A stretch of 64,000 nucleotides of DNA from Sphagnum compactum (lineage: Eukaryota): contig OZ234493.1 of NCBI GenBank assembly GCA_965153455.1, positions 12,638,213 to 12,702,212 on the forward strand, given 5' to 3'. Both the position numbers and the translations under genes were made by a program. Positions 1-64,000 of the stretch are shown here, one piece after another. The notes under the pieces were generated by a model. The model did no database searches and was not told the origin of the DNA. It worked only from the letters and a program-made list of their open reading frames with translations. Numbering within the stretch: position 1 is the stretch's first letter; each line of letters starts with the position of its first letter.

Positions 1-3000
1 TATGGTAAACCACAATTCAAGACTAAAGCTCAAAATGAAAGTCACTCTTTCTCTCATAGAGGCAAGGAGGGAGAGTATGCAAATCCTTGGTAATTTATTT
101 TTTCATATGCTCTTCAATTTAATTTTGATTTTTTTTCCCAACTTATTTTTGAAAAAGTAGTTTGATTTGGTAGCTTCCATACTTTACATGTCCTAAAATG
201 TTCAAACTTTGGCCAATGAATGAGGCTTATCACAAAAGAAAAAACTTTGAACATCTAATGTGCCCACACCTAAGCGATATAAACAACAAATAGTTCACAA
301 TATATTAATATGTAACATATGCATACATCAATTTCAATTTATTCAACATGTATATAATAAGTTGAAACACAAAGAATCTACATCAAATTCTATGTTTCAC
401 AATAGAGAAACGGTGCATGACATTGCAGTTCAATAAAAATTGCACATTGTCAATCTAATTGCACATTAGATTAGAAATCATCCAATGGCACAAAATAAAA
501 TAATTACTCTTCATGTAAAATAATGTAACCACATAATTGTTTGGATAACACTACAAAACATGACAAAAAACACAGGGTGCATAATATGTGATGTGTATGA
601 ATTTTGGTCTGAATCTTGAAAAAATGGTAATTAGATATTGAGTAGAGATTTGCCTAGAAGTTAGAAAGGAAAGTAATTTTTTTTTACAAATTGTGTTATA
701 TGTATAAACATGTTGAAAAAACATTATCATAATGTGGTGACAATGTGTTTTTTTTTTCCCAAAAAATGCCTTCATATCTCTTGCAAGGGTTTTTTTTTGT
801 TGTTGTCAAGATTTGAAGTTTTGCCAAAATAAAAAACATTAAAGTCCATGGGGAATGAAGATTTTCTTTTGGGCAATATTTTTTACCTATTAAAATATAT
901 GTTAATATAATATTAGGTGGTTATATGATGCCATATGGGTAGTAGGACATGTATTTCAAAATTGATCTTCACACATAATAGATGCATATTATGAAAAAAT
1001 AACTTAAAAAATTGAAACCAAGGGTTTTGCTCAAATAAGAAAATTGATAATAGATGAATCTCAAAAGAATTCAAAATATGGTTATTTTATATTGTGTGTG
1101 GGATAAGAAATACAATTGTGCAAAAGCCCTACCCTACTAATTATGAAGAAAAGGAAGAATCAACCAACATTGGTGTGTCCACCCCATTTAGTTTTTCAAT
1201 CCTAAAAAAAGTTACTTCATTTATTTAAATGCAAAATGTGTTTGGGCAATCATGCTAAGAACAAAAGTTGCCCCTTTTTGCAATTCATTCAATTTTCAAT
1301 ACATAAACACACTAGTGCAATTTTTTTAAAAAATTCTTAATTTGTTTTGTTGAACAAAAGAAATTGAAAAAAAATAATTAATTTTATTTTAATCACAAGG
1401 CACATCTTGTTTATGCATTTAATCACATGACTAAAAAGGTTTTTCAAATTGAGCACACCTAATTTTTCAATTTGAATGTGCATTAATTCAAACCATTGTT
1501 TAGACTTCTTTTCCCTCTCTCTCAATCTCTTGCAAATGCAATTATATTTTGTTGGTTTCAATAAATATTGAATGGTATTTGAAGGACATTGTAAATTCAA
1601 TAATTTAAATTGTGGTGTTCGATTTTTTCATTGCATTGTTTCATTTAAAAATGGGGCTAATTTCCCTTTGTTAATACTTTTCTAGACATTAGAAATTGAA
1701 ATAACATGCAAGCCTATTAGTGTCAATTCATTACAAAAATATGGAATGCATAATACCCATTAGAATGCGTGTTATGCATGCTTATCATGAATATAAAAAC
1801 ACAAAAATCATACCTAAAATGAAGCTAACACACATAGAAAGAAAATAAAAACCATGTGCTGCCTTGTAAGGCTACTAGTTGAATGCAAAAAGAAAGTTGG
1901 AAAAAATATTTAAATTATTTTTATGCAAAGAAGGCCCCTTGTATGGGCTATTCCTTATTTTTTGGGCTCAAGCCTTGAGCTATTATTTTTGGCTAAAAGG
2001 CCTCAAATGAAAGGATGCCCTCCATTGCATGGTCTTGCTTCTTAATACATAATCATTTAACACTGAATTGGTGTTAAGGTTTACATTGTTAAGTTTAGCC
2101 TAACATTTAGATAACACGATTAAAAAAAGGTAACCTATGTTAGTTAACATTAACTTAAATGTTAACTAAATTTTTCCACGTTCATTCACACTAAGTTAAT
2201 GTTAACCTAAATTAAAATTTCAAAAAAAGTAGTTATTTACCTTTTTCATGATGGATTTGCATCATCACAAATGTTAATGGTTAGTTATGTTCTCTCTTAA
2301 TGTTCACACTGTTCAAAATTTTGTTTTCCTTCTCTAAAATTTTTTCTCTTTTGAAATACTACACTTCAATGCTTGCACAAATGGTACACAACACCAAAAA
2401 CCATGTAAGAAAAAGCTTTAGTATTGTGTGTTTTTCATAATGCATTTTAGCTTGATACCGAAGCAATGGCATCACCCTGAACTATGGGAAATGAATTTTG
2501 CATTTGATTTTGTAGACTTTGTTCACCATTAATAATTTTCTTGCATTTCACCTCTCACAAATTTACAACAATTTGATTACTTTTGTGATTCATGATGTGT
2601 AAAGTCATTCAAGCTTTTACAATAGTGGGTTGAATTGATTTTTGTTGCATTCTATAAGGCATTTTCTTGTATTCTTGCTAGTACTTCTGTTGTCCATATG
2701 ATGAACACAATAGTTGTTGTGACAATGCTTGGCCATTACAACTTAGACAAATATTGCAACAATAAGTGTCGGTGTTGTTCTTCATGCATGGACCAAATGC
2801 TTATACGACAACATCCTTCTCACATTGTATATGATAGAGCTTGCAACTATCCATTCTTAATTAGGAGCTTTGACATTAAGTTCTTTGCCCCTTTATGCTA
2901 GTGTTGTGGCATCACCACCTATGTTTCAAACATGTGATGGATGCATATTTTTCTATTGCTATTGTTGTAGTTTCTCTTTCTTCATTCAACCTTTACAAAA

Positions 3001-4459
3001 CTTGTGAGACAAGATGAGACTTGAAATGAAGAAAAGAATGAAAATGGAAGACAACATGGAATGAGAATAAGCTAAAAAACAAGAGATTAACAAGAGACTA
3101 ACTTAGGGGAATTGTGAAAAACTAATTTTGTTAACTTAACATTGATTTAAAGCCCTATTTTATGGGCTACTATCTGACATTGTGTTTTTTTTGGGAAGAT
3201 TTGATGTTAAGTTAACACCCATTTAGCATTAGTTTAACACCCATTTAACATTATGTGCCATTTAAGATTTCACCTCAAATTTGATATTAACTAACGTTCT
3301 TGGTTTGAATGCAACCAAAAACTTGCTTCTCTTAACATCAATTTCAACGTCAACTTAATATCAGGTGTAGTTGCATTTTAGATGAATATTAAACATAAAC
3401 CCAATTATGTTTAATCTAAAATGTGTGTAAAAATTAACATGTAGAAAAATTTGATGAAATCATTCCAATAGGAAAGTAAGTTTATTAGATAGGAAGAGCC
3501 AAAGTTAAATTTGTACCATTACAAAACATAATATTCATTCAAGTAATTGCTATTGAATATAGAGTAAAATTGCAAAATTTAAAAGAAAATTAAAAAAAAA
3601 CCTTAATTTTATAAAAAGCCCAACCAAGATCAAAGGAATTTCATTAGAGCAATTTCGATTTCCCCCCTTCAAAATTTGGTGACCTTGGGCCAATTTTTTC
3701 AAGAAAAAAAATCCTTTTGTAAAAGTTGCATTTAAAAAAAAAAAATTGTGTCACCAAGAGGTGACAATTTGCCTTTGCAAAAAAATTAAAAAATATGTAA
3801 TACACATGTTCAAAACAAATGGTTAAATTGTCATAATATAACTTGGGCTTTTGTGTTGTTGTACATTACCAATGACAATCAGTTAATACAAATTTTTTTT
3901 TTTGATTTTATGAAATTTTAATTCCATTCAAATGAAAATATTGAATGACATTGGATATGCAACTTGAATTGAATTTCAAATACATCGAATGGAAATTAAA
4001 ATGCAACTAAAAAATTCAATGACAATTATATTTATTCTAATTCAATTGAAAAGAAATGAGATGCAAATTGATCCAAAAGGAATTGAAAATATACTCGTGA
4101 TTGTGGTGTTGAAAACCCAAGAAAACACACACACACACACACAAATTTAAATTAAAAATTTTATTAAAATAAATAAATGAAATTTTATTAAAACAAATAA
4201 ATTATAATTTATTAAAATAAATAAATAATAAATAAATAAATAATTATAATTAATTTATTAAAAAAAACACCTTTTCATTCCTCTTTACTCGGGAATTAAC
4301 TAAACAAATTTCAATTTGGAAACATTCCAAAGGACAACTCATCATCAGTAAAATTAATATGTCAATTAATAAAATAATTGACAAAACCTAATTTTCCATT
4401 CTTGACATAAATAAATAATAAATAAATAAACGTAAAATATTATAGCCGTATACACCTAT

Positions 4460-4570
4460 AGATACGCCGTCGTCTTGTTGTCGAGGGAAAATACGTATAG
4501 TGTAGAGATACGTCGTCGTCTTGTTGTCGAGGGGGAAAATACGTATAATGTAGAGATACATCGTCGTCTT
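4460..4570. repeat. CpG-rich tandem repeat, ~46-48 bp unit x 2.3, upstream of the GH63 gene
   Basis: AGATACG(C/T)CGTCGTCTTGTTGTCGAGGG(GG)AAAATACGTATA(G/A)TGTAG at 4460 and 4506, partial third copy at 4554; followed by a (GC)n run at ~4585-4598. Confidence 0.9.
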
Positions 4571-4765
4571 CCTCTTCTCGTCGTGCGCGCGCGCGCGCTA
4601 CAAGAAAAAAGTCTGCAATCAACAAACGTCCCAGATCTTTGTCCATTTAGGCTACTACAGTGGAATTCTGAATCACGTACCAAAAAATTTCTTGGCGATG
4701 ATGATCCATAGGCTACATGGCAACAACCCATTCAAAGAAAAATCCGAAAGAACCTTGAAACCATC

Positions 4766-4774
4766 AAACCCTAA
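4766..4774 (+). promoter_or_regulatory. telo-box (AAACCCTAA) in the probable promoter/5' leader of the GH63 gene
   Basis: Exact AAACCCTAA ~340 bp upstream of the proposed ATG; function not shown. Confidence 0.4.
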
Positions 4775-5102
4775 TTTGTTGTTGGTGTTGTTGTTGTTGT
4801 GGTCGTCGATTGTGGGTATATCTGCAAGGAGATGGATCATGGCTGCTGCTGCTGCTCAGGATTTGTTTGTTTGTTTGCTGGTTGTGGCCAACAAAGTAGC
4901 CAGTTTCGTCGCTGAATGAAATCAACCCACTACTACTACTACTACCTCTTGCACCTAGTAAGTTGCACAAAAAAGAGCTTCTTCTTATTGTCTCAGGAGG
5001 AGGAGAACAACACCATGTCTTGTGCATAAGCTTGCGAAGAAGGGCTGTGAGTTTGAGAACAAAAATCTGGAAAGAGAATCGTCATCGAGAAATTGGGCAA
5101 GA

Positions 5103-7455
5103 ATGCAGCAGCGGACATCAAGAATGCATGTGAAGAAGGAAATTATTGGCAAAAAGGAAATTTCATGGGTGCCTGATCAAATGGTGGTCACAAGCTCCAG
5201 CACTCCGTCGTCGACCACACCTCCCAATCAAACAAAAAAGTTGTTGTGGTTCATGCAAAAGGGAAGAAGGAGGCCGCAGCAGCAAATGATGATGGCTTTG
5301 AAAATGCCGGCGATAAGAAGAACCCGCAGCAGCAGTAGATTCACATTCTCATCTTCTTCTTCTTCTTCTACCATTTTTCACGGCCTGCGCGGAATGCTCA
5401 TTTGCGTTTCTTTCGGACTGGTGTGCATCACAATTGCTGCTGTATTGTTGTGCATGCGAGAGGAAGAAGAAGTTTCCAGCCATCCCAGAGAGATTACACC
5501 ATTTCCCACCAAGCTTGTCTCTGCATTACCTCAAGTATTTCCCATCCCCCCCATTCCTCTCTCTCTCTCTCTCTCACAGACACACAAATACACACACACA
5601 CACACACACATCTCTCTTTCTGTGTCACAGACAGAAATTGAAGGAGGAGACAATCTGCAATTCCAAACCCTTTCTCAGAGGTAGAAATCCAAGGAGAAAA
5701 AAACACCCAAACCTGTGTGAATCAATGGAGTCTTGAAGAATTTCAAGCATTGGGTTGTTGTTGTTATTGTTGTTGATCCAGTGATGTGTGGAGTGCAGTT
5801 TCAGGGAGCACACCGTGAGCGTCTTTACTGGGGTACTTATCGCCCAAACCTCTACTTGGGCATTCGAGCCAGGTTTGTAAACAAAACAGCAACAACAGCA
5901 ATCTGACCAGAACCCATCCTTCATGTTGTTCAGTGAGCTTCAAGAGCTTCAAGTCTGGCTTCAAGTCTAGCTTTGAGAGGTTCAAGAGCCTTCTTCAAGA
6001 GTGGGGCATTTATTTGGTTTGGTTCTTTTGCACAGGACTCCAAAATCATTGCTTGCTGGATTGATGTGGCTTGGGCTGAAACAAGGACAAGGCTCCTCTC
6101 TGCGGCATACTTGTGATGAATCTGATGGACTTGCTCGCTATTCTTCATGGGTGCGTCATGATGGCACCACATACGGTCGCCAGGTGAACCACCTGCTGCA
6201 CCAACAGTATTATTGCCATGACCATACAAATGGTTATTTACTACCAAAGACAAATCGATCCTCCACAACCAAACGCTGAAAAACTTGGAGTAGAATTTTG
6301 GAATACCATTGCAAAAGAAAGACAACAACAAAGACACCGACAATGAACGGTGATGATGCTGATGATGATGATGTCTTGTGCAGCAGGTTTAGGGACAGAA
6401 TCAAGCAAGATCTGGTAGAGAGATGGGAAAAGAGTGATGAAAAGTTTTGAAACGTGAGATACAGAAGTTCTCTGATTGCTGCTCCTGCACACATGTGATA
6501 TATATAAATCAGCAGCAGATGACAGTCTTTTGATTTCACTGCAAGTTCTGTTTGCAGGAGATAGTAGATGGAAGTGCCCGTATCACTATATCATTCTTCA
6601 AAAGCAAAGAGCTTGGAAGTGGCTATGGAGGTGACTGGGTAGTCCGTGTCCTTGTTCAGCCTATCAAGAGGTATGTATATATGACCAAAAAGAAGAAGAA
6701 CCAAGCATGACTTGTTGCAGTTTCATGTGCTTTTTTCTTTCTTTTTTTTTGGGGAAGAATTATATTAGTTAAAGAATCAAAAGGTTTTGAAATGAAATCA
6801 CAAGTTTGCTAATGTCATTGAACTGCGCACTTCAAAAGTTGATAGAGAAATTGCTGAAATTCATTTGGGAGCTTGACACATGCTGAGCCATGAGAGAAAA
6901 AATTGCGGAAATCTGCACAGAGAATCAATTGTTTCAGCACCTGAACTTGTGGATTTAGCAGTGCTTGAAATCTGCATGAATCTTAAGTTTCTGATTTTGC
7001 AGAGTAACAGAAACTTTTGGGCTTGTCCTGTAGGAAAGAAGATGAGGAGCAACCAAAACACCCCCACCCAAATGATGTATCATTTTTCTTTTACCTTGCC
7101 AATGAGGAAGGATGCCCACTGAAGCTGTTTCCAAAGCAGCCTTCAGCAATATCAATGCAGCAGGATGACCCCATTGCAACAGGCTCAACAAAGGAGATTG
7201 GTGGCTGGGAGCTTCATGGCATTAAGAAGGTTGTTTGCACCAGCCTCACGATCTCATCTGTTTCCTTACCTCAAATTCCTTACCCTCAATCCTTTGTACT
7301 GGGTTGATCAATCCCTGGATGAGAAAACTGATTCTGTTTGCATGGAGGTTTGAGAGTTTCTGCAGGAAGGAACAACTATGAACTACATGGGATCTCATAC
7401 AAACCACATGCACAATTTGACGGAACTAGTCTGGCAAGCTTTGGAGACACAAGTG

Positions 7456-7491
<36 letters not shown>

Positions 7492-10400
7492 ACATTCATG
7501 TTTTTCCTTGAAAATGTATATGATCCATATATAACAAACAATGGGTGCACTCATGATGTGGGCGTTTCTCAATGGCAGTCAAAACCTCTCATCATTTCTC
7601 TCACCAACATTCACATAAGTGTCCTTTTGATGTTGGGCTGGAAAAGGCAAGAAGAACAGGGACCTTGCAACTTCCAGATGATTCTGACAACCTCCCAAAC
7701 ATAGCCATCTTCCAGGTACACTGAGCTCATTCTTTTTCATAAAAAAGAACAAGCTAAAATGAAAAGAAGCTGCCAGAACTCATGACAGAATGGTTGTACC
7801 TTCAAACTGTTGTTGTGGAGTTTTTTTTTTCTCTGTGATCTCATACCTATATGTTCATTCTTTTTCCTCTCATCTAAATTTGAGCTTTGCAAAGGCACCC
7901 ACATCTTCAAAATGTTCACTGAAACATCCAGTCACATTATGAGGCTACCACTTGTTTCCTCCCTGAGTTTGCTTCTGCAATTTAGCAAAATCAACAAAAC
8001 TCCATTGCCCATACCAGAGTTGCTGCTGTGACTACAAGTTCATAGTGCATCATGCAAGGGTTTATAAACGGTGCCATTCACTAAATAATGCTATGCTGCA
8101 TTTTATGTGCCAAACCAACAATAGTGTCCTGCTGGAGAAATGGCATGTGATTATGTTGATTGTTGTGATGATTAGGTGAGTGGGAAAGCTCCCATGGAGC
8201 TGGATTTTGTTCTTGTGTCAGGCACTCAAACAAGAAATGCTCGGGTGAACTTGCGTGTTAAAAACCTCTCAGGTACTGAACACTTTACCTCTTTTATGGC
8301 TTTCTTTACATTTTGTTTCAGAGCATAGGAACAGGAAAATGGGTTTCAGAGTTTCAACTTGTGTGTGGTGGTTTGATAAACTTCTGTGTATTTTCAGTGC
8401 TACCCATTTTCCATTCCTGCACAAAGGGTGCAAACTATTGATCAAATTAAAATGTGGACAAAGCAGATCATCCCAAAATGTGTATAAGAATTTCTTTGCA
8501 AGCTCCATGGTAGGAAGAGCATGACTGCATTTATATATTGTACATGGGAAACAAGCAGGTGCTGCCCTTAGCAAGAGATTGACAGAGCAAGAAGAGAAAT
8601 TTGAACAGCGATTTGAATCCACATTCAAATTGACAAACCAGGTGTGCTGAAATCCAAAAAACCTTTTCTCTGAGTACATCAAACAATACATACAATACTT
8701 GTACATCAAAACAAAGTTATACAATCTTTGAATACATGTTTTGTTTTGGGTCTTTGTCAAACCAATTTGATCCCATCCCTGAAGCCATAGTAGAACTAAG
8801 CATAAAAACACATGGAAAGCTTTACCAGATTGTGATGAAATTGTTGACATAGATTTGACATGAAGTTGTTGACAGGTGAAGCTGGGAGATCGAGAAATCG
8901 AAGTTGGTCAAGTTGCAATGAGTGGTTTGCTGGGAGGAATAGCCTACTTCTATGGACAATCACGGATTGCTATCCCCCTCAAATTACGGGTGCATATCTT
9001 GTCTAGAAAAGTGTTTTCTTTCTTTGGGTGGATTTTTTTGGTAAGTTGAATAGGACTTGTAATTGACACTTTTGAAATTTGTGAATCAGTTGACACACTC
9101 ACAATTGGTCATTGTAGGCCCACCAAGAAATTATGAGAGCTGGAAGCTTTTGGGAAAATTGGTCAGCTGCTTTATACACTGCAGTTCGCAGTCGTTCATC
9201 ATATCCACATGGCTATTTTGCTGATGAGGGGTACCATCAGCTTCTGATCAGGTGAGAAGTTGGGACTGTTTTTTTTGTTTTGTTTTGTTTAGTTTTAGTT
9301 TTAGTTTAGGCTTCTTCTTTTTTTTTTGGGTGTAAAAAAATTTGTAAACCATTTCAAGTATCACCAGAGTGGACTTGGCAACAAAAATATAGGCTCATTT
9401 TTCATCTCTTTGGACTTTAGACACAATACTTGAAAAACACAAATACTTGAGTAGTTTTGTGCTTAGGAGGACCTATCTCATGTTGGGTATATGGTAAAAG
9501 GGAGGAGAAGAAGAAGGAAGATGACTGGGCCTTAATTTCATTTGGAATATGAATCTGCTGACTGTTCTGCAGTCAATGGGATTGGAAATTGAGCAAAGAC
9601 ATGATTGCACATTGGCTTGATCTCATTAATGTTGATGGGTGGATCCCTCATCAGCAAATTCTGGGAGACGAGGCCCAGAGGTATCCCACCAAATACACAT
9701 GCCCCTCTACATCACCTCCCCAGAATTTGATACCGAGATTGAAGTGGGTTGAAGAGTATGCATGTGGATTGTGGGAAAAAAAGTTCTATGTTGGGCTGTG
9801 GAATCAATTTTCTAGTTTGGGTTGTGAAAACAAATTCTATTAAGGCCTGTGAAAACAATTATATATGGGGTTGTGAAAAACAATTCTCAAGTGTTGGGTG
9901 CAGCAAGGTTTCAGATGCAGCTTTGATCCAGAATACAGAAAGTGCAAATCCCCCTTCCCTCTTCTTAGTGCTTCACAGTAAAATTTCAATCCATCGTGAT
10001 CCTTGATAATTCCATCATACTCAATCCCCAGATCTTAAATTCCTGGAGTCGACTTTGTAACAAAACATAATGTGTAGTTATGTGTCATCAAACGAGCTGT
10101 GTTGTACAATCTCGACAGTACTCTATCATGAAGTGGGTAAAAGAAACAGCATTCAATTTTAAAAAAGACCAGAAGGGATAATCATGGTTAATCAAACAAG
10201 TTAGTATTGTGTAACGTATTCTTCACCTCCATATGACTTGTGAGAATTGCTACAGAATTGGCAACTCGATATGAGACAACATTAGCAGCGGGGAAAAAGG
10301 ATCCAGAGAATTTGTCCTTTTTGAAAGCAATATTTCCACGCTTAAAAGCATGGTTTCATTGGTTCAATTCCACTCAGACTGGTTAGCTCCAAAACCCATG

Positions 10401-13388
10401 TTTTCCTTCCAAACATCCAACATCACAGTAGAGATCAATGCAGAGATGTTGAGCAAGCATCATACATATATGTGTGTGTGCGTGTATGTATATATATGTA
10501 TCCATGGCTGAGAGTTAGATGGTTCAGTTTTTCTAAGAAATGCTTGAACAAGACGGTAGCAGGCAAGGTGGCAGGCAGCTTCTATTGGCATGGTCGTGAT
10601 GCTGAATCGGAGAGTGAGCTGAATCCCAAGGTTCCAAATCCAAACCTCCCTTCAACCCACATCTGACCTTGTGCTCGGTGTTTTGCAACATTGTGTATGG
10701 GGGTTTGACATCCATTCATTCATTTGCATCTGGTGGTTTTTGGTTCTTTTGATGATAAAGTTGGTCCAGGGTTTCTCATCAACAATTTCAGATCCACATT
10801 TTCCATCAAATCTGCCATAATTGGATCACCAAATCAAGGATCTGATTGAATGAACTGTGAAGCAGGTGATGGATATCTAATAAGCAAGCTTCCAATCCTG
10901 ACTCCTAACTAATTGTTCTTGACCAATGGGTGTTACTGCATGCAGACGGTGATGTCAGGAATGGATGACTACCCACGAGCTTCACATCCCAGCAAGGATG
11001 AGCGCCACTTGGATCTGCATTGTTGGATGGCCTTTGCTTCACAAACAATGGCAAAGATCGCCTCACTGGTGGATATTTCCTCTTACACGGTAAAAATGGA
11101 GGTTCACTGTATCTCCAGTGCAAAATTGGAGACAGAATATTGGAACCCTGACTGAAGTCTGCAGTATGTGTAATATGTACCTATGAACTCAGCAATGGAT
11201 AGATAGTGCAGAGAAGTGGCATTGAGCAGTGCAAGTCTACCAGTTAACTTACTGTCAGCGCACTGGAGTGAAGAATCCACTGTTTTTGGGGGAACTGGGT
11301 GTGCCAGAAGTATCGAGATACTGCAGCCTGGCTGACAGATCTGAAGCTCCTCAATGAGGTATATATGAATACATCATTATTGTACATTTGAGATCACTTG
11401 AGCATAATTTTTTCATGTTCCACATTTGCATTAACAAAGTGCATGAGCTAATAATCTCTTGTTCAAACCACCCAATTTCAAAGGATTCATAACTCACACT
11501 CATATTTGAGAGCTAGCTGCTATCCTGATTTAGTTGCATATATTATCATGTTCTGAAATTGTGACAATGCTGTTTTTAGATACCCGAAGAGTATAGTTCA
11601 AATGGTTGTGTTAATGATTTTTTTCCCTCTTTGTTGTGTAGCTACATTATGAGGAGCGATTGGGACGCTACTTTGATTTCGGAAATCATTCAGAGATGGT
11701 ATGGAAATCATTGTATTTAGTCTAGTCTTCAATACTGTGCGATTGTGATACATGTTGTTATGTACAGTTGTTGAGTCTGGTGCATCTTGGGAGACCCCAA
11801 ATTGCGTTTTTTGTATGTGCTTCATGTGCGGCCTTTTTCTCTGGATAGTAGATAAAATGGATGGAACTCATTTAGATTATGAGTTTCTTTGCTTACTTTA
11901 ATTGTGCTTTGTGGGTGGGACGATCTTTGTGGTGTTTGTATGGTGAAAAAAAAGATCAAACTTTATCAGAAAACAACAGTGGAGCCACGCACTGGATATG
12001 TTCATTCAGAGGTGCGACGACTAGTGATGGAGCTTCCTGAGTTGAGATGGGTGCCTCAATATGGTTATAACAGCCTCTTTCCTCTTGTGTTCCGTATGTT
12101 TCCCCTGGTACGCAGTATTAAATAAATGTCATATCTTTTGACATATAATAACTCCTGGACTGATCACAAGTAATTCTTAGTGAACTCTGAAGTGGAAACT
12201 TTTTAGAGTGAGGTCAAGGCCCAAGACTCGGGTGGTTTTTGCCCAAAGTACCCAACAAGATTGGGTGCCTGGAGAGATATTAATGCCTAAGAAAGTTGGC
12301 TTGGTTTTTGGCCTTTGTGAATTTCCCATGGAGTTGGTTTACAGACCTCACTCCAGTTTGCACACCAGTTAGTTCTGCTGCAGAGTGAGATGTACCTATG
12401 GACTGATTATGGACTCCGCTCTCTTGCCACTAGCAGGTGCAATATTTCTTTGCATTAATGTATTTTTTGGGTAGGTCTCAGATTTTGCAGAGTTTTGTAT
12501 TTGCATCAAAATTTTGCCTTTTTTTTTTGGGTGGGTGTCAAATTGTGCACTCTGCTTGAAAACTCAGTCAAATGAGTGTAAAATTTGGCTTAATGAATTT
12601 ATAGCTCAATGTTTATGAAGCACAACATGGAGAATGAGTCACCTCATTGGAGAGGACGAGTGTGGTTAAACATCAACTATCTTGTTCTTTCTGCCCTTGA
12701 TTACTACTCCCAAGGTTGGCACACCCACCCAAACCCATCACCACAATTGATTTTGTTGTTCTATGTTTTGCAATTGCATTTGCATCCTCAAAATATCAAT
12801 TCTTTTCAATGGGTATCAGAAAATGCTCTTGTACTTCAATTTGGACTTTTGCATCCCGGATTTTAGTTTTCAAAGGGAAATGACTAGAAACTCAGATCCA
12901 AATTGCCATGATCGACAGAACCAGGGCCTAATAGTGATAAGGCCACAGATGTATATCTCAAGCTTCGTGAAAATATAATCCGGTATCAATTTCTGCTTGT
13001 GGTTTTTTATATATTGTTCTCATTATTTGTGGTTTTTCTTTCTAGCATTTTAAGATGTTTGACAAATTGGGTTATTCATATCTTTGCCATCAAAATCAGT
13101 ATAATACCTCTTATAGTGAACTCAAGCTAGGGGTGCATTTTTTTTTACAGATTTCCATAAATGTTTTGATTGCAAAGAACAATCCAACCTCGGTGCAAGG
13201 TTTTGTTCAGATGGTGAGAGTCAGTGGATGATGGATATGGGTGAAGGAATGTGGTGGAATGCTACTACGAAAGCGGTTACTTGTGGGAGAGTTATGACAA
13301 CAGCAATAATGGAGAAGGATCAAAGGGCTTTCACCCATTTGCAGGCTCAACAGCCCTCATAGTCCTAATTATGGGAGAGATCTACTAA
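5103..13388 (+). CDS. GCS1: Mannosyl-oligosaccharide glucosidase (ER glucosidase I, GH63)-like protein, divergent paralog; 23 exons, ~911 aa, type II membrane topology
   Basis: GT-AG exons 5103-5534, 5799-5872, 6036-6183, 6558-6670, 7034-7229, 7366-7452, 7647-7715, 8176-8272, 8559-8641, 8876-8989, 9118-9251, 9573-9680, 9904-9977, 10256-10381, 10563-10630, 10946-11089, 11308-11358, 11642-11698, 11955-12107, 12345-12436, 12605-12714, 12919-12982, 13247-13388 splice in phase with no stop. Motifs: N-terminal TM segment, [72 protein letters not shown]. The start ATG is uncertain because several in-frame ATGs exist. Confidence 0.92.
9765..9900. repeat. intronic minisatellite, ~26 bp unit x ~5
   Basis: Degenerate GGG(T/C)TGTG(G/A)AAA(C)AATT(C/T)T units in intron 12 of the GH63 gene, running up to the acceptor at 9903. 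Confidence 0.75.
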
Positions 13389-15316
13389 AGCTTTCGTCAA
13401 TGATGGGTCTGTTGAAAGGCAATGGATCTCATCAAAAACACAATCGCACCAAGGAACCCCAACAACCATCCTTGATCATCATTGCAGGTATGTAATTTAT
13501 TGTTCAAGGAGCCTTTCAAAGAAATGTTTTTGAAAATTTTGAGCTGTGTGGTTTTCTACTTTTCATTTTTGCAAAATTGGAGAATGCTATGGTATTTCTC
13601 TCTTCATTATGGAAGAGAGAGTTTGCATCTATGTAGGATTTGGGGATTGGCTTGAAATTGTCATCTTCACATTGTCATGATCCTACTACATATGACAATT
13701 CTTGAGTGTTGGGTGGAGTTGGTTGAATTAAGGGCTAAACTGCTCGGAATTTTCTGGTGCTGCTGATTGGCCTTGTCAAACGTTCAACCCAACCTTTTGG
13801 ACTTTTAGGTTTTGCAAGGAACACAACACTCATTTATTCTCAAGGTTTTCTTTGAGCTGAAAAGAACAAAAAACCCATGTCCACTCAGAAAAAACATACA
13901 TCGATGTTTTTGAATGGATGTAGGTAATAAGAGTAAAACTTTCAAAAACTGATTTTCGTATTACACCTAAAATAGACATCTTTTTACAATGTTCATTAAG
14001 TATTAAAATTCTTTTTGTTTTCAAACACATACATGCCACAATGAAGTATAAACCCACATTGGTGGATCAACTAAGAGACATGACAAATATGATAATAGAT
14101 TCAGGGAGGCTAATCAAATCTCTTTCGTACCTAGCGTGTAGCCAAAATAGTGCAATTAGGGCAAAACAAATGTGAGAACATCTTGTAATGTTAAGAGTTA
14201 GTATCTCCACACACAGCAGTAAAATGACCTGAAAACTGAATTTTGGATGAAGTATGGTAGTGAAAGTGTATGAAACTCAGTTTTGGGCCTGTAAATGTAC
14301 CCAAAAGATAGATAGTAAGCAAAGATAAAGATGCCAAATTATTGCGGAGATTATAATTAGTTGTTGCATCAATGAACAGACCAAGTGTAAGAAAATTATC
14401 AAATTAGAGCAAATCCACCTACAACCTCCTTCTGCATGATAATGCACCCTCTAAATATAGTAGTGGATTTTTTGGAGGGCTTTCCACACTTGAAAGAAAT
14501 TTTCCCTGTGTATTTGGAAGAGAACCATATATATCAATATTCCCCCTCCCATAGAAGAGGACTGATCTTGCACCTTCTCTTAAGTGAGCATAAGAATGCT
14601 CCCACCCTTAAGAGTAGGAGGCATAAGAACCCGACCCCTCTAGCATTCCATGATCTTCTACACATATGCTTTAGTTTCGATAACATTCACATGCCTTACG
14701 ATCAGTACAACCTACATATATAGGGGATCAAAAATGAGATCCAATTCTCTTGAATACAAAGTTTTGTCAACATCCGAAGGTTTGGGTCCTCTATACTTTT
14801 CTCACAAAAGTCTTGATATCTAAGTGATACTCTTCAGCTCTTATAATACTATCATCCTGTTGTATTCCTACACAACTAGGAGGTTGATTGATATCCAGGA
14901 GACAATCTGAGAGTTTGCACAAACACAGAAGACCATAGAAGCTGCTATATTATCAAAATACAGAAAGTTTGTAGAACCTATAAAATTTTCTCACTTAAGA
15001 ATGGATCATACAGACACAGAGTATATACTATATATACAGTGTAGGATTCGGGTTTGGGGAACAAGATTTCACAAGAAAGTGAACATTGTTCTGGAACTGC
15101 TGCTGCAACTGTTGGAAGGGCTTGCTGTTCCTGATAGGCACATTTACTTAATCCAAGCTTTGCGCCTACTAGGGAAGGATTCAAAAGTAGGGCGCAATTA
15201 GCTTGGTTGTTTGGCAGCAGTATTTGCTGGAAAAATGCAAAGGAATTGAAGAAGTTGATCAGAAGGGTGTGTGGATTGATTCTACACTGCAGGAAAGAAA
15301 GACAAGACACATTCTC

Positions 15317-18300
15317 TCACCTAAGTGCAACATCATTGACTCTTTTTGATGGCGTACACACAACTTCAGTGGTGAACTGCTTTCCATCCAACTCTTTGTC
15401 AAAACCCAAAGCTCGACAAGCTCGCACTGCACCCATCTCTGGCCGCTCCGCAATCAATGCCAACTTCGCTTTGGTTTCAACCACTGTAGTTGTCCCATCA
15501 GTGGTGGTAAAGCACTGATTTGTCAGAGATGTTTTTGCTGCTCTCTTCACAAATGCAGCTCCATGTTTGGGGCTTTGTAACAGGACATTGGAGATGTTGG
15601 GATGGCCACTGTTCTCATCATTCTCTGTCTTCGCAAAGGCAGCTGTCATCTCTTTCTCCTTGGTTGCTTTTGATGCAGCTCTTTTCAGCCTGCCAGCTTT
15701 CCGCAGGTTTTCCATTTCCCCAACATGAGCCCTGAATTCCTTATGTACCACTTCCAGCACTACATCTCCATATCGATCACACCATGACCTGCATTCTCAA
15801 CAACCCATTCTCAACACCAGTGAGATACTACTTCCTGTAGTGTTGTTCATCTGCCACCTTGATGTTTTTAGTGACTCTTCTTTGAAGTTTCACTATATCT
15901 CCCTGTTCATTTGCAGACAACAAGCACAATTGAGAAGAAACCACGGCAAAAGAGGCAGCAATCCACTCACTTTGGAAAGAACCACTGGAGTTCAACCTTG
16001 TCCACAGGCAACTGTGTTGCAATTGCCTCGATCTGCTCATTGCTGCATCCCCCAAAACCCGTCACCATAACAATCAGCAATTGCTGCAGCACTGCAAAGC
16101 AGCTGAAGAAGTATGCATGTGGCATTGTTCTCAACAAAAATGTGCATGGAATCAACAAACAGAGCTTGCTTCAATCTCAGCTTCCGAGAGATGGAATTCT
16201 TGCTTCAAAATCTGCCGATTGTAATGCACATCGGCTTCTGGATAGTGTACTTACGTGAAGGTCTGGCCTGGACTTGTTTCACTCATTTCTGTCCGGATCC
16301 GTGTGAGCTCTGTTTTGATATTATCTCCCACAACCTGTCAACAATTTATGTCAGAAAACGGCTTATTCCTTCCTACTGCAGGAAATCTTTCATCAAGAAG
16401 AAAGATAACCCAGCAACAAATGTACCACCCAAAGCCAGGCAGTTTGCCAATGAGCTAGAGATTGCATACAGAAGTTTGTGAAACAAATCTCTCTTTCTCC
16501 CTCTTCGAAGTACCTTGTCGATGAAGAAGTTAGTGGGTGAGCCCTTTGCATTGACCTTCTTCTTATATTTCACAATGTCAGGACCCTGACCATTGTTCCC
16601 TTCCTTCAGAACCCCAGCATCTATAAGCCCACTTTGTGGACGCTTGCCATCTTTACTGCCATCCTCAGGAGTTTCCTCTTCCATGTTGAGGGGTGAATAA
16701 GCTTCAGAAGACACATCAGACTCACCACCGTGTAGCTTCCGCACCAATCCAGATAACATACCTCCCTTCTTTCTGTGACATCACCGACATCAGATTCACA
16801 CATCCATTTCTGCATTCAGCTCATACAAAGTTTCCAATTCAGCTATAAAAAATCAAGAAAACAACTACTTGATTTGAAGCTTTCAGAAAAAACCACTTGA
16901 TCAGAGAAGCTTTCTGAGAAGAACCACTTGGTTTGAAGCTTTCTGAGAAAACAACCCACTTGGGTTTGAAGCTTTCTGCAACTATTGTACCTGTGGACAA
17001 GGCCTGGTGATGCAGAGAGTTTCCTCACAGGTGATGCAAACAGCACCTCCTCATCTTCTTCCAGGTCTGTTGTTGTCACTGCTACATTTGCATTGACCAC
17101 CTTTCTTCCCACTGCCTCATTGAGTGATTCCTTCTTCAGAATCCAACGACCCAGTGGAGGAATTGGAGCTTCACGGAGAGGTCCAGTCTCTGCTCCCCTG
17201 TGTTAAGAAAGATTCAAAAGTGGTGTCAGTGGGGCAAAAACATCACAAATGAGCAGGAGTTGGCTTTGAGTCATGAGAGGGAAACCCCCAAAATGCCACA
17301 GAAAGATGCACTTTCTTACGTACCAATTTGCTCTGTTGTTCTTGATGCGGGACATGGCCTCCAGAACTTGTTTGATGGGCGTCTTTCTGGTTGTGGTGGT
17401 GGTGGTGGAGGCATCAGCAGCAGCCATCTTCTTCTTCCTGCTGATGGGCGAGTAATTTTTTGCATGATCAGTAGTGGTGGTGGAGCTTGAGCTCTTCTCA
17501 GTTGCAGTCTCCACACCAGTTGTGATAACAGTTGCTCTGCAGTCTGGAGCATCATGGCCTATGCTCCCTCTTTGTGGTAGAGGGCTCACCAACATCACAA
17601 AGTCCTGTGAATCCAGCTCTGCTCCCTGCTCTGCAAGACGTGACAGAATTGGTTGCTTTGTGGCATGATATTCAGATTCTGAGATGCATCCTTCTCGTAA
17701 CAAATCCTGTCAACAAGCTCCCCCCACATCACACCCATCACACAAACACACACAGAGCTATTGCAACTCGGCATCAACAAAGAGACAGAAGCAAAAGCTT
17801 TGATGGGTACTGTTGAAAGAAGAGGATGATTGAGGATGGGTGGTTAGGTTCCTCGATGGGTCGTTGGTTCTTTTCTCTGTCTGTCATGGCCAAAAACCAA
17901 AACCCTAAATCCTAGACCCTAAACGCTCTGTCATTTTCACTGTCATGGCGGAGTTGCATTGCAAGCAGGAGCAGCAAAAGCAGACCTGCAAGAAGAGGAG
18001 CTTGTCGCGAGTGAAATTGGCCCACTCGCCATCCTGATGCACTGCAGCTACGACAGCAAGAATGTCCTTCCTGCACGTCTGAAGCTCCGCTTCAGAGATC
18101 AAGCCTTCCTTGAGCAGCGCTTGCAGTTTGAGGACCTTGTGGAAAGCTTCTTGCTGCCACACCAGATTGTCTGCCTGCTGCCCCGCCCTCCGGTGGTTCT
18201 GCTGCATAGACGACGATGGCGACATCATCCCCGTCGTCGTTCGCTTTACTAGCATGCACTTCTGCAGCAGCGGTGTCATGTGCTTGTAGAGATCCTTGGC

Positions 18301-18490
18301 ATTTTCCTGAGCAACAACAAAAGCAAGCGAATGAGGCACTGTGAAGAAATTGTGCACCTGAAGAAACAGTAGAAGCAACCACCGCCTGCCTCTCAGAAAG
18401 GTTTTCTTTCTTCTCTGTACATGGCTTGTGTGTAGGTACCTGGAGAAACTTGTGCGGCGACGACTTGGAGGATTCTTGTACCGCTGCCAT
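15317..18490 (-). CDS. Conserved land-plant protein of unknown function; 8 exons, ~614 aa
   Basis: Exons 18490-18440, 18306-17986, 17706-17324, 17197-16991, 16772-16514, 16334-16255, 16042-15971, 15788-15317 splice in phase. Conserved-looking blocks QADNLVWQQEAFHKVLKL...RDKLLFLQDLLREGCISESEYHATKQPILSRLAEQGAE and GSPTNFFIDKVVGDNIKTELTRI...NEQIEAIATQLPVDKVELQWFFPKSWCDRYGDVVLEVVHKEFRAHVGEMENLR resemble an uncharacterised angiosperm family recalled from memory. Confidence 0.85.
16860..16982. repeat. intronic minisatellite, ~29-31 bp unit x 4
   Basis: AACCACTTG(G/A)TTTGAAGCTTTC(T/A)GAGAA-like units in intron 4 of the unknown gene. Confidence 0.85.
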
Positions 18491-21400
18491 GCTGCAACAA
18501 CAAGCACGAGGATTCCCTGATTTTCTCTTCTTCTCCACCTCAACTCCTCCTCCTCTTCTCTTCTCTGGAAACCACCAACAAGAAGAGAGAAATGAAACAA
18601 CCACCCAAGACGACTACTACTACTACTACTACTACTACGCCTCTTCTCCACGATCAAATTCTTGGCACCATCGTTCCACAGAATCGCAACGAAGAAGAAG
18701 ACGAAAGACCTACCACCCACATACCCAAGAACAACAACCCCCACTTCCTTCCTTCCTTCCTTCCCTCCTGCCTTCCTTCCTTTCTTCCTCGCTAGACAAC
18801 AATCTCAGTTGCTGGAGAAATAACTCGAAAACCACACGAGAAAGAATTTAGAGAGAGAGAGAGAGAGAGAGGAATTCTGCTTCAAGGAATTCCAGTCACG
18901 AACAAGAAGGAATGATAAGTAAGCAAGAAAAGCTGGAGGAGAGACGGCGATGGAGTTTGTCATGAGACTGTCGGTGTGTCTGTCTGTCTGTCTGTCTTGT
19001 CTGTTCTGTAGTAGCAAGAGCCAAGGAGAAAAGACTGTTAGCGGAAAATCTATTTGGAGAGAGAGGAATGCGATGCGATGTAATGCAATGCTCAACAACA
19101 GCAACAGCAGCAAAATGGGAGGAGAAAGAGAGAAAGACCGAGCGAGCGTCGAGAGAGAACGAGAACGAGAACGTGGAGAGTCCCAACGGCTTCATTCTGG
19201 TTTGAATGTGGTTTCAGCGATCCGTCCGTTTAGCCACAAACCCTAAAATGCCAATTTGTGCATCGTTGATCCATCCATTTGAACGGACCGGATTTTGTAT
19301 TGTCGCCAACCAAAGTGGCGATGATACACAGGAAGGCTTAGTAGCCAGATTTGGCTATAATAAAGCTAAAAATATTTATTAAGTACATTTAAAGCAAATG
19401 GGTTTATTTAGCTTGTTTTCAACCAGCAATTTTGGTGGTAAACCGAGTTTCATCCTCTCTTTCCTTTTTCCTGAGCGCCTCCACTGCTGGCTGCTACATA
19501 TGTTTTTCACTGCTGCTCCTAACTGTACAACTACGATAATTAGTCTCGAACCTTGTGCATTAAATGCTAGGTATCGATCGGCATTTCATCCCATTTTCAT
19601 ACTGAGTTGCAGTATTTCATACTGAGATTTATTAAAATGCCTTTACTTTATAGGGTTTCAGGTTTTAGGCAGGACCTCGGCAACCATTGAGAGTTGAAGC
19701 TTCTTCTTCTTCATTTTTTTTCGCATTTCAAAAACTACATCAAAACCTTGTTGGGTTTCACTTTTATTAATCAATCTATTTTGTGCATTCAAGGTTAGAG
19801 ATTTTTGAGTTTGTAAATTGAGTTTTTTTTTTTTTTTTGTTTGGCTCTTCTTCTTGTGTTGCTACTCTCTCTTCTTGTGTTGCATTGTAGTTTGAGTCAT
19901 ATCACTTTGTTACTTGACTTCTCTTGTATTGATGTTTGTTCCTCCTATGTTGTTGCTCACGTCCTCTTACATTGTTACTTTTTCTTCTTGCATTGTTGTT
20001 ATTTAGGTCCTTACATTGTTACTCAACTTCTCTTGCATTATTGTTCTAGTTTTATTTTTTGTTTTTTTTACCATTTTTTGATCATTTTTGTAATTTAAAA
20101 AAACATTTTGGTAAAAAAATTGAACTTTCGATAACTAACCTTTGAAAATTAATCAAATGATATTAAATTTGTGAAAATTGTCACTTAAAAAATTGGTTGA
20201 ATATGTTTTTTCAAAAGTTTAATATCTTGGTTGGTTTTGTTTATGGAGAAAAAAATTTTAAAACCTAATTTATTTTTTAAATGTCATGTGAAAACTAAAA
20301 CTAATGGTTTTCACCCAAAAAATGAAAATTGACCAACATTGAAAAAACTAACATTGTCCAATTACCAACATGTGTAAATAACGAATATGTATAGGATATG
20401 TATAGATACATATCTTAAAGTTATGGGAAAAAACTTAAACAAATGTCATTCATTGGTATATCTTGATGCATATTCATATCCAACAAAATATTTTTCATCA
20501 ATAACTTGATACATAGCCATATCCATCATAATGTGTGTGTGTGTGCCTAAATATGTATCCTATGATCTATGCATATCAAAATTTTAGGGTTTTAGGGTGT
20601 AGTCACACAAACACAAGCCATAACAAGTGTAACCAATGGTTAGTTTTTCACATTTAAAAGTGATAATTTAATTTGGTGTTGAAAGTATATATTTTTTTAA
20701 TATAGTAAGGTTCATAACACATCATTGGAACATGTGAATTAATTAAAAAAATATCCGATGAATAATAAACTTTCAAAAGTTTTCATTAAACATTATAACA
20801 CATTTTTTTAGCACTAAAAAGATTTATAAATAGACTTCAAAACTTTTGACAATTACATATATTTTGAAATCTTTTACATAAACCTTAACATAATAATATT
20901 AAAAATTTTGAAAAAAAATTTAAAGAATATTTCACCAAAAGCAGTCCCAAAAGCAAGTGGGCGTGTTATCCAATTTGCACCTTTTAGGTTTATTGGGGTT
21001 GAAGGACATGGGCTTTGAAATTTTTCAAGCTTTTGTTATTTCAATGGCTTGGATACACGAAATAACCAAAAAAAAAAAAAAAGGTGAGTACAATTTTTGT
21101 TTTGTTTTGTGATCATTGTCATTCATATTGCAATGATGAAATTTGACAAAATTCGATGTGGTGATAAGGTGTTTCACTTTTATATTTTCACTTTTGGACT
21201 AATTCATCGTCCTATTTAATAGTGATAATAGCCACATTGAAAGGTTTTTGGTGAAACTTTGTTTTTCACAAATGTGTGGGTATGTGTGTGTGCAAATAAG
21301 AAGAAGATGTTAGTAGTATCAATGACATAGCACAGGTTAGGCCACGATGAACTAATGCCAAAGTCAAATCATTTATATCTTTCACTTAGAGAGATGATTT

Positions 21401-24039
21401 TTTTGTTATCAAGTCAAGGATTCATGCCAACAAATCCTTTGAAATTTTGTTACAATATTGTGATTTTTCCTATTGTTTTTATATAGAGTTTGCGAATGCT
21501 AGACAAATTGACAAGTGAGACAATGGAACACATTACCATTCAAGATACATGGCATATACAAGCCAACTTGGAACAAAATGCAACAACACATTTTATTGAA
21601 CACTTCTTGAAAAATTGAGACAAGCCTAGTGGCTAACAATTCCACTATTCACCAGTTTTAGCAAATTAGACAAGATATCAGTTATTAGTAAAAAGTATTG
21701 TTGTACCCATTGATAAGCCAACACTACATTTCAAGTCAGCAACACTTTGGACCAACTTTATAGGAAAATTAGTAACATTTACACCATAACATGCCAAGAG
21801 AAGGTCAACATCCTAAAAGTTGGTCGCACAATTTTCTTAACATTGGCATCAAACAAGCTAAAACAAATAACATGCACATATCTAGAATCATAATATGAAA
21901 TAAATAACATAAATGATTGACTCACAACAAAAATTAATGCAACTTTTCTTGCAAATCATGACTTTCTAATTGCACAATAGTTGCAAAACGTCTTCATCAC
22001 AACAACTTCAATACAACAAGCACACAAAAAAACTTGTCATGACCTAAACACAACAATTTTGCATACCTTATTCATCATATTCCTCTATCCCACTTGAGGA
22101 AGGCAATATTTCTTTCTCATGCAATATCTTGATACTTGAACTACAAAGTCACCCAAATATACCATAAGAATCAATTATAATGGGTTAAAGCTAACATTCT
22201 TTTATCAAACACACAAGCACGTGGTGAAAAGAAACAAACCTTTTATTGTTTGTCCACTATGCATCACTATTCAATAGCCATTCATAATCTCCAATACATA
22301 AAACCATTTAATGGTTCTTCAATTCATTTATCACAAAGAGAGTAGTATACCATTTTAAAGCACAACACAACATCTTGGACTCTTCATGTTGCAAGGATTT
22401 ATCTTCTCCTCCAAGATTCAACACATTTGCAAAGGCAAATGCATATGTTAGCACATGGAAAACACAAATAGACAAGTTTGTTGAACGACTAGGGGTAGAT
22501 CCATGCCTTGGACATTGCAAATTGTTGATGGGGAGTTCACCATCCTCTATATTGATCAAGAAGATTCCTTGTCCAAGTCTTAAGCAAGAATAATGTTAAA
22601 GAATTATTTTTTTTGAGGTCTTCATTCTTGGTAAGCTTATTAAATTTTTGTGATATATAACTTAAAAACAAATTTATGGAACCAATATGACTTTGAACAA
22701 GCCCAAACTATTATGGGAAAGATGAAACAAATTGTTGTTGACAAATTTAGCTAACAATCTAACTTGTTTATAAAAGAACAACAATCACCTTTTAAACCAA
22801 AAGAAATTAAAGTAGGATCAAAGTGTAATGATGCAAATTTAAATGATTCTCATCTCACCAAAAAAAATTTAACAGAAGTATAAAACGTGATGTGTTTATT
22901 TTTTCAAATCATAACATTCAAAACCTGAAAGTTTATGTAGGTCCAAATACAAACCCACAATGTCAATATTGTCAGTATATGAAAAATTCACTTATTAGAA
23001 TGAAGAAAGATGTGTCAAAGTATAGGCCTTTTGAACAAAACTTTATATTAAAATTGTTACATGTAGGACACAATAAATCAAATGTGATAAAATTGAAACC
23101 CAAAATATAAATAATCATAACAATATAGGTAAGAATGGTTACAACGTAGTGAAAGGACGTTCTACATCTAGTTTGTAATATCAAATTTTTATATCTTAAA
23201 ACATCATAAAACCATATGCAAAAAATGTTGAAATTTCTTTTGGGACCACTTTGTACCTTGCATTCCTTGATATTAAGGTGATTTTTGAAACAAACTTTGG
23301 GTACCTTGGTATTTTCCAAGCCAAGTTTATTAGAGTTATGATGTTAGCACCCCCTTCAATTTAATGGGTACATAGTGTTTGAACTCATTTAAAGATGCTA
23401 AAACTTTTGACATTACAATCATCAATCCAAATTTCATAACAAGATGCCAACTCATAGTAAACAATAGTAGTTGTTTTTGGCTTATGTTTTGCACCCAAAT
23501 GAGAGTATTTTTGTCATGATTCCCCCCAGCAACCACATTACTTAATCGGGCAAGCTGAACTTGTGTTCCATATACTACTATCTAAACTTGTAATATAAGC
23601 CTAGAATACAAAACAAGTATAGAATTTGTCAAAAGGTCCTTTCCTCCCCCTCTCCCTCCATGTTACTTGATTGTGCAAGTTGGTTGGTTGGTAGGTTAAT
23701 TGCCATTGTTATCCCTAAAACAAATAACAAGCTATGTTAGAACAAAAACTAGTTAATTGTAAAACAAATATGGAACGTATTTTACTCTTGAATTGGGGGG
23801 ATACTATAGTTTACTACTTAGTGAGACAACAAAGGTTTTGTTAATGCAACAATAAGGTGGGTGTGTATGCTATTATAGAAAGATAAAAATGATATTATAT
23901 CTCTCACCATGATTCAAACATGTACTTTGAGTATATATAAGTGCCAACAATGTTAGCCCATAATTTTTTTTCCAAATAAGTATGTTTACTAAGGAATCAA
24001 GTCAAGCAAAGATATCGACATTGTGTTGGAAACTGTGAA

Positions 24040-24420
24040 CCATTTCCAATCTACAACTCAAAAATTTAATTAATCCACATGAGTTCCAATTTCATTGGAA
24101 ACTCAAAACAATTAGTCTCCCAAAAAAATTAAATCCAAATCAATGTGTTTTCCAAAAAAATTGAAATGTAAACAACAAAAAGTGTGTGTGAAATTGCAAA
24201 CATGTTTATGATCACAACTCAAAATTTGATCAACCTACACGAATTCCAATTTCATTGAAAGTTCAAACCAAATTGTTTGAAAAAAATAATTCCAAATTAG
24301 TGCATTTACTAAATAATCAAATCACACAATGAGTTGGAAATTATGTACCCAAATGCAATCCCATTTCCAATTTTGACGAATCTACACAATTCCCAATTTC
24401 ATCAAAAGCTCAAACCAAAT
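24040..24420. repeat. degenerate tandem repeat, ~150-165 bp unit x ~2.5
   Basis: Recurring CAACTCAAAA(A)TTT...(C/T)ACA..(G/A)TTCCAATTTCATTG(G/A)AA..TCAAA(A/C)CAA at ~24053, ~24214 and partially ~24370. Confidence 0.65.
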
Positions 24421-27143
24421 ACCTCTTTTCTCCATTCAATATTTTGTCTTTGCAACAATTTGTAAATAAATATGTAGGAGTCAAGTAGAATTGGGTACCT
24501 ACATAAATCTTGCATTTGGATATCCACTTGCCACTTGTTGCACATACATATATTATGTTTGGATTAAAAGCACAAGATTTCACATTTTTGTATGCAAAAA
24601 GGCTAAATAGATCTAATTGTGAAAAAGTTGTTACTCCCAACCTTAAGAAAAATTTGAGAAGATTGGGGTGTACATGATTGTTTCACAATTACTTTAAAGT
24701 CAACCAATTAATAACTATTAATTCCTTGATATTTGTGGAACACCTTTATAAGATCATTATACTTTCAAGAGTATCTAAAATGATGTCAAGACATTCTTTA
24801 GTGTCCAAATTAGTTTGCAAATCTATAAGATTGCACATCCATGAAGAGATTCTTCAATAACATTTTTGTTTACCTCATGTCTCTACCATTACTCTACCAT
24901 TGACTTCATCAACTTGTAACAACAATAGGTGTAAATAAATACACATACTACATGCTCAAAAATTTTGGCAACAATTATGGAATTTGACATTTCTGGCACA
25001 TTTGCAAAAGCAAATAAGAAAACTTAGTCATGCTTATTAGCAACTTCTCAACAGGCATAGCTAACACAAGTGTAGTCATATTAACATGTACCATTAACAA
25101 TCATAACCACTGCTTATTTTTTTGAATAAAAATGATAATAGATTTTTTTACTAAAATGTTATTGTGAATAATCATTGTACATATCATAAAAATTTGAAAT
25201 CAATTTAATGAGTAAAAAATATGTAATTTACATTTTTAAGGACTTGTAACCACTATTTAAAAACAATTTTGACACTAAAAACAAAATTTGAAAAAACAAT
25301 TATGACATGTTTTAGAATTTATTTTAATATACACCTTAACATAATAGCATCAAAAAAACTTTAAATTTTTTTACTATTTTCATAAAGATGTATTAAAAAT
25401 ATTTTTAAAATGTTATTCAAAATAATAATAATAAATAATGGTCTAAGGGGGCATGTGTAGCCCTTATAGCATGGTTGGACCCACACCAAAATACAATAGT
25501 ATCCTCATTCAAACTATAGGGTGTAAGCAAGATAAAGTGAACAATTTGATTTACTTGTCAAAATTGGAACAAATAGATTTCAAATAACAACAAAACCCTT
25601 GTCAAATTGTGGAACATTGAATGTTTTCATTTCAATGACTAAATATGATATATGCTTACTTTAATGTGCACTGATTTCATAATTATAAAAGTAGGTTTTT
25701 AAAAATACAAGTGATTTTTATGTCTACTTTTCATTGTGGGCTTTTGGTTTCAAGTAGGTGTCAAGTAGGTTCTTACAAAAAAGAAATAATTTTTTTTTTA
25801 CGACTTGCTAAAACATATGTTGATATTCATTTCCTAACTTATTACATATCAATTTCATTAATTTTTATAACCAAAAAACAGGTTTGAACACATATTTTTA
25901 ATTAGTTTTAAATGTATTTTTTATTTACTTTTAAAATTCATTTGCTTTTACTTTTTCTTAGAATTAAATTCTTATAAATTTAATATAATCAATTAATGTT
26001 ACTTGACACATACTTTCACATAATTTGATGTTTCTTTATGGTAGTTATATGAGAGGTGCAAATTAAAGTGGAAACATCTACTATTTTGGTATACTTTATC
26101 TTACTTTGACCCTACAATAAAACTTGTGAAGGTATAAAGTTTGATTTCATTTCAACTTGCCCCTATACAAACAAAATATCTACAGTAAGGTGTAAAAGGT
26201 CTTACATAAATGGTTGTGGGTAGAACCTCCTAGATCCTGACTATAATTCTTCAAGCACACCATAGTTCTTGATGTATCCATTTTTCCTTTCATTGTAATT
26301 TTGTTTGCAAGCTCTTGAACCCTTCTTTTGAACCCACCATGTTACAATTGTTTATACCCTACTATAAATTATAGCATTAGATTAAGTACCATTTAACTAT
26401 TTGCAAAATGCATGTGCCATGAGATTCGTGAAAATGAAATGTTTGATAGTTAACATTTATAAAAACACAAATATGTTTTTTGTGCATTGTGACAAATGCT
26501 ACCACATCCTAAGTTCAATTAATTCCAACATGTTAATCACTTCAAGCTAAAAGCTTGGGGAAGATTTCAAAACTTCTAAAACATTTCAATACATTTCAAA
26601 TAGCCAATACACAATGACAAAAAAAAAAAAAAAAACACCTAACTTGTGTTGCACTTAAGAAATAGTTATGTACTTCAAACAAAACAAATGGTAGAATCTA
26701 TTACAATATACACTAGCTGTTGAATCACAAGCTTTGAAATGTGTCTTACTTGGTGAGTTGTGGCATAGTGAAGATCTTGACATCCAAATATGCAAGCATC
26801 ATCTGGTTTTGTGTTCATAATACTACATCTTATTTGCTTACTTTCCACTTGGATAAAACTTCAACATTGGACTGCAAATTGGGTTACACAAAGACTTTGA
26901 CACCTAATACTTGGCATTGGGAATCACAAAAAATGTTTTTGGTAATAAGCATTAGCTTTGTTATTGATCGACAACTTGTCCTTTCTAAAAGATACTTTAG
27001 AACAAGATCATGACAGTAAGAACAGAGGATTGGCCAAATTTAAAATTATAATGCAATAAATGAAATGTGTAAACAAATCAAAACTAGATGAACATAATAA
27101 GTATGTCACCTAGAAAACCAAATGTAAAAAAAAAAATCTGAAA

Positions 27144-27440
27144 CACTAGTAGAAATCAGCCAAAATGTAACCACTCCATTTACGACTACATGCGACTTGT
27201 AGTCGTTTGCGACTAGATTTGGGAACATTTGCAACTACAGAACCATATTTCAACTATTTTGGTCATTCTCACAACTATGATGCAACTATTAGAAATTTCA
27301 TCCTATTGGTTGCATCAATTTTACATTTATTTTCATCCATTAATAGGTTGATATGTCCCATTAGTCACAATAGTCAACAAATTAGTTGCATCCTAAAGGT
27401 ATTCTACAATGATATAGGGGTGTATTTTAATGTATGTACT

Positions 27441-27481
<41 letters not shown>

Positions 27482-30400
27482 GCATACGTATGTATATTGT
27501 TCATATAATGAATCTCAAAAATAATATTTGAACTTTGAATTTTTTATTCATATGAAAATTGATATTTAAATCTGAAAATTATTATTTCAATTGTTTCAAA
27601 CATTATTTGAATTTCAAATTTTTGATTTCAATATGATGTTTTCAATTAAAATTTTTATCTAAAAATATTTTATTTAATTTTTTTAAAATTGATATTTGAA
27701 TTCTAAATAAATATTTTTGAATCCAAAAATTGGTATTTCAAATCAAAAAAATTATTGATTGATTACAAAAATGGACATTTTATTTTTGAATATTTTTATA
27801 TGAAGATGAAATTTTATATTTTGAATCTAAAAAATATGAATTTAAATTAAATAATTATTTGATTTGAACCTGAAATTTCAATTCCAAATTATTATTTTGC
27901 ATTCTCAAAATTCATACTTCAACTTTGAAAACTTATCAATTGAGTCTAAAAATGGATATTTCAATTTTGAAGATTGTTATTAGAATCCGAAAATTGACAT
28001 TTCAATTCTGGAAATTGTTATTAATATTCAAAAAACTTATGTGATCTAAAAATTGATATTTGAATTCTAAATTATTTGCATTTGAAATTTGATATTTGAA
28101 TTTTGAAGATTAAAATTTCAATTTTAAGAAATTATTTGACTTGAAAGTTAAAATTTGAATTCCAAATTATTATTTTGGATTTTCGAAATTAATATTTCAA
28201 TTCAGATAATTGTTAATTGAGTCTTAAAATGGACATTTCAATTTTGAATACTGTTATTTGAATCTGAAAATTGACATTTCAATTCTGGAAATTGTTATTT
28301 AAATTCAAAAAAATTATTTGATTTAAAAATTAATATCTGTATTCTAAATTCTTATTTTTGAATCTAAAAATTAGTATTTCAATTCAAAAAACTTTATTGA
28401 GTCTAAAAACTGACATTTTGATCTAAAATACTTTTATTTGGACTAAAAATTTGATATTTGAATTCTGAAGTATAAAATTTCAATTTTAAGAAATTATTTG
28501 ACTTGAAAGTTGAAATTTGAGTTCCAAATTATTATTTTGGATTTTCGAAATTAATATTTCAATTCAGATAATTGTTAATTGAGTCTTCAAATATATTTTT
28601 TAATTTTGAATATTATAATTTGAATCTGAAAATTGAAATTCCAATTCTGAAATTGTTATTTAACTTCAAAAAGCATATTTGATCTAAAAATTGATATTTG
28701 ATTTCTGAATTATTATGTTGGAATCTTAAATTTATATTTTAATTCAAAAAATTATTGATTGAGTTTTAAGGGTTTTTTTACTAGTGATATCCATGATAAA
28801 TCACTTTTATAAATAATTATAAATGATTATGTCTATTAAAACTAAATTACACTAAATAATTATTGTTATAATATATATTTGTATGTTATATAATTTATAT
28901 TCTTATATTAGAATAAATAAATAAATATAATAATGTGCCATTACTTTAAAATCCTTTTAATTATTTCAGATAAGAATTAATTAGTATGTGCATAATTATT
29001 TTCTAATTGAACATAATTATTCACACTCTGTAATTTATAACTTCAAACCTGAATTAAAAATTTGGAAAAATTACAATGTAGTTAAAATAAGTATTTTATT
29101 GATTTTAATTTCACGAGTTACTATATATTATTATTAAATTATTTTTTATTCTGTGATTAATCATCAACAATAAATATTTTATAGTATTTTTATAGTAATT
29201 ATGAAAATTAATGTTATGTTTAGCAAATTATTATATTTATAGTTAACAATTACCAAGAGAAAAAAATTACTTGATCTATAATAGTTTTTACAACAATAAA
29301 TGTAATTATAAAATAAGTAATGTAATTAGTTGAATAATAATTTTTCAAAAATTTGTTACTTTCTAATAGCAATTGTTAATTTGTTATTTATAATTTTAAC
29401 ATAAATATTTCAAATATTCTACATTAATTATATCATATATAATTTGATCAGATTGCAAAAAGTAATAAAACATTTGAAAATATTTTAGTTATTTAATTAT
29501 TTATGAATTATGTGAATAACTAGATAGCTAGTTTGTCAAATATTAAGAAGTTATTACTTATTTAATTAATTGATAATGAATATTGAATATTTGTAGTGTA
29601 TAATTTATAATTTAAATATATGTAAAATAAATCATTATTAATTAAATGATTATCTAGTTATCTAGTACTTGAATTGTCTAGAAATCTAAAAACTAAGAAA
29701 GTAAGGCATGAAGAAAGTTTTGGAATTACAACTTAATTTGTGAAAAAGTTGCAAGTTCAAAACTTATCCCATATTGTTTGTTCTGCATTCCTATTTTGAA
29801 CACTATATAAACGAGGGGGGTGTGGTCATCCAATTTCACATTAAGAAATTTGTGCACATGGGATGAGCTATTAAAAAAACTCAACCCAAAACAAAAAATA
29901 AATTATGCACATTTCTAAAATATTTACCTTCCCAACCTACTTATCAACCTAGCTAGGTAGGTACCTAGTTTGACCTACCCACTTAGGTTGACCTATGTAC
30001 CTACTTACCTAAGTACCTACCTATATGAGTAGGTATTTAACTTAGGAACGTAAAACCTACCTACCTATTTTTAAACTTAAGTAGGTAGGTTGGTATGTAG
30101 CCTAGGTTTGTAGGCACCTATTTATGTACCTACCTAGGTACCTACCAACCTAATATTAATATTTTATTATATTATTTTTAATGCCGCATGGCATACTTAC
30201 ATTGGGCCATGTATCATAATATAAGATCATCCAAGTATTTGAATTGAACGTCCTAGATTATTTCAAAATTATTATTATTATTATATTTTAAATAATCAAA
30301 TATTAAGACACATGGCAGCACATCATTTGCCCTCAATTGTGACCAAAATAATTGCATCCTAGTCGTATGTGACAATACGTATACAATGGAGTCAAAGGAT

Positions 30401-30570
30401 GAAATGTATTTGTTGACTTTTTCTTTCATACAATACCCTTTGTCATTTGCGACTAGTTTATCACATGCGACTTGTTTTAGGCAACTAAAGGGATTTTAGT
30501 TGCAAAATGTCTCTTGCGACTAAAATTTAGTCGCAAAGACTAGTCAAAAATACATGTTTTTCTTCTAGTG
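27144..30570. mobile_element. Non-autonomous CACTA (En/Spm) DNA transposon carrying an AT-rich satellite
   Basis: Left end CACTAGTAGAAA (27144), right end TTTCTTCTAGTG (30570), 3-bp TSD AAA/AAA, subterminal (T)GCGACT/AGTCG repeats at both ends, no transposase ORF. Confidence 0.85.
27520..28765. repeat. AT-rich satellite (~20-22 bp subunits, ~362 bp higher-order duplication) inside CACTA element 1
   Basis: Repeating AATTGA(T/C)ATTT(G/C)AATTC / TTATTTGAATCT units; the block at 28091 recurs nearly identically at 28453. Confidence 0.85.
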
Positions 30571-30886
30571 AAAGGAGTCCAAAGGTCATTATTTTTTATG
30601 TTTTGTTGCCATCAAAACTCAAGGAACAAATTGGTTCTAAAAAATAGACATTCGTTAAAAATCCTTGCTTCAAAACATTGTACCCAAAGTAGAATTCAAG
30701 CCCCAAACCCATAATTCCACAATAATATTTCTCTTTGGTTTCACAAAACCATTATAGTTTCTTGTAAATATGGAATTTTTTTATAATTCACCTAACTTTT
30801 GGATACCCCACAAGCAAGGTAATAAGGTCTCCGAATAGGGAAGGAAGAATCTATGTAATCCATTGCAACTCATAACAATTTTGAGC

Positions 30887-31582
30887 TTCCACTTAAGAGT
30901 TGTAAACCTTTATGATGTTTTTATGCTTTAGTGACTTCAACAAGTGTATTTCAAAATGTAAGCGTTCAAGATCCTTCGGACTTTGCAACACATCTTGTAT
31001 TTTGACTTGATTCCATGCCACTTCATCAAAAACATGGTAGCTGCAAAAGTAGCAAGGGATAAAACAGAGGAAGCCAACCATGACAAAACACATGGTAAAA
31101 AGTTCACTATCAACATATTGAATTAATTGTGAAACAAAACTCATCATCTATCCACTATCATGTCCCAAATTGTGTGGATACAAAAATTTGAAAGCTCCTT
31201 TGCCCAACACATCATCATATTACATTACCATGCCACACAAAAGGGGGGGGGAATTACTTTTTAGTTCTTGAAAAAATCTTGTTTAAAAAACCATAAGAAT
31301 CAAGCCCTTAAAAACATTAGTAGAAAACCCCTATTTCTACATGACAATCCTTGTAAAACATGTTTCATCATGATTAATAAACATACAGAGCATGAAAAAC
31401 TCTCAAAGATTCGAGAAAAATAGTCCATGGGAAAGATAATTCATGTAAGAGAAAGTTGGAATAGCTAGCTTACCACAACAACCCGTGGGGTCAACTTTAA
31501 CAAATTCAATGGCATCATCTGCATCCTTATTTGGAGGTTTTGCACAACTATTTGCATCGCAATCGGACTTGGTTTTTAGCAT
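30887..31582 (-). pseudogene. WNK: WNK kinase N-terminal fragment (3 exons, introns retained, truncated)
   Basis: EFVKVDPTGCCGK (~31510-31468), YDDVLGKGAFK (~31219-31187), [48 protein letters not shown] (31040-30893) match plant WNK subdomains I-IV. Lesions: stop at the conserved W, in-frame deletion before VAWNQ, acceptor AG->AA. Confidence 0.88.
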
Positions 31583-32634
31583 TGTGATGCTTGCAATTAG
31601 ATTTGTTATATCACCAATCAAAATTCAAAACACACAAACAATGTTCAAACTAAAAAAATCATGCTCCCCTTGTTAAAAAAAAGTTTTTGATAGAGTAACA
31701 TCTTTTTGGTCCTTCCTTTTCATAGTTCTTTTTTACCTATGTTTCTCTTCAACAACTAGCACAACTTTACATAGCAATATCCACAAAGATAGGATTGTTT
31801 TGCAATAGATTCTCCAAAGTCATGATATTGTTGATTATTGTTCCTTTAAAATATAAAACTCACAATCTCCTTCTTTAGATTCCTACAATAGAATCACCAA
31901 AATTGGAAAACAAAAAACAACCTCAATATTTTTTGGTGGATAACATCCAACAATTCCATCTCCAATTTGTCCACCTAAAATTACTATTTGCTACCAAGAG
32001 CCTATGAGTGCCCAAAATTAAACAAGAAGAGATTACATTTTGGAATCAAAAATGGGGAAAAGCTTGGTCCTTGGGAAGTTGTTACCCATCTTGTGTCTTG
32101 ACTTGCTCGTATGCTTTCAATGAAAAGGAACAATCAATACCTAAAGATGGAATATCAAGTTTGTAACATCAAACCTGTTGAGAAAATCTTACAATCTTAT
32201 CACCATTCCAATATCCACTAAATCATACATTGTTGTGGGGAACTTGAAGTTATATGTACTTGAATGGCAAGTAGATACTTCAAGGGGCCTTTAGAAGGGT
32301 TTGGGAAAGCATGTCTCTAAGGACTTGACACTAAAAACATGCAAAATACATAAACATGTCTATGATCTTGTAGATACAATTCCCCACTACCTTTGATAAG
32401 AGGATCAATTTGCAAACATAGGCCAATTGCACCAAGATTCCACCATTTCTGTATTGGACTATGGGGTTTCCATGAATTCACATGGTTCATTGGTGGTTGA
32501 GAGTAATATTTTAAATGCAAAAAAAAAAAAACTTATAGTTTTCCTTATCTATAAGTTCTTTGACAACAAAGTACAAAACTTCCAAGTCCCCTACCTTAAT
32601 ATCCCAATGAAGCATGGGGAGAAAAATGACACTA

Positions 32635-34689
32635 CAATAGAACCTGTCTAAGTTAATACTGCCGGGACCGGGGGTTCTGTATTAATTTGGACATGATATT
32701 AATAAAGAGAGGGTCATTAAATAATTCTCCGCTCGCGCCATTTGTAACATTTGTGAGCCGTGCCGTTCACGTTGGGATAACAGCAACCCACAACCACAAC
32801 TGTAGCCACAACCAGAACCACAACACAATGGCTTCAAAGAGGTCCACCAATACGAACATGACCAACGAGGTTCGGATAGCTCTTTGTGAGCACAAGAAAA
32901 AGCATCCATCGCTCACGCAAGCAGACTTGATCACATGGCTTTAGGAGACGCATAACATTTATGTCAGTCAGGGAATGATTTCTCTGACGCTCAAACGCTC
33001 GGCTGAAATCCTTGCCAAGAAGGAGGATGTGAACTGAGCGGCAAAACGGCAGCGGATCATGAAGTACCCACTGATGGAGACAGCTCTGTACCGGTGGTTC
33101 CTCACATACCAGGACCAAGTCAATATGTCAGGTGACCTCACCAAAGAGAAGGCTGTGTACTTCCTTGCCGAGCTCTACCTTGGCCACGGGGCCTTTGAGT
33201 TCTCAAATGGGTGGCTGGAGGCATTCAAAAATCGCCACGGCATCAAGTCCTACCGCCGCTTTGGGGAGTCTGGATCAGCCAACATGGCTGTGATTAAAGA
33301 GAGCTTGCCGCATATTCGTTTGACTCTGGATCAGTATGAGCGGCGTGACATCTACAACATGGATGAAACTGGATTGTTTTATAGAATGCACGTAAGTGCA
33401 GCATGATACTGTATGCCCACTGCCAAACCATCGACTTACTTTCACTAACACATGACATCTCAATAGGCGAACAATTCCTTGGCCATAAAGCACCTTGAAG
33501 GACGCAAACAAAACAAGGAGCATCTCACGCTGGTTGTGTGCTGCAATGCTGATGGCTCGGACAAGCTTCCACTTCTTGTCATTGGCAAATACGAAAACCC
33601 TCGCTGCTTCAAAAACGTCAACCGAGACAACTTTGGATGCAAGTACCAAAGCAACCCGAAGGCCTGGAAGACACAAGTCATCTTTCTCGAGTGGCTGAAA
33701 GGGTTTGATGCGCGGATGGCAGGGCGTAATGTTCTTTTGATTATGGACAACTGCAGCGCACATATCCCGTTAATGCAGCTCGCATCTGTTGTTACATTCT
33801 GTAACACAACCGTGTTCTATCTGCCACCAAACACGACCTCGAAGATTCAGCTCTGCGACGCAGGAATTATCCGAAGCCTCAAGGCTTACTATCGACGCCG
33901 TTTCAATCGCCTCCTCATTCAGCGCCTTCAGGACAAGGTAGCAGACCCCGAGAAGATCGACGTCCTCGAGGCTATGCACATTGCTGTTGCAGCCTAGAGC
34001 ATGGATGTGAAGCCAGAAACAATCCACAACTGCTTTCGCCATTGCCGAATTCTCACCACCGATGCTGATGTGACACCGGTCCTGGAAGAGCCGCTTATTG
34101 ACCCTGAGGTGATCAAGGACCTCGAAGAGCAGGTTCAAGAGCTTCGGTACCGGAACCCAATGGATATTCGCAATCTCATCGACTATCCTGCTGAGCGCAA
34201 AGTTGCTTATGTTCTGACTCAGGAGGAAATTGTGCAGGACCTCTCCACCAATCCTGTGCCGGAAGATGAAGTGGAGGCCGACGACAGTCAAGAATCCATT
34301 CTTGTGAAGGCAACTGAAGCACTGCTGTGTGCAAGTTTGCTGCAGCAGTTCTGGATGCAGCAAGACATCGTCGACCATGAGATGCTTGCTGGCATCCAAA
34401 CAGTCAAGGACAAGATTAGCATTATGAGGTCTAGCAAGCTCGTTCAGAAGCCAATCTCGGAGTATTTCTCCAAGGTTTAGTTGCCCAAATGTAGAAAAAT
34501 TTGTGTCAAATCTATGTCTGCCATAGTGGCTATCAATATAAAAAATTTCGGGACCGCCTGTGGAGTATCAATTATTAACTTTTGGAGGTTTATTAATAAA
34601 TGTATGGGGCCCGACTTGGGACTGGACCGCACATATTAATTATCACAGGTTATTAATTTAGGCAATATTAATTTAAACAGGTTCTACTG
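32635..34689 (+). mobile_element. pogo/Tigger-family (Tc1/mariner superfamily) DNA transposon, full length
   Basis: ~29-bp TIRs CAATAGAACCTGTCTAAGTTAATACTGCC / GGCAATATTAATTTAAACAGGTTCTACTG, TA TSD (32633-34, 34690-91), internal CENP-B-type transposase. Confidence 0.95.
32828..34480 (+). pseudogene. pogo/Tigger transposase (CENP-B HTH + DDE_1), one 75-nt intron, three premature stops
   Basis: One frame from ATG 32828 to TAG 34480 with FEFSNGWLEAFKNRHGI, IYNMDETGLFYR, LLIMDNCSAH, YLPPNTTSKIQLCDAGII. Intron 33392-33466 (GTAAGT...CTAAC...AATAG). Stops at ~32942, ~33035 and ~33995. Confidence 0.92.
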
Positions 34690-37689
34690 TACCATGGAGA
34701 AAAACTTGCATAGTTGATAAGTAGGACCCCCATTGCTTTTGATTTGCTTGTTGAGAGCCCAATAATAGTCTTTGGGGCATTTCCACAAGGTATCAAGAAC
34801 ATGCCCAAGTATAGGGACATCATTACATAAATTACAATAACAAAGAATGTAAGCCCCAATTTATACACAAATTTTATTCAACACTTGTAGGAAGATGTCA
34901 TTGTGAATTATGTTTGAAAAATGCAAGATGTCAAAAGGTCAAATATACCTTCTCAAACAACTACAAATGGTCATAAATATAAGGCAAGAAACCAACTAAT
35001 AAACCAAAAACCAACTAATACATACCAAAAAACAAAAACATCAAGAAAATCTTAAGCTTTTATTTTTATTTTTTTATAAATGTCATTTTCTCATCACCTA
35101 TTCCATTACTTTTTGTTTCTTTGCAATTATTGAAATTTATCATGGAAGGAATTTTAATATTAACTTTTCTTGATGTTTTAATTATTGAACAATTTTTTTC
35201 AAGAATTCTGAAGACTTCTCATTAGAGGTCTTGACTAAGGAAGATCCCCCTTTCTACATGGGATCTTTAAAATTGGGATTTAAAAGAGCTTATTCAAAAA
35301 TTTGACAAATGGAATAATTTGCAAGTTTTCAAAAAGTTGGGAGAGATTAATATCTCATGGCAATGTAAACTCAAACTAGTTCTAAGGACATTTTTTAATT
35401 GCATAGGACAAGTTGCAAAGGACATTATTTCTCATAGTGTTGTATTAGGGAATGAACTTGAATTAGAATTAAATAAAAATAAAAGAAACATGGCATTTTC
35501 AAGTTGACATTTGAAGTGGAAGAATTTATTTTTCTAGACCTACCAACCAAGAATGTAGATGAAATAAGAAATGGAGCCAACAAGAAGGACAACATCCCAA
35601 GCTACCACAAGTGTGACAAATGCAACTACCAAAAGAAAAATCAATTATTATTCAATAATAATTGTGTATGTAGCTCACAAATGCCAATTGTGGTTAAAAA
35701 AATTGGTTGTTCCTTTCTCTATAATGAATGGTTCAATCAAGTCTTGTCTCAAAATTCTTTTTTTTCTTTATGTTACTTCAGTAATTGAATTTCAATATTT
35801 GGGTTCCAATGCACCTATTATAGGAAGGAAGTTTCATAAATTTGTTGAAAAGCACAATATCACAAATGACCTCCAAAAAAAAAACTATGCACTCTTTCAA
35901 TAGTAATATAAAAATATAGATTGGGTGTTCTTGAGCTTGAGGTTTTTTGTGAATGGTGTACTTACAATTCAAAAAACTAGCATAAGCAATTGATAAAGTA
36001 ATGATTCCCCATCAAAACTTAATTAAAAACACATAACCACGAAAGGTGTCAACAACCCCATTCACATTCAATTATAGAGGCATTAGACATAATTTTTGAC
36101 TTGATGATCATCATACATATTTATTCTATTTGGTACACAAGACTATACATTGCCTTGCTAGGTACAATAATAGATTACAAAACAATAAAAACATGTATGT
36201 CAAAAAACTAGTGTTGCTCTGGTACATAGGTCTATGACTAGTATGAATACAAGTACTGGAGCTTGGTATGAGGGAAAAAAACCCATAGGTTAATACATGT
36301 TCAAATCTCTTTTCTTCAACAGTTCTTTTCATAGGCTCATCATGTATGGCTACTAATCCCACCATGGCATTCAATTGCACATAATCATAGTTTGAACCCC
36401 AATTTTTAAAAGTCAATGGTAAATATGCATTAGCATCCATTAAAGTTTTTTTAATAACACATTTAGTTTTCAGATAGTATGGGAACCCTAGCAACAAGGA
36501 AAAAATATGGCTTACTTTAATTTGTCACTTGTAACAAGCTTTCCATCAAGAAATACTTTAAGGAATTTCCAACCTATAAGAGCTCTTCTAGTGGTGTCTG
36601 AAATACAAAGGAAACATTTTTGCTTCAATTGTCACATGACCCATAGGAACAACATTAAATGTTTATTGCTTATGCTTTGCACCCAAATGAGAGTATTTAT
36701 GTCATGATTCCTTCCAACAACCACATTACTTAATGGGGCAAGCTAAATCTTTGTTCTAGATATTCTTGTCTAAACTTGTAATTTATGCCTAGAATCTAAA
36801 AAAACATAATATGAACTTGAGAGGTGTGGATTTTCTACACAAAAATGAAGCCGACATACATACATTGGGAAGGAATCCTTGAACAAAATTCCATAGTAAT
36901 TTTTCTTTGGTCTAACAAAACCATTATATCTTTTAATTGGAAATGTGGAATGTTGTTATAATTCACTTGACTTCTGGATACCCCACAAGCTCAAGGCAAT
37001 AAGGTCTTAGAACAATGAAGGAAAAATTTATGCAATCCATTGTAACTCATAGCAATTTTGAGCTTCCATGACTTTTAAAAAACTTGACTCATAAGTTGGT
37101 CTAACAAACCTTTTGGGCTATTAATGCATAGTGAAATTCAAATTGTTCTATTTGGAATTCTTGTAAATCCAATTCCCAAAATGTTAAACACAAGCAAATG
37201 CATAAAAGGTAGGTTGGGTCATCATAAGAAGTTGTAAATGAAACACATCAAAATTGTTTACCTCCACTACTAAAATTCTTATTTTTTCAAATTGATCAAA
37301 TTGATTAGATGGGTCTTTTTGACTAGAGGACATGCATTTTCAACTAGAGGCCAAGGGCTTGAATGACAATGGGTATTTTTTTATTAATCAATTTGACAAT
37401 TAATCAAATCGGACATCTAGTCAAATTGGATTTAAAAATATCACCTAGTCAAATTGGTTACTTGCCTAGTCAATAAAACCACCCAATCTAATCAAATTGG
37501 CAAGTGCCCTAATCAATAATGACACTTATCAATAGAGCTAACTAAGTAGGCCTAGTCAAAGTGACCAATGACCTAGTAAAAAAGGCCAATTACAAATTCT
37601 AATATTAGCTCGGTATCTGGGGATGACATTTAACATTTTGATTATGTTTGACCAATTAGAAAAAAATTGAAAACTATAAAAGTTAGCTA

Positions 37690-39640
37690 ATCATAACTAA
37701 ATGAATCATGACCAAATTAATTATGATTAAATTAATTATATACATATGGTTTATTTAACTATGGTTAAATTGATTATATTGAAATTAATTATGGTTAAAC
37801 TACCTATGAAAAACTAAATAAAATTAAAACTAACCATAATTCATCTAACCATGGTCAATTTAATCATGTTCAATTAACCATAGTTTGTTTAATTGTATAT
37901 GTTTTAACCATTTAATTTAACCATGATTCATTTATCCATAATTAATTATTTCATAAAATTTCGGCCAAATTTGGTTTAATTATGGCTAGTTTAGCCATAA
38001 GTAATTATAAATAATTTAACCATGGTCAATTTAACAATAGTAAGTTTAGCCATGATATTTAATTTAACATAATTAATTTAACCATTACTAATTGGGCCAT
38101 TGTTGGTTTTGCCATAATGAATTTAACCATGGTTATTATAAGCATAACTAAATTAGTTATATTTATTTTAAATAAATTATTATTTTACTTCAATAAATTT
38201 AACCATATCAATAAACCCATAATTAATTGAAAACTACTTTTAATTTAGCCATGGTTGGTTTTGCAATAATTATTTTTAACACTTTTATTTTAGCCATAAT
38301 TATTTCACTCATACTTATTTTAGCCAAATTCATTTTATTCATGGTTACTAGTTTAAATATGGTTGGTTTTGCCATAATTATTTTTAACATTTTATTTTAG
38401 CCATAATTATTTCATTCATGTTTATTTTCACCAAATTCATTTTACTCATGGTTAATAGTTTAACCATGGTTGGTTTTGCCATAATTATTTTAACCATGTT
38501 TATTTTAACCATAATTATTTCATTAATGTTTATTTTAGTCATAGTTAATTTTTTCATAATTGGTTTTTTCATAAAATATTTTTTCATTTGTTAATTTAAC
38601 GTTATTAACTTTACTAATGGTTACTTTAGCCAAATTTATTTAATCATGGTTAGTTTAACCATGTTTAATTTTTCCAATATTATTTTAATCGTTTTGATTT
38701 TAGCCATTATTATTTCATTCATTTTTATTTTAGTCATAATTATTTTTTACATAATTGGTTTTGCCATAAATTATTTATTAATTTGTTTGTTTATCCATAT
38801 TAATTTTATTCATCATTAGTTTGGCCAAATTTATTTACTCATGGTTAGTTTAACCATTTTTAGTTTAGCCATGGTTGATTTTGCCATAAATATTTTAACC
38901 ATTTTTATTTTAGCCATAATTACTTCATTAATGTTTATTTTAACTATAATTAATTTTTGCACAATTGGTTTTGCCATAAAAATTATATTCATGAGATAAT
39001 TTAGCCATATTAATTTTATTAGTAGTTAGTTTAGCTAAATTTATTTACTCATGGTTAGTTTAACCATTCTAGTTTAACCATGGTTGATCTTGTCATAAAT
39101 ATTTTAACCATTTTGATTTTAGCCACAATTATTTCATTAATATTTATTTTAGCCATAATTTATTTATGCATAGTTGGTTTAGCCATAAAATATTTATTCT
39201 TTGGTTAATTTGGCAATATTAACTTTATTCATGGTTAGTTTAGCGATTTTTAGTTTAATCACAATTGGTTTAACCATAAAGCGTTTAGTTAATTTGACCA
39301 TATTTATTTTATTCATGGTTAGTTCAATCATTTTTCCAATTTAGTCATAAAATATTTATTCATTGGTTGGTTTGGCCATATTTACTTTACTTATGGTTTG
39401 TTTAGCCATATTTATTCATTGGTTAGTTTGGCCTTATTTACTTTATTCATAGTTAATTTCACCATATTTATTTAGATATGGTTAATTGAACCATAATTAT
39501 TTTAAAAAAATTGGTTGGTTTAACCATTATTAGTTTAATAATCATTAATTTCGCCATAATTACTTTAGTTGTGGTTGGTTTAAACATTATTTTACCAATC
39601 ATTAGTTTTGCCATAATTAATTTTTTCTAGGTTAAATTAA
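37690..39640. repeat. AT-rich minisatellite array (15-bp unit TT(A/T)(G/A)CCAT..., ~195-210 bp higher-order period)
   Basis: Over a hundred degenerate TTAACCATGGTT/TTAGCCATAATT units; a block recurs at ~38506, 38701, 38911 and 39120; the spurious ORF 38384-38587 shows 5-aa periodicity. Confidence 0.9.
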
Positions 39641-40625
39641 CCACCTATTTAACTTATGTAATGTAAGTATGTGGCTAAATAACCTAAATACAATTAGCTT
39701 ATGTATAGGTGTATTTATTTATACATACCCTACCTATACTCCACCTATTTACCTATATTTTAGCTTATCGGTAACCTAATTATATAAGCTAGGGTAGGCC
39801 ATTTATATACCTATGATAAATTACTAGTTGGTTAACTAGTTATTTACATAAAATGCACTAATGAATGTGTAATTAAATAGTTAATTATTAATTATTACAA
39901 ATACATCATTGATAATATACAATGAATTAGGTCAAATTTGTAAGGATTGGTTATAATTTGGTTGTAATTATCAATCAACAATATTAGTTCATTATAAATA
40001 TCTTGATTTTTAAAAAAATTCAAGGACTTATAATATGGTTGTTATTATTAATTATAATTAAATAACTAGACATTAACTATTACTAATTTTTATTTTTACT
40101 TAATTAACATACATATTTACCTACCTATTTATTTATTTAATGTATTTTACATAATTAATTAGGAATAATGTCATGTGAATTAAAAGGCTCTAGTGTTGTG
40201 TGGACATGAAAATGTTTCTCCCTCCCAAAAGTTTGTCCCATATTGTTTATCATCCTTTCCAAATGATGAGTAATGTAAATAGATGCACCATAAACATCCA
40301 AGACATAAGAAATATTTAAAAAAAGAAGGCCACTTGGGATGAGCCAATTGAAAAGGCTCAACCTTAAAGGCCAAATTCAAAATGAAATAGGATTTTCCTA
40401 CCTAGGTCATCTAGGTGTAGGCTTAATTTAGGTGGTGCACATTTAAACCTAGTAAAGGTCATAAGTTAAGTTGCCTTAGCCTATTTTAGGCTTCTATACC
40501 TAGTTACTAGGGATAACCTCTTAGACCTAAGCCTATGAACTTAGGTTGTAAGTTCCTAGACATAGGGACCTTAGGAATAGGTATTTCATTTTAGATCTAC
40601 CTTAGGTTATTTAGGTTTTATCCTT

Positions 40626-40776
40626 GTGGCATAGCCTAGATGGCCAATGTTTAAATGTCACGTGGCATAACCTAGGTGACCAATGTTTAGATGCCATGTG
40701 GTTTAACTTGGGTGGCCATTATTTAAATGCCACGTGGCTTAATTTGGGTGGCCACTGTTTAAATGCCACATGGCAT
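40626..40776. repeat. 36-bp tandem repeat x 4 with a GCCACGTGGC-like palindrome, inside CACTA element 2
   Basis: GTGGCATA(G/A)CCTAG(A/G)TG(G/A)CCAATGTTTA(A/G)ATG(T/C)CA(C/T) units. Confidence 0.85.
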
Positions 40777-43700
40777 TTTGCCTAATCAAAATGGTGTTTG
40801 ACCAATCAAAAAATCATTTGATTATTATATTGACTAGTCAAAAGTACCAGTTGAAATGACTAATAAAAAATGCCAACTTAAGCTTGGCCAAAAAGTACAT
40901 GGCCCAGTCATAATGGACAGGTTCAAAATGACTTGTCCAAAATGACTGGGAGGTTTTTTGATGCTTGTCCAAAATGGGTCTTTTTTGACCAAAATTTATA
41001 GTAAAAACAAATAGGAATTCTAGTAGTGCTTAAAGATTAATTGGTCATGGGAAATCAAAGTTGTAAAACTTTTCCCATTCTTTGATAGGAAGTTAAAGAG
41101 ACCCATAATGCCCTCCTCTGTTGTTTGTAAACTTGAGGCTATAAATATTTCCATTCAAACCCAACAACAAAAGTTAAATCCTCTATGTGCAGGCCAACAC
41201 AATTCTAGTGTAATTAAAATCCCTTGGTCATTCTAAAACAAATAACTCCCATTAGGGTTTAACAATAGTCATCCATCTTTCTCCCCAATAATTGAAAGAT
41301 GAGCACATGAGCCTCAATCTCACTGCAACCCAATAAACATTTTGTGATGGGTAACTATGTGTGTAATAAAATTAGATGGTCAACAAAGATATATGGCAAT
41401 TCTTCCAAACAAATTTAGGTTTAAAATGGAAACTTCACTAAATCTTTGCCACTTAGTTCAAAGAAAATAACATGACTATGCTCCTTTAACATGGCTCAAA
41501 AGATTTGCAATAATAGTAGGCCATGTTGTGGTTTACATCCATCCTTAGTGCTTTGTAAAAAAGAAACAATGATCCACATTTCCTTTCCATTGGTGCTATG
41601 CCCCCTGATGATTTGCATAATTTGCGCCAATTTGACTATAATAGATTTTGTTTCGCTCCATTGCAAACCAATTAAAAAAAATAGTCAACAAGCTTAGTTT
41701 GACATAAGTTGCCTTATTTGTAGTCAATTCTTTTAATAACTGGTGAAATGTATCCAACCCATTGAACTGATCTTGCTCCTTGCACTCAAATAAACATACA
41801 CACAAACTTAGATTTCCCAAACTTGTGTTTCCTCATTCCAATGCCAGTTTTAACCCAATGAAATAATTTATTATATCATGTCTTTGACATATTGATTAAA
41901 AAAAAAATCATCATCATCACTTACATGTTGCAAAATGTTGAAGAAGAGCACAACAACATCCACATTTTGTTCCAAAAACAAGAATACCTAAATCAATCAA
42001 TTGGAACCACCTACAACTTACAGATCAAAGATGTAGAAATCGGATACCATGAAGAAGCATAACACTCATAGAATAAACATGCAAAACAATAGACCCCTTG
42101 AAACACTAAAACCTTTTACCAAATATTTAGAACAGTTTATGGGTAAATGCATACCAAAAAATGCACCGAAAAAGTCCATTTCTATATTGCTTTTGGTGTT
42201 GTCATCACTTTTTTAGTGAGTTTTCCGATTACAAATTAAGTTTTTGCAAGAACTATGTGTTGTGCATTTTTTCTAATACATTATAAAACACATTCAATGA
42301 AAATACTTGAATCAAACTCAAATAATACATATTGGAAAGTACTTGTGAACTATGACCTTCCAAAAAGTATTCAAATGCCCACTTTCATTAATAATAACAT
42401 CTTTAACGAAAAAATTTAGTCTCCATTTTGATCATACAACTTAAGGCAAAATACCATCAAACAAATAATTTAATAATCTAAGATCGATGAGTCCATTTAC
42501 AATTATTTAGGGACTAAATAAAGATTGTGATTAAATTTAAAACACAAGTTTTAAAATCCCCCTCAAACAAAAAAATGAACATATGGTTTTTCTTTTTTAA
42601 TATGTTTTTTTTACAATAATATAGATCATATATTTGAGTCCTTTTTTTCAAAATTAAAAAAATCTAATTTAAGAAACATTATGTAGTTCAAAGGTCAATT
42701 TTTTTACATTGTGACACAAGAAAAGGGACACTGTAATATGCATTTACCCTTCATATGGCGTGTGTCATCATATGGCAGTAATTTTTGAAACCCTAGAAGC
42801 TTGCAAAACCCCAAATTTTATGGGTTAAGATTGGTTATTTATTTATATTTATTTTCTTTCTGCAAATGTTTTCTTAAAATTTTATTTCATAAGAGGGATT
42901 TGAAGAAAAGATTGATATGGATAATAATCTTACTCAAGTAAAGGAAATCACTATTTCTAATTGATGGGAGGATAATTATTTTAACATATTCTAATTCTAA
43001 TTCTAATTATGTGATAAGTAAAAATAATGTTCAAAGTAGTTATTCAAAGTCTACAAAAACATATTGAACAAAGAAATAATCCGAACTTGGAGAGGCATAG
43101 TAGTGATACATTAAAAATAATACATTTTGATAGATTCATTATAGACCTAGATTCCAATTAATTACTACAATTGAACGAAAGTTGCTATTGAGGGAAAAAT
43201 AAATAATTTAGATGAAGTTACAAGACAAGGGAATGCAGAATCCATAGTGAACATATGTGAGTGTTGAAAGTACACCCAATCCATGAAGAGATTTCTTTAA
43301 CATTGAAGGGGTTGTTGGGAGCATATTGCAAGACCTAGTTGAGCATGATAGATTTAAGTCATCCATGAATTCTATGTAAGTGATTCAAGAAAACTGAGAA
43401 GAACTACAAGTTTCCATGTTCAAAGGATTAAAAGTTCATACTAGAAGTACCAATGTAGAAATTAAAACTCAACAACCAATGAATATTCGTGGAATTGGCT
43501 ATTACAAATAGTGAATAAATCGATCTGAATCAAGGTCAATAGTTTTAGAATCAAGAAAATTTATATTTGTTTTTGTTTGGTCCAAATCATGAAGGACGTA
43601 TTGGTGCAAAAATTATGCCAAAATTTGGTTCCAAACCATGTCAAAGATCTAAATGTTGCTAATAATGTGTAGCGGGGATCCAAAGAACAACATCCAAACA

Positions 43701-44965
43701 ATGTACATGTTGTGCTTTCTGTAAGCGATATAGAATTAGAAGAATGATGAGTGGATCTACATGAAACTACAAAACATTAGGAGGAGTGTGTAGAAGTCTA
43801 GTACAAGCAAATCCTCAAATTGGTAAGTTGGTTACATATCATGGCTACGGATACATACTTTACAATTGTTTTCAAAGCTATATTACATACATGCATTTTG
43901 ATTGTCAACAATAGGAATGAAGTGCGATATGTAAATCAAACACAAAGAAGCTATTATGATCTACGAAGAAAGTGGACTTGAGGTTTACAATTAGTTTTTA
44001 CAAATTTGATGAATAAGAATAGAGCTCGGTCAAATATTGTGGTATTTTAATTGTAATAACAAATATTGCACAAATTACAATTCAAAGGGTCACACCACAG
44101 AAACTTGTTGGGTGAAGAAGAAAGATGTTCTAAAAACCTTTGTAGTTACTATGGCAGGAATGGTGGCTTGACATGAGAAGATTATCGAATACCAATTAAG
44201 AATCCATGCATACTGTGTAATTCATGTAATTGTGCATATTGGCACAACACATTCATTCACCTAGTTACTATAGGGAATATATCCTTACCCTCACAATGAG
44301 CAACCTTTTCCTTTCTTGGTTTATCAGCTCACCATCATTGTCTTCACATGAATTCTTTGCATGTTTTTTGAAGCTTCTTGTTTGTAAAATTTCCTGCATC
44401 AATGGCTTGGCCTTCCTTTTTATCAGTATGAAACTTATTGATGGTGCGTCCCATGTTCCCATTGCTGGCTCATGTCACAGCCTGATCATGCTTCCAGGAG
44501 TCCAAATACTGTTCTGGTTTCCCATGAGTCATGGATGTGCTGGGAACACAGTGACATAGGGAGCAGCTCAAGAAGGATGTTCAGAAGGGACCCAAATTGA
44601 TCAAGCTTGCAGAGCATGAACCCTTGAGGAGGGATGTAAGGCACACATTTGTTAGTTATATCAAATCTAAAATACTGCTATCCTGTAGTCCTGTAGTCTT
44701 GTGTATAATATAAAGCAGGGAGCTGAGCAGGATTCTTCTCAGTTCTATACCAACCAAGAAAATCTGATAAGCAAAGCAGGGAGAAGCAACTGCCTATTAC
44801 AATCCACAGATGGGCACAGGTACTGCCAAACCACATAAAAAGGAAATGAGGAACACAAGGATGAGATGGGGTTGCTAAATAGACTTCATATCTCACATCA
44901 TCAGCTTCAAGTATTCACAACATATGCTCCAACCACAACTATAATGTCCCACTAAACAGTCAGCA

Positions 44966-47900
44966 CTATCTTTGTCGAGATGATAGATATTCATCAATTC
45001 TGGCCTTCAACTCAACATCTGGGATGAGCATATCAGATGTAAGAACTGACCGGTTGAATGGGTCTGTCTGCACACAACAAGAATGATCACACCTGTAAGA
45101 TAACTCCTGTTTCATGTAATGCACTTACCAACTTGAGATAAGTCCCCAGTACATTAAAATCTTTCAGAGGATTCTTAACTTTGCCCAGTCATACCTGGTC
45201 ACTTAGCAGATGCCTTTGAATAGTGGAGAGATCAACGGTGGTCTTCGAGGATGGCAAAATTACAGGATCTTTCATAAGTGTGTACTGCAGCTAGAAAATA
45301 ACCAGTTTAGTTTCTCCTTGGGTCATCCATTGATAGTTAATACCACACAAGAATACCTTGAGATAATATGCATATAGACCCATGTCACCTACCCTAGATC
45401 TAGTTCTCAAAATCCAAAATGTACACTCAGAAGAGATTTGTATGAACCTGAATTGGATCAAGGAACTCTTCTGGAATTTCACCAAGCAAAGCCTCTGTAT
45501 CCTTAGCTTCTGTAGCTGCTGCTTTTGCTTTAACGCCAAGCAGTTCAAATTCTTGAATAGTTTTCTCTGGGAGTCCACCTATTTGGCGCAGTACTCCAGC
45601 TGCCTCGACAAATAGCTGCAATGGGAGAGTGAGATGAGTCAAATTCTGGGATGCCAAATTCTGCAGAGAACATGCTCTGCCCAAACCCTAAACCATAAAG
45701 CACTCTGCAGAGACATGATACTGTGGAATGTACAATTTTTCCACAACATGTGCAAAAGGGTAGGCTAGCTAAATCTCATTCTCTTACACTGGGATGATTT
45801 TGTTCTACAAACAATTATATGACATTCCACTCTATCTTGAAGAGATTTCACCATTGCAAAGAGGCACATCTGAGACATAGATGTGCTGTCAGAACCTGCT
45901 AGAGAAATAACACTGAGATGCAATACTTTCCCTGCTGTAGGTTATGGACCTTGCACCCCATCCACACCTAGACAACCAGAGAAGAGCCTAAAAAGCCTCT
46001 TGTTCCATATAGCTTCACAGATTACAGCAACAGTACATTCACAGAAGAAAATGAAAGCTTAGCAATACCTCCTCCCGGTAGGAACGACCATCACTAGATA
46101 TAGCATTTGCAAATGACTGATGGGCATCACCCCTGTCAAGGTGTACATAGATATCCACAATCTTGCATGCAGCAGCCCACACACATGCAGACCACCTGTT
46201 AAGGAAAGATGACTAGCATTAACTGCATGAGCCACTCATTCTACCCACAGAAGGCACTGCAAGGTACCTGCTTATCTCTTCTTTAAACTCTCAGGATTGA
46301 AAAAGTTCATGAACTTTATGTACCACATGACATATAATTTGTTTCCAAGATTTCAAGATACCATACACCTAGTGCTCCTTCAAGCAATCCTGTCAAGAAA
46401 CTGGACCATAAAAACAGAGAAGAACAGAGATCTTGATCACTCTTCTTTGAACAGTGCATGTCTACCTGGGATAGGAGTTCCTTGGGCCTGAATTCATATT
46501 TCTCTGGTTCTTTGACCCTGAGGGCCTTACGTTGAGGTCCAACTAACTGGAAGAGGAAGTAATTCAGCATTGACGCAATTCTCTCCACCTGCCAAGCATG
46601 AGTACCAAGTCTCAAGTCTCAACCCTGTATCAGATAGCTTTCATGACTGGCAACCTACATATTTCTGTTAGACTTCTGCCCAATTCAATTAAAAGGATCA
46701 TGGCTTTCACAAATGCAATATAAAGAAGGCACATTTCTTTAACATGATGTCTCATTTCTCCAAGAACAGTGGCTTCACAGATGCCTTGCAAAGAGTAGGA
46801 ATGACTGTCAATTTTCAATGTGGGACTAGCAGGAGCCTATTACCAATGAACAAATGAATTTCCAAATCTTGAGGAGAAGCTACATTTAAGAGTACGTCAC
46901 TACAAAGACTGCTACCAAAGTGTCTTGTAAGCTCAGCAGAGTTTCAAGTAGACATATTAGTACAACATAAACTGATGGCAACTTATTCTATCACTCTATA
47001 AGGTCATTACTTCAGCCAACCCAACTTGATTCCAACTTAACTTATTCCCTAAATTAGATGAAGATAGGGCAAACCATTTCAGGAAGTAAGAAAGGTGCAG
47101 TTATCTCTGCAGATGTATACTGCAGCATTTTTACATCCTCATTTGCCAATGTCATGTCAATGCGCACAACCTGTTCATATGCCCCCTCATCAATCTGTCT
47201 TCCCATTACACAGCAGGCACAGGAATACAAACAGAGCATACAAGAGGACAACACTGAAAATTAAAGGAGAAGTCAAGATCAACTATGGCTACAGTAAACA
47301 GCTCAAAAAACCAACAGCTCAGTCTGAATCATCAACCCATGTTCAACCAACACACATGCTCTTGCTGATGAAAATGATGCACTCGCTCCTGCCTCTCCTG
47401 AGGTGGCCTTTGGTTCCATTCATCTGAATTCTCAATTTCTGCTTCCATCGCCTTAAGTTCTGGAATCTTTTTTAAGCTTTCATCAAGCAAAAAGATGCTG
47501 TCATTGATGAGTAAATTGAGGAACTTCAAGTAAGAGCCCTTCTCCTCCATTATCGCAATCTATCATCCATCATAGAACACACCATAAGCTCTGAAGAGAT
47601 CTCTTCACTTTCCCTATTGGATGTAGAGTAATATTCTGGTACTATAGAATAGACCACAGTGAATCAGAACATGTTCAGACAAAGCAGTTATGAACAAAGG
47701 TTTTTCCTCTATCATATGGGGCATTCAACATAGTGTGGAGGGTGCGGGTGCTGTGAGAGACAAGGTGTTCTTTCCACACACAAATATACATCTATATAAG
47801 TACTGGGAACTTATCCACACTGACAATCTGAGTCAACCTCAAAAGAATTGTGAATTGACCTGATAATCATGTAATGGATGACAGATGGGCAAACAAGAGA

Positions 47901-50900
47901 GGAAAAGAAAAGAAAAAGGAGGACCTGACCCCAAAAGATGGGGTAAAGACTAAGAAGTGGGCAATAGAAATTGTCACACAGATGTTCCTGACTTCGAACT
48001 GCATGGTAATGAACATCTATCAATAGCATCCCTGTGACTTCATCAGCTTCCAGCAGTGGGCAGACATTAATGTCATGCATTAGCTGACATTCTGAGTTTC
48101 TGTCATAAAGCTGGTAGTAATGGGAAGCATCAGCCATGATGCTGGCTAACTCAACAAAGAGAAAAGAGAAGGACATGAAGGAACAAAAGTAAGATGAACA
48201 TTAAAAAGAACAAAAACAAAACATGAACTGAACAAGGAAAGAGGAGGACAAACAATAAAGTAACTATTGTCCTGAGTTTCTGTCATAAGGTTGCCATGCT
48301 GCTGGCTAGATCAACAAAACATAAAAGAGAATGATATGACCAATGTGAGTATCAAAAATCCCTGACTTAGAATTAGAAAGGTAACCAGAACCAGGCAAAA
48401 AAACCTTAGTCAAAGAAAAACTCCGGAGAAGGACTAAGGAACAGGGAACAGAAGAACTAGCTTGACATGAACTATAAACAAGTAGTAAGAACAACAGTGA
48501 GTCTCTTGCTTGTTAACTGGTTCAGTAACAAATCAAAAGTACCACGTATGATAGGAACTCTTCTATCGTAACTTCACTTTTCTATCACACCTTACCCACT
48601 GCCTTCATCAGCTCCCTGTATGGGCCAGTTACACTGGCCTGCCTACTGAGTTTCTGTTGCAAGTCCAGATGCAACAGGCACACATCAACCATTATGCTGG
48701 CTGATACCCTACACCAAACGAACACTGATGGAAGAAACAAAGAAACAAAAGGAGGGACATGAGGAAGGAAAAACAGAATACAGAAGACAAAAGAAGACAT
48801 GCAAGAGGAACACAGAGAAGAAAAAACAAAAAAGGAATCAAACAAGAAAATATGAAGATGAGAGAGAAACAATGCAGAGATCTTTGAGAACAAAGTGGGC
48901 TTCCAAAAGCTTCCTACATAGGATATTGAATCTGTTGAATTTGAGGATTCCAAAGCCAGAAACAGCAAATGGAAAACTTTCTTTAGCAAAACATCTGACT
49001 TGATAAATAGCATCTTTATTTTTTAGACGACTAATTACACTTGCCACTTGAGCTATGAAGAACTCTCTTGAGCTAGCCTTAAGGGCCTATAAATTGGACA
49101 TTACCTACTTAAAATTTAGCAAAAATATTGGAACCAGGACGACATAAGAATGATGCTAGCACCTGCATACTCTGACCGAGAATGCTTTTTAAAGATGTAA
49201 ATGTTTGTAGCTCTGAAATTTGGGTTGTTAATAAATTCAAGAAATTGAAAAGAAGCCACAAGAATAACACTGATGAGAATTGAGATATTGCCATGCTTAC
49301 AATTAGGAAAGCCAGAACAAGTTCAGAACTTTTTCTTGAAGTCAAAGAAAGACTTGCAGATAAGGACTGAAAAGCTGGGAAGATGAAGAATGGAAGGGTA
49401 GAACTTGAATGAATAACAATAAAACTAGCAGTATCAACAATAGTGACAGTCTCTCACTTGTTCAAGGACCATCAAAGAATGCAAGTCAGGAAATAATCAG
49501 AACCTTTTTACAAGCGCATTACAGAAAGAGCAAATGAACCAATGATGGAAAATTTACGAAGGCACTCAAACCATAGAAAGATATCAGCAATAATACAGGT
49601 TTCATGAACTCATCAAGAAACCGAATTGTACCTTCTTCCAAGCATTGTGATGACTGGGAACTAACCAAAGGTACTCCAACAACTCAGCAATATTGTGGCG
49701 GATGTTGAATTTGTCATAGAACTGCATCACCAAAGAAAGCAATAAACCAGTGAGGAAGAAAGGCCGCCTATTTAACCTGCAATTACTTGCAGCTGAAAGA
49801 CTAGAAGATTGGAATCCTGCCTCCACTTGCTCACCTGTGGGTCTTCATGCAACATAAAAAGAAAGAGAAGTACAAATCTTGTCTACTACTTCTCCGTTGG
49901 ATCCCACCTTGACATTCTCAATTAGCAACCCTACATTTTTTTGGGACATGAACCTGACTTACTACCCCTACATCTAGTTATCCCAGGTCTGATCAATAAC
50001 TTTGCTGAAGAAGGAGATCTAGAAATGTTCTCCTCCTCCCAATGGTAAGTCTAATTCCATTGATCACGACAAATGAGCGAAGTAAAATTGCAGATACAAC
50101 ACAGAAATCTTGCACTGGGGCACAGTGAAGCTTGTAAGCACAATTTAAGTTCACATGCAGCAGCTTAGCCTTCAGCCTAATAACCTCGAACAGACAATGG
50201 ATCACATAAGGAGAAAAGAAAAACCTGAGTATGAGAGCCTGTGAATTCAATGTCCACGTAAAGCTTGAGAAGATTTGGCACCAAATACTGCAAAGCCAAG
50301 TGATGCTCCTCAAACAGCGATGCCATGCTGCTTGCCATTACTGGTGAAGGGCTGCATAAGACATAGAACATTAAATAGGAGAAGAAAATTAACTATGTCA
50401 GCTGTAACCAGGAAACACAGATATTCACCACATTTCACTGACAGGGCAACTTGTATCTAATCACACTGAACACCCTAGAGAACTGCCCAGAAAGATGGAT
50501 GAGAATACCACCTTTTAGAGGGCATCCATGCATTCAGAACTTCCACCATTTTTGCCCTCAAGTATGGATTCCTCACATGAAGTGGACTACCCATAAACAT
50601 CACTATAAAGCTCATGAATTCATCCTGCAAAATTTATCCACATCAGTACTCATGAACCCGAATACAGTCTATTGCTATGCAACTATGTTCAGCACTGATG
50701 CGCCATGGCAAGCATCAAGAGTTACACATAAGCTCTGGCAGACATGAAAATCCTGACAGACATTAGCACTATTAAGTTCAGAAAATCACCAAGTTGACAG
50801 TATCAAGCCCCTTTGGAATGCGGGAAGCAAATAGCAATAGCTCCATAGGGTCCTCAACAAAATGTTCAGGCATGGAAGCAAACTCCATTGGGCATATGGA

Positions 50901-53900
50901 AGGAAGGGGCAAGCGAAATCCGCCAACCAAGCCCGCCAACCACACCACCATCAGTCGGTAGAAATTAAGCCCTTGCTGTAAGAGGTTCACATCCTGAGGT
51001 CACCCTTCCTGTGATTAGCAAATTTATCCTAAATCTGGGGCCAAAAAACCTACATTGCAATAAACACCCCTAGCAAACAAACATGGAAATATCAACGAGC
51101 ACCAGAAAGAAACAATGCTTTCCCCATATACTCGTCAGCTGGGACTGCAAAATTTAATATATCTATCAGATTCCAGAGAGAACTCCAGAATAATGCTCAG
51201 ATGGTAAGCTATGTGTCAGTTCAAGCAAAACCAAAACTGACATGAGAAGAAAAGTGCGGTCATAACCAAAATGTTGACAAAAAGTATCAGACCATCACCT
51301 TCACCAAGAAGGGCAGTGACTAGCTGCCATGACTCCCCACTGATTTCAGCTTCTGAGGGTAAGCTTCAATTCATTCTAGCTTGCCAATATGTAAACAACC
51401 ATCAAAGCATAAAGCAAATCAAAACATGCACAGTATGAAGTTCATATGGTGCACAACCTGAGTAACACTAGGCCACACTAAAACCAATTTATGAGCTTTT
51501 CCCCAATGCTGATTTGCAAAGAGGTGTAGCACATGCATATCTGCTTTATAGGCCAAAAACTTAGCATGTGAATATTGCCAACCAGCAGAAAAGAAGGAAA
51601 GGCTGGTGAACTGATGGGAAAAATGGAGGGAAACCCAAAGTCAGGTGATGAACACATCTAACATTGCAAAGTCTCTCCCCTCTAAGAGGACAGAGCAAGT
51701 AAACAAGCATATAGAATACAAGCAAGGTACCTTGAGAAGCTGGGCATCATAGCAAAGTCGATCTTGTGAAAGTCGCTCAACCAAGGCTTCTGCCTGTGAT
51801 ATGTCATGCTCCAGTTCTTCAGGTGCTCCATTACCACGCATGGCCTTCAGTGCAGCAAGAGACTCCTTGTGCCTGGAAAGGTCCTGCACCAGGTAGATCT
51901 GAATCAGTATTCCAAAACCTGAATCCTACCAACCAGACCTTGGCTCCACAACTCTATCAAATTAAGTCTCCATCAAACATGACGGCCCCAAACTAGCAAT
52001 GATCATTGTCAATCCAGCAGCTCAGCACCTCTAAGTGCAATTTACAAGGAGCTACAGGTACTGAACCAGAGGCTTTATATGGCAATCAGACCAATCGTCT
52101 ATAAACCATTGAGTAACAAACAGCTCTCAGACACTTCTCATACATACATATCTAACATCAGTCAACAACAGTGATATATGTTAGCAAATGCAAGGACAGA
52201 AAAGCCATCAGAAGAGCCAGAAGACCCAAGTATGTTGATAACAGATAAATCTCAAACGTGCTTACTTGAACCAGTGTCTTGAAATCCAAAAGTGCCTTTA
52301 TGAGGCCCAAATTGAGTACTCTTGCTGTCAAGAAAAAGCATTCACAAATAAAGGAGAAGTTAGAATGATCTGCAGGTTTAGAAGCAGCAGGTCCAGGCAA
52401 ATAGGATTGTGGATTGTTCAGAGTTGAGGTAGATGCTTCCTCAGCTTGCAGGTGTCGCAACTCTTCATGCTCATGTAGCTGCTGAGCCTGATACAAACCA
52501 TGGCTTTGGCCATAAGTACCACTGTCCACCCACTTTGCTACCTCTTCTGAAGTTGCAAGAATGGCTGTCAACCCACTGCCAATTCACTTATCATCAGTCA
52601 AGTGATGAACCAATTGCAGAAAAACAACATTGTGTTCCACATAATAACAAGTCAGCACCCCATTCTCATTCTGTCTTTCGAAATGATCTAATATAAAGAA
52701 ATCACCCAACATACCATAATCTCAGTACAAAATGCAGAGGCAAACTATGTTCAGAGGATAAGACAATGAACTCTGCAGGCCTTCACAGCAGACAATACCA
52801 GAAATTTTCCAAGGGTAAGTAGTATGCTACCCTGAGCTCTATACAAAGTGTGACAACAACACATTGCCAGAGTCTGTGACCATAAGGCTCTTGTAAGTAT
52901 AGACTTATCAGTACAGTCCCTGTGTAGGTATGTACTCTACTGCCTAGTGACCTCACAATGCAACTAACAGAAGATCTAGGAATAGAAATATGATCCTAGT
53001 TAAGTCAATGTGTGTATTCAGGCATGCTCAGGGCTGCAGGGAGTGCATGCTGATGTTCATCTCTAAAATCACCCTGGAACTGGGGCCTCAATTTCTTAGC
53101 ACATTTTGGAGCTCATCTAGTTTGGCTGTTGCAAGCATGCATCGGTCACAAATTATGGGAACAAAAATTCACAAATTAGACTAATATCCTTCAGGAAAGG
53201 AGATTCCTTTATGAGACTTGGAAGATGGGGCCCTATTGTCATCCACATTATCCTATTGTGCAACTTCTGAAATGACATTGACAAATACAGATAAGACATC
53301 AGGTATGCTTATGCTGGAAAAATGTTCTCGCTCTTCTCTGTGGTGATAATGTAGGAAATTGGACCTGAAAAAGGCTACTAAATTGGGCACCTGAAATCAA
53401 GACGTCCCTTTCGTAGCACATAGCTAGCTTCAATCTTGCCCTTCTTAGACAGAGAGGCATCTAGAAAGGGGTCACAAAGCTTCAACATGACTGCACTCAG
53501 ACTCACAAACATCCCATTGCTGGCAGTAGTGAAGGGGTTTGCCTGCATCACCCACCATACTTGACCATGTTAGCACTTCCTCTTTCATGTAAGAAAGGAA
53601 AACGAAGGAGTTGACACCTGACAGGAGTCAGAATAAGGGAAGACCTGTATTTGCACTCGATTGGCATTCTTTTGGATCACATCTGCTAAGTACTGTAGAA
53701 CTTTTTCTCGAGCCTCGGCCGTCTTCAACAGCTTCAGAATGACATCATATAAACCATCATATAGCTGGTGCATTACTGTCCTTATTAGGGCATAAGATGA
53801 TGTCAGGTCTGATGTTCGGCGTGTTGAGGCTTCTGAAAAACACTGTTGTCTGATTGACCCAAGATACAACAGAATTAGGATCACAACCGCGTTTACCCAT

Positions 53901-55002
53901 CAAACATGAATCAAAAGCACAAAATCTCTATAGGCTTTCTCATACTAACACCAAAATGTGGACTCTGAAAAAACTCAAGGGCAACTTAATGATTATAATG
54001 TGCAAAATGAGGATACGCACACCCTTACAGACACAGCATGCAACCAGTACAAAGGCCAAACACCCATCATCCTCGACCACAAAGGAAGATGGTGCATCCT
54101 GTACCATGACAACTACAACAGGCAAAGTTCCTGTCAGGTTTAGGGCATCACCCCACATTGGGTTCTCCGTTGCCAAAAACAGGATGATCAGGAATAACGC
54201 TGATGTGGAAAAACGGGCCCAAGATACTGCTCACCTCCAGAACTCGCCCATTTACGTGATTTCCCCTGGGATTCCACATTGGATGATGGACAAGTACTAG
54301 GGCCAAGCTAGAGTGGGATACCAGCATCCCTAGAGCCCTCAAGTATCCCTGGAATGGTCCTAATGGAGAAATCTTCATCACACTGCCCTGCAGATCTTTG
54401 AATAGCTGCTCAAACACGTTCTTCAATCCTTCCGGTTCATTCTCAAATCGGTTGATGAGATCGTCGAAGAACCCAGGTGGCAATGTAGAGCCACTTGAAG
54501 CGAAGGTGTCGTATCCCATGTTAGGAGACAAGTCGCCCAAAATTAGGGCTAGAAATTGCATGTTAGGGGCCAACGATGGCTCAGGTGGTTGTGGAAAAAT
54601 TATGTCCTCGGCATGCGCAAGCATAAGTACAGCATAGGAAACAGCTAACTCCTTCACCTGCTGCAAAGCATCCAGAATTTCTGCCAAAACGATTTTATCT
54701 TTCATAGTCTGCGCTTTGCGAGCCTCCTCAAGTGCTCGTCGATAGCAACCTACGAGATAAGAGAAAGGAGGGTCGTATCCGGCATAAATTGTGCTTAGCC
54801 TTCCCATGAATACTCGTTCAATACAATCACGCGATAGAACGGTCGGCCTATCTTCGCTTAGCAGTTCGGCCGCCAGCTGCTCCAAATAGAGCGGCACTCC
54901 GCTTCCACGGTCATCTCCCGGCCTCAATGTCACCTGTAGCACACGTTGCAGTACCTTATCTTCTATATCAACCTTGCTTCTGGTTGCCTTAGGTTGAGCC
55001 AT
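44966..55002 (-). CDS. UFD2: Ubiquitin conjugation factor E4 / U-box ligase (UFD2/UBE4, plant PUB1/MUSE3 type); ~16 exons
   Basis: Exon 1 55002-54152 (MAQPKATRS...[14 protein letters not shown]). Internal exons include [116 protein letters not shown]-box: [24 protein letters not shown]...|[17 protein letters not shown], stop TAG at 44966. Confidence 0.95.
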
Positions 55003-55318
55003 ACCTCCCTCCCTCCCGCAGAATCCACCCGCTGTTCCACAACCTAATGAATAGATCCGCAAGCAACCACAGACCCTTTCTTTGCACCAAGAATTTGTGT
55101 AATCTACAGAATACAAATATTGTGAGGGTAGAGAGGGGGAAGGTCGCCAGTGGCAACAGCGCTGTAAGCAAAAGTCGACAAGGGAAGAAGGGAAGCGGCC
55201 GAGCTTTAACCTAGCTGCCCGAAACTCGTACAATTTTTTAAAAAACATTTAGGGCAGTTTAAAAAAACCTTTCAAACAGTGAAATTCAACCTGTCCGTAC
55301 AGAAGAAACCCTACCTCT

Positions 55319-55492
55319 CTTCTGCGCTGGCCGGCCTGGGTGTTTTTGTACAGGCCCTTCCGTGATTTGAGATCTGTGCCCGAGGACGGTAGGCCGACGG
55401 AACAGGTCGAAAATCACGGAAGGGCCTATCTAGTACCTTCCGCTGGTCAGAAGATCTCAGTACAGCCTGGCTGGTACCTTCCACCGCAGAAG
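55319..55492 (+). ncRNA. Candidate pre-miRNA-like fold-back in the first exon of a putative non-coding transcript divergent from UFD2
   Basis: Perfect 17-bp inverted repeat 55352-55368/55411-55427 nested in further pairings; no ATG in 55300-55529; strong donor CAG|GTAAG at 55530. Strand is inferred from the splice signals. Confidence 0.45.
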
Positions 55493-56023
55493 AAGATCCT
55501 GCTTGCTGAAAACAGGCTTCTTCAGACAGGTAAGGGAGCTGAAAATACAAAGGAAAAATCCAGGCAGTGCTTTTACTGTTGGCGTTCAACTCTTGCGACT
55601 CAAAGTGCCACAGTCTGCAGATTTTGCACATTTGCCCACCCGCTGCGCTCTTATCAGGAATTGTGCAGAATTTGGACAGGAAACGAGGATGTTTGACAGA
55701 GAGACACTATTGATCTATCGAAAACCCTCTTTGCCCTGGGCAGGTCATGTCCATTGTCTTCTCATATGCATATGCCTATACAGGAGATTCATTCTTGCAT
55801 CCACTCACTGTTTCTTTCCCTTCTTAAATTTAGAAATCCACCTTTCTCTGCACTCCTGCAATGAATCTCTTGTGTTCATCCATTTCTTGCTTTCCTGAAT
55901 TGTGCATCTGAAGTGCCACCTAAGGCTCCTTTTTGAGTATCTCAAGTTATTCTGAACTCCCGCTCAGATTGAAAGGTTCAGGACAGGCTGCTTACAGCAA
56001 GGTTCTATGGATCGTCTATTTGT

Positions 56024-56120
56024 AATTAGGTTTCTTATTGATATCAACCATCTGACTGTGGTGGATCAAGTCAATTAGGCTTCTTATTGATATCAACCAT
56101 TTCATTGTGTGGATTAAGTC
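56024..56120. repeat. 49-bp direct tandem duplication
   Basis: AATTAGG(T/C)TTCTTATTGATATCAACCAT...GTGGAT(C/T)AAGTC at 56024-56072 and 56073-56120. Confidence 0.9.
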
Positions 56121-56954
56121 TTTTGGTCCAATGAACATTGTGTAGCTTCAACGGGTACTAGTTTGCATGCAGGTTGCACTGGTTATCAGCTAAGTTGGTG
56201 ATGAGAAGGATCCAGAGAGCACAAGCTGATAGGCAAGCACTCTAAGTCACACAGAGAAGGAGCACCCTAAGCAACAGAGCAGATTGGGGTGAGAGATAGG
56301 GAGAGAAATGACTGGCCTGTCTCCAAATAATCTCTCTCCAGGAATGCCCCCACCCTAGGGCTTTACCCTATACGAAAAAAGTGTCAAGCAAATGCAAAAT
56401 TTCACACAAAATTTTTGTATGGTCCTGGATGTACAGGTCTTTTTAAGGCATTGAAGCTGTCTCTCACAAATTGGTAAAACAAATTAACTGGGATTCCTAT
56501 CACAGAACTGCTTCTCGACAAGGAATCATGTCAGCATTGCAACACAATTATATTCGACTTGCAATGTGAGATCTCCAATTTTTCTTCTGAAAGATTGTGC
56601 AGTTGAGTATGTAACCAGGTTCCTATGAGCTTTCTCAACATGTTGGTGGGACTGAAAGATGTACAAAGTCTTGCTGTTTTGTATCCAACTTCTTGGAAGG
56701 GCAGACTAAATAACTTACAAAATTGTACAGCCTCAGGCATAAGCAAGCTCCACAGCTTGATGAGTATCAAACATGGTGATAGAAACACCTGCAGCCCTTC
56801 TCTACTATTCTGCCAGGAAAATGAAAACAATATCACAGGACAATCAGTGCACCGGAGTCACATGTTCGTCACAAACATGGACTGCTAAAAACTTTGACTC
56901 TGCTACAACTATCTAAATGATATCCTCTCTACTCATTTCCAAAGGACATTCAGA

Positions 56955-59264
56955 TCAGTCCGATTTTGAAGGAATGCCTTCATAGCGTTCAACCCGTTCC
57001 TTGACAATACTACGTCGACTGTTGGCAACTTTGTTACTGGGGTCGAATTGCAAAGCCTCTTCGTAGGCTTTAAGAGCTCGCTGGAAGTCCTTTTTCTTTT
57101 CATAAGCATCAGCTAGGTTGTTCCAGGCAGTCACATAACCCGGTTGCAGCTTCACAGCCTTCTCATACTGAGCAATGCCTGCGTCCAACTTGTCGTCACT
57201 AAAGTAGCTGAAACCCAATGCATTATATACCTGCAAACACCCTCCTCCATCAACATTACTTTCTTGAAGTGAACAACCTATATACCAAATTTGTGTGCTT
57301 GGTGATTGCTCAACAGTTTTCAGCACAATGAAAGTCCTGCAGATAATGTTCCTGGCAGGTTCACAATAATGAAAGGTCAAATCACTCAAGACATTGAAAT
57401 TATCTGTAACTATTTCAGTTCGGCGCCTGAGAATACACCTGAGGATGGGGTTTTTCTGGAGCTGGTTTTCATCACAATCTGGAGTTTTGGTGTTTGTCTT
57501 AAACTGCATGCAAAGGGGACAAGACCTCGTCAATATTTACCTGGGCCAGATCTTGCTCATCACCATCCCATTTCTTGATGGCCTGTTCTAAATATTTGTT
57601 GGCAAGCACGTAAAATTTCTTGCGCAGCATGACTGCCCCAAGCTCAAAATATTCCTCTGATGAAGCCTCTCCACTCCGTACACGGTCCTACACCAACCCA
57701 TCAATTCCTGTTAGTCTATCTCTCTTGTTCACCTTGTGCAACACAGATTGATTAGGCCAGCCCCTATAGCAGCAAAGTGATATATGTACAAAGCTTCCTG
57801 CTTTTGCCTCCACTTCTGTGTCTCTGCACTAGTGACCGAGTTTCATTGCCCTCAAGTATGAACTAACATCAAGCTGGTGAGAAGGGATTACAAAAATTAA
57901 CCTGTGACTGGCAAGCTCTCACAAGTATTGCAGATCAAACAAGACTACAGTTTGACATAAATAAGAATCCTCTAAAGAAATGTCAGGGTGCAGAGTTCAA
58001 ACATCTATTGGCCCCTGAGTCTAAAATGTGCAGAGGATCATATCATATCTTGGAATTACTGCAACACCTGGGAGTATTGGAAACCATAAACAAAGGACTC
58101 TGGATCAGCTTTCATAGTTATTCTGACCTACCAACTGAAAAAAGGGTATCTGTGAAAGAAAGGTTCCATGAGGAAGAAGGTATCTCTTTCAAAACAGGCA
58201 CATGGAAGGATCTGTTTAAAAAATGTGAACCTGCTCCACATTTGAAAAGTAAAATAAGTTTGTTCTGTGACCAAGTCTGTGAATATAATTTCATGCGGTA
58301 CCTGGAGCTCCTTTGCTGCAGATTCGAGCTCTCGGCGGATAAGAACTTGGCGAACCACCAAGAAGCTGCCAACTCCAAGTAGGGCTAGCAGTGCTCCCAA
58401 ATAGATGAACTGCACACTGACCTCCAGTAACGCACCTACTTCTCCATATGCCGGATTTGCCGAGACATTGACAATGTCCATTGCACTGGCTCCACCTGTT
58501 GTAGTAAGGCAACTGAAAGCAGCAAGACTGACCAGAGCTGCTCCTGCTGCTGCTGCCCTGGATTTTCTCTTACCTGCTATATCATCCTCATTGACTCCTT
58601 GCAATCCTGGAAAAATTCACCATACATCAATCATCATCATCAACATCAAAGGAAATGAAACAGGCAAGATCATAAAATCAAAAAAGTTGGAAACACTTCC
58701 ATTCCAACATCAACAAGAAATGGCGAAGTCATCACACTCCTTCACCAACAAATACGCCAAACCCTAAATATGCACAACAGCAACGGCACACCAGGTCACA
58801 GATGACGCAACAACAAACACCCCAAGAAGAAGACTAAAGCAACAAAACCGATTCGAAGGGGGAAAAAAGAGAAAGGAACCCAAAATAAAATAAAAATACA
58901 AACAAATAAACGCACCTAATAACAGTTGTTTCTTGCCGCCTTCCAAACCCGCCCGCTCCATATCTTGTCCCAATTCCGAAGAAGAAGAAGAAGAAGAAGA
59001 AGATATGACCGCATTCCGTACACGTGAAACAAGACAGACATCAAATTTCTCACCGCTGCTGCGTGGTCGCCGTCGTGGTGGCGTTCGTATTATGCTCACA
59101 TTCGCACACTTGATGAACCCTACCAGCGCAAAACACGATTGCCTACTACTCCTCCTCCGCACTTGCTCCCGCAGCAGCAGCAACGAGTCCACGTTCTTGA
59201 GCCTTGTAAAACACGCGGGCGACACATTCGCCATAGCTTGTCCGATCGTTATGGAACTTGCCAT
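56955..59264 (-). CDS. PYG7: Thylakoid TPR protein PYG7/Ycf37-like (photosystem I assembly); 4 exons, ~358 aa
   Basis: Exons 59264-58916, 58606-58302, 57687-57541, 57230-56955 in phase. Ser/Arg-rich transit-peptide-like N-terminus, [37 protein letters not shown], TPRs [15 protein letters not shown]...[10 protein letters not shown]...[18 protein letters not shown]. Confidence 0.92.
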
Positions 59265-59294
59265 TTCTTTTATACACACACACACACAATATAG

Positions 59295-59334
<40 letters not shown>

Positions 59335-59604
59335 ACACACAAGCCCAAAAATTGCGACAAAAACACGGCAATCGATAAACGCTACAGGAGGAGAATTGTG
59401 ATGTTTGGGAAACGACAAAAAAGAAAACTGCAATCGTGAAGTTCGTTAAGATAATTGTCGAGAGTTCGAATGCCGTCGCAATTGGCTATGCGCCTATCCT
59501 TCGCCTCCCGTCGGGATTTCTTTCCGATTTCTTTGTTAAAAAAGCGTCCGTCCTGCCGTCTGCCGCTGCGAAGAATTTCACGATCAACATTTCGCCCCGT
59601 CTGT

Positions 59605-59935
59605 CGGCCGGTTATCTCCCCCCTCCCGGTGGGAAAGGTTATCAGCTAGGTTATCACAAGCTGGAACTGGCCCACGACGGTTATCAACGTGATTGTCACC
59701 GTCCGGAACAGACCCCCCCGGAAGGTTCTCAACGCGGTTATCACAAGCTGGAATAGACCCTGGTGGCCATCAAGGAGGTTATCACAAGTTGAAACAGACC
59801 CCCCCTGCGTAGATATGCGGTTATCTCAATCTGAAGCAGAACCTTGATGGTTATCTAGACGGTTATCCAAAATAAGAGCATGTAACCTAGACGGTTATGT
59901 AGGCAGTTCTCCTAAACAGGAGCATGTAACTTAGA
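59605..59935. repeat. GGTTATC-motif tandem array (~41 bp period in the core), probably TE-derived
   Basis: At least 9 GGTTATC copies; GGTTATCACAAG(C/T)TG(G/A)AA(C/T)(A/T)G(A/G)CC at 59648, 59736 and 59777. Confidence 0.75.
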
Positions 59936-60739
59936 TTTGTGTATTGTGTGAACAGTCTATCATTGTTAGGGTTTTAAGGTGTGAACTAGGAAAACCATGT
60001 CTCTATTTAAGCACCAAAAATCAGCACTTCATTTTTATTTTTAATTATTATTATTTATTTTTTTTGTCTTTCATTAATTTGTGGAATCTTTTTTTATTTG
60101 TGGTGGAGCAATGGAGATGACGTTGATTATGGTGGGTGCGAGATTTTTGGGATGTGTTATTGTGGGATGAAACGAAGTTCAATGAAGTTTTACTTGGATG
60201 AAGACCTAATCAAAAGAAATAAAATCAACGAATTGTGAAAAAACAATAGAGTGGGCGGTTGATGGAGATATGTTTCTCCTAAGTGGTTGTGAATGTTGTT
60301 GTTTGTGGGTTACAAGTTTATGGTGGTGTAAAAATTGGAGATGTTGTGTTGGGTGTTTTAATTCAAGGCAACAATCTAACCAATTGGTTGTTTGTTGCTC
60401 TTGATGATCTTTAGCAATGGTGAAGCTTGGCGAGAAAAGTTGGTGAAGAGAACAACAATGGAGGATATAAAAAAGGACACCTTAATGATAGTGAAGTTTG
60501 GCAGGGGGAGTTGGTGAAGAGGAGTGCAATGGAGGATATAAAAAGGGACACCTTACTGAAGCTAAGTACCAAGGTTTTTTAAAGAAGTTTGAAGATCTAA
60601 AATAAACAAAATTTGTGTGTTCTTTGTGTTAGAGAATCAAGTCGTAGTCTACATGTTTAGTTTTGTTGTTGTATTAGACTCCAAAGTTTTTCTATCGCAC
60701 ATTAAAGCCTTTAGAACAATGAATGTAGAAAAAAAATAT

Positions 60740-61530
60740 GAATAAAGTGCATCTAGTGGAGGAGATGATGAATGACCTTGGGGGACAAAAGAAAGGCTAG
60801 TTTGTCATTAGCATTCGAGCTCTAGACCAGTAAATGTGTTGGATGGCTTGTAGTGAAGACTTTGGGAATTCATGATCAAATTACACTAAATTGATGAGGA
60901 TTAAAATGTTTTGCGAAAACATCTTTAAATTAAATAGCCAGTGTGTGGGCAACTAAGCAATATGTCATTTCACTAATCGTGATGGGACATATGCCTCCAA
61001 AATGTTTCTCCAATGCTAAGAGTCGAAATGCAAAAAATAAACGCAATATTGAAGGTTGAACATAACATTGAATAATGTGCCCACATACCTTTAAAAAGAG
61101 GTTGAAACCATTCGTAGAATCATTTGGAACAAAACAATTTTGTAAAAGCTCATACACCATACCCGAAGGGCCACCAGAAGAAAGACGGGGTGAACAAGCC
61201 AAGGCAAAAAAACATGTTTTCCAATTTAAAGTAACTTTCGTCTCAAGATGGAAATCATCAATGAAAGGGAGGATATCAACCTCAGAAAATGAATGAAAAA
61301 AATGAAGGACTCCTATGGTTTCGTCAAATGGGGTCGCATGTGTGCTTGAAGCTAGTGCACGTATTGTTCGAAGCTAGTGCATGTATTGCTCAAACGTATT
61401 CCCCTACATGAGCAAAGGTTTGTCTATAGTGTAATCGTGCTAAAAAAGGTGGGGTAGGATTGGAGTTGACTCCAAACATTTGCGGATGTTCTAATCATGT
61501 GCTCTTCCTGTAATGTCTCCTAGTTGCCAC
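60740..61530 (-). mobile_element. Decayed CRE/SLACS-like non-LTR retrotransposon RT fragment
   Basis: SSGGPSGMVYELLQNCF...FRLLALEKHFGGICPITISEMTYCLVAHTLAI*FKDVFAKHFNPHQF is a degenerate RT domain 0-2 (K..GG.RPI.VGE...R...PHQFGV). Confidence 0.7.
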
Positions 61531-62134
61531 CCATGTATTAACACAATTATAATTTATAAAGGTTTTATTCCAAGATTTTATAATTGGTTAATTTCTATAA
61601 TCAAAAGGAAAATAATTTTCGTAAATTATAGTAATGTTTTTTTTTTTGTAAATTTAAAGTAAATTCGTTTACTTTCCTTAAATTAAAGTACTTTATTTTC
61701 CTTAAGTTACCACACAAAATAACTTAATTATTAGTACATTTTACCTTCATGGATTTCCTTGGTGAATAGTTAATTTATTTTCATTTTTCCTCTTCTTGCA
61801 GTAATTATAATAATTTTCACAAATGAGGACAAATGGCCAAAGAGTACTAAATCATGAACATTCCCAACTAAAAGAACTATGATACCTACCTATTATATGG
61901 AAGTACAAGTGGGTTTTTTTATTACAACAAAAGTTTTTTTGACCAATGGTACTTGTATGGCCCTTTTATTACTAGCCATATTGATTGAGACAACTATCTT
62001 TTTAACTAGGGGGGTCTTTTTTTGGTTTGAGTTGATTGAATGGTTTATTTGACATATGGTTAATCAATCATCATAGTCAAATTGAATGGTTTAAAGATAC
62101 CCATGTCTTTCAAGGCCTTGACCTTTAATCAAAA

Positions 62135-62430
62135 CTAGTGGTACCCGTGACCTTCGGACACCCATGGCTACACCACTCCAGCCACCCCGAACGCTCTGTT
62201 TGGTTGCCATAATAAATTTTCCCAAAATAACAATCGTGGGTCCCACCCTAAGGCATTTATATCCCCACAGATAAAAACAATATTGTGACTTAACGCAGTG
62301 GTCCCAACCGACGTTGTGCGGGTATCAGAACCAGCCGTGTGTACCCTCAGGTTATCAGTCCGGGTATTTATTCCCTTACCCGACGGGGGTGAGAAAACCC
62401 AAAACCCCGGTTCTGACATCCCACCTTGCT
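62135..62430 (-). mobile_element. Helitron-like 3' terminal fragment
   Basis: The minus strand ends ...GTGTCCGAAGGTCACGGGTACCA-CTAG|T, an imperfect hairpin just before CTAG. GC-rich island in AT-rich flanks; no 5' TC end identified. Confidence 0.45.
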
Positions 62431-62559
62431 TACATTAGCTTGGGTTTGGGTTTGGGTTTTGTCGTTGGATGTCTTCAAGTCCTTTCATTTAGGCTTTCAT
62501 CATCTTTGATTGTATAATTGCATCACTATCATTTTATGGCATGATGTATAAGTGACATT

Positions 62560-64000
62560 TTGTTTTCCATTGGATAACTTGGCACATGACCCTTATGTAT
62601 GTGGCAACTTGGCACTTGCTCCTCTTGTTACCCCAATGGTGTTTTGTTTTGCCCCTTCATAATGGGGCAACATGGCATAGGGAAATGCATGTTTGGCTCA
62701 AACACTTTTTAACAAATGATTAAAAAACTTGCAGGAAGGGTTTTTTTTGTAGGCCCAAGCTTTGACAACAAGTCCAAGTTCAATGCCTCTTCCCAAACAT
62801 GATCCTCTAGCTTATAAACGCCTTCTTCGTAGTCTAGTTCTTAGATGTGCAAAAGAATATTTTTAAACAACTCACATTTTGGCATCATTTTCCCTTACAC
62901 CCACATCTTTTGACACCACTTTAATTTTCACAACATTACCCTCTGAATTAGATGGCTATTTTTCGTTTTTCCTAAAAAACTATGAGCTAAACCAAGACCT
63001 CGAGCTTTCATTTGATTCCTTCAACTTGACATTTCAATGCATGCTACATTTATCGACAAGTGGTCATTTTGGGATTTTTTTGAACACCTTCATGATTTTT
63101 TTAATCTAGAAAATTCAACGTGTAAATTCCTTTAGTTGTTTCAATTTTGTTCTCATATCGCATAGGATCACATTCCACCTCAAATTGCACATGTCTTTGG
63201 AGCAACCCACCTCTTAACCATGACCAAGCCTTTAGGTGGATTTCATTCCATTGCAATGGGGGGAAACATTGTATCAACTCACATGTTACGCTTTATGTTT
63301 TCAATTTCACGACACCTTTGCAACACATTTATCTTTGCATTAATTTGAAGTTGCAACTAAGGGCGGTTGTGAGTAGTAATCCATGACATCAGGTGCACTT
63401 TGAACCTTCACCTCGACTAGGTTGTTTTCTAACTAGACGTGGCAAACGTTTTTAATTCGGTGTTAAGAACTCGGTCATATTTCAAGGACTTCATGCAGTA
63501 GGTGGAAACATCATACAATTCATCCCCTTTGTACATGCATTCTATGCATTTGAGTCTCTTTTGTCTTAAAATCATTGTAATCATGAAGGCGATGGCATAG
63601 TCATCCCATTTGCCATGGGAACCCATCAAAATGATCCCTTGGGAAGGGCACTATTTGCTTTAACCCACTTTAATGTTTTACATTCTATGAGTAATTGTTT
63701 CCTTTTTTGTCTATTTCCATCCATTACATATGACACTCACATCATAGGTCCCCTTTCAATTGTATCATCTACATATGAACATTTCCAGATCGAACTTTGT
63801 GTGATAGGTCTTTCTATTCAACCTCGAAAATGTGTAGCATGGTCACCTTTTAACTTGCTGCCTGACTTCAACACCTCATCCCAATTTACCATCCCACTAG
63901 AAGGAATTTAAGTCTTGGGGGTTCCATTGGGCACCTCATTATTCACATCATCTTTCATAAAAAATGCCATGTCCAAAAATGTTCCACATATGGACCTTTT
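62560..64000 (+). mobile_element. Decayed CRE/SLACS-like non-LTR retrotransposon RT region (runs off the window)
   Basis: Frameshifted remnants ATKGGCE, LDVANVFNS, MGTHQNDPLGRALFAL (GTRQGDPLG-like), SITYDTHIIGP (degenerate xADD), PLEGI*VLGVPLG. Confidence 0.8.

Follow-up and report, generated by a model that had tools for sequence, protein, structure and literature searches.

An ancient glucosidase I paralog of Sphagnum kept beside canonical GCS1, with an apparently remodelled substrate site

GCS1/KNOPF is a mannosyl-oligosaccharide glucosidase (EC 3.2.1.106). In the excerpt of PMC11427655, Phe416, Phe417, Pro472 and Phe475 of the Chaetomium enzyme were described as contacting the tails of inhibitors. 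The excerpt of PMC13671375 described the -1 subsite of clan GH-G as a conserved Trp platform with acid, base and fixer, and D501 and E727 of E. coli YgjK were named. For Arabidopsis GCSI, N-terminal di-arginine motifs in the cytosolic tail were sufficient for ER residence, according to the excerpted text of PMC2799409. We analysed a 64,000-nt stretch of Sphagnum compactum DNA, hereafter the window, which carries a divergent GH63 gene (Table 1).

The gene was rebuilt from the window using the S. balticum protein P0003 as a guide. The spliced model contained 23 exons, in frame and free of internal stops as the sequence-only reading had claimed, and all introns were GT..AG. The motif coordinates that this reading had claimed held, every one, on the rebuilt gene. 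The coding length was 2736 nt (911 codons and a stop), and the product was identical to P0003, an unnamed protein, in 886 of 913 alignment columns (97%). The ATG at 5103 was the earliest in-frame ATG of the open frame. At the 5' end, metatranscriptome contigs L001 and L002 aligned from window positions 4655 and 4886, respectively. Compared with the canonical gene (P0006 of S. fallax; locus L020), the layout of 23 exons was equal, and both had the N- and C-terminal GH63 Pfam domains, an Arg-bearing N-terminal tail with one anchor, and the Asp-Asp, Glu and Asp-Glu motifs. Exon lengths were equal in 12 of 23 cases and differed by multiples of three in 7 more. However, exon 1 of the divergent gene was longer than that of L020 (432 nt against 318 nt), giving a longer tail, which began with MQQRTSRM.

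Table 1. Features of the divergent glucosidase I-like gene in window coordinates.
Feature	Position	Strand	Basis or remark
5' UTR, at least this length	4655..5102	+	metatranscriptome contig alignment
Whole coding span	5103..13388	+	spliced model; polyA RNA reads with matching junctions
Exon 1, aa 1-144	5103..5534	+	Arg/Ser/Gln-rich cytosolic tail, membrane anchor, stem
Hydrophobic segment aa 97-118, predicted type II membrane anchor	5391..5456	+	read from sequence
Exon 2	5799..5872	+	spliced model, RNA reads
Exon 3	6036..6183	+	spliced model
Exon 4	6558..6670	+	spliced model
Exon 5	7034..7229	+	spliced model
Exon 6	7366..7452	+	spliced model
Exon 7	7647..7715	+	spliced model, RNA junction
Exon 8	8176..8272	+	spliced model, RNA reads
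Exon 9	8559..8641	+	spliced model, RNA junction; absent from contig L001
Exon 10	8876..8989	+	spliced model
Exon 11	9118..9251	+	spliced model, RNA junction
17-residue motif aa 495-511, consensus PSRSFFPRGFLWDEGFH	9187..9237	+	fixed in 6/6 covering loci
Exon 12	9573..9680	+	spliced model
10-residue motif aa 538-547, consensus GWIPREQILG	9637..9666	+	fixed in 5/5 loci
Exon 13	9904..9977	+	spliced model
KVSDAA aa 553-558, consensus KVPEEF	9905..9922	+	alignment
Exon 14	10256..10381	+	spliced model
Exon 15	10563..10630	+	spliced model, RNA read ends
Exon 16	10946..11089	+	spliced model
SGMDDYPR aa 645-652, both Asp kept	10955..10978	+	columns invariant in alignment A1; Asp-Asp in 7/7 loci
Exon 17	11308..11358	+	spliced model, RNA junction
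Exon 18	11642..11698	+	spliced model, RNA junction
Exon 19	11955..12107	+	spliced model
Intron 19, 237 nt	12108..12344	+	apparently often retained in RNA
Exon 20	12345..12436	+	spliced model
Exon 21	12605..12714	+	spliced model
14-residue motif aa 814-827, consensus NTEHDPPYWRGPIW; contains PHWRGRVW	12624..12665	+	exon 21; fixed in 7/7 loci
Exon 22	12919..12982	+	spliced model
Exon 23, stop codon included	13247..13388	+	spliced model
LWESY aa 877-881, Glu879 (at 13287) kept	13281..13295	+	exon 23; Glu in 6/6 loci
FAGS aa 896-899, consensus FTGW	13338..13349	+	exon 23; Trp in 121/121 others
3' UTR, at least this length	13389..13962	+	cDNA contig L003 aligned up to 13962

All classical motifs were present in a canonical GCS1 of Sphagnum, found in S. 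fallax (P0006) and in loci L015-L020, and the moss-metagenome loci L015, L017, L018 and L020 held complete 23-exon canonical genes. The divergent gene was therefore a paralog and not the sole GCS1, as had been proposed. The divergent and canonical Sphagnum copies were 55-57% identical. P0006 was the best non-self match of P0003 (57% identity), and the window protein shared 470 of 858 aligned residues with the canonical L020 protein. Synonymous sites between the divergent gene and L020 were saturated (pS 0.70, dS about 2). Trees were calculated with 31 rows (quick) and 20 rows (careful). The divergent pair was nested within mosses (99/98) and outside the canonical moss clade (100/99), with a stem branch of 0.78, whereas that of canonical Sphagnum was 0.32. 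A Sphagnum-only clade was rejected by the AU test (p = 0.004), the group having been named after the tree was seen. This deep position could be the result of long-branch attraction. The paralog was also found in DNA contigs from runs labelled organism B and organism D, and its substitutions were fixed across Sphagnum orthologues (5-7 orthologous loci per position). Sharing across mosses, which had been suggested, was thus seen across Sphagnum loci, but homologue searches outside Sphagnum returned no orthologue nearer than the canonical copies. These results indicated that the divergent gene is an ancient duplicate of ER alpha-glucosidase I (GH63, GCS1/MOGS/Cwh41), kept beside canonical GCS1.

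The paralog was compared with 121 other GH63 glucosidase I homologues. These were every returned protein of more than 600 aa, from ostracod and Chara to angiosperms with liverwort extra copies included, and the short fragments P0001 and P0002 were excluded. Eight positions invariant in 121/121 were replaced together (P495R, R502H, L505F, W506A, F510Y, E543Q, L643V and W899S), and the paralog state was found in none of the homologues. The same 0/121 was obtained for Y485N, F504Y, R542H, P555S, H817N, Y821H, P825R, Q880S and T897A. This confirmed the joint change of near-invariant motifs noticed in the sequence-only reading, including PHWRGRVW in exon 21 and the C-terminal FAGS. Canonical P0006 retained the replaced residue at all 17 positions, which meant that the substitutions were not common among plant GCS1 orthologues. 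Of 204 columns with at least 95% conservation, 23 were changed in the paralog and 4 in the canonical Sphagnum copy. The segment aa 486-566 held 13 of these 23 although it held 43 of the 204 (hypergeometric p = 7e-5, for a segment picked after seeing the data). Within aa 495-511, the consensus residues P, F, F, R, F, L, W and F were replaced, and Asp507 and Glu508 were kept. In the IPREQ columns, the other homologues had Arg in 119/121 and Glu in 121/121.

The motifs of the catalytic carboxylates persisted, as had been claimed. The two Asp of SGMDDYPR, one of which we take to be the general acid, the Glu of LWESY and the Asp of ADEG were kept, and the Asp pair, Glu879 and Asp507 were fixed in all 6-7 orthologous loci. 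Glu879 was aligned by hhalign with the general base Glu727 of YgjK. However, about 89% of the invariant columns (181/204) were kept, so that chance alone would keep three carboxylates in about 70% of cases, and their retention was no proof of catalysis.

Two Phe of the aa 495-511 consensus corresponded to Phe416/Phe417 of the Chaetomium enzyme, and the Pro and Phe of KVPEEF corresponded to Pro472/Phe475. In the paralog these four are Ser, Tyr, Ser and Ala. In the sequence-only reading, the pocket of the terminal glucose was said to be lined by the changed residues. This was only partly supported, since these four alone are ligand contacts in the excerpt of PMC11427655, and they touch inhibitor tails. 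Judged from the alignment, the replacements concentrate in the segment with the aglycone (+) side ligand contacts of the solved fungal enzyme. Trp899, His817, Trp506 (adjoining the fixer Asp) and Arg542/Glu543 may be candidates for the glucose (-1) subsite. If some of the replaced residues sit there, a loss of catalysis and a change of specificity would be equally plausible.

Sequence matches were obtained with the enzymes of mouse (5MHF, E = 1.6e-152), Chaetomium (7R6J and others, 4.8e-76) and yeast (Cwh41p, 4J5T, 6.9e-59), from which the paralog differed in the FLWDEGFH, IPREQ, NTEHDPPYWRGP and FTGW motifs. The AF2 model of P0003 had a pTM of 0.80, with residues 1-95 disordered and then a helix at 95-127. 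The same three enzymes were its best structural matches, led in Foldseek by mouse glucosidase I (5mhf_A); the target-normalised TM was 0.85 for mouse, 0.75-0.79 for Chaetomium and 0.75 for Cwh41p. According to this model, the GH63 two-domain fold is kept. The C-terminal part was aligned with E. coli YgjK (GH63, clan GH-G; hhalign probability 86%), whose YWRGRVW resembles the HWRGRVW of the paralog. However, YgjK is soluble and periplasmic, the alignable part was limited to the last 200 or so residues, and YgjK keeps the Trp of its ...FSW motif where the paralog has Ser. The extra copies of Calypogeia fissa (P0022, P0023 and P0107) were likewise lineage-specific glucosidase I-like genes with longer branches. 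Unlike the paralog, they kept nearly all invariant motif residues, and they showed the paralog state only at scattered sites (Glu818 in each of them, Ile726 in P0022 and P0023, Tyr500 and Met647 in P0107).

RNA reads placed transcription on the + strand and agreed with the modelled splicing, which answered the question of expression raised from the sequence. In X22, polyA RNA with the same species label, 335 reads aligned to the locus (314 at 99% identity or more), and the first mates were almost all on the - strand. Six GT..AG junctions were backed by 8-14 reads each. The 5534/5799 junction between exons 1 and 2 was supported by 8 reads and one X15 contig, and exons 7, 9, 11, 17 and 18 were joined to 8176, 8876, 9573, 11642 and 11955 by 8, 9, 10, 14 and 12 reads, respectively. 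The loose ends of four X22 reads at 10944 carried sequence from the end of exon 15. Depth was zero in the three bins wholly inside introns 4, 7 and 11. The highest depth (23.8) was in the bin 12100-12383, which spans intron 19, and X15 contig 13 and L003 read through this intron. Apparently, intron 19 is often retained. On translation, the read-through appends VRSIK before a stop is reached, and fragment P0002 ends with ...FPLVSSIK. The protein would thereby be truncated before the base Glu. Three metatranscriptome contigs had at least one unproductive event each. Exon 9 was skipped in L001. Intron-retaining cDNA fragments were also seen for the canonical gene (P0153, P0162 and P0190).

The gene of the window and 15 orthologous loci were free of stops and frameshifts, and the only indels among these loci were in-frame within the Ser run of exon 1. 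From L005, which is full-length, the gene differed by 18 synonymous and 24 non-synonymous changes (omega 0.37, p = 0.002 against neutrality), and the canonical gene at similar divergence gave 0.26-0.29. In pooled loci, with small substitution counts as behind all omega values here, omega was 0.23 in aa 516-911 (19 N : 22 S, p = 6e-6) and 0.11 in exons 20-23 (5 N : 12 S, p = 1.5e-5). Purifying selection acts on the C-terminal 400 residues. In contrast, constraint was relaxed in aa 145-515, where omega pooled within Sphagnum was nearly neutral at 0.88 (24 N : 8 S) against 0.16-0.19 in the canonical copy (Fisher p = 0.02). The claim of a still-selected gene was supported for aa 516-911.

These constraints bear on whether the duplicate is transcribed, no longer needed and becoming a pseudogene, which is very improbable. 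The omega of about 0.9 in aa 145-515, the whole-gene value of 0.64 in L007 (p = 0.12, no difference from neutral) and the RNA contigs with retained introns and a skipped exon would fit such decay. However, the 911-codon frame is open despite synonymous saturation since duplication, the 15 orthologous loci carry no stop or frameshift, and the low omega values of aa 516-911 and exons 20-23 are highly significant. The canonical gene also yields intron-retaining fragments.

The joint replacement of eight invariant positions makes it improbable that the paralog is a second true processing glucosidase I, one with compensated substitutions that still trims the terminal alpha-1,2-glucose from Glc3Man9GlcNAc2, perhaps in another tissue or condition. 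All four known + side ligand-contacting residues (excerpt of PMC11427655) were replaced, the Pfam score of the C-terminal domain (561.9 bits; 132.4 for the N-terminal domain) was 124 bits below the canonical copy, and the stem branch was long. Such an enzyme would agree with the family, fold, topology and catalytic carboxylates, which are the same as canonical, and with the conservative nature of some changes (three Phe-to-Tyr, along with Leu-to-Phe, Asp-to-Glu and Leu-to-Val). In YWRGP, the Arg that replaces Pro also stands at this place in YgjK, an active bacterial GH63 enzyme. A somewhat unlikely alternative is a non-catalytic lectin-like or scaffolding pseudoenzyme with fold and anchor kept. 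Its remodelled pocket would no longer allow hydrolysis, and its role in the ER would be to bind partner proteins or glucosylated glycans. The -1 subsite of GH-G depends on the Trp platform as well as on acid, base and fixer (excerpt of PMC13671375), and Trp506, Trp899, Arg502, Glu543 and Pro495, each invariant in 121/121, are lost. The chance level of carboxylate retention, with 23/204 conserved columns changed, and the intron-19-retaining RNA, whose product would lack the base Glu, are consistent with this. However, the lost residues are only candidates for the -1 subsite, the carboxylates are fixed in all 6-7 orthologous loci, and constraint on the gene is strongest in exons 20-23, which encode the base.

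The best reading of the sequence comparisons is a maintained ER-type GH63 protein with a putatively remodelled substrate site, which probably performs another, non-GCS1 task on sugars. The N-terminal RxxR and further Arg clusters before a single hydrophobic anchor suggest a type II membrane protein that would reside in the ER or the early secretory pathway. The kept carboxylates (acid, base and fixer) would still hold a glucoside between them. Recognition of the Glc3 arm of Glc3Man9GlcNAc2 in the GCS1 manner would be lost, so that a different alpha-glucoside or glycan would be hydrolysed. We give an even chance to this whole reading, in which an ancient GCS1 duplicate would have been neofunctionalised toward such a substrate by remodelling of its substrate site.

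The divergent GH63 glucosidase I-like gene of the window (5103-13388, +; hereafter the paralog) was rebuilt with a Sphagnum balticum protein as guide. A protein search with the exon at 10946-11089 gave this 912-aa 'unnamed protein product' of S. balticum (P0003) with 100% identity across the exon. The resulting model had 23 exons, GT..AG boundaries at every intron and an open frame of 911 codons, uninterrupted up to its stop codon. Its product matched P0003 in 886 of 913 alignment columns. Splicing in frame without a stop, as proposed in the sequence-only reading, was borne out by this model, on which every motif coordinate of that reading was correct. No second GH63 locus was found within the 64-kb window. 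Ten other long ORFs of the window were searched against Pfam. One, at 56955-57533 (-), matched tetratricopeptide repeats (TPR_1, E = 4e-16) and probably belongs to a neighbouring gene as an exon; the other nine gave no match. Long stretches of 19-33% G+C at 20000-32000 and 36000-44000, between gene-like regions of 39-48% G+C, are presumably intergenic or repeat DNA.

Sequence and fold both placed the paralog in GH63. P0003 scored 132.4 bits for the GH63 N-terminal domain (PF16923) and 561.9 bits for the C-terminal domain (PF03200), where 23.8 and 22.4 bits were the thresholds. The canonical GCS1 of S. fallax (P0006) scored 122.2 and 685.7 bits, respectively. P0003 was modelled with AF2 (mean pLDDT 77.7, pTM 0.80). 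In a Foldseek search with this model the best match was mouse glucosidase I (5mhf_A-D), with a TM of 0.84-0.86 normalised to the target and 0.71-0.72 normalised to the query. Chaetomium glucosidase I, yeast 4j5t and YgjK followed in that order. Low AF2 confidence in the active-site loops (P0003 637-648, 805-824 and 882-894) could have pointed to a reshaped pocket. This idea was rejected because canonical P0006, folded with the same alignment, had low confidence in the same loops (589-604 and 756-775).

A single hydrophobic stretch at aa 97-118, read from the sequence, followed a 96-residue tail that begins MQQRTSRM and contains RRR and RRTR. The AF2 model of P0003 had a helix at 95-127. For Arabidopsis GCSI, di-arginine motifs at the N-terminal end of the tail are enough for ER residence, according to the accessible text of PMC2799409. 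Given this rule, the MQQRTSRM start and the one anchor, it is reasonable to infer that the product would be a type II protein resident in the ER or early in the secretory pathway.

The changes in GH63 motifs noticed in the sequence-only reading were real and clustered. We compared the paralog with 121 other homologues longer than 600 aa from the protein searches, excluding the short fragments P0001 and P0002. At 17 tabulated positions the residue of the paralog was found in 0 of the 121, so the substitutions were not common among plant GCS1 orthologues; had they been common, the same reading would have counted as refuted. Eight of these positions were invariant in the 121 (P495R, R502H, L505F, W506A, F510Y, E543Q, L643V and W899S). 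The substrate-site motifs of glucosidase I were invariant from animals to plants in this set. Those characteristic of processing alpha-glucosidase I (EC 3.2.1.106), PSRxFFPRGFLWDEGFH, GWIPREQILG, NTEHDPPYWRGP and FTGW, were not kept in the paralog, and canonical P0006 had all classical motifs. A 59-row GH63 alignment (A1) was built from P0003, P0006 and 57 non-Sphagnum sequences hand-picked for lineage spread. Among the 57, 204 columns were at least 95% conserved; the paralog departed at 23 of them and canonical Sphagnum at 4. Residues 486-566 account for 43 of the 204 columns and for thirteen of the 23 changed ones (hypergeometric p = 7e-5, for a segment picked post hoc). The 23 changes were fixed in the five to seven orthologous loci covering each position, with position 708 as the sole exception. 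At aa 708 (11645-11647) the window copy had the canonical His, and Tyr stood there in each of the other six orthologous loci as well as in S. balticum.

The paralog kept the Asp-Asp of SGMDDYPR, the Glu of LWESY and the Asp-Glu of ADEG. Asp648/Asp649 (SGMDDYPR) and Asp507 (ADEG), by analogy the putative acid and fixer (third carboxylate) of glucosidase I, were in invariant columns and outside the region reached by the hhalign match to E. coli YgjK. In that comparison of the A1 profile with YgjK, only the last ~200 residues could be aligned, with a probability of 86%. In this profile alignment, Glu879 (LWESY) was paired with Glu751 of the YgjK precursor, which is Glu727 in the numbering used in the accessible part of PMC13671375. 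The column was invariant in A1, and Glu was present in six of six orthologous loci; Glu879 was thus the general base Glu expected in the inverting alpha-glucosidases of clan GH-G. Enzymes of this clan share the acid Asp, the base Glu, the fixer Asp and a platform of Trp residues under the -1 glucose, with D501 and E727 in YgjK (PMC13671375, accessible part). Trp506 and Trp899, which may be members of this platform and were invariant in 121 of 121 homologues, were Ala and Ser in the paralog, and the Trp899 position was paired with the Trp of the ...FSW motif of YgjK in the profile alignment. YgjK reads YWRGRVW, similar to the HWRGRVW of the paralog.

In Chaetomium glucosidase I complexes, inhibitor tails stack on Phe417 and/or Phe475 and touch Phe416 and Pro472, as described in the accessible part of PMC11427655. 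With the chain index of the HMMER alignment shifted by 2, Phe416/Phe417 were the FF of PSRPFFPRG, and Pro472/Phe475 were the P and F of SKVPKEF. Phe416, Phe417, Pro472 and Phe475 were replaced by Ser, Tyr, Ser and Ala in the paralog. Because these inhibitor-contacting residues were replaced, the aglycone side of the substrate site is clearly remodelled. The Arg of GWIxREQ is presumably human Arg486 (MOGS-CDG). Human MOGS-CDG missense variants are listed in PMC9353930. No glucosidase I residue list was found in the accessible parts of PMC6272264, PMC6583763, PMC11721942 and PMC12898100.

Of 8000 candidates in a protein search with P0003 residues 140-912, 631 reached E <= 1e-10. Among the best 120 of the 631, the first match after P0003 was S. 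fallax BDL97_19G064400 (P0006, 864 aa, 57% identity), followed by Ceratodon, Physcomitrium, liverworts, ferns and seed plants. The gene had been read as a paralog that might exist beside a canonical GCS1, and P0006 with its classical motifs, together with canonical metagenome loci, confirmed this. Among the best 120 of the 631 near-length proteins and 70 shorter proteins, no non-Sphagnum orthologue closer than the canonical copies was found. The short matches of intermediate identity that were examined were canonical Sphagnum fragments (P0153, P0162 and P0190) or carried canonical motifs (P0179). Sharing across mosses, a check called for in the sequence-only reading, was upheld in part: it held within Sphagnum, where orthologous loci carried the fixed changes, and no closer orthologue was found beyond Sphagnum among the matches listed.

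The canonical gene in the complete metagenome locus L020 also had 23 exons, 12 of them equal in length to those of the paralog. Its intron 18 (L020 6021-6181) was the sole GC-AG intron there, and intron 18 of the paralog was GT-AG. The two products were identical at 470 of 858 aligned residues, with pS 0.70, dS ~2 and dN 0.36, and synonymous sites were saturated. Trees were built from rows hand-chosen from 124 proteins (31 in a quick and 20 in a careful tree; omitted rows were mainly angiosperms). The divergent pair fell inside the mosses (99/98), and S. fallax grouped with (Ceratodon, Physcomitrium) in a canonical clade (100/99) that excluded this pair. The stem of the pair was 0.78 long and that of canonical Sphagnum 0.32. 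A constraint that united all Sphagnum rows cost 20.9 log-likelihood units (AU p = 0.004), for a long branch and a group named post hoc. A very divergent eukaryotic GH63 protein (P0004, 653 aa) was placed beside Chara on a branch of 2.6 in the quick tree, and its changes PRGSLWDEGFH, GWLPGEVVLG, PPRWRGSIW and YLSEQYD partly overlap the positions changed in the paralog. Calypogeia fissa had four GH63 glucosidase I-like proteins (P0014, P0022, P0023 and P0107), three of which formed a separate, longer-branched clade with nearly all invariant motif residues kept. No published work on a Sphagnum glucosidase I paralog or a moss GH63 paralog was found.

Selection was examined using a scan of metagenome contigs, which gave 21 loci: 12 genomic orthologues of the paralog with 93-97% nucleotide identity, three cDNA (L001-L003), five canonical and one (L021) that was dropped as a low-complexity match only. 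The 15 paralog loci had no stops or frameshifts, and their only indels were in frame and restricted to the serine stretch of exon 1.

Non-synonymous (N) and synonymous (S) differences of the paralog within Sphagnum, with the rate ratio omega and p against neutrality for all rows. Pooled rows count distinct alternative codons over 15 loci; counts are small throughout.
Comparison	N:S	omega	p
Window vs full-length orthologue L005	24:18	0.37	0.002 (vs neutrality)
Window vs orthologue L007	32:14	0.64	0.12 (vs neutrality)
Pooled aa 145-405	13:5	0.77	not significant
Pooled aa 406-515	11:3	1.06	not significant
Pooled aa 516-911	19:22	0.23	6e-6
Pooled exons 20-23	5:12	0.11	1.5e-5

In the canonical gene at similar divergence, omega was 0.26-0.29 overall, 0.16-0.19 in the N-terminal part and 0.32-0.36 in the C-terminal part. 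Across aa 145-515 of the paralog (5799-9251), 24 non-synonymous and 8 synonymous variants within Sphagnum gave an omega of ~0.9 from small counts. The excess of replacements there relative to the canonical copy had a Fisher p of 0.02, and these variant counts suggest that selection on the region could be relaxed or diversifying.

Of the words sampled from the stretch, 45-100% were present in sequencing runs that carry five coded species labels (organisms A to E). Four runs were aligned to it. Two of them, recorded as 'DNA?', had contigs in every one of the 30 bins: X9 from organism B, with 86 letter differences, and X13 from organism D, with 211. Raw polyA RNA reads of X22, whose species label is that of the run richest in these words, were sampled to ~12% of the run; 335 reads aligned to the stretch, 314 of them at >=99% identity. 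First mates were nearly all on the - strand, therefore indicating + strand RNA, given the usual stranded library. The RNA check called for by the sequence-only reading thus showed splicing on the + strand: junctions 5534/5799, 7715/8176, 8641/8876, 9251/9573, 11358/11642 and 11698/11955 had 8-14 reads each, with 21 further joints beyond those listed, and depth was zero in bins wholly inside introns 4, 7 and 11. With spliced RNA, and with the omega values against L005 and in aa 516-911, the dN/dS of ~1 without expression that the reading had set against itself was not observed. Loose-ended reads at 11320 and 11354 ran into sequence that, by eye, nearly matched canonical exon 18 (L020); because of this near-match, the canonical copy is expressed in the same material. 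Only around the 5' end of the gene (5000-6400) was a minority of first mates on the + strand, at a depth of 0.07-1.8, which could reflect library noise as well as weak divergent or antisense transcription. Microsatellites of the (CT)n/(CA)n type at 5546-5626 (intron 1) and 7450-7505 (intron 6) were excluded from read alignment as repeats.

RNA contigs that retain introns were considered as evidence of decay. X22 depth in the 30-bin table peaked (23.8) at 12100-12383, a bin that consists largely of intron 19 (12108-12344). No Rfam match at gathering score was found in 4500-14000, and an RNA gene in intron 19 was rejected as the cause of this depth. Intron 19 was read through by contig 13 of the X15 RNA run and by L003, and the last residues of P0002, a JGI protein cluster of 14 members, are ...VSSIK, encoded by the intron. 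When intron 19 is read through, the frame gains five codons before it stops, well upstream of the base Glu. Compared with window 4655-13962, each cDNA contig had at least one unproductive event: L001 skipped exon 9 and kept intron 11, L002 kept introns 2 and 3, and L003 kept introns 16, 19 and 20. However, the canonical fragments P0153, P0162 and P0190 also read into introns, which weakened retention as evidence of decay. In addition, a fully spliced, translated mRNA must matter because exons 20-23 were the most constrained part of the gene. For these two reasons we treated the apparent retention of intron 19 as partial or regulatory. A decaying copy is highly improbable.

These results showed that the paralog is an old, maintained and expressed GH63 gene with a fixed, clustered rewrite of the invariant substrate-site residues of the family. 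With its carboxylates retained and its substrate-site residues replaced, it is a putative active glycosidase of altered specificity, a reading that we hold to be evenly balanced. A non-catalytic binder appears unlikely. It is more doubtful still that the product is a redundant glucosidase I, given that the motifs of that enzyme are rewritten. If redundant or inactive, the gene would be an ordinary divergent paralog only. A bolder reading, which we hold to be less likely than not, is an ER-resident GH63 protein kept by Sphagnum since before its split from other mosses, whose remodelled substrate site would give it a glycan-processing or glycan-sensing activity that is not known from eukaryotes. 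It might cut an alpha-glucoside other than the Glc3 cap, or read glucosylated N-glycans without cutting. Its N-terminal half may be relaxed or diversifying, and its output may be tuned by intron 19 retention.

Glucosidase I is usually regarded as the single, highly conserved gatekeeper of N-glycan processing. A copy that remained intact, expressed and constrained while synonymous divergence reached saturation, and that has rewritten motifs, is a natural experiment on the residues that set GH63 specificity. Peat mosses, whose cell-wall and glycan chemistry is unusual, matter ecologically as plants that store carbon, and the paralog hints at an uncharacterised glycan-handling step in their secretory pathway.
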